Shown piece by piece: positions 1 through 64,000 of a DNA stretch of 64,000 nucleotides (the first letter of the stretch is position 1; the number at the start of each line of letters is the position of its first letter). Location of the stretch: contig OZ076420.1 of NCBI GenBank assembly GCA_964187785.1, positions 20,212,001 to 20,276,000 on the forward strand, written 5' to 3'. Origin of the DNA: Amphiscolops sp. MND2022. Its lineage: Eukaryota. Made by a program: the position numbers and the translations under genes. The notes beneath the pieces are model-generated. The model searched no databases. It was not told the DNA's origin and saw only the letters and a list, made by a program, of their open reading frames with translations.

Positions 1-2419
1 CTTTGTTGTGGATTTTCTTTGGGTAGAAGATGTTTAGGACATATCTAAGATGCTTTCTCTGAAAAACATCAAGTTTATTCTCTATTCGTTTGTTTGAAAT
101 CCAGGTTGAACTGTTATATTGGAAGATGGGTTTCACAAAAGTTTGATATATGAATAACTTCAGGGGGATTTTTATGAAAGGGTTTTTCCAAACGAAGTCA
201 AACTTTCTGAGAGCACAAAAGCTGAGAATATTACGTTGGCTCATATCACGTTCGTCGTCGAGCAAAGATCCTAGCTTTTTCACTTTAGTGAGATCCTTTC
301 CATAACCAAAGTGTGTATATTCTGTTTTGGTATCGTTTACCTGTAAGTTATATTCAGCAAAGGTACTTTTAACGACATTTATAAGGTGTTTTGGGTCCTT
401 ATCATCGGTGATGATGAAATCGATGTCGTCAGCGTATTCAATATGCAATGGTAATTGGTGTTGACGGAAGGAATAATTATGATCGATCGGTTTCATAATA
501 TTGTCGATTCTTGTTAAAGCAGAGTTTACATAAAAATTGAAAAGCTTAGGCGATAGTGAGTCGCCCTGTGGTACACCCCTTGTCGTAGGGAAGCTATTGC
601 CAAGGTTGGTATTGAATTTAACTGCTAAGGTAGTATTTGTTAATAGAATTTCGATGACTTTCAGATTGCCTGGACTGATAACATCGTTTAATAAATCAAG
701 TAACAGTTTTCTTCGAACAGTATCGAAAGCCTTTGACATGTCAACACCTACGAGACTCGGGTTAAAATCTTTTTCGACGCTTGCGGCAAAAAGAAGTTTG
801 TGCGTCAGAATAACGTCCCCGCTCGATTCATTCTTTGAATAGGCGTGTTGGCTTCTATTGATTATCTGTTCAAGTTGGTCGTCTATTCTTCTTAGGACAA
901 TCAATGATAGTAACTTTCGCCAGACTGAGAGAAGGATGACAGGTCGATAGCTTTCAGGGATTACTCGATTCTTGTTCGGCTTCAAAATTGGCGATATGTA
1001 TCCATGCGTGAGGATGTTATTCTGGTTGATTAGCATGTCATTGAGTGTGTCGGCAATTTCGTCATCTTTCATTTTCTTCATATCTTCCGAAGTAAGGCCG
1101 TCTGGTCCTGGGGCACGTCTATTTTTCAGCTTACTCTTGACGGAAGCTACTTCTTCGATGGTTACATAGTTGATATCATCTCCTTTTGGTATTATGGGTT
1201 GGTCATCTCCTGAAAAACAGTTCCGATAGTGATCCGTAAACATGTTCAAGCTTGGTGATTTGCCAATATCTTTCGGGTTTCTCATTAGTCTCTCCATGAA
1301 TCTGAACAAATTTTGGTGGGCAGCTTGGTTGTTGAGTTGTTCAGCTGATTCTTTTAAATGGAGTTCAATTATCTCTGCTTGTCGGATTTTGATTTTCCTT
1401 TGGAGTATTGCCCTTTCTTTTTTCCAGGTTATGACATGGTCGATACGATTAGATTGGAAAATTTTCTGACGAAGAAATTTTTGCTCTTCTGATAGTTTCG
1501 AAATGATGGGGTCTAAATTAGCTGTTCTGGGTTGTGGTTTCTTGTTTCTTTCAAAGTCCAATTTCTTCCAAATACAGGTAGTTACTAGTCTGTGATCTGA
1601 GTCTATCTGATGGTTGATATGACTTCGGGCATTAATCATGGCTTGTTTTCGGTTTTGGCGCAAGATGATATAATCAATTTGATTGTATATGGTGCTCTTG
1701 GCGGTCTTTTGTTCGAAAGTAGTGATATGGCATGCTCGGTGTTTGAAAAACGTGTTGCTTGCTAAGAGTTTGTTATTTGTCATGAACTCTTGAAGGAACT
1801 CCCCATTAGTGTTTATAATACCTCTGCTGTGAGCACCCAAGCAGGGGGAAGGTCCAGCACGTTTTCCTACTTTGGCATTGAAGTCTCCTAGGATGATGAG
1901 ATCCTTTCCTTTCATCTGTTTTACGACATCATTAAGACTTTTGTAAAATTCTTCGGTTATTTCCACATTCTTCAGGGTACTACCCATATGAGGTGCATGT
2001 ACATTTATCAAAACAAGGTCCGAGGTCTTCTTCTCTGTTCTGTATATTTTGACACCTTCTTGCGTGGTCTTCGAGGCATAATTGTTCTTCTTTCTGACGG
2101 TGATATACGCAATCCTTTCATTTACTTGACATTTTTCCGTGATGCAGGTGGACTTTTTCACTAGGAAACCTAGTCCCAGGTATTTGGACGTTCTTTTGAA
2201 TAGTATTCTTGTATATTCGGTCTCTGGGATGGTTATTTCGTCTGATTTGGTTTCCTGAATAGCGCAAATCGTTACACATTTTTGAGATAGTTGTTTTTCC
2301 ACGTCTTCTATTTTAGGTCTCAATCCTCGTACATTCCATGTACCAAGTACAAGTTGGTTCTTGCTCTGACTGGCTTTTGTTTGAGATTTGGGATTCTTGG
2401 GAGAATCCTGGATAGCCAT
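1..2419 (-). CDS. Non-LTR retrotransposon (RTE-like LINE) single ORF, AP endonuclease + reverse transcriptase, 3'-partial at the window edge
   Basis: ATG at 2419 gives MAIQDSPKN...LVLGTWNVRGL...CAIQETK (APE N-terminal motifs). The same frame has GVPQGDS (~560-578) and EYADDIDF (YADD at 425-436). The ORF track lists no sub-ORFs in this frame, consistent with an open frame of >806 codons running off position 1. I see no ORF1 upstream, which fits the RTE clade. Confidence 0.9.
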   Translation of the reverse strand, partial: MAIQDSPKNPKSQTKASQSKNQLVLGTWNVRGLRPKIEDVEKQLSQKCVTICAIQETKSDEITIPETEYTRILFKRTSKYLGLGFLVKKSTCITEKCQVNERIAYITVRKKNNYASKTTQEGVKIYRTEKKTSDLVLINVHAPHMGSTLKNVEITEEFYKSLNDVVKQMKGKDLIILGDFNAKVGKRAGPSPCLGAHSRGIINTNGEFLQEFMTNNKLLASNTFFKHRACHITTFEQKTAKSTIYNQIDYIILRQNRKQAMINARSHINHQIDSDHRLVTTCIWKKLDFERNKKPQPRTANLDPIISKLSEEQKFLRQKIFQSNRIDHVITWKKERAILQRKIKIRQAEIIELHLKESAEQLNNQAAHQNLFRFMERLMRNPKDIGKSPSLNMFTDHYRNCFSGDDQPIIPKGDDINYVTIEEVASVKSKLKNRRAPGPDGLTSEDMKKMKDDEIADTLNDMLINQNNILTHGYISPILKPNKNRVIPESYRPVILLSVWRKLLSLIVLRRIDDQLEQIINRSQHAYSKNESSGDVILTHKLLFAASVEKDFNPSLVGVDMSKAFDTVRRKLLLDLLNDVISPGNLKVIEILLTNTTLAVKFNTNLGNSFPTTRGVPQGDSLSPKLFNFYVNSALTRIDNIMKPIDHNYSFRQHQLPLHIEYADDIDFIITDDKDPKHLINVVKSTFAEYNLQVNDTKTEYTHFGYGKDLTKVKKLGSLLDDERDMSQRNILSFCALRKFDFVWKNPFIKIPLKLFIYQTFVKPIFQYNSSTWISNKRIENKLDVFQRKHLRYVLNIFYPKKIHNK

Positions 2420-3079
2420 CACACTATCCATCCGATCCGAAACAGCGGAAAGAGCAATCACATGCTCAGTGCCACGTCACACATCGGATTAGAATTTTTG
2501 ACAAAATTTCTGAACATGTCAAAGTTGCAAAATCGGTTGATATTGCTGTACCAGAGCTTGCCGTTACATTTAAAAGTTCCATTCTGCAATGGAAGGCTGA
2601 GAAAAGAAAACAAAAAATTGATGACAACAACAAAAATGTTCGCTTTTTGTTTCATTTCATCAACACGGAAATTTTTCAGAAAATGTTCGAAACTTTAGAG
2701 ATTTTTCAAGAAATCTAATTTGAATGAAATTTGGAAATTTTGGTTGTGGCCCAAAATTTCGCGTTTCTGAAGTTTCATTACATTGCATTGCAGCAAAGTT
2801 AAGCAACTGCGATAGAAGTGCGCCTGTGTAAAGCATGTCCCAACTCAGACCATACTCACTTCTCTCGATATTTTGATGAAGTATCAAACCACGCAGCTAA
2901 TAAGGCTGAATGATGAAGATTTCGGCCAGGTACAATCTTTTACAATTTAGCCATGTTTTTAGGTTTTTTCCTCATTTTTACCACGGAGATGCATCGTCAG
3001 TTACAAATTTCTTTGGAAAATTTTGTTTCCGTACCATTCAAAAATTGAACTCTGTAATTCGGACAAGCGTTAAGATTGA

Positions 3080-3380
3080 GGGGGAGCATGGTGTAGTGGT
3101 TAGAGCATTCGGCGTGCACTGGGGCGATATCCGGTTGGGTTCTATCTCAGCTCACCACTGTAAGGCCTGAAGCAAGTCCTTCATCCCTAGCTTAGTGGTA
3201 TGGTCAAAAACAAAAAAAAAACAAAAAGAGCAACGACGAGTAGTCAGAGATTTTGTGACTTTGAGCAGGTCACTTTGAAGCCGCAGTTTAAAGTCGACCA
3301 TTGCTTGACCACTTGGCCACAAATATGGCACCATGGCTTGTTCCGGGGAGATAGTAGCCGAAAAGCTGCCAATGTAAGAA
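3080..3380 (+). mobile_element. tRNA-derived SINE (family S1)
   Basis: Pol III A-box TGGTGTAGTGG (~3089) and degenerate B-box GGTTCTATCTC (~3138). The body (3170-3380) is homologous to the inverted copy at 59565-59880. Confidence 0.65.
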
Positions 3381-4379
3381 GCAAAATTGCTTATTCGGCA
3401 TCCATGGATTTGGGGAAATGAATTTTTTCTTCTAAGCTGCAATTTTTTCTACTTCTTTGAATATTGATTTCTTCCACTAAGCTCCGTAATATGACCACGT
3501 TGCTTTTTTTTCCCAGGTACACCTTGTTTCGTATTTACCCCCAAAACACAAAAATCCTTTCATTCGTGAAAAAAAACTAGCGCGAATAAAAATTTCATAT
3601 GGTTAAGACTTCATAGGTATTGTTTTTACAGCTGTTTTGACACAAAAACTACTCCGATCGTTGTCCAAAACAGCAAATTTTACAGCAAATTTTGGGGGTT
3701 ATTAGAGAGAAGCTCCCTCTCGGCAGCCATTCATTGGTCTGCTCTTTTGCTGGATAAATTTCACCTCTGTTTCTCAATTGACATTCACATCAAAACCCTC
3801 AAGATTGGTGCTTCATTCGAAACTATTTTGAATCTTGTTTTATCATCAGTTGTATCGACGTCCTCTAAAACAAAATTGAATTCTTACCGCGGAGCCTTGT
3901 TTGCCGAAGCTAATTTGACGTTTGTCCATTCTAGTAGTAGATTTGTTGTTTTGATGTAATTAACAACTCGGGCAATATGGATTGACCTTCGTAATCCACC
4001 GTAACTATCGTCGTTCCATCCAAATTCATCCGATTGTTGTTTAATCTCAATATTGGATTCTAATTGGTCTCAATAATGATTTATTTGATGTTCCGGGATG
4101 AGCAAAACGTTAGTGCTGCTAAGAAATTCCAAGTTTCTTTGGACGTTTGTTGGCCAATTGAGATGCTGTATGAAAAAACGTTCAGTTTTCGTGTTCTTGT
4201 TTTGTTGAACTAATGGATTGTTTAATTTATAGTACGTTTCAGGAACTTCAATCAACTAACAAACATTGAACAAACAATTTATTCACGAAGGCCAGAGATT
4301 TTCATCACATTATCGCAGCTTTTGAACATTGAGTAAACAAGTTTTTCTGCATAAGCTATTTCTAAATCACACCATCTAT

Positions 4380-5094
4380 CTATGCAGATAGGCAGTCAGT
4401 TCTTTTGAGGTCTGGGAACAATCACGAGCCAATTTTTTGTTTCAAAAATCTCCAAACAGTTTCACTTGAATTCAAATCGGGGCTGAATGACGGCCAGTAC
4501 ATTGTTTGAATATAATTCTGCTGAGGTCATATCTTTGATATTTGGGCTGTGTGTGGAGGAGCGTTGTCGTGCTGAAATACAAATCGTCCACCGAATGGAC
4601 ACAATCATTTTGATACTAGGGATTAATAAGTTGGGCAATGTTTGTTCGACGTAATGAGAGCTGTTCATATTCCCTTCGAATAGTTCCAAACACCTAAAAC
4701 CTCAATAAGAACCACTAGGCTGTGATTGAACATTGAATCTGTACTCTCGAAAGTTTCATTGCATTCTTCCTTCTTTCATCTCGCCCATTTTGTCTATAAA
4801 TGTAAAGTTTTGTCTTTTTGATGTCTTTCTAAGCTGGAAGACACACACGTCCGAAAAAATAAGCCGCGCCCAGTCTTGAAAGATGTGCCCAGTCGACACT
4901 TTTTTCTTTTGCAAATTCGTAAAAACGTCTTGCATGGCTATTCGTCTATGGAAACCTTGATTTTTCAAAATTCTGTGTAAAGACACTCGACTGTCGAGGC
5001 AATTATTTTCCATTTTCAAACATGCGAAAATCATAGTCTGTACTGAGTTGTTTTTTTTTACAAAATCTGCCAAATCTCCACAATCTCCGTGCAC
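4380..5094 (-). pseudogene. Tc1/mariner transposase remnant
   Basis: Broken frames contain DWARLIFSD (cf. W..VIFSDE), GNMNSSHY, FQHDNAPPH (cf. FQQDNAP.H) and WPSFSPDLNSSE (cf. WP..SPDLNPIE). Multiple frameshifts; TIRs not identified. Confidence 0.8.
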
Positions 5095-5116
5095 TTCACT
5101 TAGTACCTACTTTAGT

Positions 5117-5240
5117 TAATTTGGCTCAGTTGGTAGTGCGTCTGCCTGGCAGACTCCAGGTCGTGGGTTCGAACACGTGATGATGCGTTACATTTTCACC
5201 CGAAAATATCCCGCTGCTTAGCGGGCGTCTTGTTTCAAAT
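5117..5240 (+). mobile_element. tRNA-derived SINE head (family S2)
   Basis: A-box TGGCTCAGTTGG (~5122) and B-box GGGTTCGAAC (~5165), followed by non-tRNA body. No closing acceptor stem, so not a functional tRNA. Confidence 0.6.
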
Positions 5241-6210
5241 CATTTCTAAACGAAAGACCAGCGAAATATCCAATTTGATAACAGTTCATGAAAATTTTGT
5301 CTTCTGCTGGGAGTATGTACATATGTGTGCTTTTCTTCGGTTCGGTCGTCAGCAAATTTGATAATTTGATTTTCCCTTTCTTCTTGAATTGTCCTTGCCC
5401 TGTTTGAACTTTTCTCTTCCTTTCGTGCACATGTTTCACTTTTGTTTTTTCGTTGATTTTTGATTCGTTTCAATTTTCATGCCTGTATTTAGGTTTTGCT
5501 TTCGGTATTGTATCGATTTTCATGTTGCCCTGTTTATTAGTTTTTTTTCTGTTTGAAGTCTCCAGTTAATTTTTCTATGTGAGAGTGACTCTCATGTCTG
5601 AAGTTCTGCCGGTGTAATTTGATCGAATTGACAAGGTTTGTCTACTTCCAGCAATTTTTTCCAAAAATCTACAGCTGATTTATTTGAGCCTTTCTGGATT
5701 CCAAAGAACCAGCTCTGCTGTGAGAATTGTTATTCCCAAGGAGAAGTGACGACGAAAAAGGGAAAGTAGTCGGTTCATATTCTTTTACTGTCTTGGTCCA
5801 TTCTATAATGCCTGGTTGTCCAATGACCATTTTGAATATTTCTCCTTTTTAAGATGTCAAGATGTTGACTGTGGTCCTCTACAATCTTTCTTTTGTTTGG
5901 TATTTCCTTCTAGTCAATGTTGAGCCATTCTGTTAAACTGGACAAGAAGTTTTCTGCGAATTTTGTAGTGTTTCTGGTGTTGTCTAGTTTCTCCACAGTG
6001 GTGGGCACGGTATGGTTAACTTGTGTCTATTGGACCGTTTTGCGTTTCTAGTTGAAGTGTAGTTGGTTTATCCACCCATTGTTTTACTTAGTGTTGTATT
6101 GTTCCTGGAACTCTTCAGTTTTGAACGGTTGAGTTGCGGTCAGCGGGCTAGGTGTCTTCTTTTCCTTCTCAGCGTTCAAAGCCTGACTACACTATGTTGT
6201 GTTTGAGTGA

Positions 6211-6297
6211 AATGGGAATTTAACACTAAAACTGAAATGGGAAGACTAATGGGAATTTAACACTAAATTTAACACTAATGGGAATTTTTCACTGAAA
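6211..6297. repeat. Short local tandem duplications of AATGGGAATTTAACACTA
   Basis: Three to four partial copies of an ~18-bp unit are visible directly. Confidence 0.6.
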
Positions 6298-7951
6298 CAG
6301 TATATAGAAGCTAAGCTACAAAGTAGTTTACTTCAAACGAGCATACGGATTGTTTCTATGTACATCAGTCAATCTAAATGTCAGCTATTTATGATTTAAC
6401 TATCATTTATTCTATTTCAGTACGTGTTTTTTTTAAATTTTAAAATTCTGTTTATTATATGCAGTTTTTAAAAGGGGTTGTTAGCGAAAGTGTCATTTGG
6501 ATTGTGTCTGCAAGATACGCCATGCAAGACCAGAGCGAAATGACGTAAAAAGGCAATCCCCACCACGTGCTCCTATTTTATCGAAGAGTTCTTGCTTTTA
6601 TTTGGATCTCAAACTAGGATGTGCGTTACATGTGTCGTAACCATTATCACTCTCTTGAGAGTCAATTGAACTCTCTAGTCTGTGACCACTCTGGTTACGT
6701 TGCCTTTGACTTACTTCAGGAAAATCTACACGTGTTTTACGGTTGATTTCAGTGTCTTGGCCTCGTTATGGTCCGATTGACCGAGGATCCAGTTTCATAA
6801 AAGATTCACTGTTTTGTGTTCTCAACGCATTTTATTACTTAGCAACACCTTTTCTGCAATTCTGAGTTTTTCGCTTCAAGTATATGCAAATTCAGGTAAG
6901 ATCCTATTTGCTCTAATTTTCTACTCACTTGAGAAGTGAATTTAAAACTGAATACTCTAATGGTTTCTGCAGTAATTCCACTATTCTCACTGTTATTAGT
7001 GTTTAATATGGATCTAAAAATTCCTCCCGTTTAATTAGTGTTTCTATGCAGTACTCTTGACTCTAGGTCTACCTCAACTTCACTTTCAGCTTCTTGTCCA
7101 TCGTAAACATTTGTAAGAACGTTTTCTGACATCACATTCATATTTTCAAAGTCTGACAATACGCCCGACTGCCTCGAACTCTTCTCTTTAGCCTTTTGTG
7201 TTCTAATGGAAGGTAATATAAAAACATGATGAACGTTTCAAATTAAATTACCAAGTATTCTATGACAATGAGTCAAACAGAGTGTATGTATATCAGAAGT
7301 GGTGGCATCGTAATGAATGAGTAAATGACGAATCACAGCTATAAATATCTTGGGAACCATACACTCAATATTCTAGTCGTCATAGGGTTAAAAATGGATA
7401 TCACGTCACCATGTCTATGAATAGAACGCCTTGTGACCACATTATTACGTCATATCGCGTAGCGTTAATACAACTCTATACATGCCGGAAAGACTTCATA
7501 TTTTTGATACCACTAGAAACTTCATAATGGACTTTGCGTCCAACAAACTGCATTTGCGTTATTGTACAACTAATAACGCATTTCGACTGTCTGGTAGCAA
7601 TAAGGACGACGCGTCCACCGGACCTAAGCAGTAGCTCAGTTGAACGCGTTTCCTTATTTGTACCAGTCAGCTAGTTGCAAACAACAGCTTACCTTTTTCA
7701 TCATTCAATTTTATTGGTTGAGAACTGGTTCACAGCTATCCTTCTATATACCCGTGAAGTAACAATAGAAGAATTAGTAAATGAAACATTGCACTAATAT
7801 TTAGATGGGGTCAAATTGACTTTCAGAATAACAATTAAATGATAATAGATAGGCTAGACAAACATTACTTGGCTTCAGTATAAATCAAAACATACAGGAT
7901 TATTATATTTGATAATGTCAATTATTTTTATTGTTTGAATAACTGAAGTAG

Positions 7952-8535
7952 TGTAATGAAAAGCGCCTAGCGTTTGTTCGCTTCACAGATTGGAGGAACT
8001 GAGGTCATGGATTAAGATTCGGGACCAATCACAATAACTCCAGCCCATTTTGTCCTCCCAAGGAAGCCTGTACCGAGGAGGGGGAACCGTCTCTAGGGAT
8101 GCCTTCTGACCTGTTCTAGTCTGTGATTGCTACTAGTCACATGAAATACGCTTTTTCCTTCGTATCCAGTGCGTAAATAGCGTGTAAAAAAGGGGCAAGG
8201 TTGCATAGAACTAAATTTCCCCAGATGGGAATCTACTGTATATAGCATCAACTGAGTAGCCCTCGAGCTAATATTTAATCGAACAAATTCGGTAAACATC
8301 ACAATCAGGTACTGAAGTCCGGTTCGGCGAATCGGGTTGGTTCCTGGGTGGCATGCCACCAGCGCTCGAGCTGGGCACAACCCCGAGCATGGTTATTGCA
8401 ATTACATCGTCATGCTGTTTTGTTGGTAAACTCCTGGGACATATAGAGTTTCAGCGCATGGGCTGTCAAAATACACGATTTTGTGACCATACACGTGCTT
8501 TCGTTCGTTCTTTCGCTCTTCCGCGTCGCGGGGTT

Positions 8536-8580
<45 letters not shown>

Positions 8581-8698
8581 TCCTCTAAACTTTTTGGCGG
8601 ACTGGTGCTTTGTAAAGACACGTTCTTGGACTACGTCATTTTTGAACGAATTTTTCAGCAATTTCCAAAATTTTCGTTGATCACAGGGTGACGTTACA
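7952..8698 (-). repeat. 3' LTR of the non-autonomous element, contains (CT)20
   Basis: Matches 10806-11530; microsatellite at 8537-8576. Confidence 0.8.
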
Positions 8699-8710
8699 TC
8701 CACTCCCCGG
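8699..8710 (-). promoter_or_regulatory. Polypurine tract
   Basis: Minus strand reads GGGGAGTGGA immediately before TGTAAC of the LTR. Confidence 0.6.
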
Positions 8711-10772
8711 GCTTCTGGCTTGTCGTCCCCGGCAAGCATGTAGGGATCTCGTCCAGGAGTAGAACAACGCTCAGGCTGTGGATACGTCTTTGAAGCAAGG
8801 TGCCATCTTGTTAAACGGTTGCTGTGAAAACGTCGCCGTCTGGGATTCTGAGTAATTTTACTACAAAAACCTAGTATTTTTACAAAAAATTTGGACGTTT
8901 TTAGTACCAGCTCGAGAGCTAGGAATTTTCAGGTGGCTTTTGCCGTTTTTGAGCACTTTTTTTGAGCAGAACGTTTTCGCCAATTTCTCAACAAATGCGG
9001 TACCGATCGGCACGAAACTTGGTAGGCGCTGCCAGTGGACACTCACAATGCTGATTCAATAGTCCGATGAAAGCTCTCGAGCTTTCTTTCGGTTTCGACT
9101 GTGTGCAGACACTATTTTGGCAAAAACAGTCTTTTTTGACACTTCTTTCACAAATTGGCTAAGAGGGTCCACACTACAAATGTTACGGCAGGCAAAAAAG
9201 GGTCAATGTGTTGCCCCACTGGTTACAACACTGCCACAAGCCGTCATTTAGCTGTGCCCGTTAGGTATAGGGCACTGTCGGTCCTACAGTTTTGGCTTTT
9301 TTCGACTATTTTGGCATTTTCTGAGGCCAAAACGTCAGAGAGTTTTTCTCGACTTTGGTTAGCGCTAGGCTCACCAAATTTTCGGCAATAGCGTTTATTT
9401 TTATGGTGGTTGCGGAAAAGCAACCACTTTTTGGCTAGGGTTTGGGAATCTTCGACCCGACCCTAACAATTGGACAGTCCGGTTTTGTGGAAATTTGATC
9501 AAATTCAGTGCGTTTTTCCACTTTTCTCAGCACTGAATGGGAATTTTTGCATGCGGTTTTCACCACTATGCGTTTTTGTTATTGTTAAAACAGAAAATGA
9601 GAGCGCGCGAGTTCTCCTTTCTGGTTGACGGTTGAGTTTCATAAGTTTTTAATTGTATGTTCTACAGGGCTCAAAAAGGCCGAAACTACAAGGCTTTCGT
9701 CGATTTTCGACTCTCACAGCAACTAAACGGTTTGCAAAAGCTAGTTCCAGTCACCTGGGGTTGTGTTTCGCTCAAGAAACTACGCCACAAAGGTATCCCA
9801 GGCACTTATACGTCACCACAATGGTGGTTTTTGGGTGTATTTCCCCGTTTCACCCTTTTTTGCACTTTTTCACTAAAAACTTCTACTTTTTCTCCTAGGA
9901 GAACCACGGGAACAGTTACCCATCGTTTTCCCAGTTTCCCCAGCGTTCGAGGCTACTCTTGCCCCAATTCTGGGAACGCTACGTTGGACTTACGGAGCAC
10001 TCGTGCTCCAACCAAGGAAAACACAAAAAAACACGGAAATTTGCAATTTTTGTGAAAATTCTCTGTTTTCTTCGCGCAAAAGCGTTCCATAGGGTGTCGT
10101 TACATCGCAAAAAATGTTACTGACCTGCACCAACGATACCCGGTGAAAAAAGGTGCAATCTCAAAATTTTCGCGAACCATGACCTATCTGAGCGACTTCT
10201 CTGGTCCATAGGGGGGTACCTTTGCCACGCAATTTCTCCACATCTAGACTAGGTAGAGACTCGCGGTTTAGACCATTAGCACCGTCAGTACTTGCATTCT
10301 CTGTCCACGAAGTTTCATTCCCCTCGAACGTCTCCTCGAGAAACAGGAACTGACCATAACACTCCATTTCGCACCCCGGTCGATCTGGTGGAATATGGAC
10401 TTTCCTCCATCATCGCCGGTCTTGCATGGCTCAAAAAGCTGAAAATAGCCAAAAACATCTGTTAAACACCCGCACCTAGACGCCAGGGCAGCTGACACCT
10501 GCAAAACACGTATCCGCTGATGGGTTAACATATCACAACATCACAAATATGCATTTACTGTTTTTTCTGCCCTGTAATGCCATATTCACACCTGAAAACG
10601 CATTTCTTTCGGGTTTTTCTGGCTACTTTCGGTTCTAGCAGCCACGAATACGTATGGACGTTAAAATATAGGCAAAACTCTGGCTTCTTCCACAGAGTCG
10701 AAACTGTCTCGACGCCAAACACCAGAGGATCAGACTTTTTTAATTACCATGCAGGAAAGCTTCCTAAAGACG

Positions 10773-10790
10773 ATCCCTTTGATGTCGCCA
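10773..10790 (-). promoter_or_regulatory. Primer-binding site TGGCGACATCAAAGGGAT
   Basis: 18 nt complementary to a tRNA-like 3' end (ATCCC-N6-GTCGCCA), the shape of a tRNA-Ser(GCU) 3' end. It lies a few nt inside the right LTR boundary. tRNA identity not verified. Confidence 0.6.
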
Positions 10791-10805
10791 AAAAATGAGG
10801 TTCTA

Positions 10806-11530
10806 AGTAATGAAAAGCGCCTAGCGTTTGTTCGCTACACAGATTGGAGGAACTGAGGCCATGGATTAAGATTCGGGACCAATCACCATAACTCCAGCCC
10901 ATTTTGTCATCCTAAGGAAGCCGGTCTCGAGGAGGGGGAACCGTCTCTAGGGATGCCTTCTGACCTGTTCTAGTCTGTGATTGCTACTAGTCACATGAAA
11001 TACGCTTTTTCCTTCGTATCCACTGCGTAAATAGCCTGTAAAAAAGGGGCAAGGTTGCATAGAACTAAATTCTCCAGATGGGAATCAACTGTAAATAGCA
11101 TCAACTGAGTAGACCTCGAGCTAATATTTAATCAAACAAATTCGGTAAACATCACAATCAGGTACTGAAGTCCAGTTCGGCGAATCGGGTCGGTTCCTGG
11201 GTGGCATGCCACCAGCGCTCGAGCTGGGCACAACCCCGGGCATGGATATTGCAATTACTTCGTCATGCTGTTTTGTGGGTAAACTCCTGGGACATCTAGA
11301 GTTTCAGCGCAGAGCTGTCAAAATACACAATTTCGTGACCATACACGTGCTTTTGTTCGTTCTTTCGCTCTTCCGCGTCGCGGGGTTGCTCTCTCTCTCT
11401 CTCTCTCTTTGCTCCTCTAAACTTTTTAGCGGGCTGGTGCTTTGTAAAGACACGTTCTTGGACTACGTCATTTTTGAACGAATTTTTCAGCAATTTCCAA
11501 AATTTTCGTTGATCACATGGTGACGTTACA
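10806..11530 (-). repeat. 5' LTR of the non-autonomous element, contains (CT)10
   Basis: Matches 7952-8698. The left boundary may extend to TG at 10796. Confidence 0.8.
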
Positions 11531-12728
11531 TAGCAGTAAGAAACCACTGAAATCATTGATAGAACGCATATCGTGTTGGCTATATTCAAGTAGTAGGCGT
11601 GTTTTCTGTAGCTGAAAAGAACACTTTTATGCTTTTTGTTTTTGGTTACTCATTTGAAATCTTGATCTCAAATGAGTAACCAAAAACGAAACCCCAGAAA
11701 ACTGATTTTATCTGCAGTGCTTTTCTCAAGAATGGTTTCAGAAAATGGTTACGATTTGCTGAAATTTCTAGACCTCTAATGACAACCCATGCAGTTTTAA
11801 ATTGATTCGAGTGGTGAAAATGAATGTCAGGTACGAAAAAAATATATATTTTCGAAACAACTATTTTTTCCAAATTACTAATCAATTTGAATATTATATA
11901 CTAATGGTTGCTTCGTGTGAGCGCAGATACGACTCGCTAGTTCTCTGTACCAAAATTGTTTGTTGACATTGTTGACCTCAATTCCAGATTCACAGGCGTC
12001 GAAGATTGCATGATTCGTTGAGTGAACACCTTTACTCGAAAAAACCTCCGAATGACATCCAAAATTGACAAAATCACATGTGTTTCAAGAGTATGCTATT
12101 TTTAAATTGCTTAGAAGTTTTTTTGTGCATGGCTCAATTATTTGGCGCCCAGAATTGTCAGAGAAGACAAAAAAAGTAAACCACATCCTATGCCATGCGA
12201 AAAGACAGGAGACAGACATAGAAGAAAAGAATAAAGATTGTATTCAGGATTCGAAAAATTCTTATATGTCGCTGCGCTTTGATTTGTTTTCGAAATATTC
12301 CACAGATCCGGGTATCGATCATGCCTTGATTTTGTGTGTGTTTGTTTGCTCGCGAGATTGAAGGAGACAGATTTATAAGAATTTATAAGACTTCTGTAAT
12401 ATTTGACATGTAAGATCCGCCAGACCTCGCATTTGTTGATATAGTACATAATTTAACATTTTGCTGAAATTAAAGGTTTTAGATATCGGGAGTATGTAGT
12501 AACACCCAAGAACGTTAGCATTGGGGAACGAATGAAGAACCCCCCGACCAAAAAGTACCTCTACAAGACCAGTTTTTGTGTGAAAACTGATGCTTAGGAT
12601 TCTGTATGACTTCTAGATGTCCTAAGTAATTTCCCAGCACTAGATTGTGTTCCTTCGCTGCAGATAAACGTAGAGAAAAGTTCATTGGTATTTAGAATAA
12701 TAAGAAGTAATAATTTGATCAACCCCAG

Positions 12729-13234
12729 ACCCCCTTGTTACAGACCCCTTACAACAGACCCGAACCCGAACGTGGAAAGGTAAAAAATCACCATAATTCA
12801 TGCGTAAACAAAATGTGTCTGTTTCTTTGTTCTGTAGAAACGTGGCAAAGACTTCGACATCTATTACTTACCAATCCTGACTGGTCCTATCATCTCCGGA
12901 ATTGGGTACCTAAGAGGTGTGATCGCGGTACTGCTGCTTCCTGTCACCCTGGCAGAAACATCCTGCAACCCCGTCGTCACTGTTTTCTACCACTCTGCTC
13001 TCGGAGCCTGTCTGCTGCAGATTGGCATGAATTGGATGGAAGTTGCAGGTTAGTTCTGTTCGGAATGTTTCCCCTACCTAACGTGGAACTTATTGGTAAC
13101 ATCAATGATCTGAAGAAGCTTCTTATTCTTTAAATGAGGTGTCCATTGTCGCAATCAGGATTCCTCTAGACAGGCTTTCACCATGGCAGAGTTTGTTCTT
13201 CGAGCGTGAAATTGCCAAATTCAAGATCCGCTGA
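12729..13234 (+). CDS. Candidate host gene, last exons of a hydrophobic protein (not in the ORF track)
   Basis: Exons ~12729-12779, 12838-13048 and 13170-13234 join in frame via GT..AG introns: ...RPEPERGK|KRGKDFDIYYLPILTGPIISGIGYLRGVIAVLLLPVTL...LLQIGMNWMEVA|DRLSPWQSLFFEREIAKFKIR*. Family not recognised. Confidence 0.4.
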
Positions 13235-13314
13235 ACCAAACTACCAATTTCGAAAATATTATAGGGATTTTGCTAGTTTCTGTGTGGCAAAATCTCAGTT
13301 TTCCCTGAACACTT

Positions 13315-15202
13315 TGTTACGACTATTTATCGGTGTTGTTTTAGAGTTAGTCGCAGTATGGGTTTTAACGGGGGTAGACGTCCTGGCTACGGAAACATTC
13401 TCTGTTTCAGAGTCAGAGTCTTGAACATACATATGGACAGTTTGTTTCTTGTTTAAAGGTGCTATCAGTTTGAGCATTTCCTTTTGGTTTTCCGCAAGTA
13501 TTTTAGTCAGATCAGACATAATCTCCTTTCTTAGTGACGTTTTTATCTCAGCCAAGCCTTCTGGTTCTATCCTAGGAATCTTGCTGGAACTAGCTACAAG
13601 GGTTTCAGGCGGAAAGTGTTCGGTTATAGAGGTTTCGAAATCACCTGAGACTAACTCAGCTACGGCTTTCCTTTTTTGGCTTCTAGTTGTCATTTCGGTT
13701 GAGAGAGAGAGAAAGTATCTTTGGAAAAATTGACTTCTTCAAAGATTTAAGTTTTCTTTTGAACACGTTATGATAACGGAACAGAACTAATTATTACAAA
13801 GCAGGTCAAAAACTAACTGATTTACATGTATGTTTTACATATTTATACCTTCCCAGCATCATTTGTTCCTCACCTAAAAATTCCTAGGTATCACAAAAAT
13901 CAGTTTTGTTCAACAAAAAGCGCTAATGATTCATATTATTTCAGTCCCGCGTCATGAAATCAGGTATCAAAATTCCTAGTTGCGTCAGTGTTCCGTAAAA
14001 CTTTGTTGAAATCATTTTCGTTCAGGCGATTCATTTCCTGTTTGAGCTTCAAAATTTCGGCAAAATAGAAGTCTAGCTGACATTTTCATCAGCGTAGGCA
14101 CGCCGGCATGAACAATTAGTCAGCAATCAAGTTAGGAAATTGAAGTTCGAAGTAAAAGAATGACACTCAAAAATGGCGACGGAATCGATACGAAATGAGT
14201 TAACTTGGAAGCGGAAGAAAAATGTGGAAGTTTGGTATAAAAGAACAAACGATGCTGAAACGGTAATCCCAAATTCGAACATATGAATTATCTGCTAATG
14301 GCATACTACATCATTCATATTGAACACAAATTAAGTCCAAACGGGACTTTAACGGAATGTAACAATGGTTATACAGCTAATTAGATGAGCGCAACATATT
14401 TTTAGTATCAAGTGGAAAGCAACTTCAACATTTTACACAATAACCGTGAAATTTGTCAGAACATAATCATAGTTTGGGTCAAAGCATAATCATAGTTTGG
14501 TCATTAGCCTGATGGTTGTTATCACAAAATACAACTGTTATTACTGACTTGAAAATAAGGAATTAGCGTTGACCTTACGTCTTGCATTAGGATTATTATT
14601 AAGATATTTTAAGTGTCATTGTAAACCAAGTAGATTTGTTCCATTAAGGAAGTACTAAACAAAACATAATGTCAACGCGATCTAGTGATTTATCTTGATG
14701 ATACAAATCCAGAACATAAAAATACCATTGCAATTTCTATCATACTTCCTTACAGTACAGTTTTCCTTATATAAGAATCATAACTCTTAAATCTTCCAAA
14801 CGCGTCGATTTAAAAACTTCATTTGGATTTCATTTGAACCAGTATTTCTCATTTGCGATTTTACAATTCGCTCTGTAGATGCTACGTACGTATTAAGATT
14901 ATCTATAGCTGAACAGCGGAATACAATTTTACAATCCGCTCCGTAAGTGCTCCGTACGTATTAAGATTGCTTATAGCTGAGCAGCAGTAGCAAGCGGAGT
15001 GAAAACGGAGAGCGTAGGCGATTTTATTTTCTTTTCTTAGCTGGTAAGCGTTGCTAGGGGCAACCAAGCGTAATTCTATTGGTACGAGCTCAGATAATTC
15101 CGCCGGCAAGCGACGCTATTGGTCCGTAAAAACAGAAACACCCGTTACTAGCCTAGTTGAGTGACGCTGTCATAACGTTGTAAACAGGAGCGGGTCGTGA
15201 CA
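13315..15202 (-). repeat. Gypsy-A 3' LTR (1,888 bp; lacks 433 bp present in the 5' LTR)
   Basis: Matches 26955-28829 then jumps to 29263-29278 (GGAGCGGGTCGTGACA). Carries the gag 5' ORF 13295-13693. Confidence 0.92.
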
Positions 15203-15950
15203 GGGCCCCTCTTGATGAGAGTGACAGGGGTAAAGCGTGGCAGTGCGGGATTTCTTTCTTTATTGTCACGGAGGGGCGACCATTGTCTTTTCTTGATTGG
15301 AGGGGGCCACGTCCTCTTCCTGACTTCATGTCTCTAATCTTCCTTTCTTCTTCGTCCAGCTGACGGACTTCCTTCTCTAGTCGCTCTACTTCCTCCAGAC
15401 GGCACTCGGGGGGTCTATTTATGATGTTAGGACGCAGATTTTCTTTTAAATGCGGCTGATTTATATTTGTTGCGTAGCGTCCGCGTCCACGGCCTAAGGA
15501 TGCGAGGTAGTGCCGGTCCTCTAAATCCAAGCCGTTAAGGGTTTCCAATTCCGCCAAGGAAGACTCATTCAGGTCGTTCAATCTTGCCGCATTTGGTATT
15601 CTTTCATTCCCCAGAACAGGGATATTTTCCGTCTCCTTTGGAACAGGAGTACGTTTTGTTGGGGAAGGTAAGCGTTGCGGGGAGTCTGGATCTTCGTAGT
15701 AGTCCGTGTCAGAGTCAGCTGCTGGTAGATTGAACGTGACTCTCCCAGTTTTTCTTTTCTTCTTAGGCGTCGGTGCCGTTTCAGGTGACTCGGAAGTGGA
15801 AACCAGTTCCGCATCGCTTCCGCGATAAACTTCGATTGATGAATCACTTAGTGAGCCAATCATGTTGAGCGGTAGAGTTTTCAGTGGTGTGCTCGTTTTT
15901 GCGTTTTCTTCATCAGAAGATATATCGATGACTAAAGAGTAGCTGTTCAT
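15153..15950 (-). CDS. Gypsy-A ORF3, 265 aa, low-complexity, probably disordered nuclear protein
   Basis: Intact ORF from ATG, sense to gag-pol, ending 50 nt inside the 3' LTR. Motifs LVIDISSDEE, PKKKRK, GRGRGR. No signal peptide or TM segment, so not env. Confidence 0.75.
   Translation of the reverse strand: MNSYSLVIDISSDEENAKTSTPLKTLPLNMIGSLSDSSIEVYRGSDAELVSTSESPETAPTPKKKRKTGRVTFNLPAADSDTDYYEDPDSPQRLPSPTKRTPVPKETENIPVLGNERIPNAARLNDLNESSLAELETLNGLDLEDRHYLASLGRGRGRYATNINQPHLKENLRPNIINRPPECRLEEVERLEKEVRQLDEEERKIRDMKSGRGRGPLQSRKDNGRPSVTIKKEIPHCHALPLSLSSRGALSRPAPVYNVMTASLN
15203..15213 (-). promoter_or_regulatory. Gypsy-A polypurine tract (imperfect, AAGAGGGGCCC)
   Basis: Directly precedes TGTCACGACCC at the LTR start on the minus strand; lies inside ORF3. 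Confidence 0.6.
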
Positions 15951-16547
15951 TTTGTTTATCGGAAAGTTTTCGCGACAATTTCCAGGTTCTGAGTTGCAGG
16001 AAAACTTGAATAGATTTGAAATTTCTACGCGTTGAGCTGGTCAAGCTGAAGATTTGGACGACAAATGAACGTTTCGAGTTCTTTCCTTCATAATTTTCGT
16101 CGAAATTCTATTGGTCGGTTTTTCCGCTTTCGTTTCGGTGCGTCTTGAGTTGGGAAAGGAAAGCTTTGCCAACTGCGCTGTGATTGGTCGAAACCTATAG
16201 GAATTAGTTTCTATATTTACGTTTCGTTTCTTTCTCGGTCAATGACGTCATGACGTCATTGATTTCTTCTCGAATATTCTACGTTCATATTCCGTAATTT
16301 TCAAAATGGCATCTTTTTTCAGGATTTCTTGGTGATTTTGATCACCTGTAGGATATTTCGGAGACGTTTTGTTTCCATGAATGCCATAATAGTCTTTCAC
16401 TGAAGTTGAAGATTAGATGATTTTTCCAATTACGTAGGGATGATGTTGTTAATTTTCCTTTAGGGTATTTACGTTCGCATAGCGTAATTCTTTCCTTTCT
16501 TGATTGTTGTTTTTGCTTTAGATTTCTTTTGAGGACAAGTATTGGTT
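15951..16547. promoter_or_regulatory. Putative bidirectional promoter between ORF3 and the antisense gene
   Basis: Head-to-head ATGs at 15950 (-) and 16548 (+). ATTGG (reverse CCAAT) boxes at 16110 and 16183. Perfect 24-bp palindrome with two TGACGTCA sites at 16239-16262. Confidence 0.55.
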
Positions 16548-19500
16548 ATGGATGAAGATTCTGATCTCCCTTCTCTCACTCCTGCTCCCAAAACTGGGTT
16601 TGTTGGCGGTAATGAAACAAACTTCTATTTTACTGACGATGACGTCTTCCATTCGGAGGTGGAGGTTGCAGTTACTTCCTCAGGTTGGTAAAATCTTACT
16701 GACTTCCATGGGTATTAGGACTATTGTTTTTGGTGATCAGCCAGTTTAGTCTTACCCGTAACTCTGACGCGTCTGAATCCAGATCTTGATTTTCAGTAAC
16801 TCAACCTGACAATTCTTTGGCTGTTGCTGCCGTCATTCCGACGGTTGAGGTTTTCCTCGTCAATGCTGAGATGCCAGCTTTGGTCTCTTCCACCGCTCCA
16901 GTTCTTGATGCCGCTGATCATGCTACTTCTTCTCTTTGTCTTGTTACTAGTGCACAATCAACTTCATTCCCTGGGTTCTCTTTGGTAGAAACCGTTACTC
17001 CTGTGGTTATTGGGTCTTCGAGTCCTGTCCTCCTTGAGTTATCCTGCATATTTTCGGCTGGTCTTGCATTAACTTCGGAGCCTCAAGTAGGTGAGGCTGG
17101 TGCCCCCTCCTCAGAAGGAGAAGAGAGTGATGGTTTCGAGAGACAGGCAGGAGGTAATGTTTAAAGGTCTTGTGGTGCGTTGTATTTACGTGATACCGTG
17201 GTAATTACCATATTTGTGTGGTTTTGTAGGTGCAACTGTCTTTCCTTTCCGGAAGACAAACGTGCGTTTTGAAACCCCTCCTAAACGACGCAAAGAAGAC
17301 AGTTCAGGGACTGTTCAGCAGGGTGTTAGTGGTCAGGATGACGAGCCGGGTTCGTCGACTGATATGAAGTTTTCAGTTTCTCCTGAGATGAAACGGTTTG
17401 GACAGCACTTGATGGCTGAAGTTGAGGCACGGACCAAATACCATTTACAGTCTGGTTAGTTGTGTAGTGGTTTCTTTCTAACTCTGTTGGTACTTCGGGA
17501 ATTGTATGTGGTCTAGTTGATATCTGCGTTTATCCGGGTGTTATACGTTTGTTTTTGGGAGTACTTCATTCTGTGTGTTGTAGGGTTCAATGACCTTGTG
17601 GAGAAAGTGGGAAGTTGGTTGGAGCGGCCGAAAAAGAAGTACAGCAGCCGTAATCAACTCCACCAGCGGATGTTGTCTTTGAATCCCTTATTTAAAGATT
17701 TTGTTACTGGTGCAAAGCGTGGTAGTGGCGACTTTTTTTCTGTCGGGTCTGTAAACGCGACGTAAAGATGGGGTCTCATGGCTCGTCGGAGATCATTCGT
17801 CATTACGAATCCAAGAAACATTGGGAACAGGATGTTGTTTATCGCCTGCATATGGGTCTGCCGATCTATAATAAGTTGATGGAACTGATGACTCTCTCTA
17901 GCCGTCAGGAGGATGATTTCCGTTCCCGCCCCTTTGTTGATCTGGGCCCTGAGTTTCCTTTCCCAGAAGATTTGTTGACCAAGCATGCAAAGGTTTATTC
18001 AAAAGTGCCTTTTTTGACTCTTGTTTCATGCTTCTGTGACTGGTTGCGGAGTGGCGGCGATTTCTCCTTAGTTCAACGACTATGGGGTCACTTCTTGGCT
18101 ACGTTGGGTGAACGGGAGCCAGAGTTTACTTTGAAGTGGAGTCGCTCTGAGACTGCAGTGAGTATGCTTCCTTGTTTTGTATTTCCCTCCTTGGTTTTGT
18201 TATTGTATTTGGATAGGGTCAGTGTAGTGTATTGGTGTTGGGGTGTCCTTTGGATCTTCTTTGCATCTGTTTTATTTTTGTAGGCGTTCGTGTGTCAAGG
18301 TGTTGCTCCGCGAGTGTTGCGTGCGACCTTGAGTGGTGCATCTGCCTTCGGTGCCTACGCCATCCAGTACGAGAAGGACACGGAGGATGAAAGTTGCTTC
18401 GTTGTCTTCTGGGAGGATGGGTATCTCAAAAAAGTGTGCATCGGCAGTGAGCCACTGGAGCAGCCAATGCCTTACTCTGAGCTTACACCCTTGTCCCGAT
18501 TCGTATGCTGTATGGAGGATGAGAAACTGCCTGTGTCAGTAGTCGGGGCCAGTCCGTCTTTGTTGCGTGTGTTGAGCGACAGTCGTGTTGACGGCAAGCG
18601 ATTTGTGGTTTGTCAGTCGTTCAATAGCGGATTCCTTCTGCAATGCGTGCGTCAAGCCCACCAAGACGTTTTTGGTATGGTTGAGATAACGACACTTGTG
18701 GACTATACTCTGCATCGTTTGAAAAGTGCCCTTTACGGTGCATGGACGGAAAACAAGGTCGTTCTGCGGAAGTGTGGGCGGCAAGGTTACGTTGACTTCT
18801 GTGATCTGCGTGCTCTACTTACGGACTTGATAGATCTTTGGCCTTCCATTCGGCCTTATATTCGCTGCACCGGAAAACCTGAGGCTAAGGAGTCATCTGA
18901 CTGGGTTATTGTTTGTAATTTTTATTTCTTTGTCTTCCTTTTGCTTCTTTCTTCTTTTTTTTTTCTCTTCTCTTTTTCCTCTTCGTCTGGCGGCGGGATG
19001 TCGGTTTAGCTGTTCTTTGTTATCATTTTACGTTGTATTTCTAGATGCAGGGGACAGATTGGTTGCTGGTGGCCGACAATTTGATTGTGTATCGATTCAG
19101 ACTGTTACGTTTCATTCTCGATACCTGTGAGTTTGATTTGGGTTTTGATTTTTGTTGACTGTGTTTGACTGGGTGTACTGTTGTATTTTGTTCTGCTTTG
19201 ACTGTTCTGTCCGTGATTGTCCGCTTGTGTTGGGGTTCTTATAGTAGTGTTCGTAAGTCTTCTGTGCTGTTTTAGACTATATCAACTTTGAGAAGTTGGA
19301 GCAGGGTCGAAGTGATTACGCGTTCCATGCGTACAATGAAGTTTGTAACTTCGTCTACTGCCTCCTATTAAAGACACGAGTGTCGAAACATCTTCCTGGT
19401 ATTGTTGAGTGGGAAGAATATATGGACGTGACTGCAGTCAGTGCCTTCCCCCATATCTCTATTAACGATTTCTTGATGAATTCTGAAGTTATTGTCAGAA

Positions 19501-20478
19501 GGGAAGACGAGTGAATTTGAGACGTTTCGTTTGCGGTGTCGTGAGTTTTTTGACCGTCTGATTTTGCTGCTGTTGAAGACTACTAGTGCGACATCTGCCA
19601 TCAGTAAAGGTTTATACAGCTTTTGTCCGGAGTTGATGCTGGAGGGAGACGACACTACTGCGTTTGCGTTATTTGCTGGTTTGTGTAAAGTGTTGGAGAC
19701 TTGTGGCGTTATTCCAATTGATGTTTCTAAAGCCGATGTAGAGGAATATACTAGCTACGTTGTGGAGAGGCGAAAGACTCATCTGAGTTCTGGGCAGTCT
19801 GCTAGTGGAGTGACGGATGTGGTGCAGCATCTATTGTTAGATTTTGGCTTCCAGGCGCGGCATCGGTTGCTTCGGGTGTTCAAACTTTGTTGTCTATTCG
19901 TGGGGATGCCTGCAGTCAAGTATCCTGTGGTAACATTTGATCTAAGTGGCAGCGCCTTGGAGTCTCGAAGTTTCCAGGACTGTTTACGCCTTGTTCAGTC
20001 CTACGTTATGTGTGCGGGGTATTCGCCTCAGCGTTTGTTTAGTGATCAGACCGTTAGAGCTGTTCAGCGGGCTGTGGCTGATTCTGGCGTCTTCTTTGTG
20101 ACTGCAGGGTACGATCTATGGAAGACCTTCTGTAAAACCGATAAAGATGCCTTTGCTGCGCGGTATGTGACTCTGTACAACACATTTTTGAATGAACGCC
20201 GTAAGGCTTTCGATGCAGAGTACAGTGCCTGTAATGTGGCTAATCGTTTGCCTCGCGTTCGCTCTGAGAGTAAAACATCTGGTCGTTTGTCACGTTCTGA
20301 GTGTGGTAGTGATGTCGCTAGTTCAACGAGTTCAGTGGGTACAGTAATTCAGAAGAAAGGGACAGCAGGTTCTTCAAAAGAAAAAACGTCGGAAACGTCT
20401 CGGAAGAAGAAAAACTCTCAACCTCAAGATAAAGATCCTGAAGTGCTTCATAAACTGAAGAAAGCTACCAAGCAATAA
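16548..20478 (+). pseudogene. Antisense 7-exon gene of Gypsy-A: BED-like zinc finger + hAT-transposase-like protein, ~1,068 aa, two single frameshifts
   Basis: Exons 16548-16683, 16797-17153, 17230-17454, 17584-18157, 18284-18910 (donor could be 18904), 19045-19126, 19276-20478. All six introns are GT..AG and keep frame. Frameshifts at the T7 run 17733-17739 and near 19490. Zn finger FCRVCKRDVKMGSHGSSEIIRHYESKKH. Confidence 0.82.
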
Positions 20479-20913
20479 ATTGTAAATTCTGACTGCTTAT
20501 TGATAGAGCCTCATGTACTTTTGATCTTGATGATTTGATATGTATTTTGTCGAGATACGTCTAGTATCCGTAGAATTTATGTAGTTTAGAAGATCCAAGT
20601 AAAATTTGACGTAGCCGTTCCGGTTCGGTTTGGAATGCTGATTTTTCATCTAGTTCTGAGTTGACCGTAAGTCCTCCGTAGTAACTGAGTCAAGCATTCT
20701 AAAGTCAGGATTCGCATTAGGTCTAGGATTAGGTCTCAGGTTGTATCTTCCCACTTTTCTAGATTATATCCAACGACGATAGGTGGCAATTCGGGAGTTT
20801 TGGGAGGGCTTTGTATCGGTGGTGGGGTCAAAAAATATGGGTTATCGATGATATCTAGGTCGAATGACGTGACGTTGTCAGAGGGTGTTCTATCTCCTTC
20901 AGTGTTTCCATTT

Positions 20914-21030
20914 GTGGCTGTTTGAACCACGTCATTTTCCATTGTAGTTTCGCCTGTGGTTGTTTTAACCACTTCATTTTCCGTTGTATCTTCGTTTGTG
21001 GCTGTTTTAACCACATCATTTTCCGTTGTG
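20914..21030. repeat. 42-bp (14-aa) tandem repeat in the integrase C-terminal tail
   Basis: About 2.8 units starting at 20914, 20956 and 20998; encode ENDVVKTATNEDTT-like repeats. Confidence 0.8.
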
Positions 21031-24000
21031 TTTTCGGCGTTTCCTGTTGTGTCCGCGATTTCTGTAACTGTAGCTTCTTCAGGGGCGTTTTCCGTGGTAT
21101 TTCCGAACAGAACTTCTCCGAATTCGGTTTCCCAAGCTTGCGCGTACCAATCATTGTGGGTTGTTTTAACCTCTGGGTCTGGAAGGTAATCTTCCCTTCT
21201 GACTGTTACGTCAGGTACTCGCTGATTGGGCGCATATAGCCTTAGGCGAATTTTATGGAGGGTTTGAGTATACCTAGTTCCCGTGCGACGTACGACGTAG
21301 TTGTTGTTCGAGAGTACTTTGACTACTATGTAGGGTCGAGTCCAAATGCAATCTTTAAAGGCGAATTTCATCGACTGGTTGTCTGCTTTCGGATTAAGGA
21401 CGTAGCAGTAGTCGTTGACCTTGAGCGGGGTAGCCGTTGCTTTCTTGTCATAGTACTGTTTGTATTTGAGGTAAGACTGCATTAGGTTCTCTTTGGCAGC
21501 GTGGTGTTTTTCGGCTATTTGTTTCTGTAATTGATCCGTTAGTTCTTCGTTGCTATCTTTTTCCCAGTTAGGTTTCAATCCAAGTTTTATGTAAAAAATG
21601 TTGTACGGAATGCGTCCGTGAAACACTGTTGTAGGTTCGCAGCCTAGGCTTTCATGGTAGCTTGTATTGTAATTCATGACTGCAATCTGGACGTATTTGT
21701 GCCACATAGAGCGTCGTTCTCCCGTTGATATCTTTAGGGAGGTTTTCAAAGAGGCATGAGTCCTTTCTAAGATGCCAATTGTTTGGGCGTGTTTCGTCGA
21801 TGCGTGGCTTATCCGTATATCCAGTGTTTGTGCTATTTGGTTGACTACTTCTGACCTGAATTGTGATCCTTTATCCGTTAGAATGACGGTCGGTAGATAG
21901 CAGTGTCGTGTCATGACGTCTAATATGCATCGTGCGACTGTTTTTGCTGTCATATCCTGAGTCGGGTAAGCGAAAAGGTAACGCGAAAAAACATCCATCA
22001 TCGTTATGATGTGTTGGTATCCATTTGAGGAAGGTAGATTTGGTAGGATGTCTACTTCTAGGCAGTCTTCTGGTCCCATTGTGAATTCAGTGTTGCTTAA
22101 CATTTTGAGACGTATCTGTCTCGTGTCGATTCTTTTATTGGCAATGCAATCCTGACAACTGGTTACCCAAGCTCTGATTTTGCGTGCAAGACCTGGGAAG
22201 TAGTATTTCGCTCTGCATTCTTGTATCATTTTGGTGATTCCTGGGTGTTTATTTGTTTTTCCATGTAGAGTAGACAAGAGTTCTGGAACTAGGTGTTTTG
22301 GAATTATAATTTGGTTATGGGTGACTGATCCGTCTTCTCCGTAGTATTTTCGCATCAGAATTCCATCTTTCATTATGATTCTTTCTTCGTGGCGTAATAG
22401 GTTTCGTCCTCGTGGTTCAGTTTTGAGAAGGTGTTTGTCATATTCTTCGTGTGAGATCCGTTGTTTCAGTGCTTTGAGGAGAGGGTCTGCATCTTGTTCG
22501 TTTCTGATCCGTGCATTTTCCTTAATTGCACCGAAGGAGTAGACTGCGGAGTTGAGTGGTATCTTGAGGACTTCGGTTACTTTTGTTGATAGTTCTCTCT
22601 CATGTTCGTCTAGGGCACGTCGCTTGCTGAGTGCTTTTCGGGCAAAGATTTCTTGTTCAGATTCATCTTCCTCGTCGGGTAGAAAGAAAAGTTGTTCCCC
22701 GTCAGCTACATCTGATGATTGTAGATGAACTTCAATTGGGGACATTAGGATGTCGTCTCGTAGTTTAAGTTGTACCTTTTCTTTCGGTGTGAGTTCAAGT
22801 CTGCTGCCGTGTTTTGGGAGCCTGCTACGTGCATAATTCGGAACTTGAATTGTAATACATAGTCACAGGCGTTCCAGAGTGCAGGGGGTGTCGTTTTTGT
22901 CTGGAAGAATCTAGTTACTGAGCGGTTGTCTGTTAAGACCAACGTTGGAATTGTTGTTTCCCATAGTATGTGGCTGTATTCGAGGAAGGCATGGTAGATT
23001 ACTAAGAATTCCTTGCAGTAGATGGACATTTTCAGTTGTGCAGGTGAAAAAACTCGTGATCCGAACGCTACTGGTGCGAAGGTTTTTCGTTTGGAGAGTA
23101 TTTTGCGTTCGTCGTTCTCCTCAATCATGAGGGCGTAGCCTGATGCACGAAAGCTTGCATCCGTCATTAGAACGTACTGTATTCCTGCTATGGGCTGTCG
23201 GAGTGCGAGTCCGCAAGCTTCCGCTAAACTGGCGTTAATTTCTTTAAAGTTATCGACAAGTTCTTCTGAAATTCTGATCTTGGAGTCTGCTTTGAGAAGT
23301 TCGTACATGCCGATGAGTTTTTCTGACAAGCGCGGTATGTAATTGCGGTAATAGTTAACAAAGCCAATGTATTTCTGAACTTGTTTTTTGAATTTGGGGA
23401 AGCGGACTTTGGAGAGGAAATTTTTGACCTTTTGATCTTGCGGGGCTACTCCGTCGGGGGTGATGGTTCGGCAAGGAAATTCGATTTGGGTTACTCCAAA
23501 GTGACATTTTGCGATGGTTAGTTTTAGTCCTGCCTTTCTAATGCACTTGAAGACTGCTCTGATGTTCTTTATGAGCTGTTCCGTTGTGTTTGCGGCGATG
23601 TCAATGTCATCTACATATTGTGCACATTGGTCTGCTTTGATGACTGAATCCAGATACTCACGCATAAAGCTCGAAAAAGCTGATAGAGCTCTGCTGAGTC
23701 CTTGTGCCAGGCGACGGTAGGCGAACGTTCTACTAGCAAAATTGAAAGCAAGTAATTTTACTGACCTTTGATCTGCCATTTGGAGGCAGTGGTACGCCTG
23801 GGAGCAGTCAAGCTTGCAAAATAGTTTTTTCCCTGGTAGGTGTTGTGCCGCGTCTGAGAGGGTGCTGACAGGGTGGTTGTTGTTGATGTAGTCATCTGCT
23901 ATGAGTGCGTTGATTTTGCGCAGGTCCACCAGCAGTCTCAGCTTGCCGTTGGGTTTCCGCTGTGCAAATATAGGACTGGCGTACTTGGAGAAGGGGAGTG

Positions 24001-25923
24001 TCGTGATGATACCGTATCGGTGCATGAGGGCCAGTTCCACAGTTAGGTCTTCTTTGAGGTTGATGGGAACCGGTAGGCTTTGTGTGTAGACTGGTTTGTC
24101 ATCTTGTGGTGTTAGGCTGACTTTGAATTGTGTGTTCATCCCGATGTCTAGCCGGTGTCGGGCGAAGATGTCGTTGAATTCCACGATGGTGTCCTCAAGG
24201 TTTTCACGATCTTTGCCCGCAATCAGTGAATCGATCCATTTGAACATGGATAGGAATTTGTTGCGAGACTCTTCATTTTCAGTTGGATCAAGTTTTTCTA
24301 GTTCGGCAAGGTCTCGCAATTCTTTCAAGATTCGCTTTTGTATGGGCGAATGTTCTTGTTCGTTGCCTGGGTGTTCTGGAGTCGGAAACCAGAATTTCTC
24401 TTCATTGTCTTCGGGCCGCTCTACTTGCATTAGTGCATTAATGTACGTGACCACATCGTCATGGTCAGTGAGGAGGTTGAGGGCGGCTATGTCGACTGGA
24501 CGGATCATCTTCGTTTCTTCTGGTTTTAGGATCTGTAGTTCGGCTATTTTGGTGTCAGTAGCTATTGTGTATGGGAAATCCGTGGTATTGGCGATTTTAA
24601 TTGGTACCTTTTTTTCTCTGGCTGTGGTAATTGCTGGGGCCACTATTACCTTCGCGCATTCGTCAAATTGTGGTAAAGGTTGTATTGTGCCAGTTATTGA
24701 GTGTTCGATACTCACAGGGATTGTTGCGTAGATGATTCGGGTAGAGTGCGCTGGAATTGTATGCTTGGCTTCGGTCTTTTTTGTGATGGGCTTGGGATTG
24801 CAGTTTTGTCTTTCATCGGTGAGCGCCATCGTGATTTGGATTTTAGGAAAGTCGATGGTTCCTTGTGCAGTGTCGAGAATTGCGGCATGTTTACGTAGGA
24901 ACGCTAATCCGATTATGGGGAATGACGTTTGATTCATGATGATGAATGTTTCTTCAAAGGTGTAGTCCCCTATTTTGAAACGTAGGGTGTACGTGGCGAG
25001 TGGTTGTTCTATTTCAGCATTGGCATACTGCACTTTGAAAGGGGGTGGGGGTGCTTTATTGACGAAGCACTGACTAGCGTGCTGTCGGAGTTTTTCGGCG
25101 TCCCTTTCACTAATAGCGTTAATGTACGCACCTGAGTCGACTAAAGCGTCGATTTTGACTGTGTTGAATTCGATTGGTAGGAAAAGCATTCGTTTTTTCT
25201 TCTTGAGAGCGATGGCAGACATTAACGGAATGTAGTCGTCGTCTTTGTCATGTTGGATGAATTCTTTGATGGCATCTAGTTCTTCAGGCAGTTTTGAGGG
25301 ACATTCCGTGATTTCTACGTCGTCGTTCGTCAGTGCTGTGACGGGCGCGGTTGTTGGAGGTGTTACTGGAGGGTCAGCATTCTCTCGTTTTCTTCTGTCT
25401 TGGTGTGCCCATATTGTTTTATCTTCAATGCAGATGATGTTCTCTGCGTCTATCGGTGTGGACGTGATAGTGACGGGTACTGTTGGGGATGGTGTTGTTC
25501 TTTTCAGGATCGGTGACGGCGGTGATGGTAGGTTTGTAATCCCTGTGGGTTGAGCTTGAGGGTTTGAGACTTGGATTTTGAAAGCTAGTTTATTTGTATC
25601 GTAGATAGTTGGTTCATCCCAAGGGTCACATCTGTAGTCTCTGTCATATATATAAATTCGGTCTGTTTTTGATTCCGGCAACGGTCTTTTGAGTGTCGCA
25701 TAGTTATCGGGTGACTCCGTTATCCACTGGGGTAGTGGCGTTGGATCGTCTGGGTGTCTGGCGTTATGCCTGAGTATCATGCCTACGTTCTAACGGCGTT
25801 GCTAGTCTTGAGTTGGTTCTTCATTACATTCGGTTGAAAAATCTTCCTCATACCTGTTTGGGGGGTCCTCTATCGTGTACGCCCTCGCGTCTACTTTTTC
25901 CCCAAATCGTAGGCGCGGCGATT

Positions 25924-27333
25924 TCAGTTTTTTGGCTGGGGGAACAGTGTGGGTACAGGTTGTTCGCTGATTTTATTGGTTGGAATGGTGAATTCTCGTT
26001 TCTTCTTTCTGGGGTCATTTGCCGCATTGGCTCCGTTCCAGCCGTTCTCAGTATTGTGCATCTTGCCACATGTATCACACTTGTGTTTGGGTGCTTCGTT
26101 TTGGGTTGGGTCTTTTGTGGTTGTTTTGGCGATATTGTAACGTTCTCGTTGGAGTCTGCGACACTGTGCTTTATAGTGGCCATATTTGCCACAGTGAAAG
26201 CAGTGACCTCGTTGTTGTTGGTCTTTTTTATCGTCCGTCACTACGGCGTCCACTATGTTGAGTGGGACTAGGGTTGTTTCGTCAGGCGCGCCTAGTCCGT
26301 TTAGCCTCATTTCCCTCTCAAGATGCAAAACTATGTCATTATAGGGCTTATCTTCTAAATATGCTCTGTTGAGGATCTTCTTGACGTGATCCGGCATTTT
26401 GGCGTAGATTGCTTTATCAATGAATCTTTGTGCTTCTGAGCTGAATGCTTCTTTTGCAGTTTTTTGCAGGGTGTCAAGGAATTCATGGAGTTTCTGTTTG
26501 GTGGGATCAAAATGCAGCGCGTCCCACTCGCATCTCGCTTTAGCTGATGATTGGAAATCGCCAAAGCGACGTTTAAATGCCGTTATGACTTCTTCTAGGT
26601 AGTCTTTTTTAGTGTCATCTAGATTGCAATACGCTTGTAGCGCGTTTCCTCGTAGGAGTGAATGGAAGTAGTTGATCTTTTGTATCTCAGTTAAGTGAGG
26701 GTACATTTTGATATTATTTCGGAATAGGTCCTCAAAAAGTTCAAACTTTTCGGACTTACCATCAAAGACTGGAAGCGAAGCAGTGAGTGCTTTCGGCATC
26801 GGAAGTAGGTTGGTAGCTGGAAATGTTTGCGGTTGTGGCGCGAACAGTATTTTAGATGTTGGAGGACGGTCTTTTGTTTGCTCGTTGGATGCGCGTTGTT
26901 GTTTCGATCTTTTCGTGGGTTGGTTGGTAGAGTCATTGAGGATTCCTGTCACCATGTTACGACTATTTATCGGTGTTGTTTTAGAGTTAGTCGCAGTATG
27001 GGTTTTAACGGGGGTAGACGTCCTTGCTACGGAAACATTCTCTGTTTCAGAGTCAGAGTCTTGAACATACATATGGACAGTTTGTTTCTTGTTTATAGGT
27101 GCTATCAGTTTGAGCATTTGCTTTTGGTTTTCCGCAAGTATTTTAGTCAGATCAGACATAATCTCCTTTCTTAGTGACGTTTTTATCTCAGCAAAGCCTT
27201 CTGGTTCTATCCTAGGAATCTTGCTGGATTTAGCTAGAAGGGTTTCAGGCGGAAAGTTTTCGGTTATAGAGGTTTCGAAATCACCTGAGACTAACTCAGC
27301 TACGGCTTTCTTTTTCTGGCTTCTAGTTGTCAT
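25924..27333 (-). CDS. gag: Gypsy-A gag, 469 aa from ATG 27333
   Basis: MTTRSQ... starts 379 nt inside the 5' LTR. Contains LPVFDGKSEKFELFEDLF, the CCHC knuckle CFHCGKYGHYKAQC and a degenerate second knuckle. Confidence 0.9.
   Translation of the reverse strand: MTTRSQKKKAVAELVSGDFETSITENFPPETLLAKSSKIPRIEPEGFAEIKTSLRKEIMSDLTKILAENQKQMLKLIAPINKKQTVHMYVQDSDSETENVSVARTSTPVKTHTATNSKTTPINSRNMVTGILNDSTNQPTKRSKQQRASNEQTKDRPPTSKILFAPQPQTFPATNLLPMPKALTASLPVFDGKSEKFELFEDLFRNNIKMYPHLTEIQKINYFHSLLRGNALQAYCNLDDTKKDYLEEVITAFKRRFGDFQSSAKARCEWDALHFDPTKQKLHEFLDTLQKTAKEAFSSEAQRFIDKAIYAKMPDHVKKILNRAYLEDKPYNDIVLHLEREMRLNGLGAPDETTLVPLNIVDAVVTDDKKDQQQRGHCFHCGKYGHYKAQCRRLQRERYNIAKTTTKDPTQNEAPKHKCDTCGKMHNTENGWNGANAANDPRKKKREFTIPTNKISEQPVPTLFPQPKN
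25927..25933 (-). promoter_or_regulatory. Gag-pol -1 frameshift slippery site A-AAA-AAC
   Basis: cca aaa aac TGA at the end of gag. The -1 frame (25933) is the pol frame (25933-25780 = 153 nt). Confidence 0.75.
26941..26954 (-). promoter_or_regulatory. Gypsy-A primer-binding site TGGTGACAGGAATC
   Basis: Immediately follows the LTR-terminal CA. Complementary to a tRNA ending ...CCUGUCACCA (tRNA-Leu-like, unverified). Confidence 0.8.
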
Positions 27334-29278
27334 TTCGGTTGAGAGAGAGAGAGAAAGTATCTTTGGAAAAGTTGAATTCTTCAAAGATTTAAGTTTTCTT
27401 TTGAACACGTTATGATAACGGAACAGAACTAATTATTACAAAGCAGGTCAAAAACTAACTGATTTACATGTATGTTTTACATATTTATACCTTCCCAGCA
27501 TCATTTGTTCCTCACCTAAAAATTCCTAGGTATCACAAAAATCGGTTTTGTTCAACAAAAAGCGCTGATGATTCATATTATTTCAGTCCCGCGTCAAAAA
27601 ATCAGGTATCAAAATTCCTAGTTGCGTCAGTGTTCCGTAAAACTTTGTTGAAAATCATTTTCGTTCAGGCGATTCATTTCCTGTTTGAGCTTCAAAATTG
27701 CGGCAAAATTGAAGTCTAGCTGACATTTTCATCAGCGTAGGCACGCCGGCATGAACAATTAGTCAGCAATCAAGTTAGGAAATTGAAGTTCGAAGTAAAA
27801 GAATGACACTCAAAAATGGCGACGGAATCGATACCAAATGAGTTAACTTGGAAGCGGAAGAAAAATGTGGAAGTTTGGTATGAAAGAACAAACGATGCTG
27901 AAACGGTAATCCCAAATTCGAACATATGAATTATCTGCTAATGGCATACTACATCATTCATATTGAACACAAATTAAGTCCAAACGGGACTTTAACGGAA
28001 TGTAACAATGGTTATACAGCTAATTAGATGAGCGCAACATATTTGTAGTATCAAGTGGAAAGCAACTTCGACATTTTACACAATAACCGTGAAATTTGTC
28101 AGAACATAATCATAGTTTGGGTCAAAGCATAATCATAGTTTGGTCATTAGCCTGATTGTTGTTATCACAAAATACAACTGTTATTACTGACTTGAAAATA
28201 AGGAATTAGCGTTGACCTTACGTCTTGCATTAGGATTATTATTAGGATATTTTAAGTGTCATAGTAAACCAAGTAGATTTGTTCCATTAAGGAAGTACTA
28301 AACAAAACATAATGTCAACGCGATCTAGTGATTTATCATGATGATACAAATCCAGAACAAAAAATTACCATTGCAATTTCTATCATCCTTCCTTACAGTA
28401 CGGTTTTCTTTATATAAGAATCATAACTCTTAAATCTTTCAAACGCGTCGATATAAAAACTTCATTTGGATTTCATTTGAACCAGTATTTCTCATTTGCG
28501 ATTTTACAATTCGCTCCGTAGATGCTACGTACATATTAAGATTATCTATAGCTGAACAGCGGAATACAATTTTACAATCCGCTCCGTAAGTGCTCCGTAC
28601 GTATTAAGTTTGCTTATAGCTGAGCAGCAGTAGCAAGCGGAGTGAAAACGGAGAGCGTAGGCGATTCTATTCTCTTTTCTTAGCTGGTAAGCGTTGCTAG
28701 GGGCAACCAAGCGTAATTCTATTGGTACGAGCTCAGATAATTCCGCCGGCAAGCGACGCTATTGGTCCGTAAAAATAGAAACATCCGTTACTAGCCTAGT
28801 TGAGTGACGCTGTCATAACGTTGTAAACATTTACTTAAAATCACTTGACTGCGATTTTAAGTGGATATTTAACAACTACTTTAATATTGGAATACATCTC
28901 GGAGTTAAACGTTGTTTCTGTGTTTTCATTTTAGTGTGGAGCGCCAAAATGATCCCGTTTGCAACATTATTTAGTGTTTAGATTGGAGTGGAAAACTCAG
29001 AAGATAAAACCGGAAATAAAACGGTGTTGCGTGTGAAATCATTAGACCGGAAGTTTTAGCTAGTTTAAAGTCATTTCTGAAAAATCTTCCGTAACGCTTA
29101 CGTTGAATTCTGTATTTGAAAATTATTCGCACTTATTTAACTGTACTGTAAGTAGAATTTTGATTTGGTTAGTTTAACAAAGTTTAAAAGTATTTACTCT
29201 GCCTTTGTCCATGTCCTCTGCCGAATCCCGGTACCCCAGAGCAGCAAGTAAAATTACGACCGGGAGCGGGTCGTGACA
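26955..29278 (-). repeat. Gypsy-A 5' LTR (2,324 bp)
   Basis: TGTCACGACCC...GTCGTAACA on the minus strand; abuts the PBS. Confidence 0.92.
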
Positions 29279-30197
29279 CATTTTTTCTATCTTTCCATAG
29301 TTCGTTTCCTAAATTTCGATAATAAAATAAGAAATTATGAACATTTATTCATATTAAAATATTTCACCTAATCTCAAATTACTATAGACAGAAATTCATA
29401 CTATGTCCAATTGCTAACTTTCAGCTAAAATAAAGATTGAACATGATTTATTTTTGTTTCATTTCATTCCGTCAAACTCGAACTCAAGAACCAATAACAA
29501 GAAACTTTGTGGTCTAAAGTAGTGTAAACTCGGAACGTGAAGTCTCTGATTGAGTTTTTGAACTGTTATTTTGGTCGCAATTAGTGTACACTTTTTGTAA
29601 GCAGCAAATGCAAATTCTGTTTTTGACATCTATGAGGGCTTAATTTCAGCACTATGATTGCTGTTTTATTAGTTTATCTCATTGCATTTTTTCAGTTTCA
29701 TCAGTTGTCATCAGCGTGTTGGAAGTTTTTACAAATTTCGCTGATGCCATTGTTTGTCTGTAGATTTTTTGCCACCACATTTTGTTCACTGAGTCTAACA
29801 ATTTGTTACGACCGGGTTGCTTGTTGTGGATACTGTTTAGAACGGGATCGCTGGGAAGAACTACCTAATTCACTTGAAAGTCTGAATCGTGATCCACCCT
29901 GAATTCCTAAAAAAATTAATTAACTTAATGTTCTCCTTTGGGAATTTATTGTCCTCTCTGAGTACTGCCTAATAATAATAATAATGGAGTTTATCAGGAT
30001 GCACTATCGATAATATTTCATAATATGCGTACAGTTTATGTTGTATATATAATCGTATAGAATCAACATGTATGTACAAACGTAAAAATAATTAATTCCC
30101 TGAAAAGGCTTCCTATAAGCACAGAAGTTTTTCGAGGGATAACATTTTGAAACATTTTTTTTGTTTTTTTTATTATTTCTTTTGAGTGTGGTAGAGA

Positions 30198-30713
30198 TTG
30201 ACGTTTATTCAACAGTTTCTATCTATCCAGCAAAAAATTTTTTGTAAATGAGATCAATTAATTCACCATTACCAAAATGTTAAAGTCTGGAATTTGGTGG
30301 TAGAAATTTCGAATGTTTTTGTCCATTTCTCATATCAGTTCGGCAGTAGGTAAAACACCCCACTTGCGCAAGGCATGGATGAGTATTATTGCACGAGAAT
30401 CTAGCGTATCATTTTCTGTAAGAAGGTTCCAATTGTTTGAACTTCTATTTCTTGTTTGACGTTTATTCAACAGTTTCTATCTATCCAGCAAAAATTTTAA
30501 TTCTAAATGAGATCAATTAATTCACCATTACCAAAATGTAAAAGTTTGCAATTTGGTGGTAGAAATTTCAATTTTTTGTCCATTTCTCATATCAGTTCGG
30601 CAGTAGGTAAAATACCCTACTTGCGCAAGGCATTGATGAGTATTATTGCACGAGAATCTAGCCTATCATTTTCTGTAAGGAGGTTCCAATTGTTTGAACT
30701 TCTATTTCTTGTT
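30198..30713. repeat. 258-bp tandem duplication (2 diverged units)
   Basis: Units start at 30198 and 30456 (TTGACGTTTATTCAACAGTTTCTATCTATCC...); covers the 3' end of the decayed LINE. Confidence 0.85.
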
Positions 30714-33600
30714 TCTCTGTTTTGAGTTCCAATGCTAAGAGTTTCGAAACCTTTTAATATTTGTTTAGGTGAAAACTTCAGAATCTCGTAGACATGATAC
30801 TCAAATACTGTTCTGATTTTTAGATCTTTGAACTTTTCTGTAACGCTGGTCCTGGTGGGAACTTCATCAAATGCTTTCCTGAAATCAACATAAACCCAGT
30901 TCGTTTTAACGTTGGACCACCCGTTTGTTTCTATTTGTTTTAAAAGAGATGTTGCGGCTTGGACAGTATCTTTCTTTTTTTTCTGAACCTGCATTGATTT
31001 TCTGAGAAGATTCCAAATTTTTCAAGAAAGTTCATCAATCTTTTATGTATTACTTTCTAGAACAGCTTTGATAAGTTACCCAGAATAAACATTGGCCTGT
31101 AATTGGAAGCTACATTTGTTTCTCTGACGTTAAAAATTGGCATTACTTGAGCCTTTTTAATAATTTGAGGAAACACACCTACTTATATGCATTCATTGAA
31201 GGCTTGAAGGCAGTTTTTAGTTAAGGACTAACAATTTCGGATGTTTTTTTCAAAACTGCCACCTCAATGCGATCCATACCAACAGACTTTTTGTTTTTCA
31301 ATGTGGTAAGGTGTGGCTAAAGTTCAGCTTCAGTAACTAGACGGAGGAAAATTGATTGCAGCTGTTCAGCTTGCTGACTGTTGCAATGGTGAGTTAAGAT
31401 AGTGTCAGTGGTAACAACGGCAGTTATGAAGTAATTATTGAAATCCTCAACAGAAAAGTCACCACATTTTGTCACTTGATTGCTAGTACCTTTCACTTTT
31501 TCTACATATCTGAAAAGTACCTTCGAATTATTGTGGTCAAATGTCCTTTGAACTTCATTTCGCTTTGCCTTTTTTGACTTCCAATATGACTTCATTTCAT
31601 TGGTTCTTGTATTTCTCGTAATCTCTACTTGGTTTTGTTTTGATCCATAAGTGATACTGTTTATCTCTGTTTGCGATGCGTCTCTTAAAACGATTCGTTA
31701 TCCATGATTTTTTGGGTTCACGTCTTTTTACTTGCCTTATTGGAAAATATTTGTCGGTTGACTCTTTGATTGCATTTTCTAGATATGATTAGCCTATTGT
31801 ATCTCGTTCATTAATTTCGCCCAGAGAAAGATTCATGAACAAAAGGAACTTTTCGCAAGAGAATGGGTCTTCTAATTTCTTCAGAGATTGACATTCTTGG
31901 AACTTTTTTGTGGTTTCATAAGATATTTCGAATGATAATTGTAAGCTGTAATGATCTGAGAAAGTAGCTTTCAATCCGGGTTAGTTGGACAGGACTGTTT
32001 CTGTATATGGAGTCTTTGCACTTACTTGATGTTGCTGTTTCTCTGGTAGGCTCTCACAAACTAACCAAATCCAACCGTTCAGCTGTTAGATACTGCTTTC
32101 TATTCCTAGAAGGTTCACAATAAAAGCAAGTAACTGTTATTTTCTTTTTCTTTTTGAAGTCAGCAATTTTCACGGATATTGACTCGTAAGCTTCATCCAA
32201 GTGTAGTAGTTTAGCCTCCAAGTCCGATTAACCTAAGTAGTCACTCCGCGTCCTCGCTTTCGATTTCTGGTACCGGCGAAAGGTCTCTGATATCCTTCGA
32301 AGCAAAATAAATCCGGTTCATTTTTGTTTTTCCACCGTTTTCCGGTTAATGCGATAACGGAAGGCTTAGATTGTGTTGTTATCATTTTTCTTTTCTGCAC
32401 GTTTGAGCGCAATTCAAAGATATCTGCTCATCTATTCCTGGATCTTTAGCTGTGCTTCCAAGACAAAAGGCTTTTAAAGTTGCCATTCCTTCTGCATCTG
32501 GTGAGCTGCGTATTCGTTTCAGTGCATTTTCCAGTTGCGACACCATACCGGATTTTGTGGGTGCAGGAGTAGCAATTACAGTCGTTGATTTGGCAAAATT
32601 CAGATGTTTCTTTCTCACAGCACAGTGATTGATATCTTTAACTGCTCGAACGCTTTTTACAACCACTGAAATGAAGGTAACATCTTCTTTTTTTCTGAAA
32701 AACTTTCACATTGCAGTTTTGGATTGCTGTTGTGAGACCCAAATCATCAGCGTTCTGTTTGACAGACCTTTGCAGGGTTGGAAGTCTTTCTTTCATGTAG
32801 ATTGGTGTCCGATTTATTGGATTGGACACTCTTGCCAACCAAAACTCACGGCCAAAAAATTCATTTTTTTAGTTAAAATATATGAATATCACCACGATGA
32901 TTGCAAGGGTATTGTTGTTATTTTTCCAGGAACTCAGAAAATGGCAAGCCTTGAAATCCGATGGTTGGGCAGAATAGCTAAGAAACCGTCGGAAAAAGTC
33001 ACATACCTGTAGATCCAGATGTTCAATATTCGGATTGAGCGGGGCATTCACAATTATGATGGAGTCGTTGGGGAATACGCCACACACTCGTTAACCCTTA
33101 CCTCCAGATCCGATACACGATTCTCCAATGATGAAATTTTCTCGTCGTCAAACGACAATTGCCCCAATAGACGAACTATCAGGGATCGTAAAATGGAGTT
33201 TTCAAAATCAAGTTCAGACATATTTGAGCGATCAATGTTTCAAATTCACCAAGAACAAGAACAATTACGAACAATTAGACCGTTTTCTAGCTATGCATTC
33301 TTGTCTGTGCTTCTGGGGTATGCTACTTGATTGGCCATAAGCAAACCAAAGGTAACTTCTTCAATATTGCAGCGTTCATTATCTTGATTTGAGAACTGTG
33401 GGCATCTGAGAGACGTTTTTCAAAAACGATATTATAGACTGTAGATAGGAGGTTTTATCTATGTCCTCAGTCGTTTATTCAAAAATATTGGCTAGTTTTG
33501 TTTTCATTAGGTTTGCTAGCGTTTGTTTCACGCCTTGCTTGATTACAACTCAGCATTTGTTAACTTTCTCAATTTGTTGTATTAGCATTTTTCGGGATCG
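30200..33600 (-). pseudogene. Decayed two-ORF LINE (CR1/L2/Jockey-like) with the RT core deleted
   Basis: ORF2 remnants TFSDHYSL (APE C-term), KAQVMPIF..SNYRP...LSKLF.KVI..RL and VYVDFRKAFD, fused directly to post-RT sequence with no YxDD. Possible ORF1 remnant (PIYMKERLP) at 32.6-32.9 kb; the upstream boundary is weak. Confidence 0.65.
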
Positions 33601-33695
33601 CACGACAAGTTTCTTTGTGCTGAATTCCCAATGTCTGATAAAAGGAAATGTTCAATTTATGGGTTACATGACATTTTGTCATATACATTTTCAAC

Positions 33696-35196
33696 TGTTG
33701 CAGCCAAGTACCTGCATGAGAGCCGGAGTGCAACGCTGAAAAGGTGAATGAGGACTGGTAGTAACTTGAAGTTCCACAACTGATTTTATGATATGTTATG
33801 TTTGTTTTGCATCTGTTTTATTGATGTCATGTAAATATGCTATTTTGGGTAAAATTGTTAGTTCTGTTGATTTTGTTCTTTTAGATGACTTAATACATCT
33901 TAGATTGTATTGAGGTTTAGTTTTTCATGTTCGTTAATCAAGTCGATGAGTCATGAAGTTGAGATTTATGTAATATGTGATTCACAATCTCTTTTGGAAA
34001 CAATATGTCTTGATCATTGTGCGGTAACATACATTTCAAGATAGTACGTTAATGCGTCAACATACGTTTCGAGAGAAAGTGTATATACGCCAAAATGCGT
34101 CATTTCCGCATAAGTGCTTATATGCGGTAATATGCGTTTCGATGCATAATGAATACTAGTCAACATGCGTTTTTAGCAGTGTTGCTCTCCAAATTAATGA
34201 TGTACTGAATCTTAATGTTGATTAGTCATGCAAATACCATTCTTAAGTAATTCCATACTTTCCTCTAGGGTTTCCTAGACCTTATCATTTCGTACTTGAT
34301 TGTCATTCCTCCAGGGCCTTTGTACTATAAATAGACTGATGTTATTGTGATGTAATTCTATTTATACGTTTCCCAAAGGGTGATGCCCGTTAAAAGGGAT
34401 GTCATGATTTTTATAGACGGCTAGGTTAACTTGATGATACACAACTTTTCCAATTTTCCAATTCTACTCAAGTGCAGTCGCTTTAAAATCTACAATTTTC
34501 TTCTGTAAACTTTCATCTTTCCTATAGTTTTCTCTTTCCAATTTGGTTTTGCCAAATAAAAGGATCAATTCAAATTCTTCCCCAATAACTGCAATTCATT
34601 TTTCAATTGAGAAAGGATGGGAAACAAAAGAAATAGACGATCTAGAAGGCTAGAAACTCCATCCCCAGAGAGGGGGATAGAGAGAACTCAGACAGAGACA
34701 CCGATATCAGGTAATGTGACTTTAACTAATAATGATGCGGTTATTCAAAGTAATTTAGGTGAAAATAACTCTGATTACAACTTGGTCGAACCCAGCCAAA
34801 TTAGCAATGAGATACAAGTTTGGACTCAAATAATGGAACAAAAAAGCAACGACAGAATTGAAAAGATGCGAGAAGAAATGGATAACAATTTAGAAGCAAT
34901 TCTAAGGGAAATAAAAACTAACAAAAGCTCATCAACAGTGACAAACCCAAGATCAGATATAAATGATATACAAGAAAATCAGCAATCGGGATCCAGAATA
35001 GATGGGTCTATAGGAGTTCACGCATCTAATATCGAGAATCCAGATTCTGAAAATGAAGTTTTTCCTCCCAGGGTTTCTAAAATGAAAGACTTGAAACATC
35101 CTGCAAAACCTTTGTTTCGAAGTGAATCCGATGTAGATGTAACTATACACTCAGACGAAGAGTCTGACGCTGAAAACCTAGATGAGGATTATCACA
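33696..35196 (+). repeat. Gypsy-B 5' LTR (1,501 bp), includes gag start at ATG 34617
   Basis: Matches 48009-49501. Confidence 0.93.
34021..34172 (+). repeat. 33-bp degenerate tandem repeat in LTR U3 (also 48334-48485)
   Basis: Units GCGGTAACATACATTTCAAGATAGTACGTTAAT / GCGTCAACATACGTTTCGAGAGAAAGTGTATAT and following. Confidence 0.65.
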
Positions 35197-35332
35197 TCAA
35201 CCTATGCAATTTGAACCGTTGCCAATTCAACCGCGCACAATTTAAACCTATTGCATTTTCAACAGTCCACAATTTCGACCTAAACTAATCTTGGCTATTT
35301 AATCTTAATCAATTCGGTTGAGCTATTATTTC
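35197..35332 (+). repeat. 136-bp copy of the element's own 3' flank (49502-49637) replacing the PBS and part of gag
   Basis: Identical except one base (35311 A vs 49616 C). Confidence 0.9.
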
Positions 35333-35340
35333 TATTATTT

Positions 35341-36216
35341 TTGAGCTAAGATTTGTTTCATACAACACTTCGAATGCAACCAAACCTAACAGAGGACATG
35401 AAAATTAACCATTTTCACGCCCATCTCAGAGGTGTGGCCCTCAAAACATTCAAAAACATACAAAGAACACCAACAACAACCTTAGAAGACATACTAAAAG
35501 TCTTCCGAAGAAAATTTGTAAAACCGGAGTCTAGTGCTTCTGCAAAACACAGATTTCACAGACTCTCATTCGACCCAGAGAACCAGAAACTTTCGGATTT
35601 TTTAGAAGAACTCCACGAAAGTGCTGAAAAGCGTTTGAGGAGAACGCCCACCAAAGGATTGAGAACCTACTCTACGCAAAAATGCCTCCTCACCTTAAAA
35701 AATCCATTAATCAGGCCTACTTTGAGAATGGAACGTATGATCAAATAGTTAAACATCTTGAACGAGAGATGGAACTTAACGGTCTTGAGGCAGACGAACC
35801 TCTTGTCAAAACCCAAATGACCGTTACCAAAAAAGCAGAAAACACTGAAAAACCCAACAAAAAACAAAATGACAAAGCTAAAAAACAAACCCCAAAAACA
35901 GTACCAGATAAAACCCTCAAGAATGATCAATGCCGTTACTGTAAAGAGGGAGGCCACATGATGACGGACTGCCCCAAACTAGCAAAACGGCGTAAACTTG
36001 AGGAAGACCCAATTGCTGAAAAATGTCACAATTGCAAAACCCCCGGACATGATGAAGAAAACTGTTACTTCGGTGCCAATATGGAAAACCGTCCACCAAA
36101 ATGGACCCTAACAGAGGCACAAAAGAAAGTCATAGAAAAATACAAACAAGCCAAAAAAACCCATCAGACCAAAAATGGAACGACACCAACAATCCTCGTC
36201 GAAGGATTTAAACTAG
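35341..36216 (+). pseudogene. gag: Gypsy-B gag remnant
   Basis: DLFHTTLRMQPNLTEDMKINHFHAHLRG; two CCHC knuckles CRYCKEGGHMMTDC and CHNCKTPGHDEENC; frameshifts; native stop TAG at 36214-36216. Confidence 0.88.
36207..36213 (+). promoter_or_regulatory. Gag-pol -1 frameshift slippery site T-TTA-AAC
   Basis: gat tta aac TAG followed by AATCGCCACGCC, matching the context in Gypsy-A (TGA AATCGCCGCGCC). Confidence 0.7.
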
Positions 36217-39200
36217 AATCGCCACGCCTTTATACAAATTCACCACAAAAACAAAACTTAGAAGATGACTGGCAGCATCAGCTAAGCCCAAAACCTGCAA
36301 CAACAGCAGTTTGCGAAACTCAATTAACGACACAAAATTCGCAACAATCGAGACTAGAAACTCAACACGACGACTTATACAAACTCTTACACAATGCTCC
36401 AGACAACTACTTTCTCCAACAAACAAACAACCCTGAAACCGAATCGAACTCAGAAATCCAACACACAACAAAACACCACGTAACAATAAAAACTTCTTGC
36501 AATGATAAAAAACAACCTCTTTTAAACGAAGATCTCACTGAACATATACAATTTGACAAGGAACGAAACTTGTCATACCACCCAATCTCAACTTCTTTGA
36601 CATTGAAACGAAAACGCCACATGTACTACATTCCAATGGACTTCGAAAAACTTACATTTGATGGTCTTATTGATACCGGAGCCCTTACAAGTGCAATCTC
36701 CGAACAGGACCTCAATAAAATCAAGTTGCTAGCAAATGAAGCAATCAAAGAAACTGGTCCCCTACCTAACTTCCAAATTATGGTGGCAAATGGACAATTA
36801 GAAGTCCCCATTGGTACGGTATTACTAGAATTCGAAGTGGCTGATTTCATGTTAAAAGAAAACTTCATCATCATGAAAAATCTACCAAATCCGCTAATAG
36901 GATTGTGTTTCCTCCGCAGAAATAATGCAATCTTTGATGTCAACCAAGGCATCTTAACATTTCCCTATCTGTCAATGCAACTCAAACCTGACACCCAAAC
37001 AGCAATACGTCAAGCAACACCATTGTTTGCCGAAAATACCTACACCCTACAACCAGGAGAAATACTTGCCGTAGCAAGCAAAATGCCCCATTTGATGGAC
37101 AATAATGCGACAGGAATTGTAACACCATCACAACAATTTGAAAACCATGATAGCATTGTTATCACAGCATCACTTAGCACCGTAAATAACAATGCTATCG
37201 GATATCAAATCATCAATTTTTCTGACCTACCATATACATCAACCCTTGACACCTATTCAGCGGATTTCAAGATACTTACACCAGAACAAATCAAACACAT
37301 CTAACCAGTGGACCCAGCGTTGCTATCCTTCATGATACAATATGAAGAACCAACAGAAGTCTACATAAATGAACTACTGAAAGTCCCACAACCAAACACT
37401 GACCAAGAATCATACTGGATCCCAACGCCTGGAAAACCAGGTGACCCAGCTATTTATACCCCAATTCAGCAGAGAAAATACAACGAACTTCTCGAATCAA
37501 AGGAACTCGAAAAACTGAACCCACATGATAATGAGTCAGCCAGGAAAGCATTCCTCTCAAACTTTGACTTATCCGACACAACACTCAGCCTAGACGAACG
37601 ACAAGAAATTGAAGAGATTCTCGTTTCCCGATATTTTTGCCAGACATCGTTTCGATATAGGCATAAATCGTGAGTTCAAAGTCAAACTTACACCAAACGA
37701 TGACAGACCAGCTTTTAGCCAAAGTCTGCCAACTCTTATCAACCTCAAAGGTGATATCACTGTAGAACTCGCACTTCTGCACAAATATGGTATCATTACA
37801 ACTCTACCATTTTCTAAGTACGCAAGCCCAATTTTTGCACAACGCAAACCGAATGGGCGCCTTACTCTTTTAGTAGACCTCAGAAAAATCAATAATCTCA
37901 TCACGGAAGATTACACCAACAATAACCACCCGGTAAGCACTTTATCTGATGCAGCCCAACACATGGCAGGGATAAAACTCTTCTGCAAATTAGACTGCTC
38001 CCAAGCTTACCACTGCCTACAAATGGCAGATTACCAATCCATCCAGATGCTTGCCTTCAACTTTGCAAGCAGAACATTTGCTTATCGTCGCCTCGCCCAG
38101 GGTCTCAGCAGATCACTCTCTGCATTTTCTAGCTTCATGAGAGAATTCCTGGACAGAGCAATTAAAGCTAACCAATGTGCCCGATATGTCGATGACATCG
38201 GCATAGCAGCAAACGATACAAAACAATTGTGTGCAAACACCAAAACCAAATGTATCCGAAATGCAGGACTGAAACTCTCAAAGTCCAAATGCCATTTCGG
38301 AGTTAAACAAGTCGACTTTCTAGGTCGCACCATCACACCCGGAGGAGTAGCTCCTCAAGCCGATAAAGTCAAAGATTTCCTCTCAAAACTCCGATTTCCA
38401 AAATCAAAAAAGGCGCTACAAAGGTATATCGGATTCCTAAACTATTACCGAAACTATATACCACGCCTTTCAGAACGGCTTTCCCCGTTCTTCAAACTTC
38501 TCAAAGAAACATCCAAATTCTACGTACCAACAAACTTGGTAGAAGACTTCGCGAACCTTAACAAACTCCTGGAAAATTCCTGCCAATTAGCTCTAAAACA
38601 ACCACTGAAAAACAAACAACTTATAGTCATGTCCGACGCAAGTTTCACCGCAGCTGGATATGCCATCATGATTGAAGACAACCCGAACCAAAAACTCCAA
38701 TCGAGACGTAAAACATATGCACCCGTAGCATTTGGTTCAAAAACCTTCAACCCAACTCAAACGAAAATGTCATTTTATACAAAAGAATTCCTTTCCATAT
38801 ACTTTGCATTTGTTGAATTTGGACACCTCATGTGGGGAAGCACCTTCCCAGTAATCGTGTTCACAGACAACCGTTCAGTGACCCGCTTTTTTCAAACCAA
38901 AATGATCCCTCCAGCACTTTGGAATGCCTGCGATTACGTCTTGCAGTATAATTTTGTAATCGCCCATGTCGCTGGATCGATGAATACCGCTGCCGACTTC
39001 CTGTCTACAACAGAAGCCGACCCAACTGAAAAACTAGAGATGACCATTCGTAATGACATCCACACGAAAGCAATCGAAGTCAATATCCAATCAACAGGCA
39101 TTGTTGAAGAAGAACAAATCTACATCCTCCCAGGTGATGAAATAGACGATAATCAACACTAGGAAGAAAAGCAAAACGTGCGAAATCATGCCCAAACGGA

Positions 39201-41040
39201 AACCCACAATGAACCAGAAAATACCATCTTTGAGCTACAACAATTTCACAAACCCACATCAGGGTTAATTGCAGTATCATCGGGATACTTCAGAGACAAT
39301 GCAAGAATACGTCTGGAGAAGAATAACGACATAGTCGTCAGGAACCTACGAGCCAAAATTGAAGGTGACTCCTTCGACGAGAATGAATTAGCATCAGACT
39401 ATAGATACCATCACAACCTACAAAATATAACAAGAATAGAAATCAAACAAGAGGTACTCACCAGAAAATATTACACAGATACTGGAACAATATCTCATTA
39501 CCAAATACTTCTTCCGATTCAACTTTTAGATGAAACCCTTCAAGCTCTCCATGGCCATAATTCAAACCACCCAGGTATCACGAAAATGATACAAGAAGCC
39601 AGACAGAAATATTACTACCCATGTATGGCAAAATACATCAAGAAATGGGTCAGTAACTGCCAAATTTGTATCCAAACAAAACGTATCAACAATGATCTCC
39701 TCAGGACAGAACTCCTCAATTGTACAGAATGGGATCTAGGCTCAGAAGACATTCTACAGATGGACATTTTACCTAACCTTCCAGCCAGTGGAGGTTATGA
39801 TCACATTATCACAGCAATAGATGTCTTCTCTAGATATCTATTTGCTTATTCAGTCACAAAAATTAATGCAACGGCAGTTTCCAGGGTTATCATGGACATC
39901 TTATGCAAGCACACATACCTTCCAACAACAATAATCACTGACCTGAGAACTCAATTCAATGCACAAATAACGCATGAAGTTGCAGCAGTGCTCGGAATTG
40001 AACCCAAACACGCAATAATGAAACATGCCCAAACAATACGACTCCTTGAGAGAACTAAGGCTTCAGTCAAAACACACCTCAAAGCCTCAACAGGCGAATT
40101 TAGGAATAACTGTCATAAATATCTCCCTTTGGCAGTCCTTAATCACAACACATCATACCACGCATCACTCGGTTGTGAACATTCACGAGTCGTCCTTGGT
40201 AGAATACCACACAATATACTCGATTATAAACTTGGATATAACCCCAACCCAAAATACCACCCGCAAGCTGATGTAGCAGAAGAAACTCAAAAACGCATGA
40301 AGACTCTTCTAGACCAAACCAAAAAGAACATCATGTAATTTTTCCTTAAATACAAGGCCTACTATGGCCGAAAAGCAAAAGCAGCCCCGCTTGAAACAAC
40401 AGATTACTGCTACATTCTCAATCCAAAAGCTGATACACAAGCAACGAAAATACCATTTCGAGAATTCAGATGGTGTGGACCATATAAAGTCGAAAAAGTG
40501 CTCCCTAACAATAATTACATTGTACGGAGACTTGGCACGAATAAAACGCAACTGCTACACAGGATCCGTTTGCGGTTATTCACCCCGGAAGCCCCATTAG
40601 CTGATGTTTTTGTTCGTGAAGCCGATTGGCAAAAAGATGACCAAATGCCTATAGCAAATGATGATCTATATGCCCAATCATGGAACACGAACTTTGGTTC
40701 AAATCCGTTTGATGATAGTCCTCCAGATTCCCTACAAAATACTGAAGAAACTGATTATATTCCAATTCAACTACCTGAAAATAGCCGCCCTCCCTCCCCT
40801 GAATCTTCAAAAAATAGTGGGTTGAGCCCAGTGGAACAGACCACTGTACCAGACCAAAACCAGGAAAATCATGCTGATGAAAATCCACAACAATTAAATA
40901 AGAAAGATGACAACACCCAAAAAGTTCAAAAAGATGCAAATATTTCAACAGATGATGACAGTCAGAAAACCCCAGAAAATTCCCAAAACACCCCATTGCA
41001 AGAAGAACCCATAAATACCCGTGGTGAAAAATACAACTAA
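36207..41040 (+). pseudogene. pol: Gypsy-B pol, several stops and frameshifts
   Basis: LIDTGA (protease), RYVDD (RT), VMSDAS (RNase H), H-GHNSN-H..C-QI-C, LQMDILP, IITDL, LLERTK (integrase), spread over ORFs 35682-37304, 37308-37673, 37609-39162, 39178-40338 and 40498-41040. Confidence 0.95.
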
Positions 41041-41267
41041 CGACCTAATCCCAACCCAAACTACTCTGACTCATACAGATACTGAAAACAAGAACAAACA
41101 ATCTTTTTTCTTTTCCTCTCACACGTTGAGTGTATTTTGACAAGTGTACGAAAATTTGCCAATGCAACGTCAGATTAATAATGAAAACGTCATTGGTCTA
41201 AACAATTACCGAAACAACAAACAGTAATAACACATAAATAGTTTGTAGCAAAACAAAGATGTCTAAA

Positions 41268-44200
41268 CTAACTTCGCTTCCCTCGAGAAGTTTTAACTTT
41301 CGCCCCTTTGGGAGCACTTCCTCCTTCTTCTTCATTGTCGTTAGCACACCGAGACACAGGAACTATAGCCCGTCCCAAAGCAGGACCAGAAACCGGAGAT
41401 CTGCTACCACTATTGGAACGACTAATAGTAGGGGTCGAAGTGTTAGAAGGCACCACTGGCTTGTCCACTTTGAGCACTGCTTTGCGATATGCAGCCTCAA
41501 ATTTCCCCTGAAGGTTGTTCCGTTTGGGCCCACTGCTTTTGAGGATACTCCACACCGAGAACTTTTTGTCCGTGAGCAGTTCCGGTCCTCTCCCTAAGAG
41601 TCGAAACAAACGATTGATGGTACGTGTGTCCCGGTACAAATTAGAAACATTCGGTACTGTCTGGTTGGACAATTGTAAACTTGTAACACAAGAACGCGAC
41701 ACTTCATTGCCAGACTCCAACTGGGCAATGGGTACTTCAAACGAAGTGGGCAAACTGACATTGCTCGGCAAACAGAGAAAAGAGTAACGGAATAACTGAT
41801 ACAACTCAGGCCTGTTTTGCATCTCGTAGTGTGAAGCAAGAAATTGGACTAAATCATTGACCTCGGGCAAAGGACTGGCACGCAAAAGAGTGACAAAAGC
41901 CCTGTACAGGCTCACCACCTTGACTTTCTCGCTAGGGGATAACCATCCAGTCGACACGAAATGAGTGCTCAATTTTTCAATAGCACTGACGTAATTGGTC
42001 TCCGGACCCTCCACCATTACTGCTAAATCGAATGCAGCCATACCACGTGCCAAATTAGATTGAATCAGCTCATGGTCCAGTAAATCTTTGCAAAAGGCTT
42101 TGCAAAAGGAAATAGATTGTTCCACAAACTTGCTGGGACGTGGTAGCTTACTAGCTAACACTAGTTTGTGGAAATCTTCGTTCAGGATAAATTCATCAGG
42201 CGACTTGAATGACAAAACAGGATCTGTGAAATCGAGTAATATGTATCCATCCCAGTCTGTTATAGCCCCAAGAGAGCTATGGGGAAAGATATTTTGCAGC
42301 TGACTATATAGAAACACAGTGTATTGATTGAACAGTCTGGATCCATATCCAGCTTAAGTCTCAATGGCAGAAAAGGCTGAATCATCTGAAACACAACGTT
42401 ATTGCAACCCTGAACAACGATGACGTAATGGTCAAACACAGATTAGTATTAGCCAAAGAGAAATATTACGTTATAATGCAGTTTGAGATAAAACGCATAT
42501 ACGTTGTTATGGGAATCGGAGTAATCCGCTCATGCGTTATTGTGCGGATCGAGGTAATACGCATATACGTTATCATGCGGATCGAGACAACTCGCATATG
42601 CGTCACTATGCGGAAATGGAGAGATTCTGTGCATAAAAGACGTGGAGGCTAGACGTAGCTAAAATACCTAAAATAAAGAACACGGCTAATGGAAACAGTC
42701 AAATAGTATTCTCCAATGATCAAGAGCAGGAGTGCACGGCAAATTAAAATTGGTATTATTAAAAAACGACCATTTCTAACCCAAATTAGCCAAAATATGG
42801 TGGAATTTTCGTGCGCACTGAGAAATCGCACAAGTGGTGTAAATGTACGAAATAAGAAATCAATCAGCAAAACAACACACTAACAGTGGTCAATGGCACA
42901 CCGGATGATAAACAATCTGGCCAGATATGCTGTGTCGAGCCTGAAGCATTCGTCGAGGGTGCTTGGCTAAAACAACACTCAAAACAATGAAAATGATGCA
43001 GATGAGTTGTATATTATTAAAAATGGTATTCAAATTAACCTCTCGCATTTAGAAGCGGTATTTCGGCAGCCTAGAGACTTGGGCTAAATGATCACGTATC
43101 TTGTCCCAGTTGGAAGAGAGGCACTCAATAAGTCCTGATGCTTCACTGAGAGAATACTGGAGACTTAGGACGCACTAAAAGACAAAGCAAAAACAATTAT
43201 TATCTATAAATGTATAATTGCAATGAAATAGAAGAAGATGAAAACCTTTTGAAGAAGAGGGAGGGTCTGTAGCCAGTCTCGATCAAGTGCTGTCCTCAGC
43301 TTCATCAAGAGGAAATCCAGTATGGACCGGAAGTCGTGGCGCTCGATGATGTTTACAGTGGGGGCGGCAAGACACTTCTCGAAATCATTTGGTCCAAACG
43401 AATGAGCTAAATTAGGACGTTTAGTTCCTGGTAGGGTTGAAGTGAGGCATTGGTTAAGTTTGTCCCCCATCCCGACAAGACACACACAGCTCGGGGGGCT
43501 CTCAAAAAGAGTAATGAACGATGCCACCAAACCAAGGATCTTCTTCGGGATTAGTAGGCCGCGGGGTCCTGTTCCAAGACAAACTCTGTGTAGGACGTTA
43601 CCACTCCAAAAGGAAACGATAACGAGATCATTGGTGGGAGTCCTTTCAAGAGATAGTGAATAAATCCCAGAAGAAGCACAAGCTGTCACACAATAGTCAG
43701 TAAGCTCTCGAAACATGTGTATCAGGACTCCCTGTGAACAGATAGAAACAATGATTAATGTGAAAAGATTTCAAAACCAAACTTGTTAAAACTCAGCAAA
43801 TCATCTCCACCCCACTTCTACCAGAACAACAATTACCCCCTATAAACGAAATATGCAGAACTGAAAACCTGAACATGAGGCTTACATAAATGCGGCGTTG
43901 ATCCCAGTTTTGAACAGGCAGCTGATTGTTCCTGGATAAACGAGAGATTCCGTCGTAAATCCCTGTCAAGCTGTCCAGATGCCCTCCATTTTTCAGACCA
44001 TATTCGAGAATGCCGACTAGGGACAAAACTCCTTCAGTTGGACTAGTTGATGATCCGAAATCAGGGACAGAATGCTGTCCCACCAAAGGTCGTAAGCTAT
44101 CCAATTGTGGGGCAATGGGATAAGTGTTTTTTGCAACCTTCTTAGCTTCAATCAAAGCCATACCCTGCAACTCCCGTTCATTCTTGTCAAATAGGGCCAT

Positions 44201-45553
44201 TCCGAAGATTTCCCTCCTCATTCGATGTTCCTTGATGTAATGACTATCGCAGCGGTAATGTGCCATCAACTCAAGCGTTCATCTGCTCATTAAAGACAGT
44301 TCGGACCGGCAAACCCGGCACCACCACTTGTATGGTGTTTTCTCTGGATCAATTGGTCCAGTAGCAGAGAATTTTAAAACCGGATGTTTGTGAAACATAT
44401 GAGATTTTAGAGAGTACCTCGGTCGTTGCCTTTTTCGCAACGATAACTGATCAGGATTCTGAGGATCCTGCATGGAAATTCCAGGCGACGATTGTGCGTG
44501 TCTTTCATCCTGGCTAGAGGTTAAAGGTAATGCTGTTCCAAAATTAGAGGGACTCTCAACGATGCTGAAAGGAAGAGACGTTGCTTGTTCATCTCCACCA
44601 GCTAGGACACTCCGGGGAATCCTACCGAGCATATTGGATAACAACATGACTTCTTGTCGTGTGACACTGAGTCCACAAGGCTCAGTATTGGCATGAGTAT
44701 CAGCTGTGGGGTTCTCTAGATTCTCACTGAGTGGAGTACACATTTGCCCTTGATCAGGAGCATCTAAGCCTACGACTCGAGGCGAGGGTGGATCTAGCGC
44801 TTGGTTGCTAAAATAAGTTAGGAACTGGGAGGATTGAGGAGAGGGGATCTGGGAAGAAGATGGGACAGTCTCCTCAGTAACAGCGTCTTGGTTAAAAAGA
44901 GTAGGAGTGAGGTCCATATCAGTCGCTTCAGAATTAATAATCTGACGTACCGAACAACTAGCAGAGAAAGGAGGTTGATTCAATGTAGGCAAGGTAACTT
45001 CTGTCCCTTGTGCAGTAATTTCACGTACTTCAATGACAGGGGATCTCTTAGCCTCATCGATCTGTAACTGAGCAAGATCTGGTGTCTCTGGACAGTCAGT
45101 CTGTTGCTGGTCGTCAGGGGAAACAACTTGAAGAGGATGATAAATTTTCGTCGGTGAGCGACCAGGAGACGTTTGGATCGATCCAAGTTCAACTAAAACA
45201 AATGATCCGTTTTAGAAAATAAATGGGTCAAATGGACGGAACCCGTTTGATAATTGCTAGTTTTTGGATACGAAAACAGGAAATGAAAACGGAAGTCGTT
45301 CGAAACCAAGAACGGAAGCGTTTAAAAAATCCCTCAGATTTGATCAAGATTAAAATCTGATCAACTCTGATAATAGTCTAGCCAACTAATTGTCATTAAA
45401 AACCCACAGAACTTTATTTCAAATTGAAAATCTGAAACAAATCAAGTTGAACTAACCAGGAGTAGTACCCGACGGGCTTTAATAGCACCAAGAAGCACTT
45501 TCCCGACGAGAGGGTTGATCCTCCCTTGTCTTCCGGCGACTGGGAGAGTCCAT
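41268..45553 (-). pseudogene. Antisense 6-exon gene of Gypsy-B: BED-like zinc finger + hAT-transposase-like protein, 1,075 codons, four premature stops, no frameshift
   Basis: Exons 45553-45457, 45192-43886, 43731-43246, 43174-43040, 42966-42885, 42385-41268; total 3,225 nt, divisible by 3; all introns GT..AG. In-frame stops at 45481, 44281, 43051 and 42356. Zn finger WWCRVCRSELSLMSR*TLELMAHYRCDSH. Confidence 0.82.
42484..42616 (+). repeat. 33-bp degenerate tandem repeat inside the last intron of the antisense gene
   Basis: Four units with the core ATGCGGATCGAG..ACGCATAT(A/G)CGT. Confidence 0.7.
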
Positions 45554-46083
45554 AATGAATGAATCCAATTGCAAGAGGGGATAATTTGATTGACAATCGA
45601 CAGGAGAGGAGAACAATGATAAAATAATTGGAAGGAAAACAATTTCTAATGATGGTAACAACACAAGAAGTACACTTCGATTTGCTGAGAGGCGTTGAAT
45701 TGAGAAAAAACAGAGATTACTAAACAATGAAGACTGAAACCAATAGACAGTAACTTTTAGAAATACCAGGGGACAGAATTTCAACGATTTCAATTAAACA
45801 AAAGGCGTGGGGTAACAATTAAAGGCAGAAGAGCAAAATGAAATCCGGTTTTGGAAATCGGTACAGTTTATACTGATCGCTGATTGGTCAATTAAATGCC
45901 ATTCACTACTGCCAGAATGCTTGGTATGTTTAATTGACGTGAGACAATCTGAGTGACATATGCGCTAACAATGGTAATTACACAGTCAAAGCGAGAGAGA
46001 TTTTGGAAAGCAAATACACGATGAATTACATGCAGCGTTAAGGCAAATATACGATAATATGCATATCAAGCAAAGACGGATAT

Positions 46084-46200
46084 GCGGCAACATGCGGATC
46101 AAGTGAAAACGTAAACTCGTCAACATACGGATCAAGTGAAGACGCATACTCGTCAACATACGGATCGAGTGAGTACGAGTATGCGGCAACCTACGTTTCT
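46084..46200 (+). repeat. 33-bp tandem repeat in the intergenic promoter region
   Basis: GCGGCAACATGCGGATCAAGTGAAAACGTAAAC / TCGTCAACATACGGATCAAGTGAAGACGCATAC / TCGTCAACATACGGATCGAGTGAGTACGAGTAT. Confidence 0.8.
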
Positions 46201-46987
46201 CGTTACATATACAGCAGGAGATGGATGCAGTATTGACAGATGATACTAAAAACACGAGCAACGTATTATAGCCTATTATTATGCGTTAATACACGAAAGT
46301 TACGTCACTATGAGATGATTGAACTGAACTGATTTTGATGAAACTTTTTTGACGTCACATTTCATTTAAAGGGAACACATCTGTTTTAAATATACGTTTA
46401 ATGATCAGACCCTAATAGCTTTTAAATGCGGGACTGAGTTCAAACAAAACTACGAAGAGGACAACACATTGAAAATGATGAAAACTTTAATAAACGTTCT
46501 TTTTATACCATTTTGTATTTCCATTGGTTCTACTCATGAAATTTAGTTAAATGTAAAATTGATTGAGAATTTCCATTGATAAGGTTCTGAGTCATTCGTT
46601 GAATTTCTCTTCAAGTTATATTAGATTTGTTTACTTATCATATAAAATGACAACGAAATGCTGTGAAGAGAATAAAGAAGGTGCTGTTAGCGGGAAAACC
46701 CTGAAGAATCACCTTAAAAGGACTTGTTTACACCTTGTTGATGATGGAACCCATTGCTTCATAGCAAAGGAAACCCTTATAAGGGGATTGTGGAATATTG
46801 TTGACATGACACTCATTTTTTCCGCGGGTTTTCCTTATTTTTCACCAGGAAATCATAAACTAATCACCATATGGTCTATAGCCGAGTCAAAACCAGTTGC
46901 TCACATTAAACTTCACTGAATAATCTCAAAAGAACTATCATCCAAGGCATAAGTTACTTTCATCGTAAACCCGACACTAAAGTGGGA

Positions 46988-48052
46988 ATGGACAGACTAC
47001 AAATCAGACTGGACGATCTGATGGACACCTTTGGATCATCGCCTTCTGTAATAGATATCTCTAGTGAGAGTGGAGAAGAGTTCACTGTTGAACCCGGGAA
47101 TGTGAATGCAATTGAGGAAAGATTCCGAGTGGGTGCTCCAGGATCAAACGCAGTGACTGCCTTTGCCGGGGCAGCCGCCATGACTCTTTTTCCCCAGTCA
47201 ACAGTGTCACAGTTAGACACAGAAATAATAGATACTGCCGGATCGCAAATAGAAAGACAATTGCTTGACCTGATTGATGAACACCAGAGCAATCATTCAA
47301 TGACACCGTCTTCATTTGTGAGTTCAGAATTTGAACAATCACCTGAATCTCCGGATGACCAGGAAATGACCCAACAACCCCCACTAAACAGCTACGGCAG
47401 ACCATCAGCGGCATTTCTTCCTACCCCGAGAGAAAGGGACAGGGGCAGAGGATTACCACGAAGATCACGACCTAACTACCCACCGGGCTTTAGTGCTGAT
47501 ATCAGTCATTTTACCGACCTGGGAGACAACATCTCAGAAGTCCAAACAGCTGATCACAATAATGTGAACGATTATCTTCATAAAAGGCCTCCTGGTGCTG
47601 CTGCTGCTAACTCACACCTCACAAACCCAAATCAACTAACAAACCCAGTACCACTGATGATACAAATTCCATCAGTCATACCTAACTTTGTGGCAGTTCA
47701 CAACGACCCACCAGTGCCTCCATTTATACAACAAGCCTTCATCGTACAGGCGACACACAGTACAAATATATTATTTCTACCAGCGGAAGAAAGAAATGTT
47801 TACCGATTATCACCAACAGTCATGCCTAATATTGCAGGGTTCTGCGATTGGTGCCGTAAAACTTATGATCAGATAGCCCTTGAGATTTTAGGCGAATACC
47901 TTCTTGCAACAGCCTACGAAGCCGAGACAGTACGTGATCGAAATGTACGTTCCCGTGCCTTCATAGATGGATTTGAAGCAGCCCTATTCACCTTTAAAAA
48001 TGCGGGACTGTTGCAGCCAAGTACCTGCATGGGAGACGGAGTGAAACGCTGA
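46988..48052 (+). CDS. Gypsy-B ORF3, 354 aa, mostly low-complexity, with a CxxC-containing C-terminal region
   Basis: Intact ORF from ATG 46988, reads through the PPT and stops 44 nt inside the 3' LTR. Motifs VIDISSESGEE, RGRG, FCDWC. No signal peptide or TM segment. Confidence 0.78.
   Translation: MDRLQIRLDDLMDTFGSSPSVIDISSESGEEFTVEPGNVNAIEERFRVGAPGSNAVTAFAGAAAMTLFPQSTVSQLDTEIIDTAGSQIERQLLDLIDEHQSNHSMTPSSFVSSEFEQSPESPDDQEMTQQPPLNSYGRPSAAFLPTPRERDRGRGLPRRSRPNYPPGFSADISHFTDLGDNISEVQTADHNNVNDYLHKRPPGAAAANSHLTNPNQLTNPVPLMIQIPSVIPNFVAVHNDPPVPPFIQQAFIVQATHSTNILFLPAEERNVYRLSPTVMPNIAGFCDWCRKTYDQIALEILGEYLLATAYEAETVRDRNVRSRAFIDGFEAALFTFKNAGLLQPSTCMGDGVKR
47996..48008 (+). promoter_or_regulatory. Gypsy-B polypurine tract (imperfect, AAAAATGCGGGAC)
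   Basis: Directly precedes TGTTGC at the 3' LTR start. Confidence 0.5.
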
Positions 48053-49501
48053 AAAGGTGAATGAGGACTGGTAGTAACTTGAAGTTCCACAACTGATTTT
48101 ATGATATGTTATGTTTGTTTTGCATCTGTTTTATTGAGGTCATGTAAATATGCTATTTTGGGTAAAATTGTTAGTTCTGTTGATTTTGTTCTTTTAGATG
48201 ACTTAATACATCTTAGATTGTATTGAGGTTTAGTTTTGCATGTTCGGTAATCAAGTTGATGAGTCATGAAGTTGAGATTTACGTAATATGTGATTCACAA
48301 TCTCTTCTGGAAACAATATGTCTTGATCATTGTGCGGTAACATACATTTCAAGATAGTACGTTAATGCGTCAACATACGTTTCGAGTGAAAGTGTATATA
48401 CGCCAAAATGCGTCATTTCCGCATAAGTGCTTATATGCGGTAATATGCGTTTCGATGCATAATGAATACTAGTCAACATGCCTTTTTAGCAGTGTTGCTC
48501 TCCAAATTAATGATGTAGTGAATCTTAATGTTGATTAGTCATGCAAATACCATTCTTAAGTAATTCCATACTTTCCTCTAGGGTTTCCTAGACCTTATCA
48601 TTTCGTACTTGATTGTCATTCCTCCAGGGCCTTTGTACTATAAATAGTTTGATGTTATTGTGATGTAATTCTATTTATACGTTTCCCAAAGGGTGATGCC
48701 CGTTAAAAGGGATGTCATGATTTTTATAGACGGCTAGGTTAACTTGATGATACACAACTTTTCCAATTCTACTCAAGTGCAGTCGCTTTAAAATCTACAA
48801 TTTTCTTCTGCAAACTTTCATCTTTCCTATAGTTTTCTCTTTCCAATTTGGTTTTGCCAAATAAAAGGATCAATTCAAATTCTTCCCCAATAACTGCAAT
48901 TCATTTTTCAATTGAGAAAGGATGGGAAACAAAAGAAATAGACGATCTAGAAGGCTAGAAACTCCATCCCCAGAGAGGGAGATAGAGAGAACTCAGACAG
49001 AGACACCGATATCAGGTAATGTGACTTTAACTAATAATGATACGGTTATTCAAAGTAATTTAGGTGAAAATAACTCTGATTTCAACTTGGTCGAACCCAG
49101 CCAAATTAGCAATGAGATACAAGTTTGGACTCAAATAATGGAACAAAAAAGCAACGACAGAATTGAAAAGATGCGAGAAGAAATGGATAACAATTTAGAA
49201 GCAATTCTAAGGGAAATAAAAACTAACAAAAGCTCATCAACAGTGACAAACCCAAGATCAGATATAAATGATATACAAGAAAATCAGCAATCGGGATCCA
49301 GAATAGATGGGTCTATAGGAGTTCACGCATCTAATATCGAGAATCCAGATTCTGAAAATGAAGTTTTTCCTCCCAGGGTTTCTAAAATGAAAGACTTGAA
49401 ACATCCTGCAAAACCTTTGTTTCGAAGTGAATCCGATGTAGATGTAACTATACACTCAGACGAAGAGTCTGACGCTGAAAACCTAGATGAGGATTATCAC
49501 A
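48009..49501 (+). repeat. Gypsy-B 3' LTR (1,493 bp)
   Basis: Matches 33696-35196; followed by the TSD TCAAC. Confidence 0.93.
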
Positions 49502-50819
49502 TCAACCTATGCAATTTGAACCGTTGCCAATTCAACCGCGCACAATTTAAACCTATTGCATTTTCAACAGTCCACAATTTCGACCTAAACTAATCTTGGC
49601 TATTTAATCTTAATCCATTCGGTTGAGCTATTATTTCAATACAATAATTACTAATGAATCAAACAGTTTCAAGTAATGGTACTTATTCATGAAGAAGCCA
49701 AATTGTATCAGAACTGGCGTAAAATTTGGTACCTTTGAATTTAGAAATGTTTGAAAGTTAAAATCACCAAAATAATTATATAACTAATTAGCCAAATAGT
49801 TGATGTCGCATGCGACTATTAACCAAAATAGTTGAGGTCGAAGGTGCGGACGGTTGAAAATGCAAGAGGTTCAAACTGTGAGCGGTTGAAATGGCATCGG
49901 TTCAAATTGCATAGGTTGAAATTGCATTGGATGATAAAATGTCCTGACACCCCATTTATGATGCGCAACGAGCTGCCAGTTATATTTTTTGCTTATTCAG
50001 TTTACAGTTTGCAACGTTAACCATCTTCACTAAAGTTTTTTAAAATTGTTCTTGGACTATTCGTTTTTGATCAACGCTGTCGGTTATCTCGACAAAGAGT
50101 AAGCAAGATCCAGTCTCCGGCTCAGTTGATGAATTTCTTCCGTTTGATGGATACACGTCGCTACGTGTCCATCTTAAGTGCCTACATGAAAACGTTTTTG
50201 TCCCAGTTGTTTTAGAACGCAGTATCTAGTGGTTTATGATTCGAAAACTCCAAGTTTGTCTCCAATAGCGTAAATTTAGCAGTATTTTACTGCCCATTCA
50301 ATGGCGAGTAGCGCTGGTTAGTTTGTAGAGTGTTTCGATTCATAATCACTCAACTATTCAGCGTTGCACGAAAAGAGTCCCAGTCTCTTTTTGTGTTCCT
50401 TTGGATCAGGAGCGTTGCTAATCCTTCATAGCTCGCATTGCAAACAATTTGCAAGTTGTTCGCATTATCGACCTAATTATTCGTTTTACGCTTGTTTGTA
50501 CTTTGATAGATGTTTCAAGTTCTTTCTCTTTTCAGACAATCTGGAAAAAGTTCTGCTGTTTGCTCTAGACGGAGTTTGAGCTTGGTTACCTGGTTCATTT
50601 CTACGAGGTAGGATTTTAAGACTACAAAACATTCTGGTTTCATTGTTTTTGGCATTTCCTTGTAAACTATGGTATGCGGTTTCATATCTTCCTTGCATTC
50701 ATCATCCCAACAAATTCAATTTTTTTCTCCGCTACTCACATTTGTCTTCTTCCAGCTGAAATGTTCTATCTACATTTTTATTCGGCGCGTCTCCTAAGAA
50801 AAAGTTTCCCGACTCTTAG

Positions 50820-51450
50820 AGCGGCTAGTTTTTTCAGTACAGAGGTCATTCGATTTAGGGAGAACCCAGTGGTCACGGGTTAGAGTCCCTGTTCAGCCAA
50901 AACCTTTTTTGTGAATTTGCCAAACCGGACTAAAGGGTCCCCATTTCAATTTTTTGGCACTCTGAGACATTTTAAAACCTTCCGAGTGGTCGCCTTTCAT
51001 TTTTTTTCGATATTTTGCAACAAACTGCATTCTCAACAAACCCAAATGGTCCCCTTTTCACATTTTCAGCACTGAGAATGGCCAAATGATTATTGTTAGT
51101 CTTACAATTTGTTTTTCTCAGTGGACCAGTACGCTATAACCGAATTTCGTTTTGTTAAAACCATGGTTTCTTCAATACTATGCGATTTTTTTCCAATTTG
51201 TTTCAATCGCCGCCTCGACTTTCACTAGAAACAAAACTTTTTGCGACCATAGACAACACCTTAGGGTTTTCAACACAATGAGACATTTTTCGAGAGAACA
51301 AAATTTGTATGTTTTTCATAACAAGAGGGTTTTTTGTTGTGTTGTTTCGAGTTGGTGAAAAAGTGGTTTCTGAGAATTATGCGTATCGCTTTGAGAATTT
51401 TTTTGTAAAAATGATAACATTCAAACTATAATTTGCATATTTAAAAACAT
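50820..51450 (+). repeat. Interspersed repeat, possibly with a tRNA-like head, with internal GGTCCCC.TTTCA..TTTT..GCACT units
   Basis: Units near 50935 and 51048, with a related motif at 58846-58880. Weak B-box-like GGGTTAGAGTCCC at ~50877. Confidence 0.35.
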
Positions 51451-54400
51451 TACTCTTTTGCATCTTGAGCAGGGTTCTGACTTGGGCCGTTTCAGGCGTT
51501 TTTGCAGAAAATGTAAACTTTTGAAAACCTCAGTAAACGTTTACTGGTGCTCTGCCTTGGCTCCCCTGTTACCAATATTATTGATTGTTTCCATTATTCA
51601 TTGTGAAAAACATATTGTATTTAATGAAGAAAAAAATCTTCGGCGTTCTGTGAATCCATTTTGAGACAGTTATTATTTGCATCTGATGTTGTCGCATTTA
51701 ATTGACTAATCACAGTGCTTGTCTTGTTCAGGGTCCCGCCGATGGAAATTTCAGGATTTTTTTCAAACAATGTCTTTTGCGGTCCTTGAACTGCGGTCAT
51801 ATCACACAACCATCATTTTTCGTCTTTATCTTGATTTCCTAACCTGTCAACCAGTCTCGCCCTATCACTGTCCGCGATCCATCGTCTGCTACTAATGCTC
51901 CAACTTTGGCCTTCTCCCGACTCTAATTGTATAATGCGCCCCCCTGAGAAATTAGGATCTGTTACTACTAAAATCGATAATTCTCGCCTTTTCTTCGAGA
52001 TGTTGGACATTGATAGTGTACTTGTAGTTTTTCCAGGATCCCTTCTTTACACGGGTTTTGGTGAATATGGCTAGAGACGAGCCAATGTCCTTAGGAGCGT
52101 ATAATGGTTTGCTTTTGAGTTTTTCTCTCAGGGCAATTGTCTTAGTTTCGCAGGCTTCTTCGCCCAATTGCAATTTCTCTAAGTGCTCTGGTTTTTAATT
52201 GGAACTGCTCCGCTGCTCTTTTTTGATTGCTTGCGCTCACATTATATGTGCTCTAGTGTTGTTTTTCTGCTTTTCTGATAGCTTGGTGTTACAATTTCTC
52301 GCGTAATGTTCTGTTTCCGAATCTTTCTGTCACTTATCGTTTCTCGATTTCCATATCTTCTGAAGCCAGATCACGAAAGATTTCTCACTCTATTCATAAC
52401 ACGCGTTGTTCCTCTCGACGACAAACCTTGTTCCTGTCTAGTGAAAACACATTTAAGGCAAATTGGTTTCTCTTGTTGTACGTCTTATTCGAAAGCGATG
52501 TGAAACGTCAGAGCTTATTCCTCTCTGTGCTATATGAATAAGCGTTCTTGTACCATTATGTTCCTTGTGTTGGACCCGGAAACGTCTTAGACTAGGCCTG
52601 TGATCTGATTGCCATAGTCGCAGTCAGCCGCATGACCGTGCAGAGCGTGCCATAACTGTTCTAGAGTCGTTTCCCCAAAAAACCAATGGCGATTGTTGTC
52701 ACAATCAAAGGTTTTTAAATGGTTTTCACGCTTCTTTACTCTTTTGTCTAGTTCAACGAGTATTTGTCATAGAAGGATTTAGGTTCTCTTGTTCAAGATT
52801 TAGATACCTCTCTCCGAGCTGCAAGGTTTTGAGACCGAATATCGGCATTTGTAGCACTCGTATCACATAAAACTGTGTAGCTCTAGTTGAACGATTTTCG
52901 AGATTAATATAGAGGCATTAGTGTCTTTGAGACCACATAAATCTACTCGACACTTTTTTGTTCACATGTCAAAAAATCAGACCTAAATTGAACAAGGAAA
53001 TAGTGTATGTTAATAAGAAGACATAGCTAATCGAGGAGGAAGTTTGATGGAAATCAATGTTAGACAAAAGCGTGAATTAAATGCTGAAAGTTACTGACGG
53101 CAGAAACTTAGTTGCAGAAAATTGTTACAAATACTTTTTAAATCTATAAAGAGTTCCAAGGAGCATTCAAAGCTGACAATCTTGTTTTTTGACAGGTTTG
53201 ATAAAATTTGTATTTGAAACATTGTCACGTCAACTTAGAATGCTATTGTAGAATAGTGAGCAAAACGGACATTACTCCCCATAACTAGTACACTCGTGAT
53301 CACTTCGTATTATTTAACGCCTGCCATTTTTTTGACCACTTCAAGCAACTTTTTTGACACCAACCGAGTTCCATCAACAAATTGTTATCAAATTTTTCTG
53401 CTTGAACAGCATTTTGACTTCTGAAACACTTCGAATTGTGTCTCGAAAGAAACTCACCAAAAGAAACGCAAGTTCCTTATTGCAAGTAGTTCAAACATTT
53501 TGCTTCAGGAACAAGCTCTTCAAAAGTGTTTTCATAAAGAAAGACTGAAATGTATAAAATTGGCGGTGAAATCGACAAAAATCACTCGCACTTTCTTTCC
53601 AATGCTCAAGTTTAAGAGCAGAAAAGCCTGTTGAGTGCTTATTACGTCATTCTACGTGTTCCAAAAACGATGGTCATAATTGTACATGATTTTCAAAGAC
53701 CTAGTTTTTGTTTTTTTTTTGTTTTCATCAAAACCGACTCCCAGATAGCCGAACATGTGGTAGATTGTATAGCCGAACTGTAAGAATGAAGAATAAATTT
53801 ATAGAAACGAATTGAATTCCCAATTGTGATTGGTTGCGTTGGTCGACAGTGACCTTTTAATGATTAAATTAATATGTAACTTTGCTCCAGTCCGAGCAAC
53901 TGAAAGTCAAAGTTTTAGTTCGCTTATTTCGTAGTCCAATCAGGTTTGAGGTCGACTTTACATTCGTTCTTCCTAAAGTTAAAGGAACGGCTACCAGCCG
54001 AACTGGCCAAACAAACCGCCGAAATTTCGTCTTGGTTAAACCTAAATTTCAGAGTCACTAGATTTACAATCCAAAACTAAGTCAGTTTCATTTACTAGTT
54101 GACCCTGAAACATCGGGACAAATATTTTCATCCCCTAGTTGAAATTGCTGGAAACATTTCTTGCTTTTAAAGGTTGCAGGGCTGGCTAATGTATTAGGTT
54201 TTTGGGAGCTGCTTAGAGAAGTTTTTATGCTCAACATTTTCATGCTGTGTGATTGATTTTTCAGGTATTTATCAAGATTTCTCTACAATTTGGCATAGGA
54301 AGAAGTTGTAACATCAAGGTAATCTCAAGGAAGAAGTAACATCAAGGAAATTAAGGACAAATTTCCCTCGAAAAGTTGTAGGTTTCGTTGGAAAGGCCTC

Positions 54401-56199
54401 GAATTTTGCAAGAACAGCCGCTACAATATGACGTTAACAAATAGTCAACGAGTACCCATGTGGCAAACAAATTCGTATAACTGGACTTTTTTGAGGGGAT
54501 AATTGTTTATTTGGCTTCCGAACTGTTGGAAAATGCAATATTTATAACATTCCGTGTTTGGAAAAACAAAAAACGTTTTCATATTGAAGTTCTATACAGT
54601 ATTTTTGGACAACTACTTTGAGAGCGGAAAATTAAAATCAGCTGTTTTGATTTGCTTAAATTTCAAATTTTTCAAACTTTTTTGAGTCACGAAATAGTGA
54701 AAAAACTGAAATACTGGAGAAAAGATTATTGAAGGCTTTTTAAAGTTCACTTCTGTTCCAATTGTTTGCTGATCACTAGTTCCACAATTCTTAATTGTGA
54801 AGCAACAAGACGCATTCTGAGCTCTTGGATATATCCGCCCTGACCAATTTTAACGACAAAATTTTTCCAAAAATTATTTGCGAGTAGCCAATGCAATACG
54901 AAACTTGCCCAGAGTTCAAGTATTCTGAAATTTTCTAACTTTTTCGTCCGTTTGATGCCCCTATTTTGAAACTTCTCTTTGTTCCAATAAAAAGCTTGTT
55001 AAGTAGCTAATTGTTGTATCATTGAAATTTGTAGACAATCAATCAAATCCACTGAAAAATGAAAATTTAGATGTTTTTGTGTGATGTTTCTGGAAGAAAT
55101 TGATAAATCCCCACAGATTCTTACGCTACGAATCTAACTTTTAGTGGTTGAATTTTGTGAACAACCTCTATCTTTCAAGTATGGGATGGTAATCAATCAA
55201 AACTTGGAAAAAGACCGCTAAGAAAAAATATTTTCCCTAATGGCATGAAAGCAGAAAACAAATAGTTCGATGGTGTTTTAATCAGAATTCAAGATGCATT
55301 CAGTCGAAGTTTAGTTGCATTGCCAAATCGTAAGAAACTGAAAAATTTAAAGATACGGACACAATCAAAGGCTAATGCCGCAATGTGGTTCGACCTCTTG
55401 AAAATAACTGTGAACTGGGTAAAAATATCGAGACGATTCTTTCTGAAAACAAAAAAGCCCAATCTTAATTTGGTTTCTTTCATGAAGACGTCAATTCATT
55501 CAAAATTCAATTTTAATTGATATCATCCAAACAACTTCAATTGATATTACAAATTACGTTATGATGTGTTGTGATAGGTGACATGACTGATTGCTTATTT
55601 CATTCCTTGCCGAATTGGCCTAAGTGAGGTACATCCGAGGTGTGAAACGAGCGTGCAAGGCTATTCTGAGAGCGAAAATGAGTCAGGGGATAAGAACAAG
55701 CAAAGGACTTCCGAAAAAGGAAACATATGCTAACAGGAGAACTTTCCTCAGCTCATTGCGCATTATAGTGTTAAAACAAAACGATAGATTGCATACGGAA
55801 ATGGAGATTTGAGAGGAACTTGTAAATCATTAACCAATCGACGAACTTGAATTACCAGCCGTTGTCGAGAGTTTAGAAAATTGCGTTTTCACCTGCACAG
55901 AACTTAACTTTATTCGGAACCGATTACAGAGCACTCGAACCATTGTGAAGAGGAGGTGGGACCGATGAATCAAGCGCAACAAGGCCCGGCTACTCCGGTT
56001 GCCGGAGCAATAAAGACAAATTGATATCGCTTCACAGCATATCGCCGGCAGCAATTTCGATTTTCAGTGTCTTTCCCCAAGCAATTGAACTCAAACAAGC
56101 CCGAAACGGACAATGTGATGAGAAAAATAACAACCATTCAAAAGATAGATATCCCTTCAAAAGATACCATAGAAAATACCCGTTTGAAATTGAGAATTA

Positions 56200-58200
56200 C
56201 CATTTCCGAGAAAAAAGATTGAACACTTCGAAATAAACAGCGAAATATCAGTAAGTGAACTTCAAAAATTGATCCCTTATTTAGGAGAGAAAAAGTTATC
56301 AATTTCACTGTGACGCAACAGGAAAAGTGATTGATTTCAGCAGACGGAGAAAAAGGTCCGAAAACTGGAAAACTAGTTGGAATAAGAAGTAATTTCTCGA
56401 GGCACTGAAAAATGTTGCGCAGATAACGCCTTTGTGTCGCCTTGATGTATTCATAGTTTATCAAAACCAGATCAAAGACGTTGAGCAGAAATTGTCGAAA
56501 ATGACGTCCAGTTGATTCAAAGATCAACTCAAAAGTTGAGTGAATTCGAAAGTCTTGGAAAGCTAGACGACGAGCCAGAATCACTGCTCTAGAAGTATAA
56601 ACTGATTACGCAATTAAACAAAAAGTTGCATCTGAGTGATAGAACTCAGTCTTTGAATTCCTTTAAACCCCACGAATTCTACTCTTTATGAATCACCGCC
56701 AGTCGGAACCGTACTGAGTCTGTGTTTCGATCGGTTAGAACAAAAAGAGGTCCGGATTGAATTTATTTCAAGAAATGTTAGTAGGAGTTTTAAAAACATT
56801 GACATGGTCAGGCCGGGACTCGGTGCGGACATGGATATTGGGGACCGGTTCGAACACTGTGGATCACCGCATAACCATAACTAATGACTTGGGGAAGATC
56901 TGAATCATACTCTTCTACAAGCTACTCTTCAGTAATTCCAGAAGCCAGACAAGCTAACCGAAGCTATGATTTCCTCATGGCCGGAATGGACAAAAGACGT
57001 TGGACCGCAACAAAATGTTCCGATTGTGTTAGGCAACTCCAATGCAAATCATGAGAACTGTCAAAGAAGGATCTCAACCAATTTTCTCGAAGGCTGTTCA
57101 AGTTCAATCGAAGCGTCTTCTCTCCTGTTGAAATTAACAAAAGTGATATATCTAAGATGTGAGGCCCAAGTTTAAAGCATGGACTTCAAAGTCAAGACAT
57201 ACCAGGTGGAACCCGTTCGCCATGGCCCTCCCATTGAGGACAGGTGTCCGTACCAAACAAGAATCGGAACAATCAAAATTCACAAGTGTTTCACAAAATG
57301 TCCAAATAATTATGCCACCATGATGGCTACTCTTAAAGTAAATTCCACAAAAAAGTAAAAAGGACCAACAACTGTCTAGAAACCCGTCAAGGACTCGGAA
57401 CACGCAGCTGATAATTGATATAACAAGACGACAAAAGGATTATAAATTCCGCCAATATAGAAAAAGTGCAGACGACCCGAGGAGACGAACAAGAGGAATT
57501 GATTGTAGAGGTTTTTTCTCTGATTGAGATCAATTTGCCAAAAAGTGTTTCTGGAAGAGATCAGTTATGCAGTTGCTTATGGTCCGCTTGCTTAGGGCCC
57601 GCTATCTCTTCACAGTTAGCATTACACAAACATTTTCGAGGAAGCTACTAGAAGACACCTGCCAGTTCCTTCAGAGACCTGCTAGCATTGGGTCGTAACA
57701 CTGAGCAACCGTGAAACACTTTCAAAGTCTCTTGCGAAAAAGCAACCCGCTTGCCTTGATCAGGAGAGTCGTATTCACGTTGTGTTTCAACTAGTGTTGG
57801 GCAATTCACTCTGATCTGGACGGACATATTTTAAGTAGAAGGCTGCAGCGTGGACTAGGTGAAGGCCGTCAGCCAAGTGGTAATACTTTGTAGAGTACCG
57901 AGCTGGAAATCTGGGTACCCTAGTGTTTGCAGATAATGATCTGGGATCCTCGAACTACTGTAGTAAGCAACGTCTTGTCACCAATGGTATTCGTGGGTAC
58001 CTCAGAACTTTCGGGTCTGCCGCCCCTCATTTGGGATCGGACCTCTCCTCAGTTATTATGTGAATTCTACAGAGAAGAGCCGAAGAACGTTTTTGAACGA
58101 TGTTTATCAAATAGGTTATCTTAAAAACGAGAAATTTCTCCGAAGAGAAGTTTCAGCCGAAAAGGTCTTTGGAAAGTGAACGAGGAGTAGTAGACAGGCC
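56200..58200 (-). pseudogene. Possible heavily decayed LTR-retrotransposon pol (BEL/Pao-like)
   Basis: Scattered weak motifs in the expected order: LRRGPIPN, TIGDKT, YKVLPLG*RPSP, IHVRTESRPD, VFGPF. Many stops, and some spacings do not fit. Confidence 0.3.
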
Positions 58201-59229
58201 TATGAAGGCAATTTCTGAATATATAAAGACACGTTAACGATAATTATACCCTGACTCATGATTGTGTTTGCAGCAGAAGTACTGAAACGTATCCGAGGTT
58301 GAAATTACGTTGGATTTTCCATTCACATGAGACATGATCATCCAAATTTCAAACCCCTTCTGGGGTTTTGAACGTTTTACTGAACACAAAAATGTTTCGT
58401 TTTCAGTCGAGGGAGTTCAACTGGTTTTGGGAATCGAACACAAGCACATACTTCTTCATATTCTGTTCAACAGCGTGTGCGAAGCTGCTCTTCAACTGCT
58501 CTTCAGGTTAACCCCATACTCTCAAACATACTGAACTTTTTACCTTTTTGGTCGGTGCATTTTTCAATGAAATTTTCTGAACTATTACAGTGACATGTTC
58601 CTATTTGTCAGACCACAGAATATCTATAAAAGGGCCACATTTTACTGAGTTTTCACCTTGAATCTCGAAAGTACCCAAAGAAGCTGGAGGATCCAATTCT
58701 GAAACTGCATGAGCCCAAAATGTCTCTCCTTGGATGTTTTTGATGCGATATTTGTTTTGAAACTTGTCATTCCACCAAGTTGTCCCTCTCTACTTTTTGA
58801 AAATGTTTTCGGGTGGAGAAAAAGTTTTGTCCAGTTCTGTCTATAAGGTCCCCATTTCAACATTTTTGACACTAAGATTTATCCTAATTTTCGACAAAAT
58901 AGTTTTTCAAACTAATTTTTGAAATTTCGAGCACTAAGCAGGGCACTAAGATTTTTCTTATCTTTTCTTTTTCCTCAGGTGCTCAAATCAAGTGCGACAC
59001 TGCTGTATTTAAAGTTACAAATCAAATCTAATTGAAAAATCATTTTTCAGTTTTGTTAATATCCTGAACCATACTTTCTGACGTAATATTTTAAAAAGTT
59101 CACTTCACAGTAATTCTACGTTCAACTGAAGTGTCCAAAAACATCATTATGCACCCGGGGGTTTTTACCACGTCGATAGGTAGTAAAATATTTTGTGAGG
59201 GGAATGGGCAAATGAAATAATTTGTTCAG

Positions 59230-60564
59230 CCTTGAATCCGGCGAGACCAACTGTAACTACGTGGCTGTTCTGGCTGCAGACACAGTCCTTTTATGGAAGT
59301 CGCTGCTCTATTTCCTGGGGGGAATGATTGCTTTTCTCTCCTGCATTGTCGTGTCCTACCCGACACTTCTTAACAGACGTCGTCTGTTCCTCCAGTTGGT
59401 CTTCAATAACTTGAAAACATTTTTTTTATAAATTAGAAACACTCGTTCATGAGAATTCCCATTTTTAAAATAATCTTTTAGAACATTTTAAAATAACTTT
59501 CATTATAATTTCTCCAATTTCACGGAGTGGAGGTCGAAAACGCATTGTTTTTTTTCAATTTGGTGCCCTTTTCGGAAACTATCTCCTCATAGCATGGTAT
59601 GGTACCAAATTTGCAGCCATGTGGTCGAGCAATTTTTAGACCTTTTTGACCTTGAGCAAGTCACTTTGAAACCACAACTTCAAGTCGACCATTAATGGTC
59701 GATTTGAAGCTGTGGTTTCAAAGTGACTTGCTCAAGGTCAAAAAGGTCTGATTTCTCGCCGTTGCTCTTTTTTATTTTTGCTTTTCTCCGTCAAAAGCGT
59801 TTTTTTTGCGTCTTTTGTCACTGACCATACCACTAAGCTAGAGAAGAAGGACTTGCTTAAAACCCAGCAATGGTTAGTTCTTATTTTTTGATTGGTTTCG
59901 TGCAACTCTTGAGCCTTAGTAAAATGAGGAGTTTGCGAAGCCGGCAATTGCTTGACTTCTTATAAATTAATTATTCAAGTTGAGTTTAAATCTAAGTTCT
60001 GGATCTGAAAAACAGTTGCAGGTAGTTGATGAACTGTAGAGATTGTTGGATTTGACAAAGAAAACTTCAACCCGACAGGTTTCTTCAAAAAAATGCTGTC
60101 GAAGGATTTCACACGAGGCAAGATCCTTGAAGTTTTAAAGTATTTTCGTTATGAACTTTACTCTTAACTTAGTGCATTGGTAAAGGAAAATAGTTTCTTC
60201 AAAATCAGGATAAGGTGAAAAAAAAAAGATTTTTTTTTCAAAACTTTAAAAAGTGAAAATTCCAACTTTTTCAATTTATCCCATTGATGGATTGGAATCA
60301 AGGTTATTCAATGTTTTTGCTCTTTATAATTGAAGACCAGTTTTTCTCAGTGACCCGTTAGAGCGCTTACAAGAAGGGACGATAGACATCCGAAGTCACC
60401 ATAAACGTCTGTGGAAGGAATGTGGCATCGGGCTAATCGTTTGCATGGGGTTCCTTGGTCGCCCGATGGCTGCTTATTTCATCAAGGATCGGAAAACCGT
60501 GGGAGCAGCTATCAATTTAATATTCATCATCAAATTCACTGTCGTCTCTTTCCTAGCTTTTTGA
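59230..60564 (+). CDS. Candidate host exons of a membrane protein (59230-59394 and 60351-60564)
   Basis: The phase-2 GT..AG join gives ...LLWKSLLYFLGGMIAFLSCIVVSYPTLLNRRRLFLH|DPLERLQEG...CGIGLIVCMGFLG...AAINLIFIIKFTVVSFLAF*. About three hydrophobic segments; family not recognised. Confidence 0.35.
59565..59880 (-). mobile_element. 5'-truncated copy of SINE S1 with an internal 112-bp palindrome
   Basis: Reverse complement aligns with 3150-3375. Palindrome at 59638-59749 with 2 mismatches. Confidence 0.75.
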
Positions 60565-63124
60565 ATTGTTTAAAATTTATATCATTTAGTGTCAATTCCT
60601 CCCTTGTTGTATGTTTTTTTTTGCAAAAATTTTGGTAAAACGATATATGTTCTACATCGATGGACTATAGAATTTCCAATTCGAGACTATAATTCAATAT
60701 TTCAAACTATTTCGGACTATAAAATTCGAAATTTTGTTATACTAAATATGGCATAACAATAACTCATATCAAGCGACAACCCAGATCAAACGATTTTACA
60801 CATTTATTGAAAAAACAACAACTCATATCAGGTTTGTCAATCGGTTACAAACGCCCAAATTATACTCCAAAAACATTTTATAACTAGCTTCTATGAGAAA
60901 ATCTGAGTTTTTTAAAAATCATTTCGCATGAAGAAGAAGAAGACAATTTAATTAATTTGATGCCCGAGGGCGTACAAATTACAAACTTGAATAAATTTGA
61001 TTGTCATCAGATATGGAAGCACTAGCGTTGCAGATAATACTGTACAAAACAGAAAGGTTATTCAAGTTATAAATTTTCACTATATTCATCAGCTGGTCTA
61101 GGTTTATCTATTGTATGCCAAAGGTTATTTTTAGGCAAGATTTTTTTCTCTACAACCAGTAAGACAAAAAATTGCTCGATGAGTTTGCTTGATATGAGTT
61201 GCCGCTTAGTATGACTTGTCGCTTTCTCGGTTTGATATGAGTTGTCGCCTGAGAGGAGTTGTCGCCGGATAACACTCGTCGCCCTACGATTTAAATCCAC
61301 TGTCGGGCTACCCAAGAAATCATGGACTCTCGAAATTCAAAGGTAATTTCGAGCTGTATTAATCATAATGTTGCTATGGGAAAGCGAAAAGTTATGAAAT
61401 ACAAACTCTTTCAAGGGTTTTGTCTGCTTGAGTGGTGGAGGAATTCTACGAGTAAGGGCTGAAAAAGAAGCTGAGAACGGCATATAGAGGCGCCCCGGCT
61501 AAGGCTCAAAACAGCAAAAGTACTTCAAACCGTCAAAGTTTCTCCTGTGAACGAACTTTCAATTTTTCGTTACTGAAAAACCCAAAACGGCTCTTTGTGC
61601 TTGGAAGTTTTTTTTTTACTTTCATTCGCACCAAAAGTACAGAAAAAACCAAGACCAGAACCATTTCGTGAAATAAAATTTTACCGCAAATAAGTCGCAC
61701 AGTACCGAAAAATTTGGAATGACCCTTCGATTTTGAAAATGCTTTTTAAAACTAAAACTACCGAGAAAACCGAAGGGGCACTTTGAAGCAAAGTTTTTCG
61801 GCATGGAATGGCTCTCTTCGACCGCATTATGAAAGAAAAAATAAAGAAAAAACATTAGTAGTCGCGTTTTGTTTCACAAAGCGCAGTCTAAAAACATGAC
61901 ATCCGCCGTTTTCGAAGCAATCTATCAATGTTGAAGGACAAATAAGCCAAAAACAACTACAAGTTGGCGCCCATACGTAAAAAAAATAATAGAAAAAGAG
62001 CGATTGTCATATCAGCCTGAAGTCAATTCAATTTACAATTTACAAAGACTTTTTTCTAAGATAAAGCGTATTCATAATGCTTCTGTATCTTTTGTATCTT
62101 TATTGTGTCTCAAAACCTAGCTACATCATCGGTACTGAAATGACAGTAAACACAAATATCGATAAACTGAGTAACATGAATCTAAAATGAATTGGCAGTC
62201 TTTCTGCCGGCATTGCTACTCGGTATTTGCGTCGGTCTTGAAAAAAAAATGACAAGATAGGAACGTCCGCGAATTTCGGTCGAAAATATTTTTTCAATCT
62301 TCCTGATATTTTTTGCTTTGCTCTTATCTGACTGCCATGGTTTTTTACAACAGAATCAATAAACAAGCTTTTAACCAAGAAACAAACCATTGCAGCTATA
62401 GTGGTGAAACCATTTGCTTCTTTAGCAATGGCTTTTTTAGTTATCAGCTTTTAAATAAAGTGAAATTGGTGAAACAAGTCTCAGGGAAAGATAAGGTACA
62501 TCCTTTGAATTACTAACGATTTGAAAGACTAAATTTAGAAAAAAAAATTCATAAACGCTTTTCCATGGCTGATACTAGATCATGAATATATATGGCCACT
62601 GCAATGAGGTTTTTGAGCTAAACTATGCTGAAATTGTTGAAACAAAAATTTTCCCTAGTTTCCACACATTTGGGTTCAAAGGATAATCTTCTAAAAGATT
62701 ATTCAAACTCGCTTTTTGGGTCAATAACTTTCGTAATAATTGCAAACGAAAGTCCCTTAGAAGTACAGAAACGTAACAACCACCTTTTCTCGACTGGATT
62801 TCCACTTTTTTTGGATGTATTTATTGAAAAAAGTAACACAGACGACAATCGCTTTTGTGTTTTTTCTCTCCAGCTATTTTATCTGCTATAATTATTTCAC
62901 GACATTCCTCCTTAGAAGGGGGAAAAGTTCATTTCACCCACGGAAATTGGGCAATGTGTTACTTAGCTGGAGCTAACTTGATCTTACCTCGCATTAAGAT
63001 CTATTTAATTTTACTAACATTGAAGAATATATTTGACTTGTATATATTTTGCGAATAAATTATTAACCGCCACCAACAATTGAGTATGTTTGAGACATTC
63101 AAATGGCAATAGCGAGAACTTTAC

Positions 63125-63322
63125 TTAGTGGAATGCAGTACCAGAATTTGAAGCCACAGTGCATGTAATCTGCATACCCCAGCTTCTGTTCCGAAATGCA
63201 GATATTCTTGTTCATGTCATATTTCTCCAAGCAATGCAAGAAACTGCCAATTTCATCATTATCATCAATGCATGATCTAGCTTTGGACCCGCAGTCATTT
63301 TCGTCTTCATAGGTATGCTTAC
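63125..63322 (-). CDS. Candidate host exon encoding a six-cysteine module
   Basis: 198-nt open exon, TTTTAG acceptor and GTAAAG donor, phase 1-1: GKHTYEDENDCGSKARSCIDDNDEIGSFLHCLEKYDMNKNICISEQKLGYADYMHCGFKFWYCIPL. Confidence 0.5.
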
Positions 63323-64000
63323 CTAAAACAAGTACCCAAGCTTCAAACTAGGATCCCACCGCCTTCTTTGAAAAATATTGTGCGAGGAATTTTTTCCATT
63401 GAAGGACTTTCTAGTGGTAATGTCGATATAATGAAACGGCGGATATATCCACCTTACGACGCTAATAAAAAAGACCGTATGATTGCGCTGTTCTATTTAA
63501 AACACCCCCTCCTTTGAAACAAATTTCAAATGTGTTCTTGATAAGCTGTTTTTTTTCAAAAACGAAACACCTTTGAGAAATAAGCAGCATTGGATGAAGA
63601 AGTGATTCAATTTGGATTGAATTTGATCAACTCTACGAGCGCATAATTCTTTGTTCAACCCTTTAACAAACATCAGCTTCTACGTAGTAAATAGCCGACC
63701 GACCGCTGAAGCATTTATGTTTTGCAGAATTTTATAGGAGCCATTCACGATTAAATTTTTGATTCATAAGGAAGTAATTTTTTTAGATCAAAAGTGTCCG
63801 ATTCTTGCATCGGCTTGTTTTTGTTCCGTCAAATGACAGACTTCTGGGAAAAATACACTTTTTGTAGACTTTTCGACTAAGGTCTAAGTTCTAATAAACA
63901 TTTAAAGAATCCCACCTTTGGTTACACACATATGTCAGTCTTTTTACACAAGACGACACAAAGAAATTCTCGCTTCACGTTTTTTGGTGTTTTGAGCTTT

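Follow-up and report, generated by a model that had tools for sequence, protein, structure and literature searches.

An intron-containing antisense gene in two Gypsy-type LTR elements and its probable origin from a hAT-like DNA transposase

How does a retrotransposon come to carry a spliced gene in antisense, and what might such a gene do for the element that houses it? The question is raised by a 64-kb window (the whole stretch of DNA analysed here, 64,000 nt of contig OZ076420.1 in the 1.07-Gb assembly of Amphiscolops sp. MND2022) in which two Gypsy-type LTR elements are found (A, minus strand; B, plus strand). Each has a gene of several exons, oriented antisense, in the interval from the end of pol to the 3' LTR.

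Two LTR elements and their antisense genes

Both carriers are assigned to Ty3/Gypsy by their two LTRs and by the pol order protease, RT, RNase H, integrase; their RT regions are ~71% identical and their integrases ~52%. Element B (33696-49501, +) has LTRs at 33696-35196 and 48009-49501 (+), with 1475 of 1493 aligned bases identical, and a 5-bp target-site duplication, and its gag-pol (35628-41040, +; protease, RT, RNase H and integrase) is interrupted by stops. Its PBS region has been replaced: directly after the 5' LTR, at 35197-35332, 136 nt of the 3' flank are repeated, with the target-site pentamer among them, where the PBS and part of gag should be. Gene conversion, rearrangement or an assembly artefact could account for it, and because of this copy the LTR identity of B may understate its age. 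The insertion site of B is itself a short element with 91-nt inverted arms (49502-49919). Element A (13315-28829, -), with the same pol domains, has LTRs at 13315-15186 and 26955-28829 (-; 1832/1872 identical) and a PBS; no target-site duplication was seen around it, and a purine-rich tract is absent directly before its 3' LTR (15187-15206). The gag frame starts within the LTR in both elements (34611-35288 in B, 25927-27432 in A), and the PBS therefore falls within coding sequence. Element A also shows a weak dUTPase-like match between protease and RT (22748-25789, -; E 0.052), and no env-like Pfam match was found among 19 long ORFs scanned.

Gene B lies on the minus strand and consists of six GT-AG exons. 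Exon 1 (45457-45553, 97 nt) ends in phase 1 and has a stop at codon 25; exon 2 (43886-45192) encodes a low-complexity N-terminus, a basic patch and a BED-type zinc finger (~44320-44240, with a stop at 44281 inside the finger), and ends six codons past an invariant Trp. Exon 3 (43246-43731, 486 nt) holds an RNase H-like core in which the first two catalytic Asp positions are not Asp, and is followed by exon 4 (43040-43174, 135 nt, stop at 43051), exon 5 (42885-42966, 82 nt, phase 0 to phase 1) and exon 6 (41268-42385), which comprises a helical insertion domain, the C-terminal part of a transposase fold that has lost the third catalytic Glu motif, a stop at 42356 and a basic tail. Gene A (16548-20478, +) has seven exons, at 16548-16683, 16797-17153, 17230-17454, 17584-18157, 18284-18910, 19045-19126 and 19276-20478. 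Neither copy in the window is intact, because B has four in-frame stops (codons 25, 337, 672 and 713, at 45481, 44281, 43051 and 42356) and A has two frameshifts, near 17733 and 19490.

An initial annotation, made from the letters of the window, had proposed that the two genes are orthologous. Its model of gene B, 3,225 nt long when spliced and without a frameshift, was recovered when the coordinates were re-derived, as were an 82-nt exon in each gene (19045-19126 and 42966-42885), both ending in phase 1, and a phase-0 intron six codons after the Trp in both A and B. The low protein similarity that it described is real: with breaks read through as X, BLASTP aligns A and B at E 5e-27 with 20.6% identity over 873 aa, and the local score is 290, compared with 44±6 for 200 shuffles. 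For the intron positions the outcome differs with the kind of alignment. In a pairwise global alignment the first shared intron is 5 columns off and the 82-nt exon is gapped, whereas in a multiple alignment three introns (phases 0, 0 and 1) fall in the same columns in 20/20 copies. Those 20 were picked for few breaks from 40 further copies modelled with a spliced aligner that knew GT-AG signals but not intron positions, and the 82-nt exon was recovered in 37 of the 40. By a rough figure, the chance of three such coincidences out of three is ~3e-9.

The claim that the shared structure cross-validates both exon models stands for the three core introns but not for exon 1. The MD start and phase-1 end of that exon are weak evidence, with first introns at columns 50 and 60, and because the N-terminal regions are unalignable the first intron is no evidence of homology. 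The structures also differ elsewhere, B having an extra core intron (43245-43175) and A two extra N-terminal introns. In L149, a third lineage whose identity to A and B is 25-32%, introns occupy the three shared columns and the one of B that is absent from A; its model also contains a stop, a frameshift and an additional predicted intron. Genes A and B are true homologues.

Descent from a hAT-like transposase

As to where the gene came from, direct searches were negative. Pfam scans of exons and alignments gave nothing significant, with neither a hAT nor a PF04195 match for the antisense gene and with zf-BED only at E 0.11 in 1 of 17; PF14291 had no match anywhere searched, PDB sequence searches with the antisense protein gave no match, and Foldseek returned nothing at E 0.001. 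Atlas neighbours were hAT clusters (0.91-0.93, with low shared-feature counts), PF05699 being present in 60% of one cluster. When the AlphaFold model of the last exon (pLDDT 85) was used in a fold search, Hermes (8edg_A) headed the ranking of 48,161 chains, with Z 5.0 and rmsd 4.9 over 179 aligned residues, and the next twenty rows aligned 54-100 residues. The match is the top one but weak, and helical proteins of no relation score practically as high (Z 4.9). The core-exon model is of low confidence (pLDDT 45.5), so that no more than a hint is given by the order of its strands and helices and by its many RNase H-like matches (best Z 5.3); an Atlas search with this model gave unrelated helical clusters, below 0.9.

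A motif of another BED/DDE family, used as query on the genome, found four decayed BED/DDE transposase copies of this kind (L121-L124). One remnant retrieved 140 full-length relatives, the named ones from ticks, insects, sea urchin, sponge and fishes, and 119 of the 120 that were listed (P0164-P0283) form the donor family set, a kinesin fusion being left out. When the antisense alignment was compared with these 119 transposases, hhalign gave 98.5% and 98.8% (E 1.8e-15 and 7.2e-17) over 554-560 colinear columns, and 0.3% for a reversed control. With an HMM of the donor family, 22/22 antisense proteins scored higher than any of 220 controls (shuffled or reversed sequences), and searching in the other direction recovered 85 of the 119 transposases at E < 0.001 with Z=1000. 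The antisense protein is ~13% identical to the donor family.

The Ac/Hermes-type hAT ORFs of the same genome were also tried as a donor and rejected, showing no direct match to the gene (hhalign 0.1%). The donor family does match those ORFs (hhalign 87.5%, E 3.6e-6, 220 columns), but neither PF05699 nor another Pfam hAT match was found in 30 donor-family proteins, and for this reason we term the family hAT-like. It had no PDB sequence match, and no TIRs were found on three donor remnants. In a tree, 27 derived proteins are split from 18 transposases by a 100/100 branch, which is consistent with a single capture of a transposase gene. One donor remnant has a single open frame across the first shared intron positions, which suggests that the introns arose after capture.

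The aligned copies indicate what was kept and what was lost. The C, C, H, H residues of the zinc finger are kept in 20/20 copies, aligned with the donor finger, and the Trp of the RW motif is likewise invariant (20/20). At the first catalytic Asp position 12 of the 20 copies have Glu and 8 have Gln, and the second position is non-acidic, with the posteriors of the catalytic columns being low (0.2-0.5). The third Glu, that of SHG..ERGF, occurs in 0/27 derived proteins as opposed to 18/18 transposases, and CxxH is unaligned in the antisense proteins. At thirteen columns, none of them the second or third catalytic position, 18 or more of the 20 copies have an acidic residue. Like Hermes and the BED/DDE family (with its FDES, MDGPN, GSCGLH, RW and SHG..ERGF motifs), the protein has a BED finger, an RNase H-like core and a helical insertion in the same domain order; unlike them it is without the DDE triad, CxxH and TIRs, and it adds introns, an N-terminus that is long and of low complexity, and a new helical tail at the C-terminus. 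Neither TIRs nor an 8-bp duplication were found around either gene in the window. On these sequence comparisons, the antisense gene is very probably a derivative of a hAT-like BED/DDE transposase in which catalysis has been lost.

Residence, selection and spread of the gene

In 40/40 loci an opposite-orientation pol lies just downstream of the antisense gene (39 with integrase, one with a pol tail), and the gene is present in 19 of 20 B-clade elements that were chosen by integrase alone. In the one exception (L125) the end of pol and the accessory ORF in sense are still present. Among ten unrelated Gypsy elements (RT 23-30% identical where matched), nine are without the gene within ~7 kb, and the tenth contains a nested fragment of the present lineage. 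A-type genes occur with A-type integrases at 14/14 loci and B-type genes with B-type integrases at 25/26, the 26th having a pol tail only. Within clades the gene and pol trees conflict (AU p 3e-12, 2e-9, 2e-7 and 2e-4, for groups chosen after distances or trees had been seen), and two loci (L049 and L052) differ in RT by a dS of only 0.09, yet their antisense genes are only 67% identical. By this evidence the gene stays with its own pol clade and is swapped between pol backbones within clades.

The initial annotation had also read the shared structure as evidence of common descent under long-term purifying selection; this holds by virtue of sibling copies elsewhere in the genome, but not from the disabled copies in the window. 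Of 40 modelled copies, 15 are without stop or frameshift and 25 have one or the other. Over finger plus core, in a comparison of 21 copies, six unsaturated pairs give dN/dS values of 0.11, 0.13, 0.12, 0.04, 0.10 and 0.10, and two other pairs give 0.21 and 0.33; three very young pairs (dS < 0.007) have dN/dS > 1, and between families dS is saturated or > 2.4, with dN of 0.16-0.41. The 61 core introns are distributed 20/22/19 by the remainder of their length on division by 3, and 51 contain a stop, so that intron length varies freely and exon phase is fixed. The sibling copies thus support purifying selection on the reading frame.

A first look at the genome gave 6,374 and 6,664 candidate places, with many near-identical young copies. 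In public assemblies, 178 proteins are homologous to the last exon at E 0.001, and none of the ten that were looked up had a useful name. One outside homologue matches the genome with only 24-28% identity, and the antisense-gene family is therefore probably present in other species too. No longer, full-length homologues were found in searches for them, and scans of JGI metagenomes likewise found no relative.

Motif arrays and candidate roles of the protein

A tandem unit of 32-33 nt, of which ~20 nt form a conserved core, recurs in elements of the B clade at two places, the last intron of the gene and the region upstream of it; their LTR has related units. In the window, 33-nt tandem arrays lie in the last intron of gene B (42467-42614, -, 4.5 copies) and upstream of the gene (46088-46172, -), and the related units in both LTRs of B are at 34020-34099 and 48333-48412. 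A motif matrix trained on six loci identified the unit at 26/26 B loci as opposed to 0/14 A loci, on one strand and never in exons. An exact motif pattern occurs 734 times in the genome, counted irrespective of element, compared with 0 for a control. A types have a different duplicated LTR unit, of 58-68 nt; B subfamilies that are 61-77% identical have one motif in common, and the pairing of motif with protein rests on two clades. The B motif has a TGACG half-site, which could be bound by host bZIP factors. CpG transitions are only 1.38-fold raised (10 copy pairs), and for that reason a DNA-methylation-specific VANC-like mechanism is not supported.

Both elements also have a second accessory ORF, in sense and head-to-head with the antisense gene (15153-16040, -, in A; 46910-48052, +, in B, where it is conserved across families). 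Such an ORF, of 200-370 aa, stands in this arrangement at 19 of the 20 loci examined (L155-L174). It is acidic and of low complexity, with no Pfam match; a V-I-D-I-S-S-acidic stretch, which resembles a SUMO-interaction motif, is found in both clades, and a conserved C-terminal CxxC domain in B types.

On balance we think it somewhat probable that a DNA transposase was domesticated by a Gypsy lineage and serves it as an accessory, DNA-binding regulator or activator that binds its own arrays. The origin is the firmer part: very probably an ancestral Gypsy element took in a hAT-like DNA transposon, in antisense and behind pol, before the 3' LTR, and, as profile homology, the tree and position show, retained the transposase gene for accessory use. 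Both the ends of the transposon and its DDE triad have been lost, and the BED finger and overall fold kept. Because the gene is antisense, its introns would not be spliced from the genomic RNA and would survive reverse transcription, as expected from established LTR biology. The gene itself would be transcribed from its upstream region and then spliced, and the protein would most likely be a nuclear, sequence-specific DNA-binding regulator acting on the non-coding arrays of its own element (in the LTR, upstream of the gene and in the last intron). Binding to the arrays would maintain transcription of cognate copies, an effect that VANC and TnpA have on DNA transposons of plants.

With the same origin, the protein might instead be a repressor, either a copy-number brake that works through the arrays or a dead subunit that poisons related active transposases. 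The homology, selection and motif evidence would fit this equally, and donor-family remnants are indeed present in the same genome, but we consider it unlikely in view of the thousands of candidate places and the many near-identical young copies, and since ~13% identity to the donor family would make mixed oligomers improbable. We would say the same of a role in integration, in which the protein would bind the LTR arrays on cDNA and tether or import the pre-integration complex: arrays do occur in the LTR, gene type pairs with integrase type (A 14/14; B 25/26) and the basic patches appear similar to nuclear localisation signals, but the largest arrays are internal, in the intron and upstream of the gene, and the within-clade swaps between pol backbones argue against a tight partnership with integrase. 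Less probable still is that the fold, given a new active site, was re-used as an enzyme or a scaffold, the arrays then being unrelated sites for host factors. The 13 acidic columns and the selection on the whole fold, beyond the finger, are what might recommend it, yet no acidic column stands at the second or third catalytic position and the first is Gln in 8/20. A nested or still-active hAT DNA transposon that merely prefers these elements is largely refuted and very improbable, for although nested insertions are common here (L149), there are no TIRs at either window gene, position and orientation beside pol are constant in 40/40 loci, the catalytic motifs are lost, and gene and pol clades match. 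That the antisense RNA alone matters and the frame is a relic is hardly credible, since the broken copies (25/40) and the youngest pairs, with dN/dS > 1 at dS < 0.007, are offset by a dN/dS of ~0.1 between subfamilies and by 61 core introns free in length with exon phase fixed.

The reading of the gene as a domesticated, array-binding regulator has partial parallels. Plant Ty3/Gypsy antisense ORFs (TRP28/PF04195 of Retand, gene23 of maize Grande, and RIRE2) lie between pol and the 3' LTR, occur in nearly all copies with tandem arrays nearby, and have been proposed to have a nuclear or DNA-binding role (PMC11963269; PMC7264820). The present gene shares that site and the nearby arrays, but it is multi-exon, ~1,075 aa long and traceable lengthwise to a BED/DDE transposase; the word "intron" is absent from PMC11963269. 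TRP28 of Retand bears a transposase name and is a partial precedent. For the plant ORFs both origin and function are described as unknown (PMC11963269; PMC7264820); PMC7264820 gives the origin of most of them as unknown and reports no similarity to other TEs.

VANC of VANDAL (MuDR) elements targets short same-orientation motifs in tandem repeats of introns and intergenic regions (PMC5735166), and is similarly a TE-encoded accessory protein with element-specific non-coding motif arrays. VANC, however, is carried by a DNA transposon, is related to MAIN (PMC13547354) and has DNA methylation as its point of action, whereas here a putative regulator resides in a retrotransposon and the CpG signal is weak. 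TnpA of Spm/CACTA and other regulators evolved from transposases by loss of catalysis (bioRxiv 10.64898/2026.08.24.746577), and transposase-derived regulators are known in DNA transposons and hosts (the same preprint; PMC13547354); their carrier is a DNA transposon or a host, and here it is a retrotransposon, the whole word "retrotransposon" being absent from the preprint. Planarian Burro elements have other extra domains (PMC6431247). Searches of the full-text literature, apart from subscription journals, Repbase entries and supplements, listed no LTR element described as having a spliced antisense gene of hAT origin.

Examples of domesticated transposases are known from host genomes and from DNA transposons themselves; in the present case one class of mobile element appears to have domesticated the enzyme of another. 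This would provide a traced origin for an antisense accessory gene of an LTR element, listed as an open question in a 2020 review, and the antisense site shows how a retroelement can carry a spliced gene. The captured gene may aid the self-control of the element. How LTR elements escape silencing becomes directly testable, now that there are candidates for both protein and motif, and another clade to control for specificity. A broader proposal is possible but doubtful: a retrotransposon lineage present in several eukaryotes would have a sequence-specific anti-silencing module of its own, in which a domesticated hAT-like transposase on clade-specific motif arrays would act with the head-to-head second protein and its SUMO-interaction-like motif, the cassette being swapped between pol backbones like a serotype.

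Three further features of the window lie outside elements A and B. Two direct repeats, 93% identical and ~2.85 kb apart (7953-8699 and 10807-11531), are possibly a small non-autonomous LTR element; a tandem duplication of 257 nt is present at 30198-30714, and a 56-nt perfect-spaced palindrome at 59638-59749.
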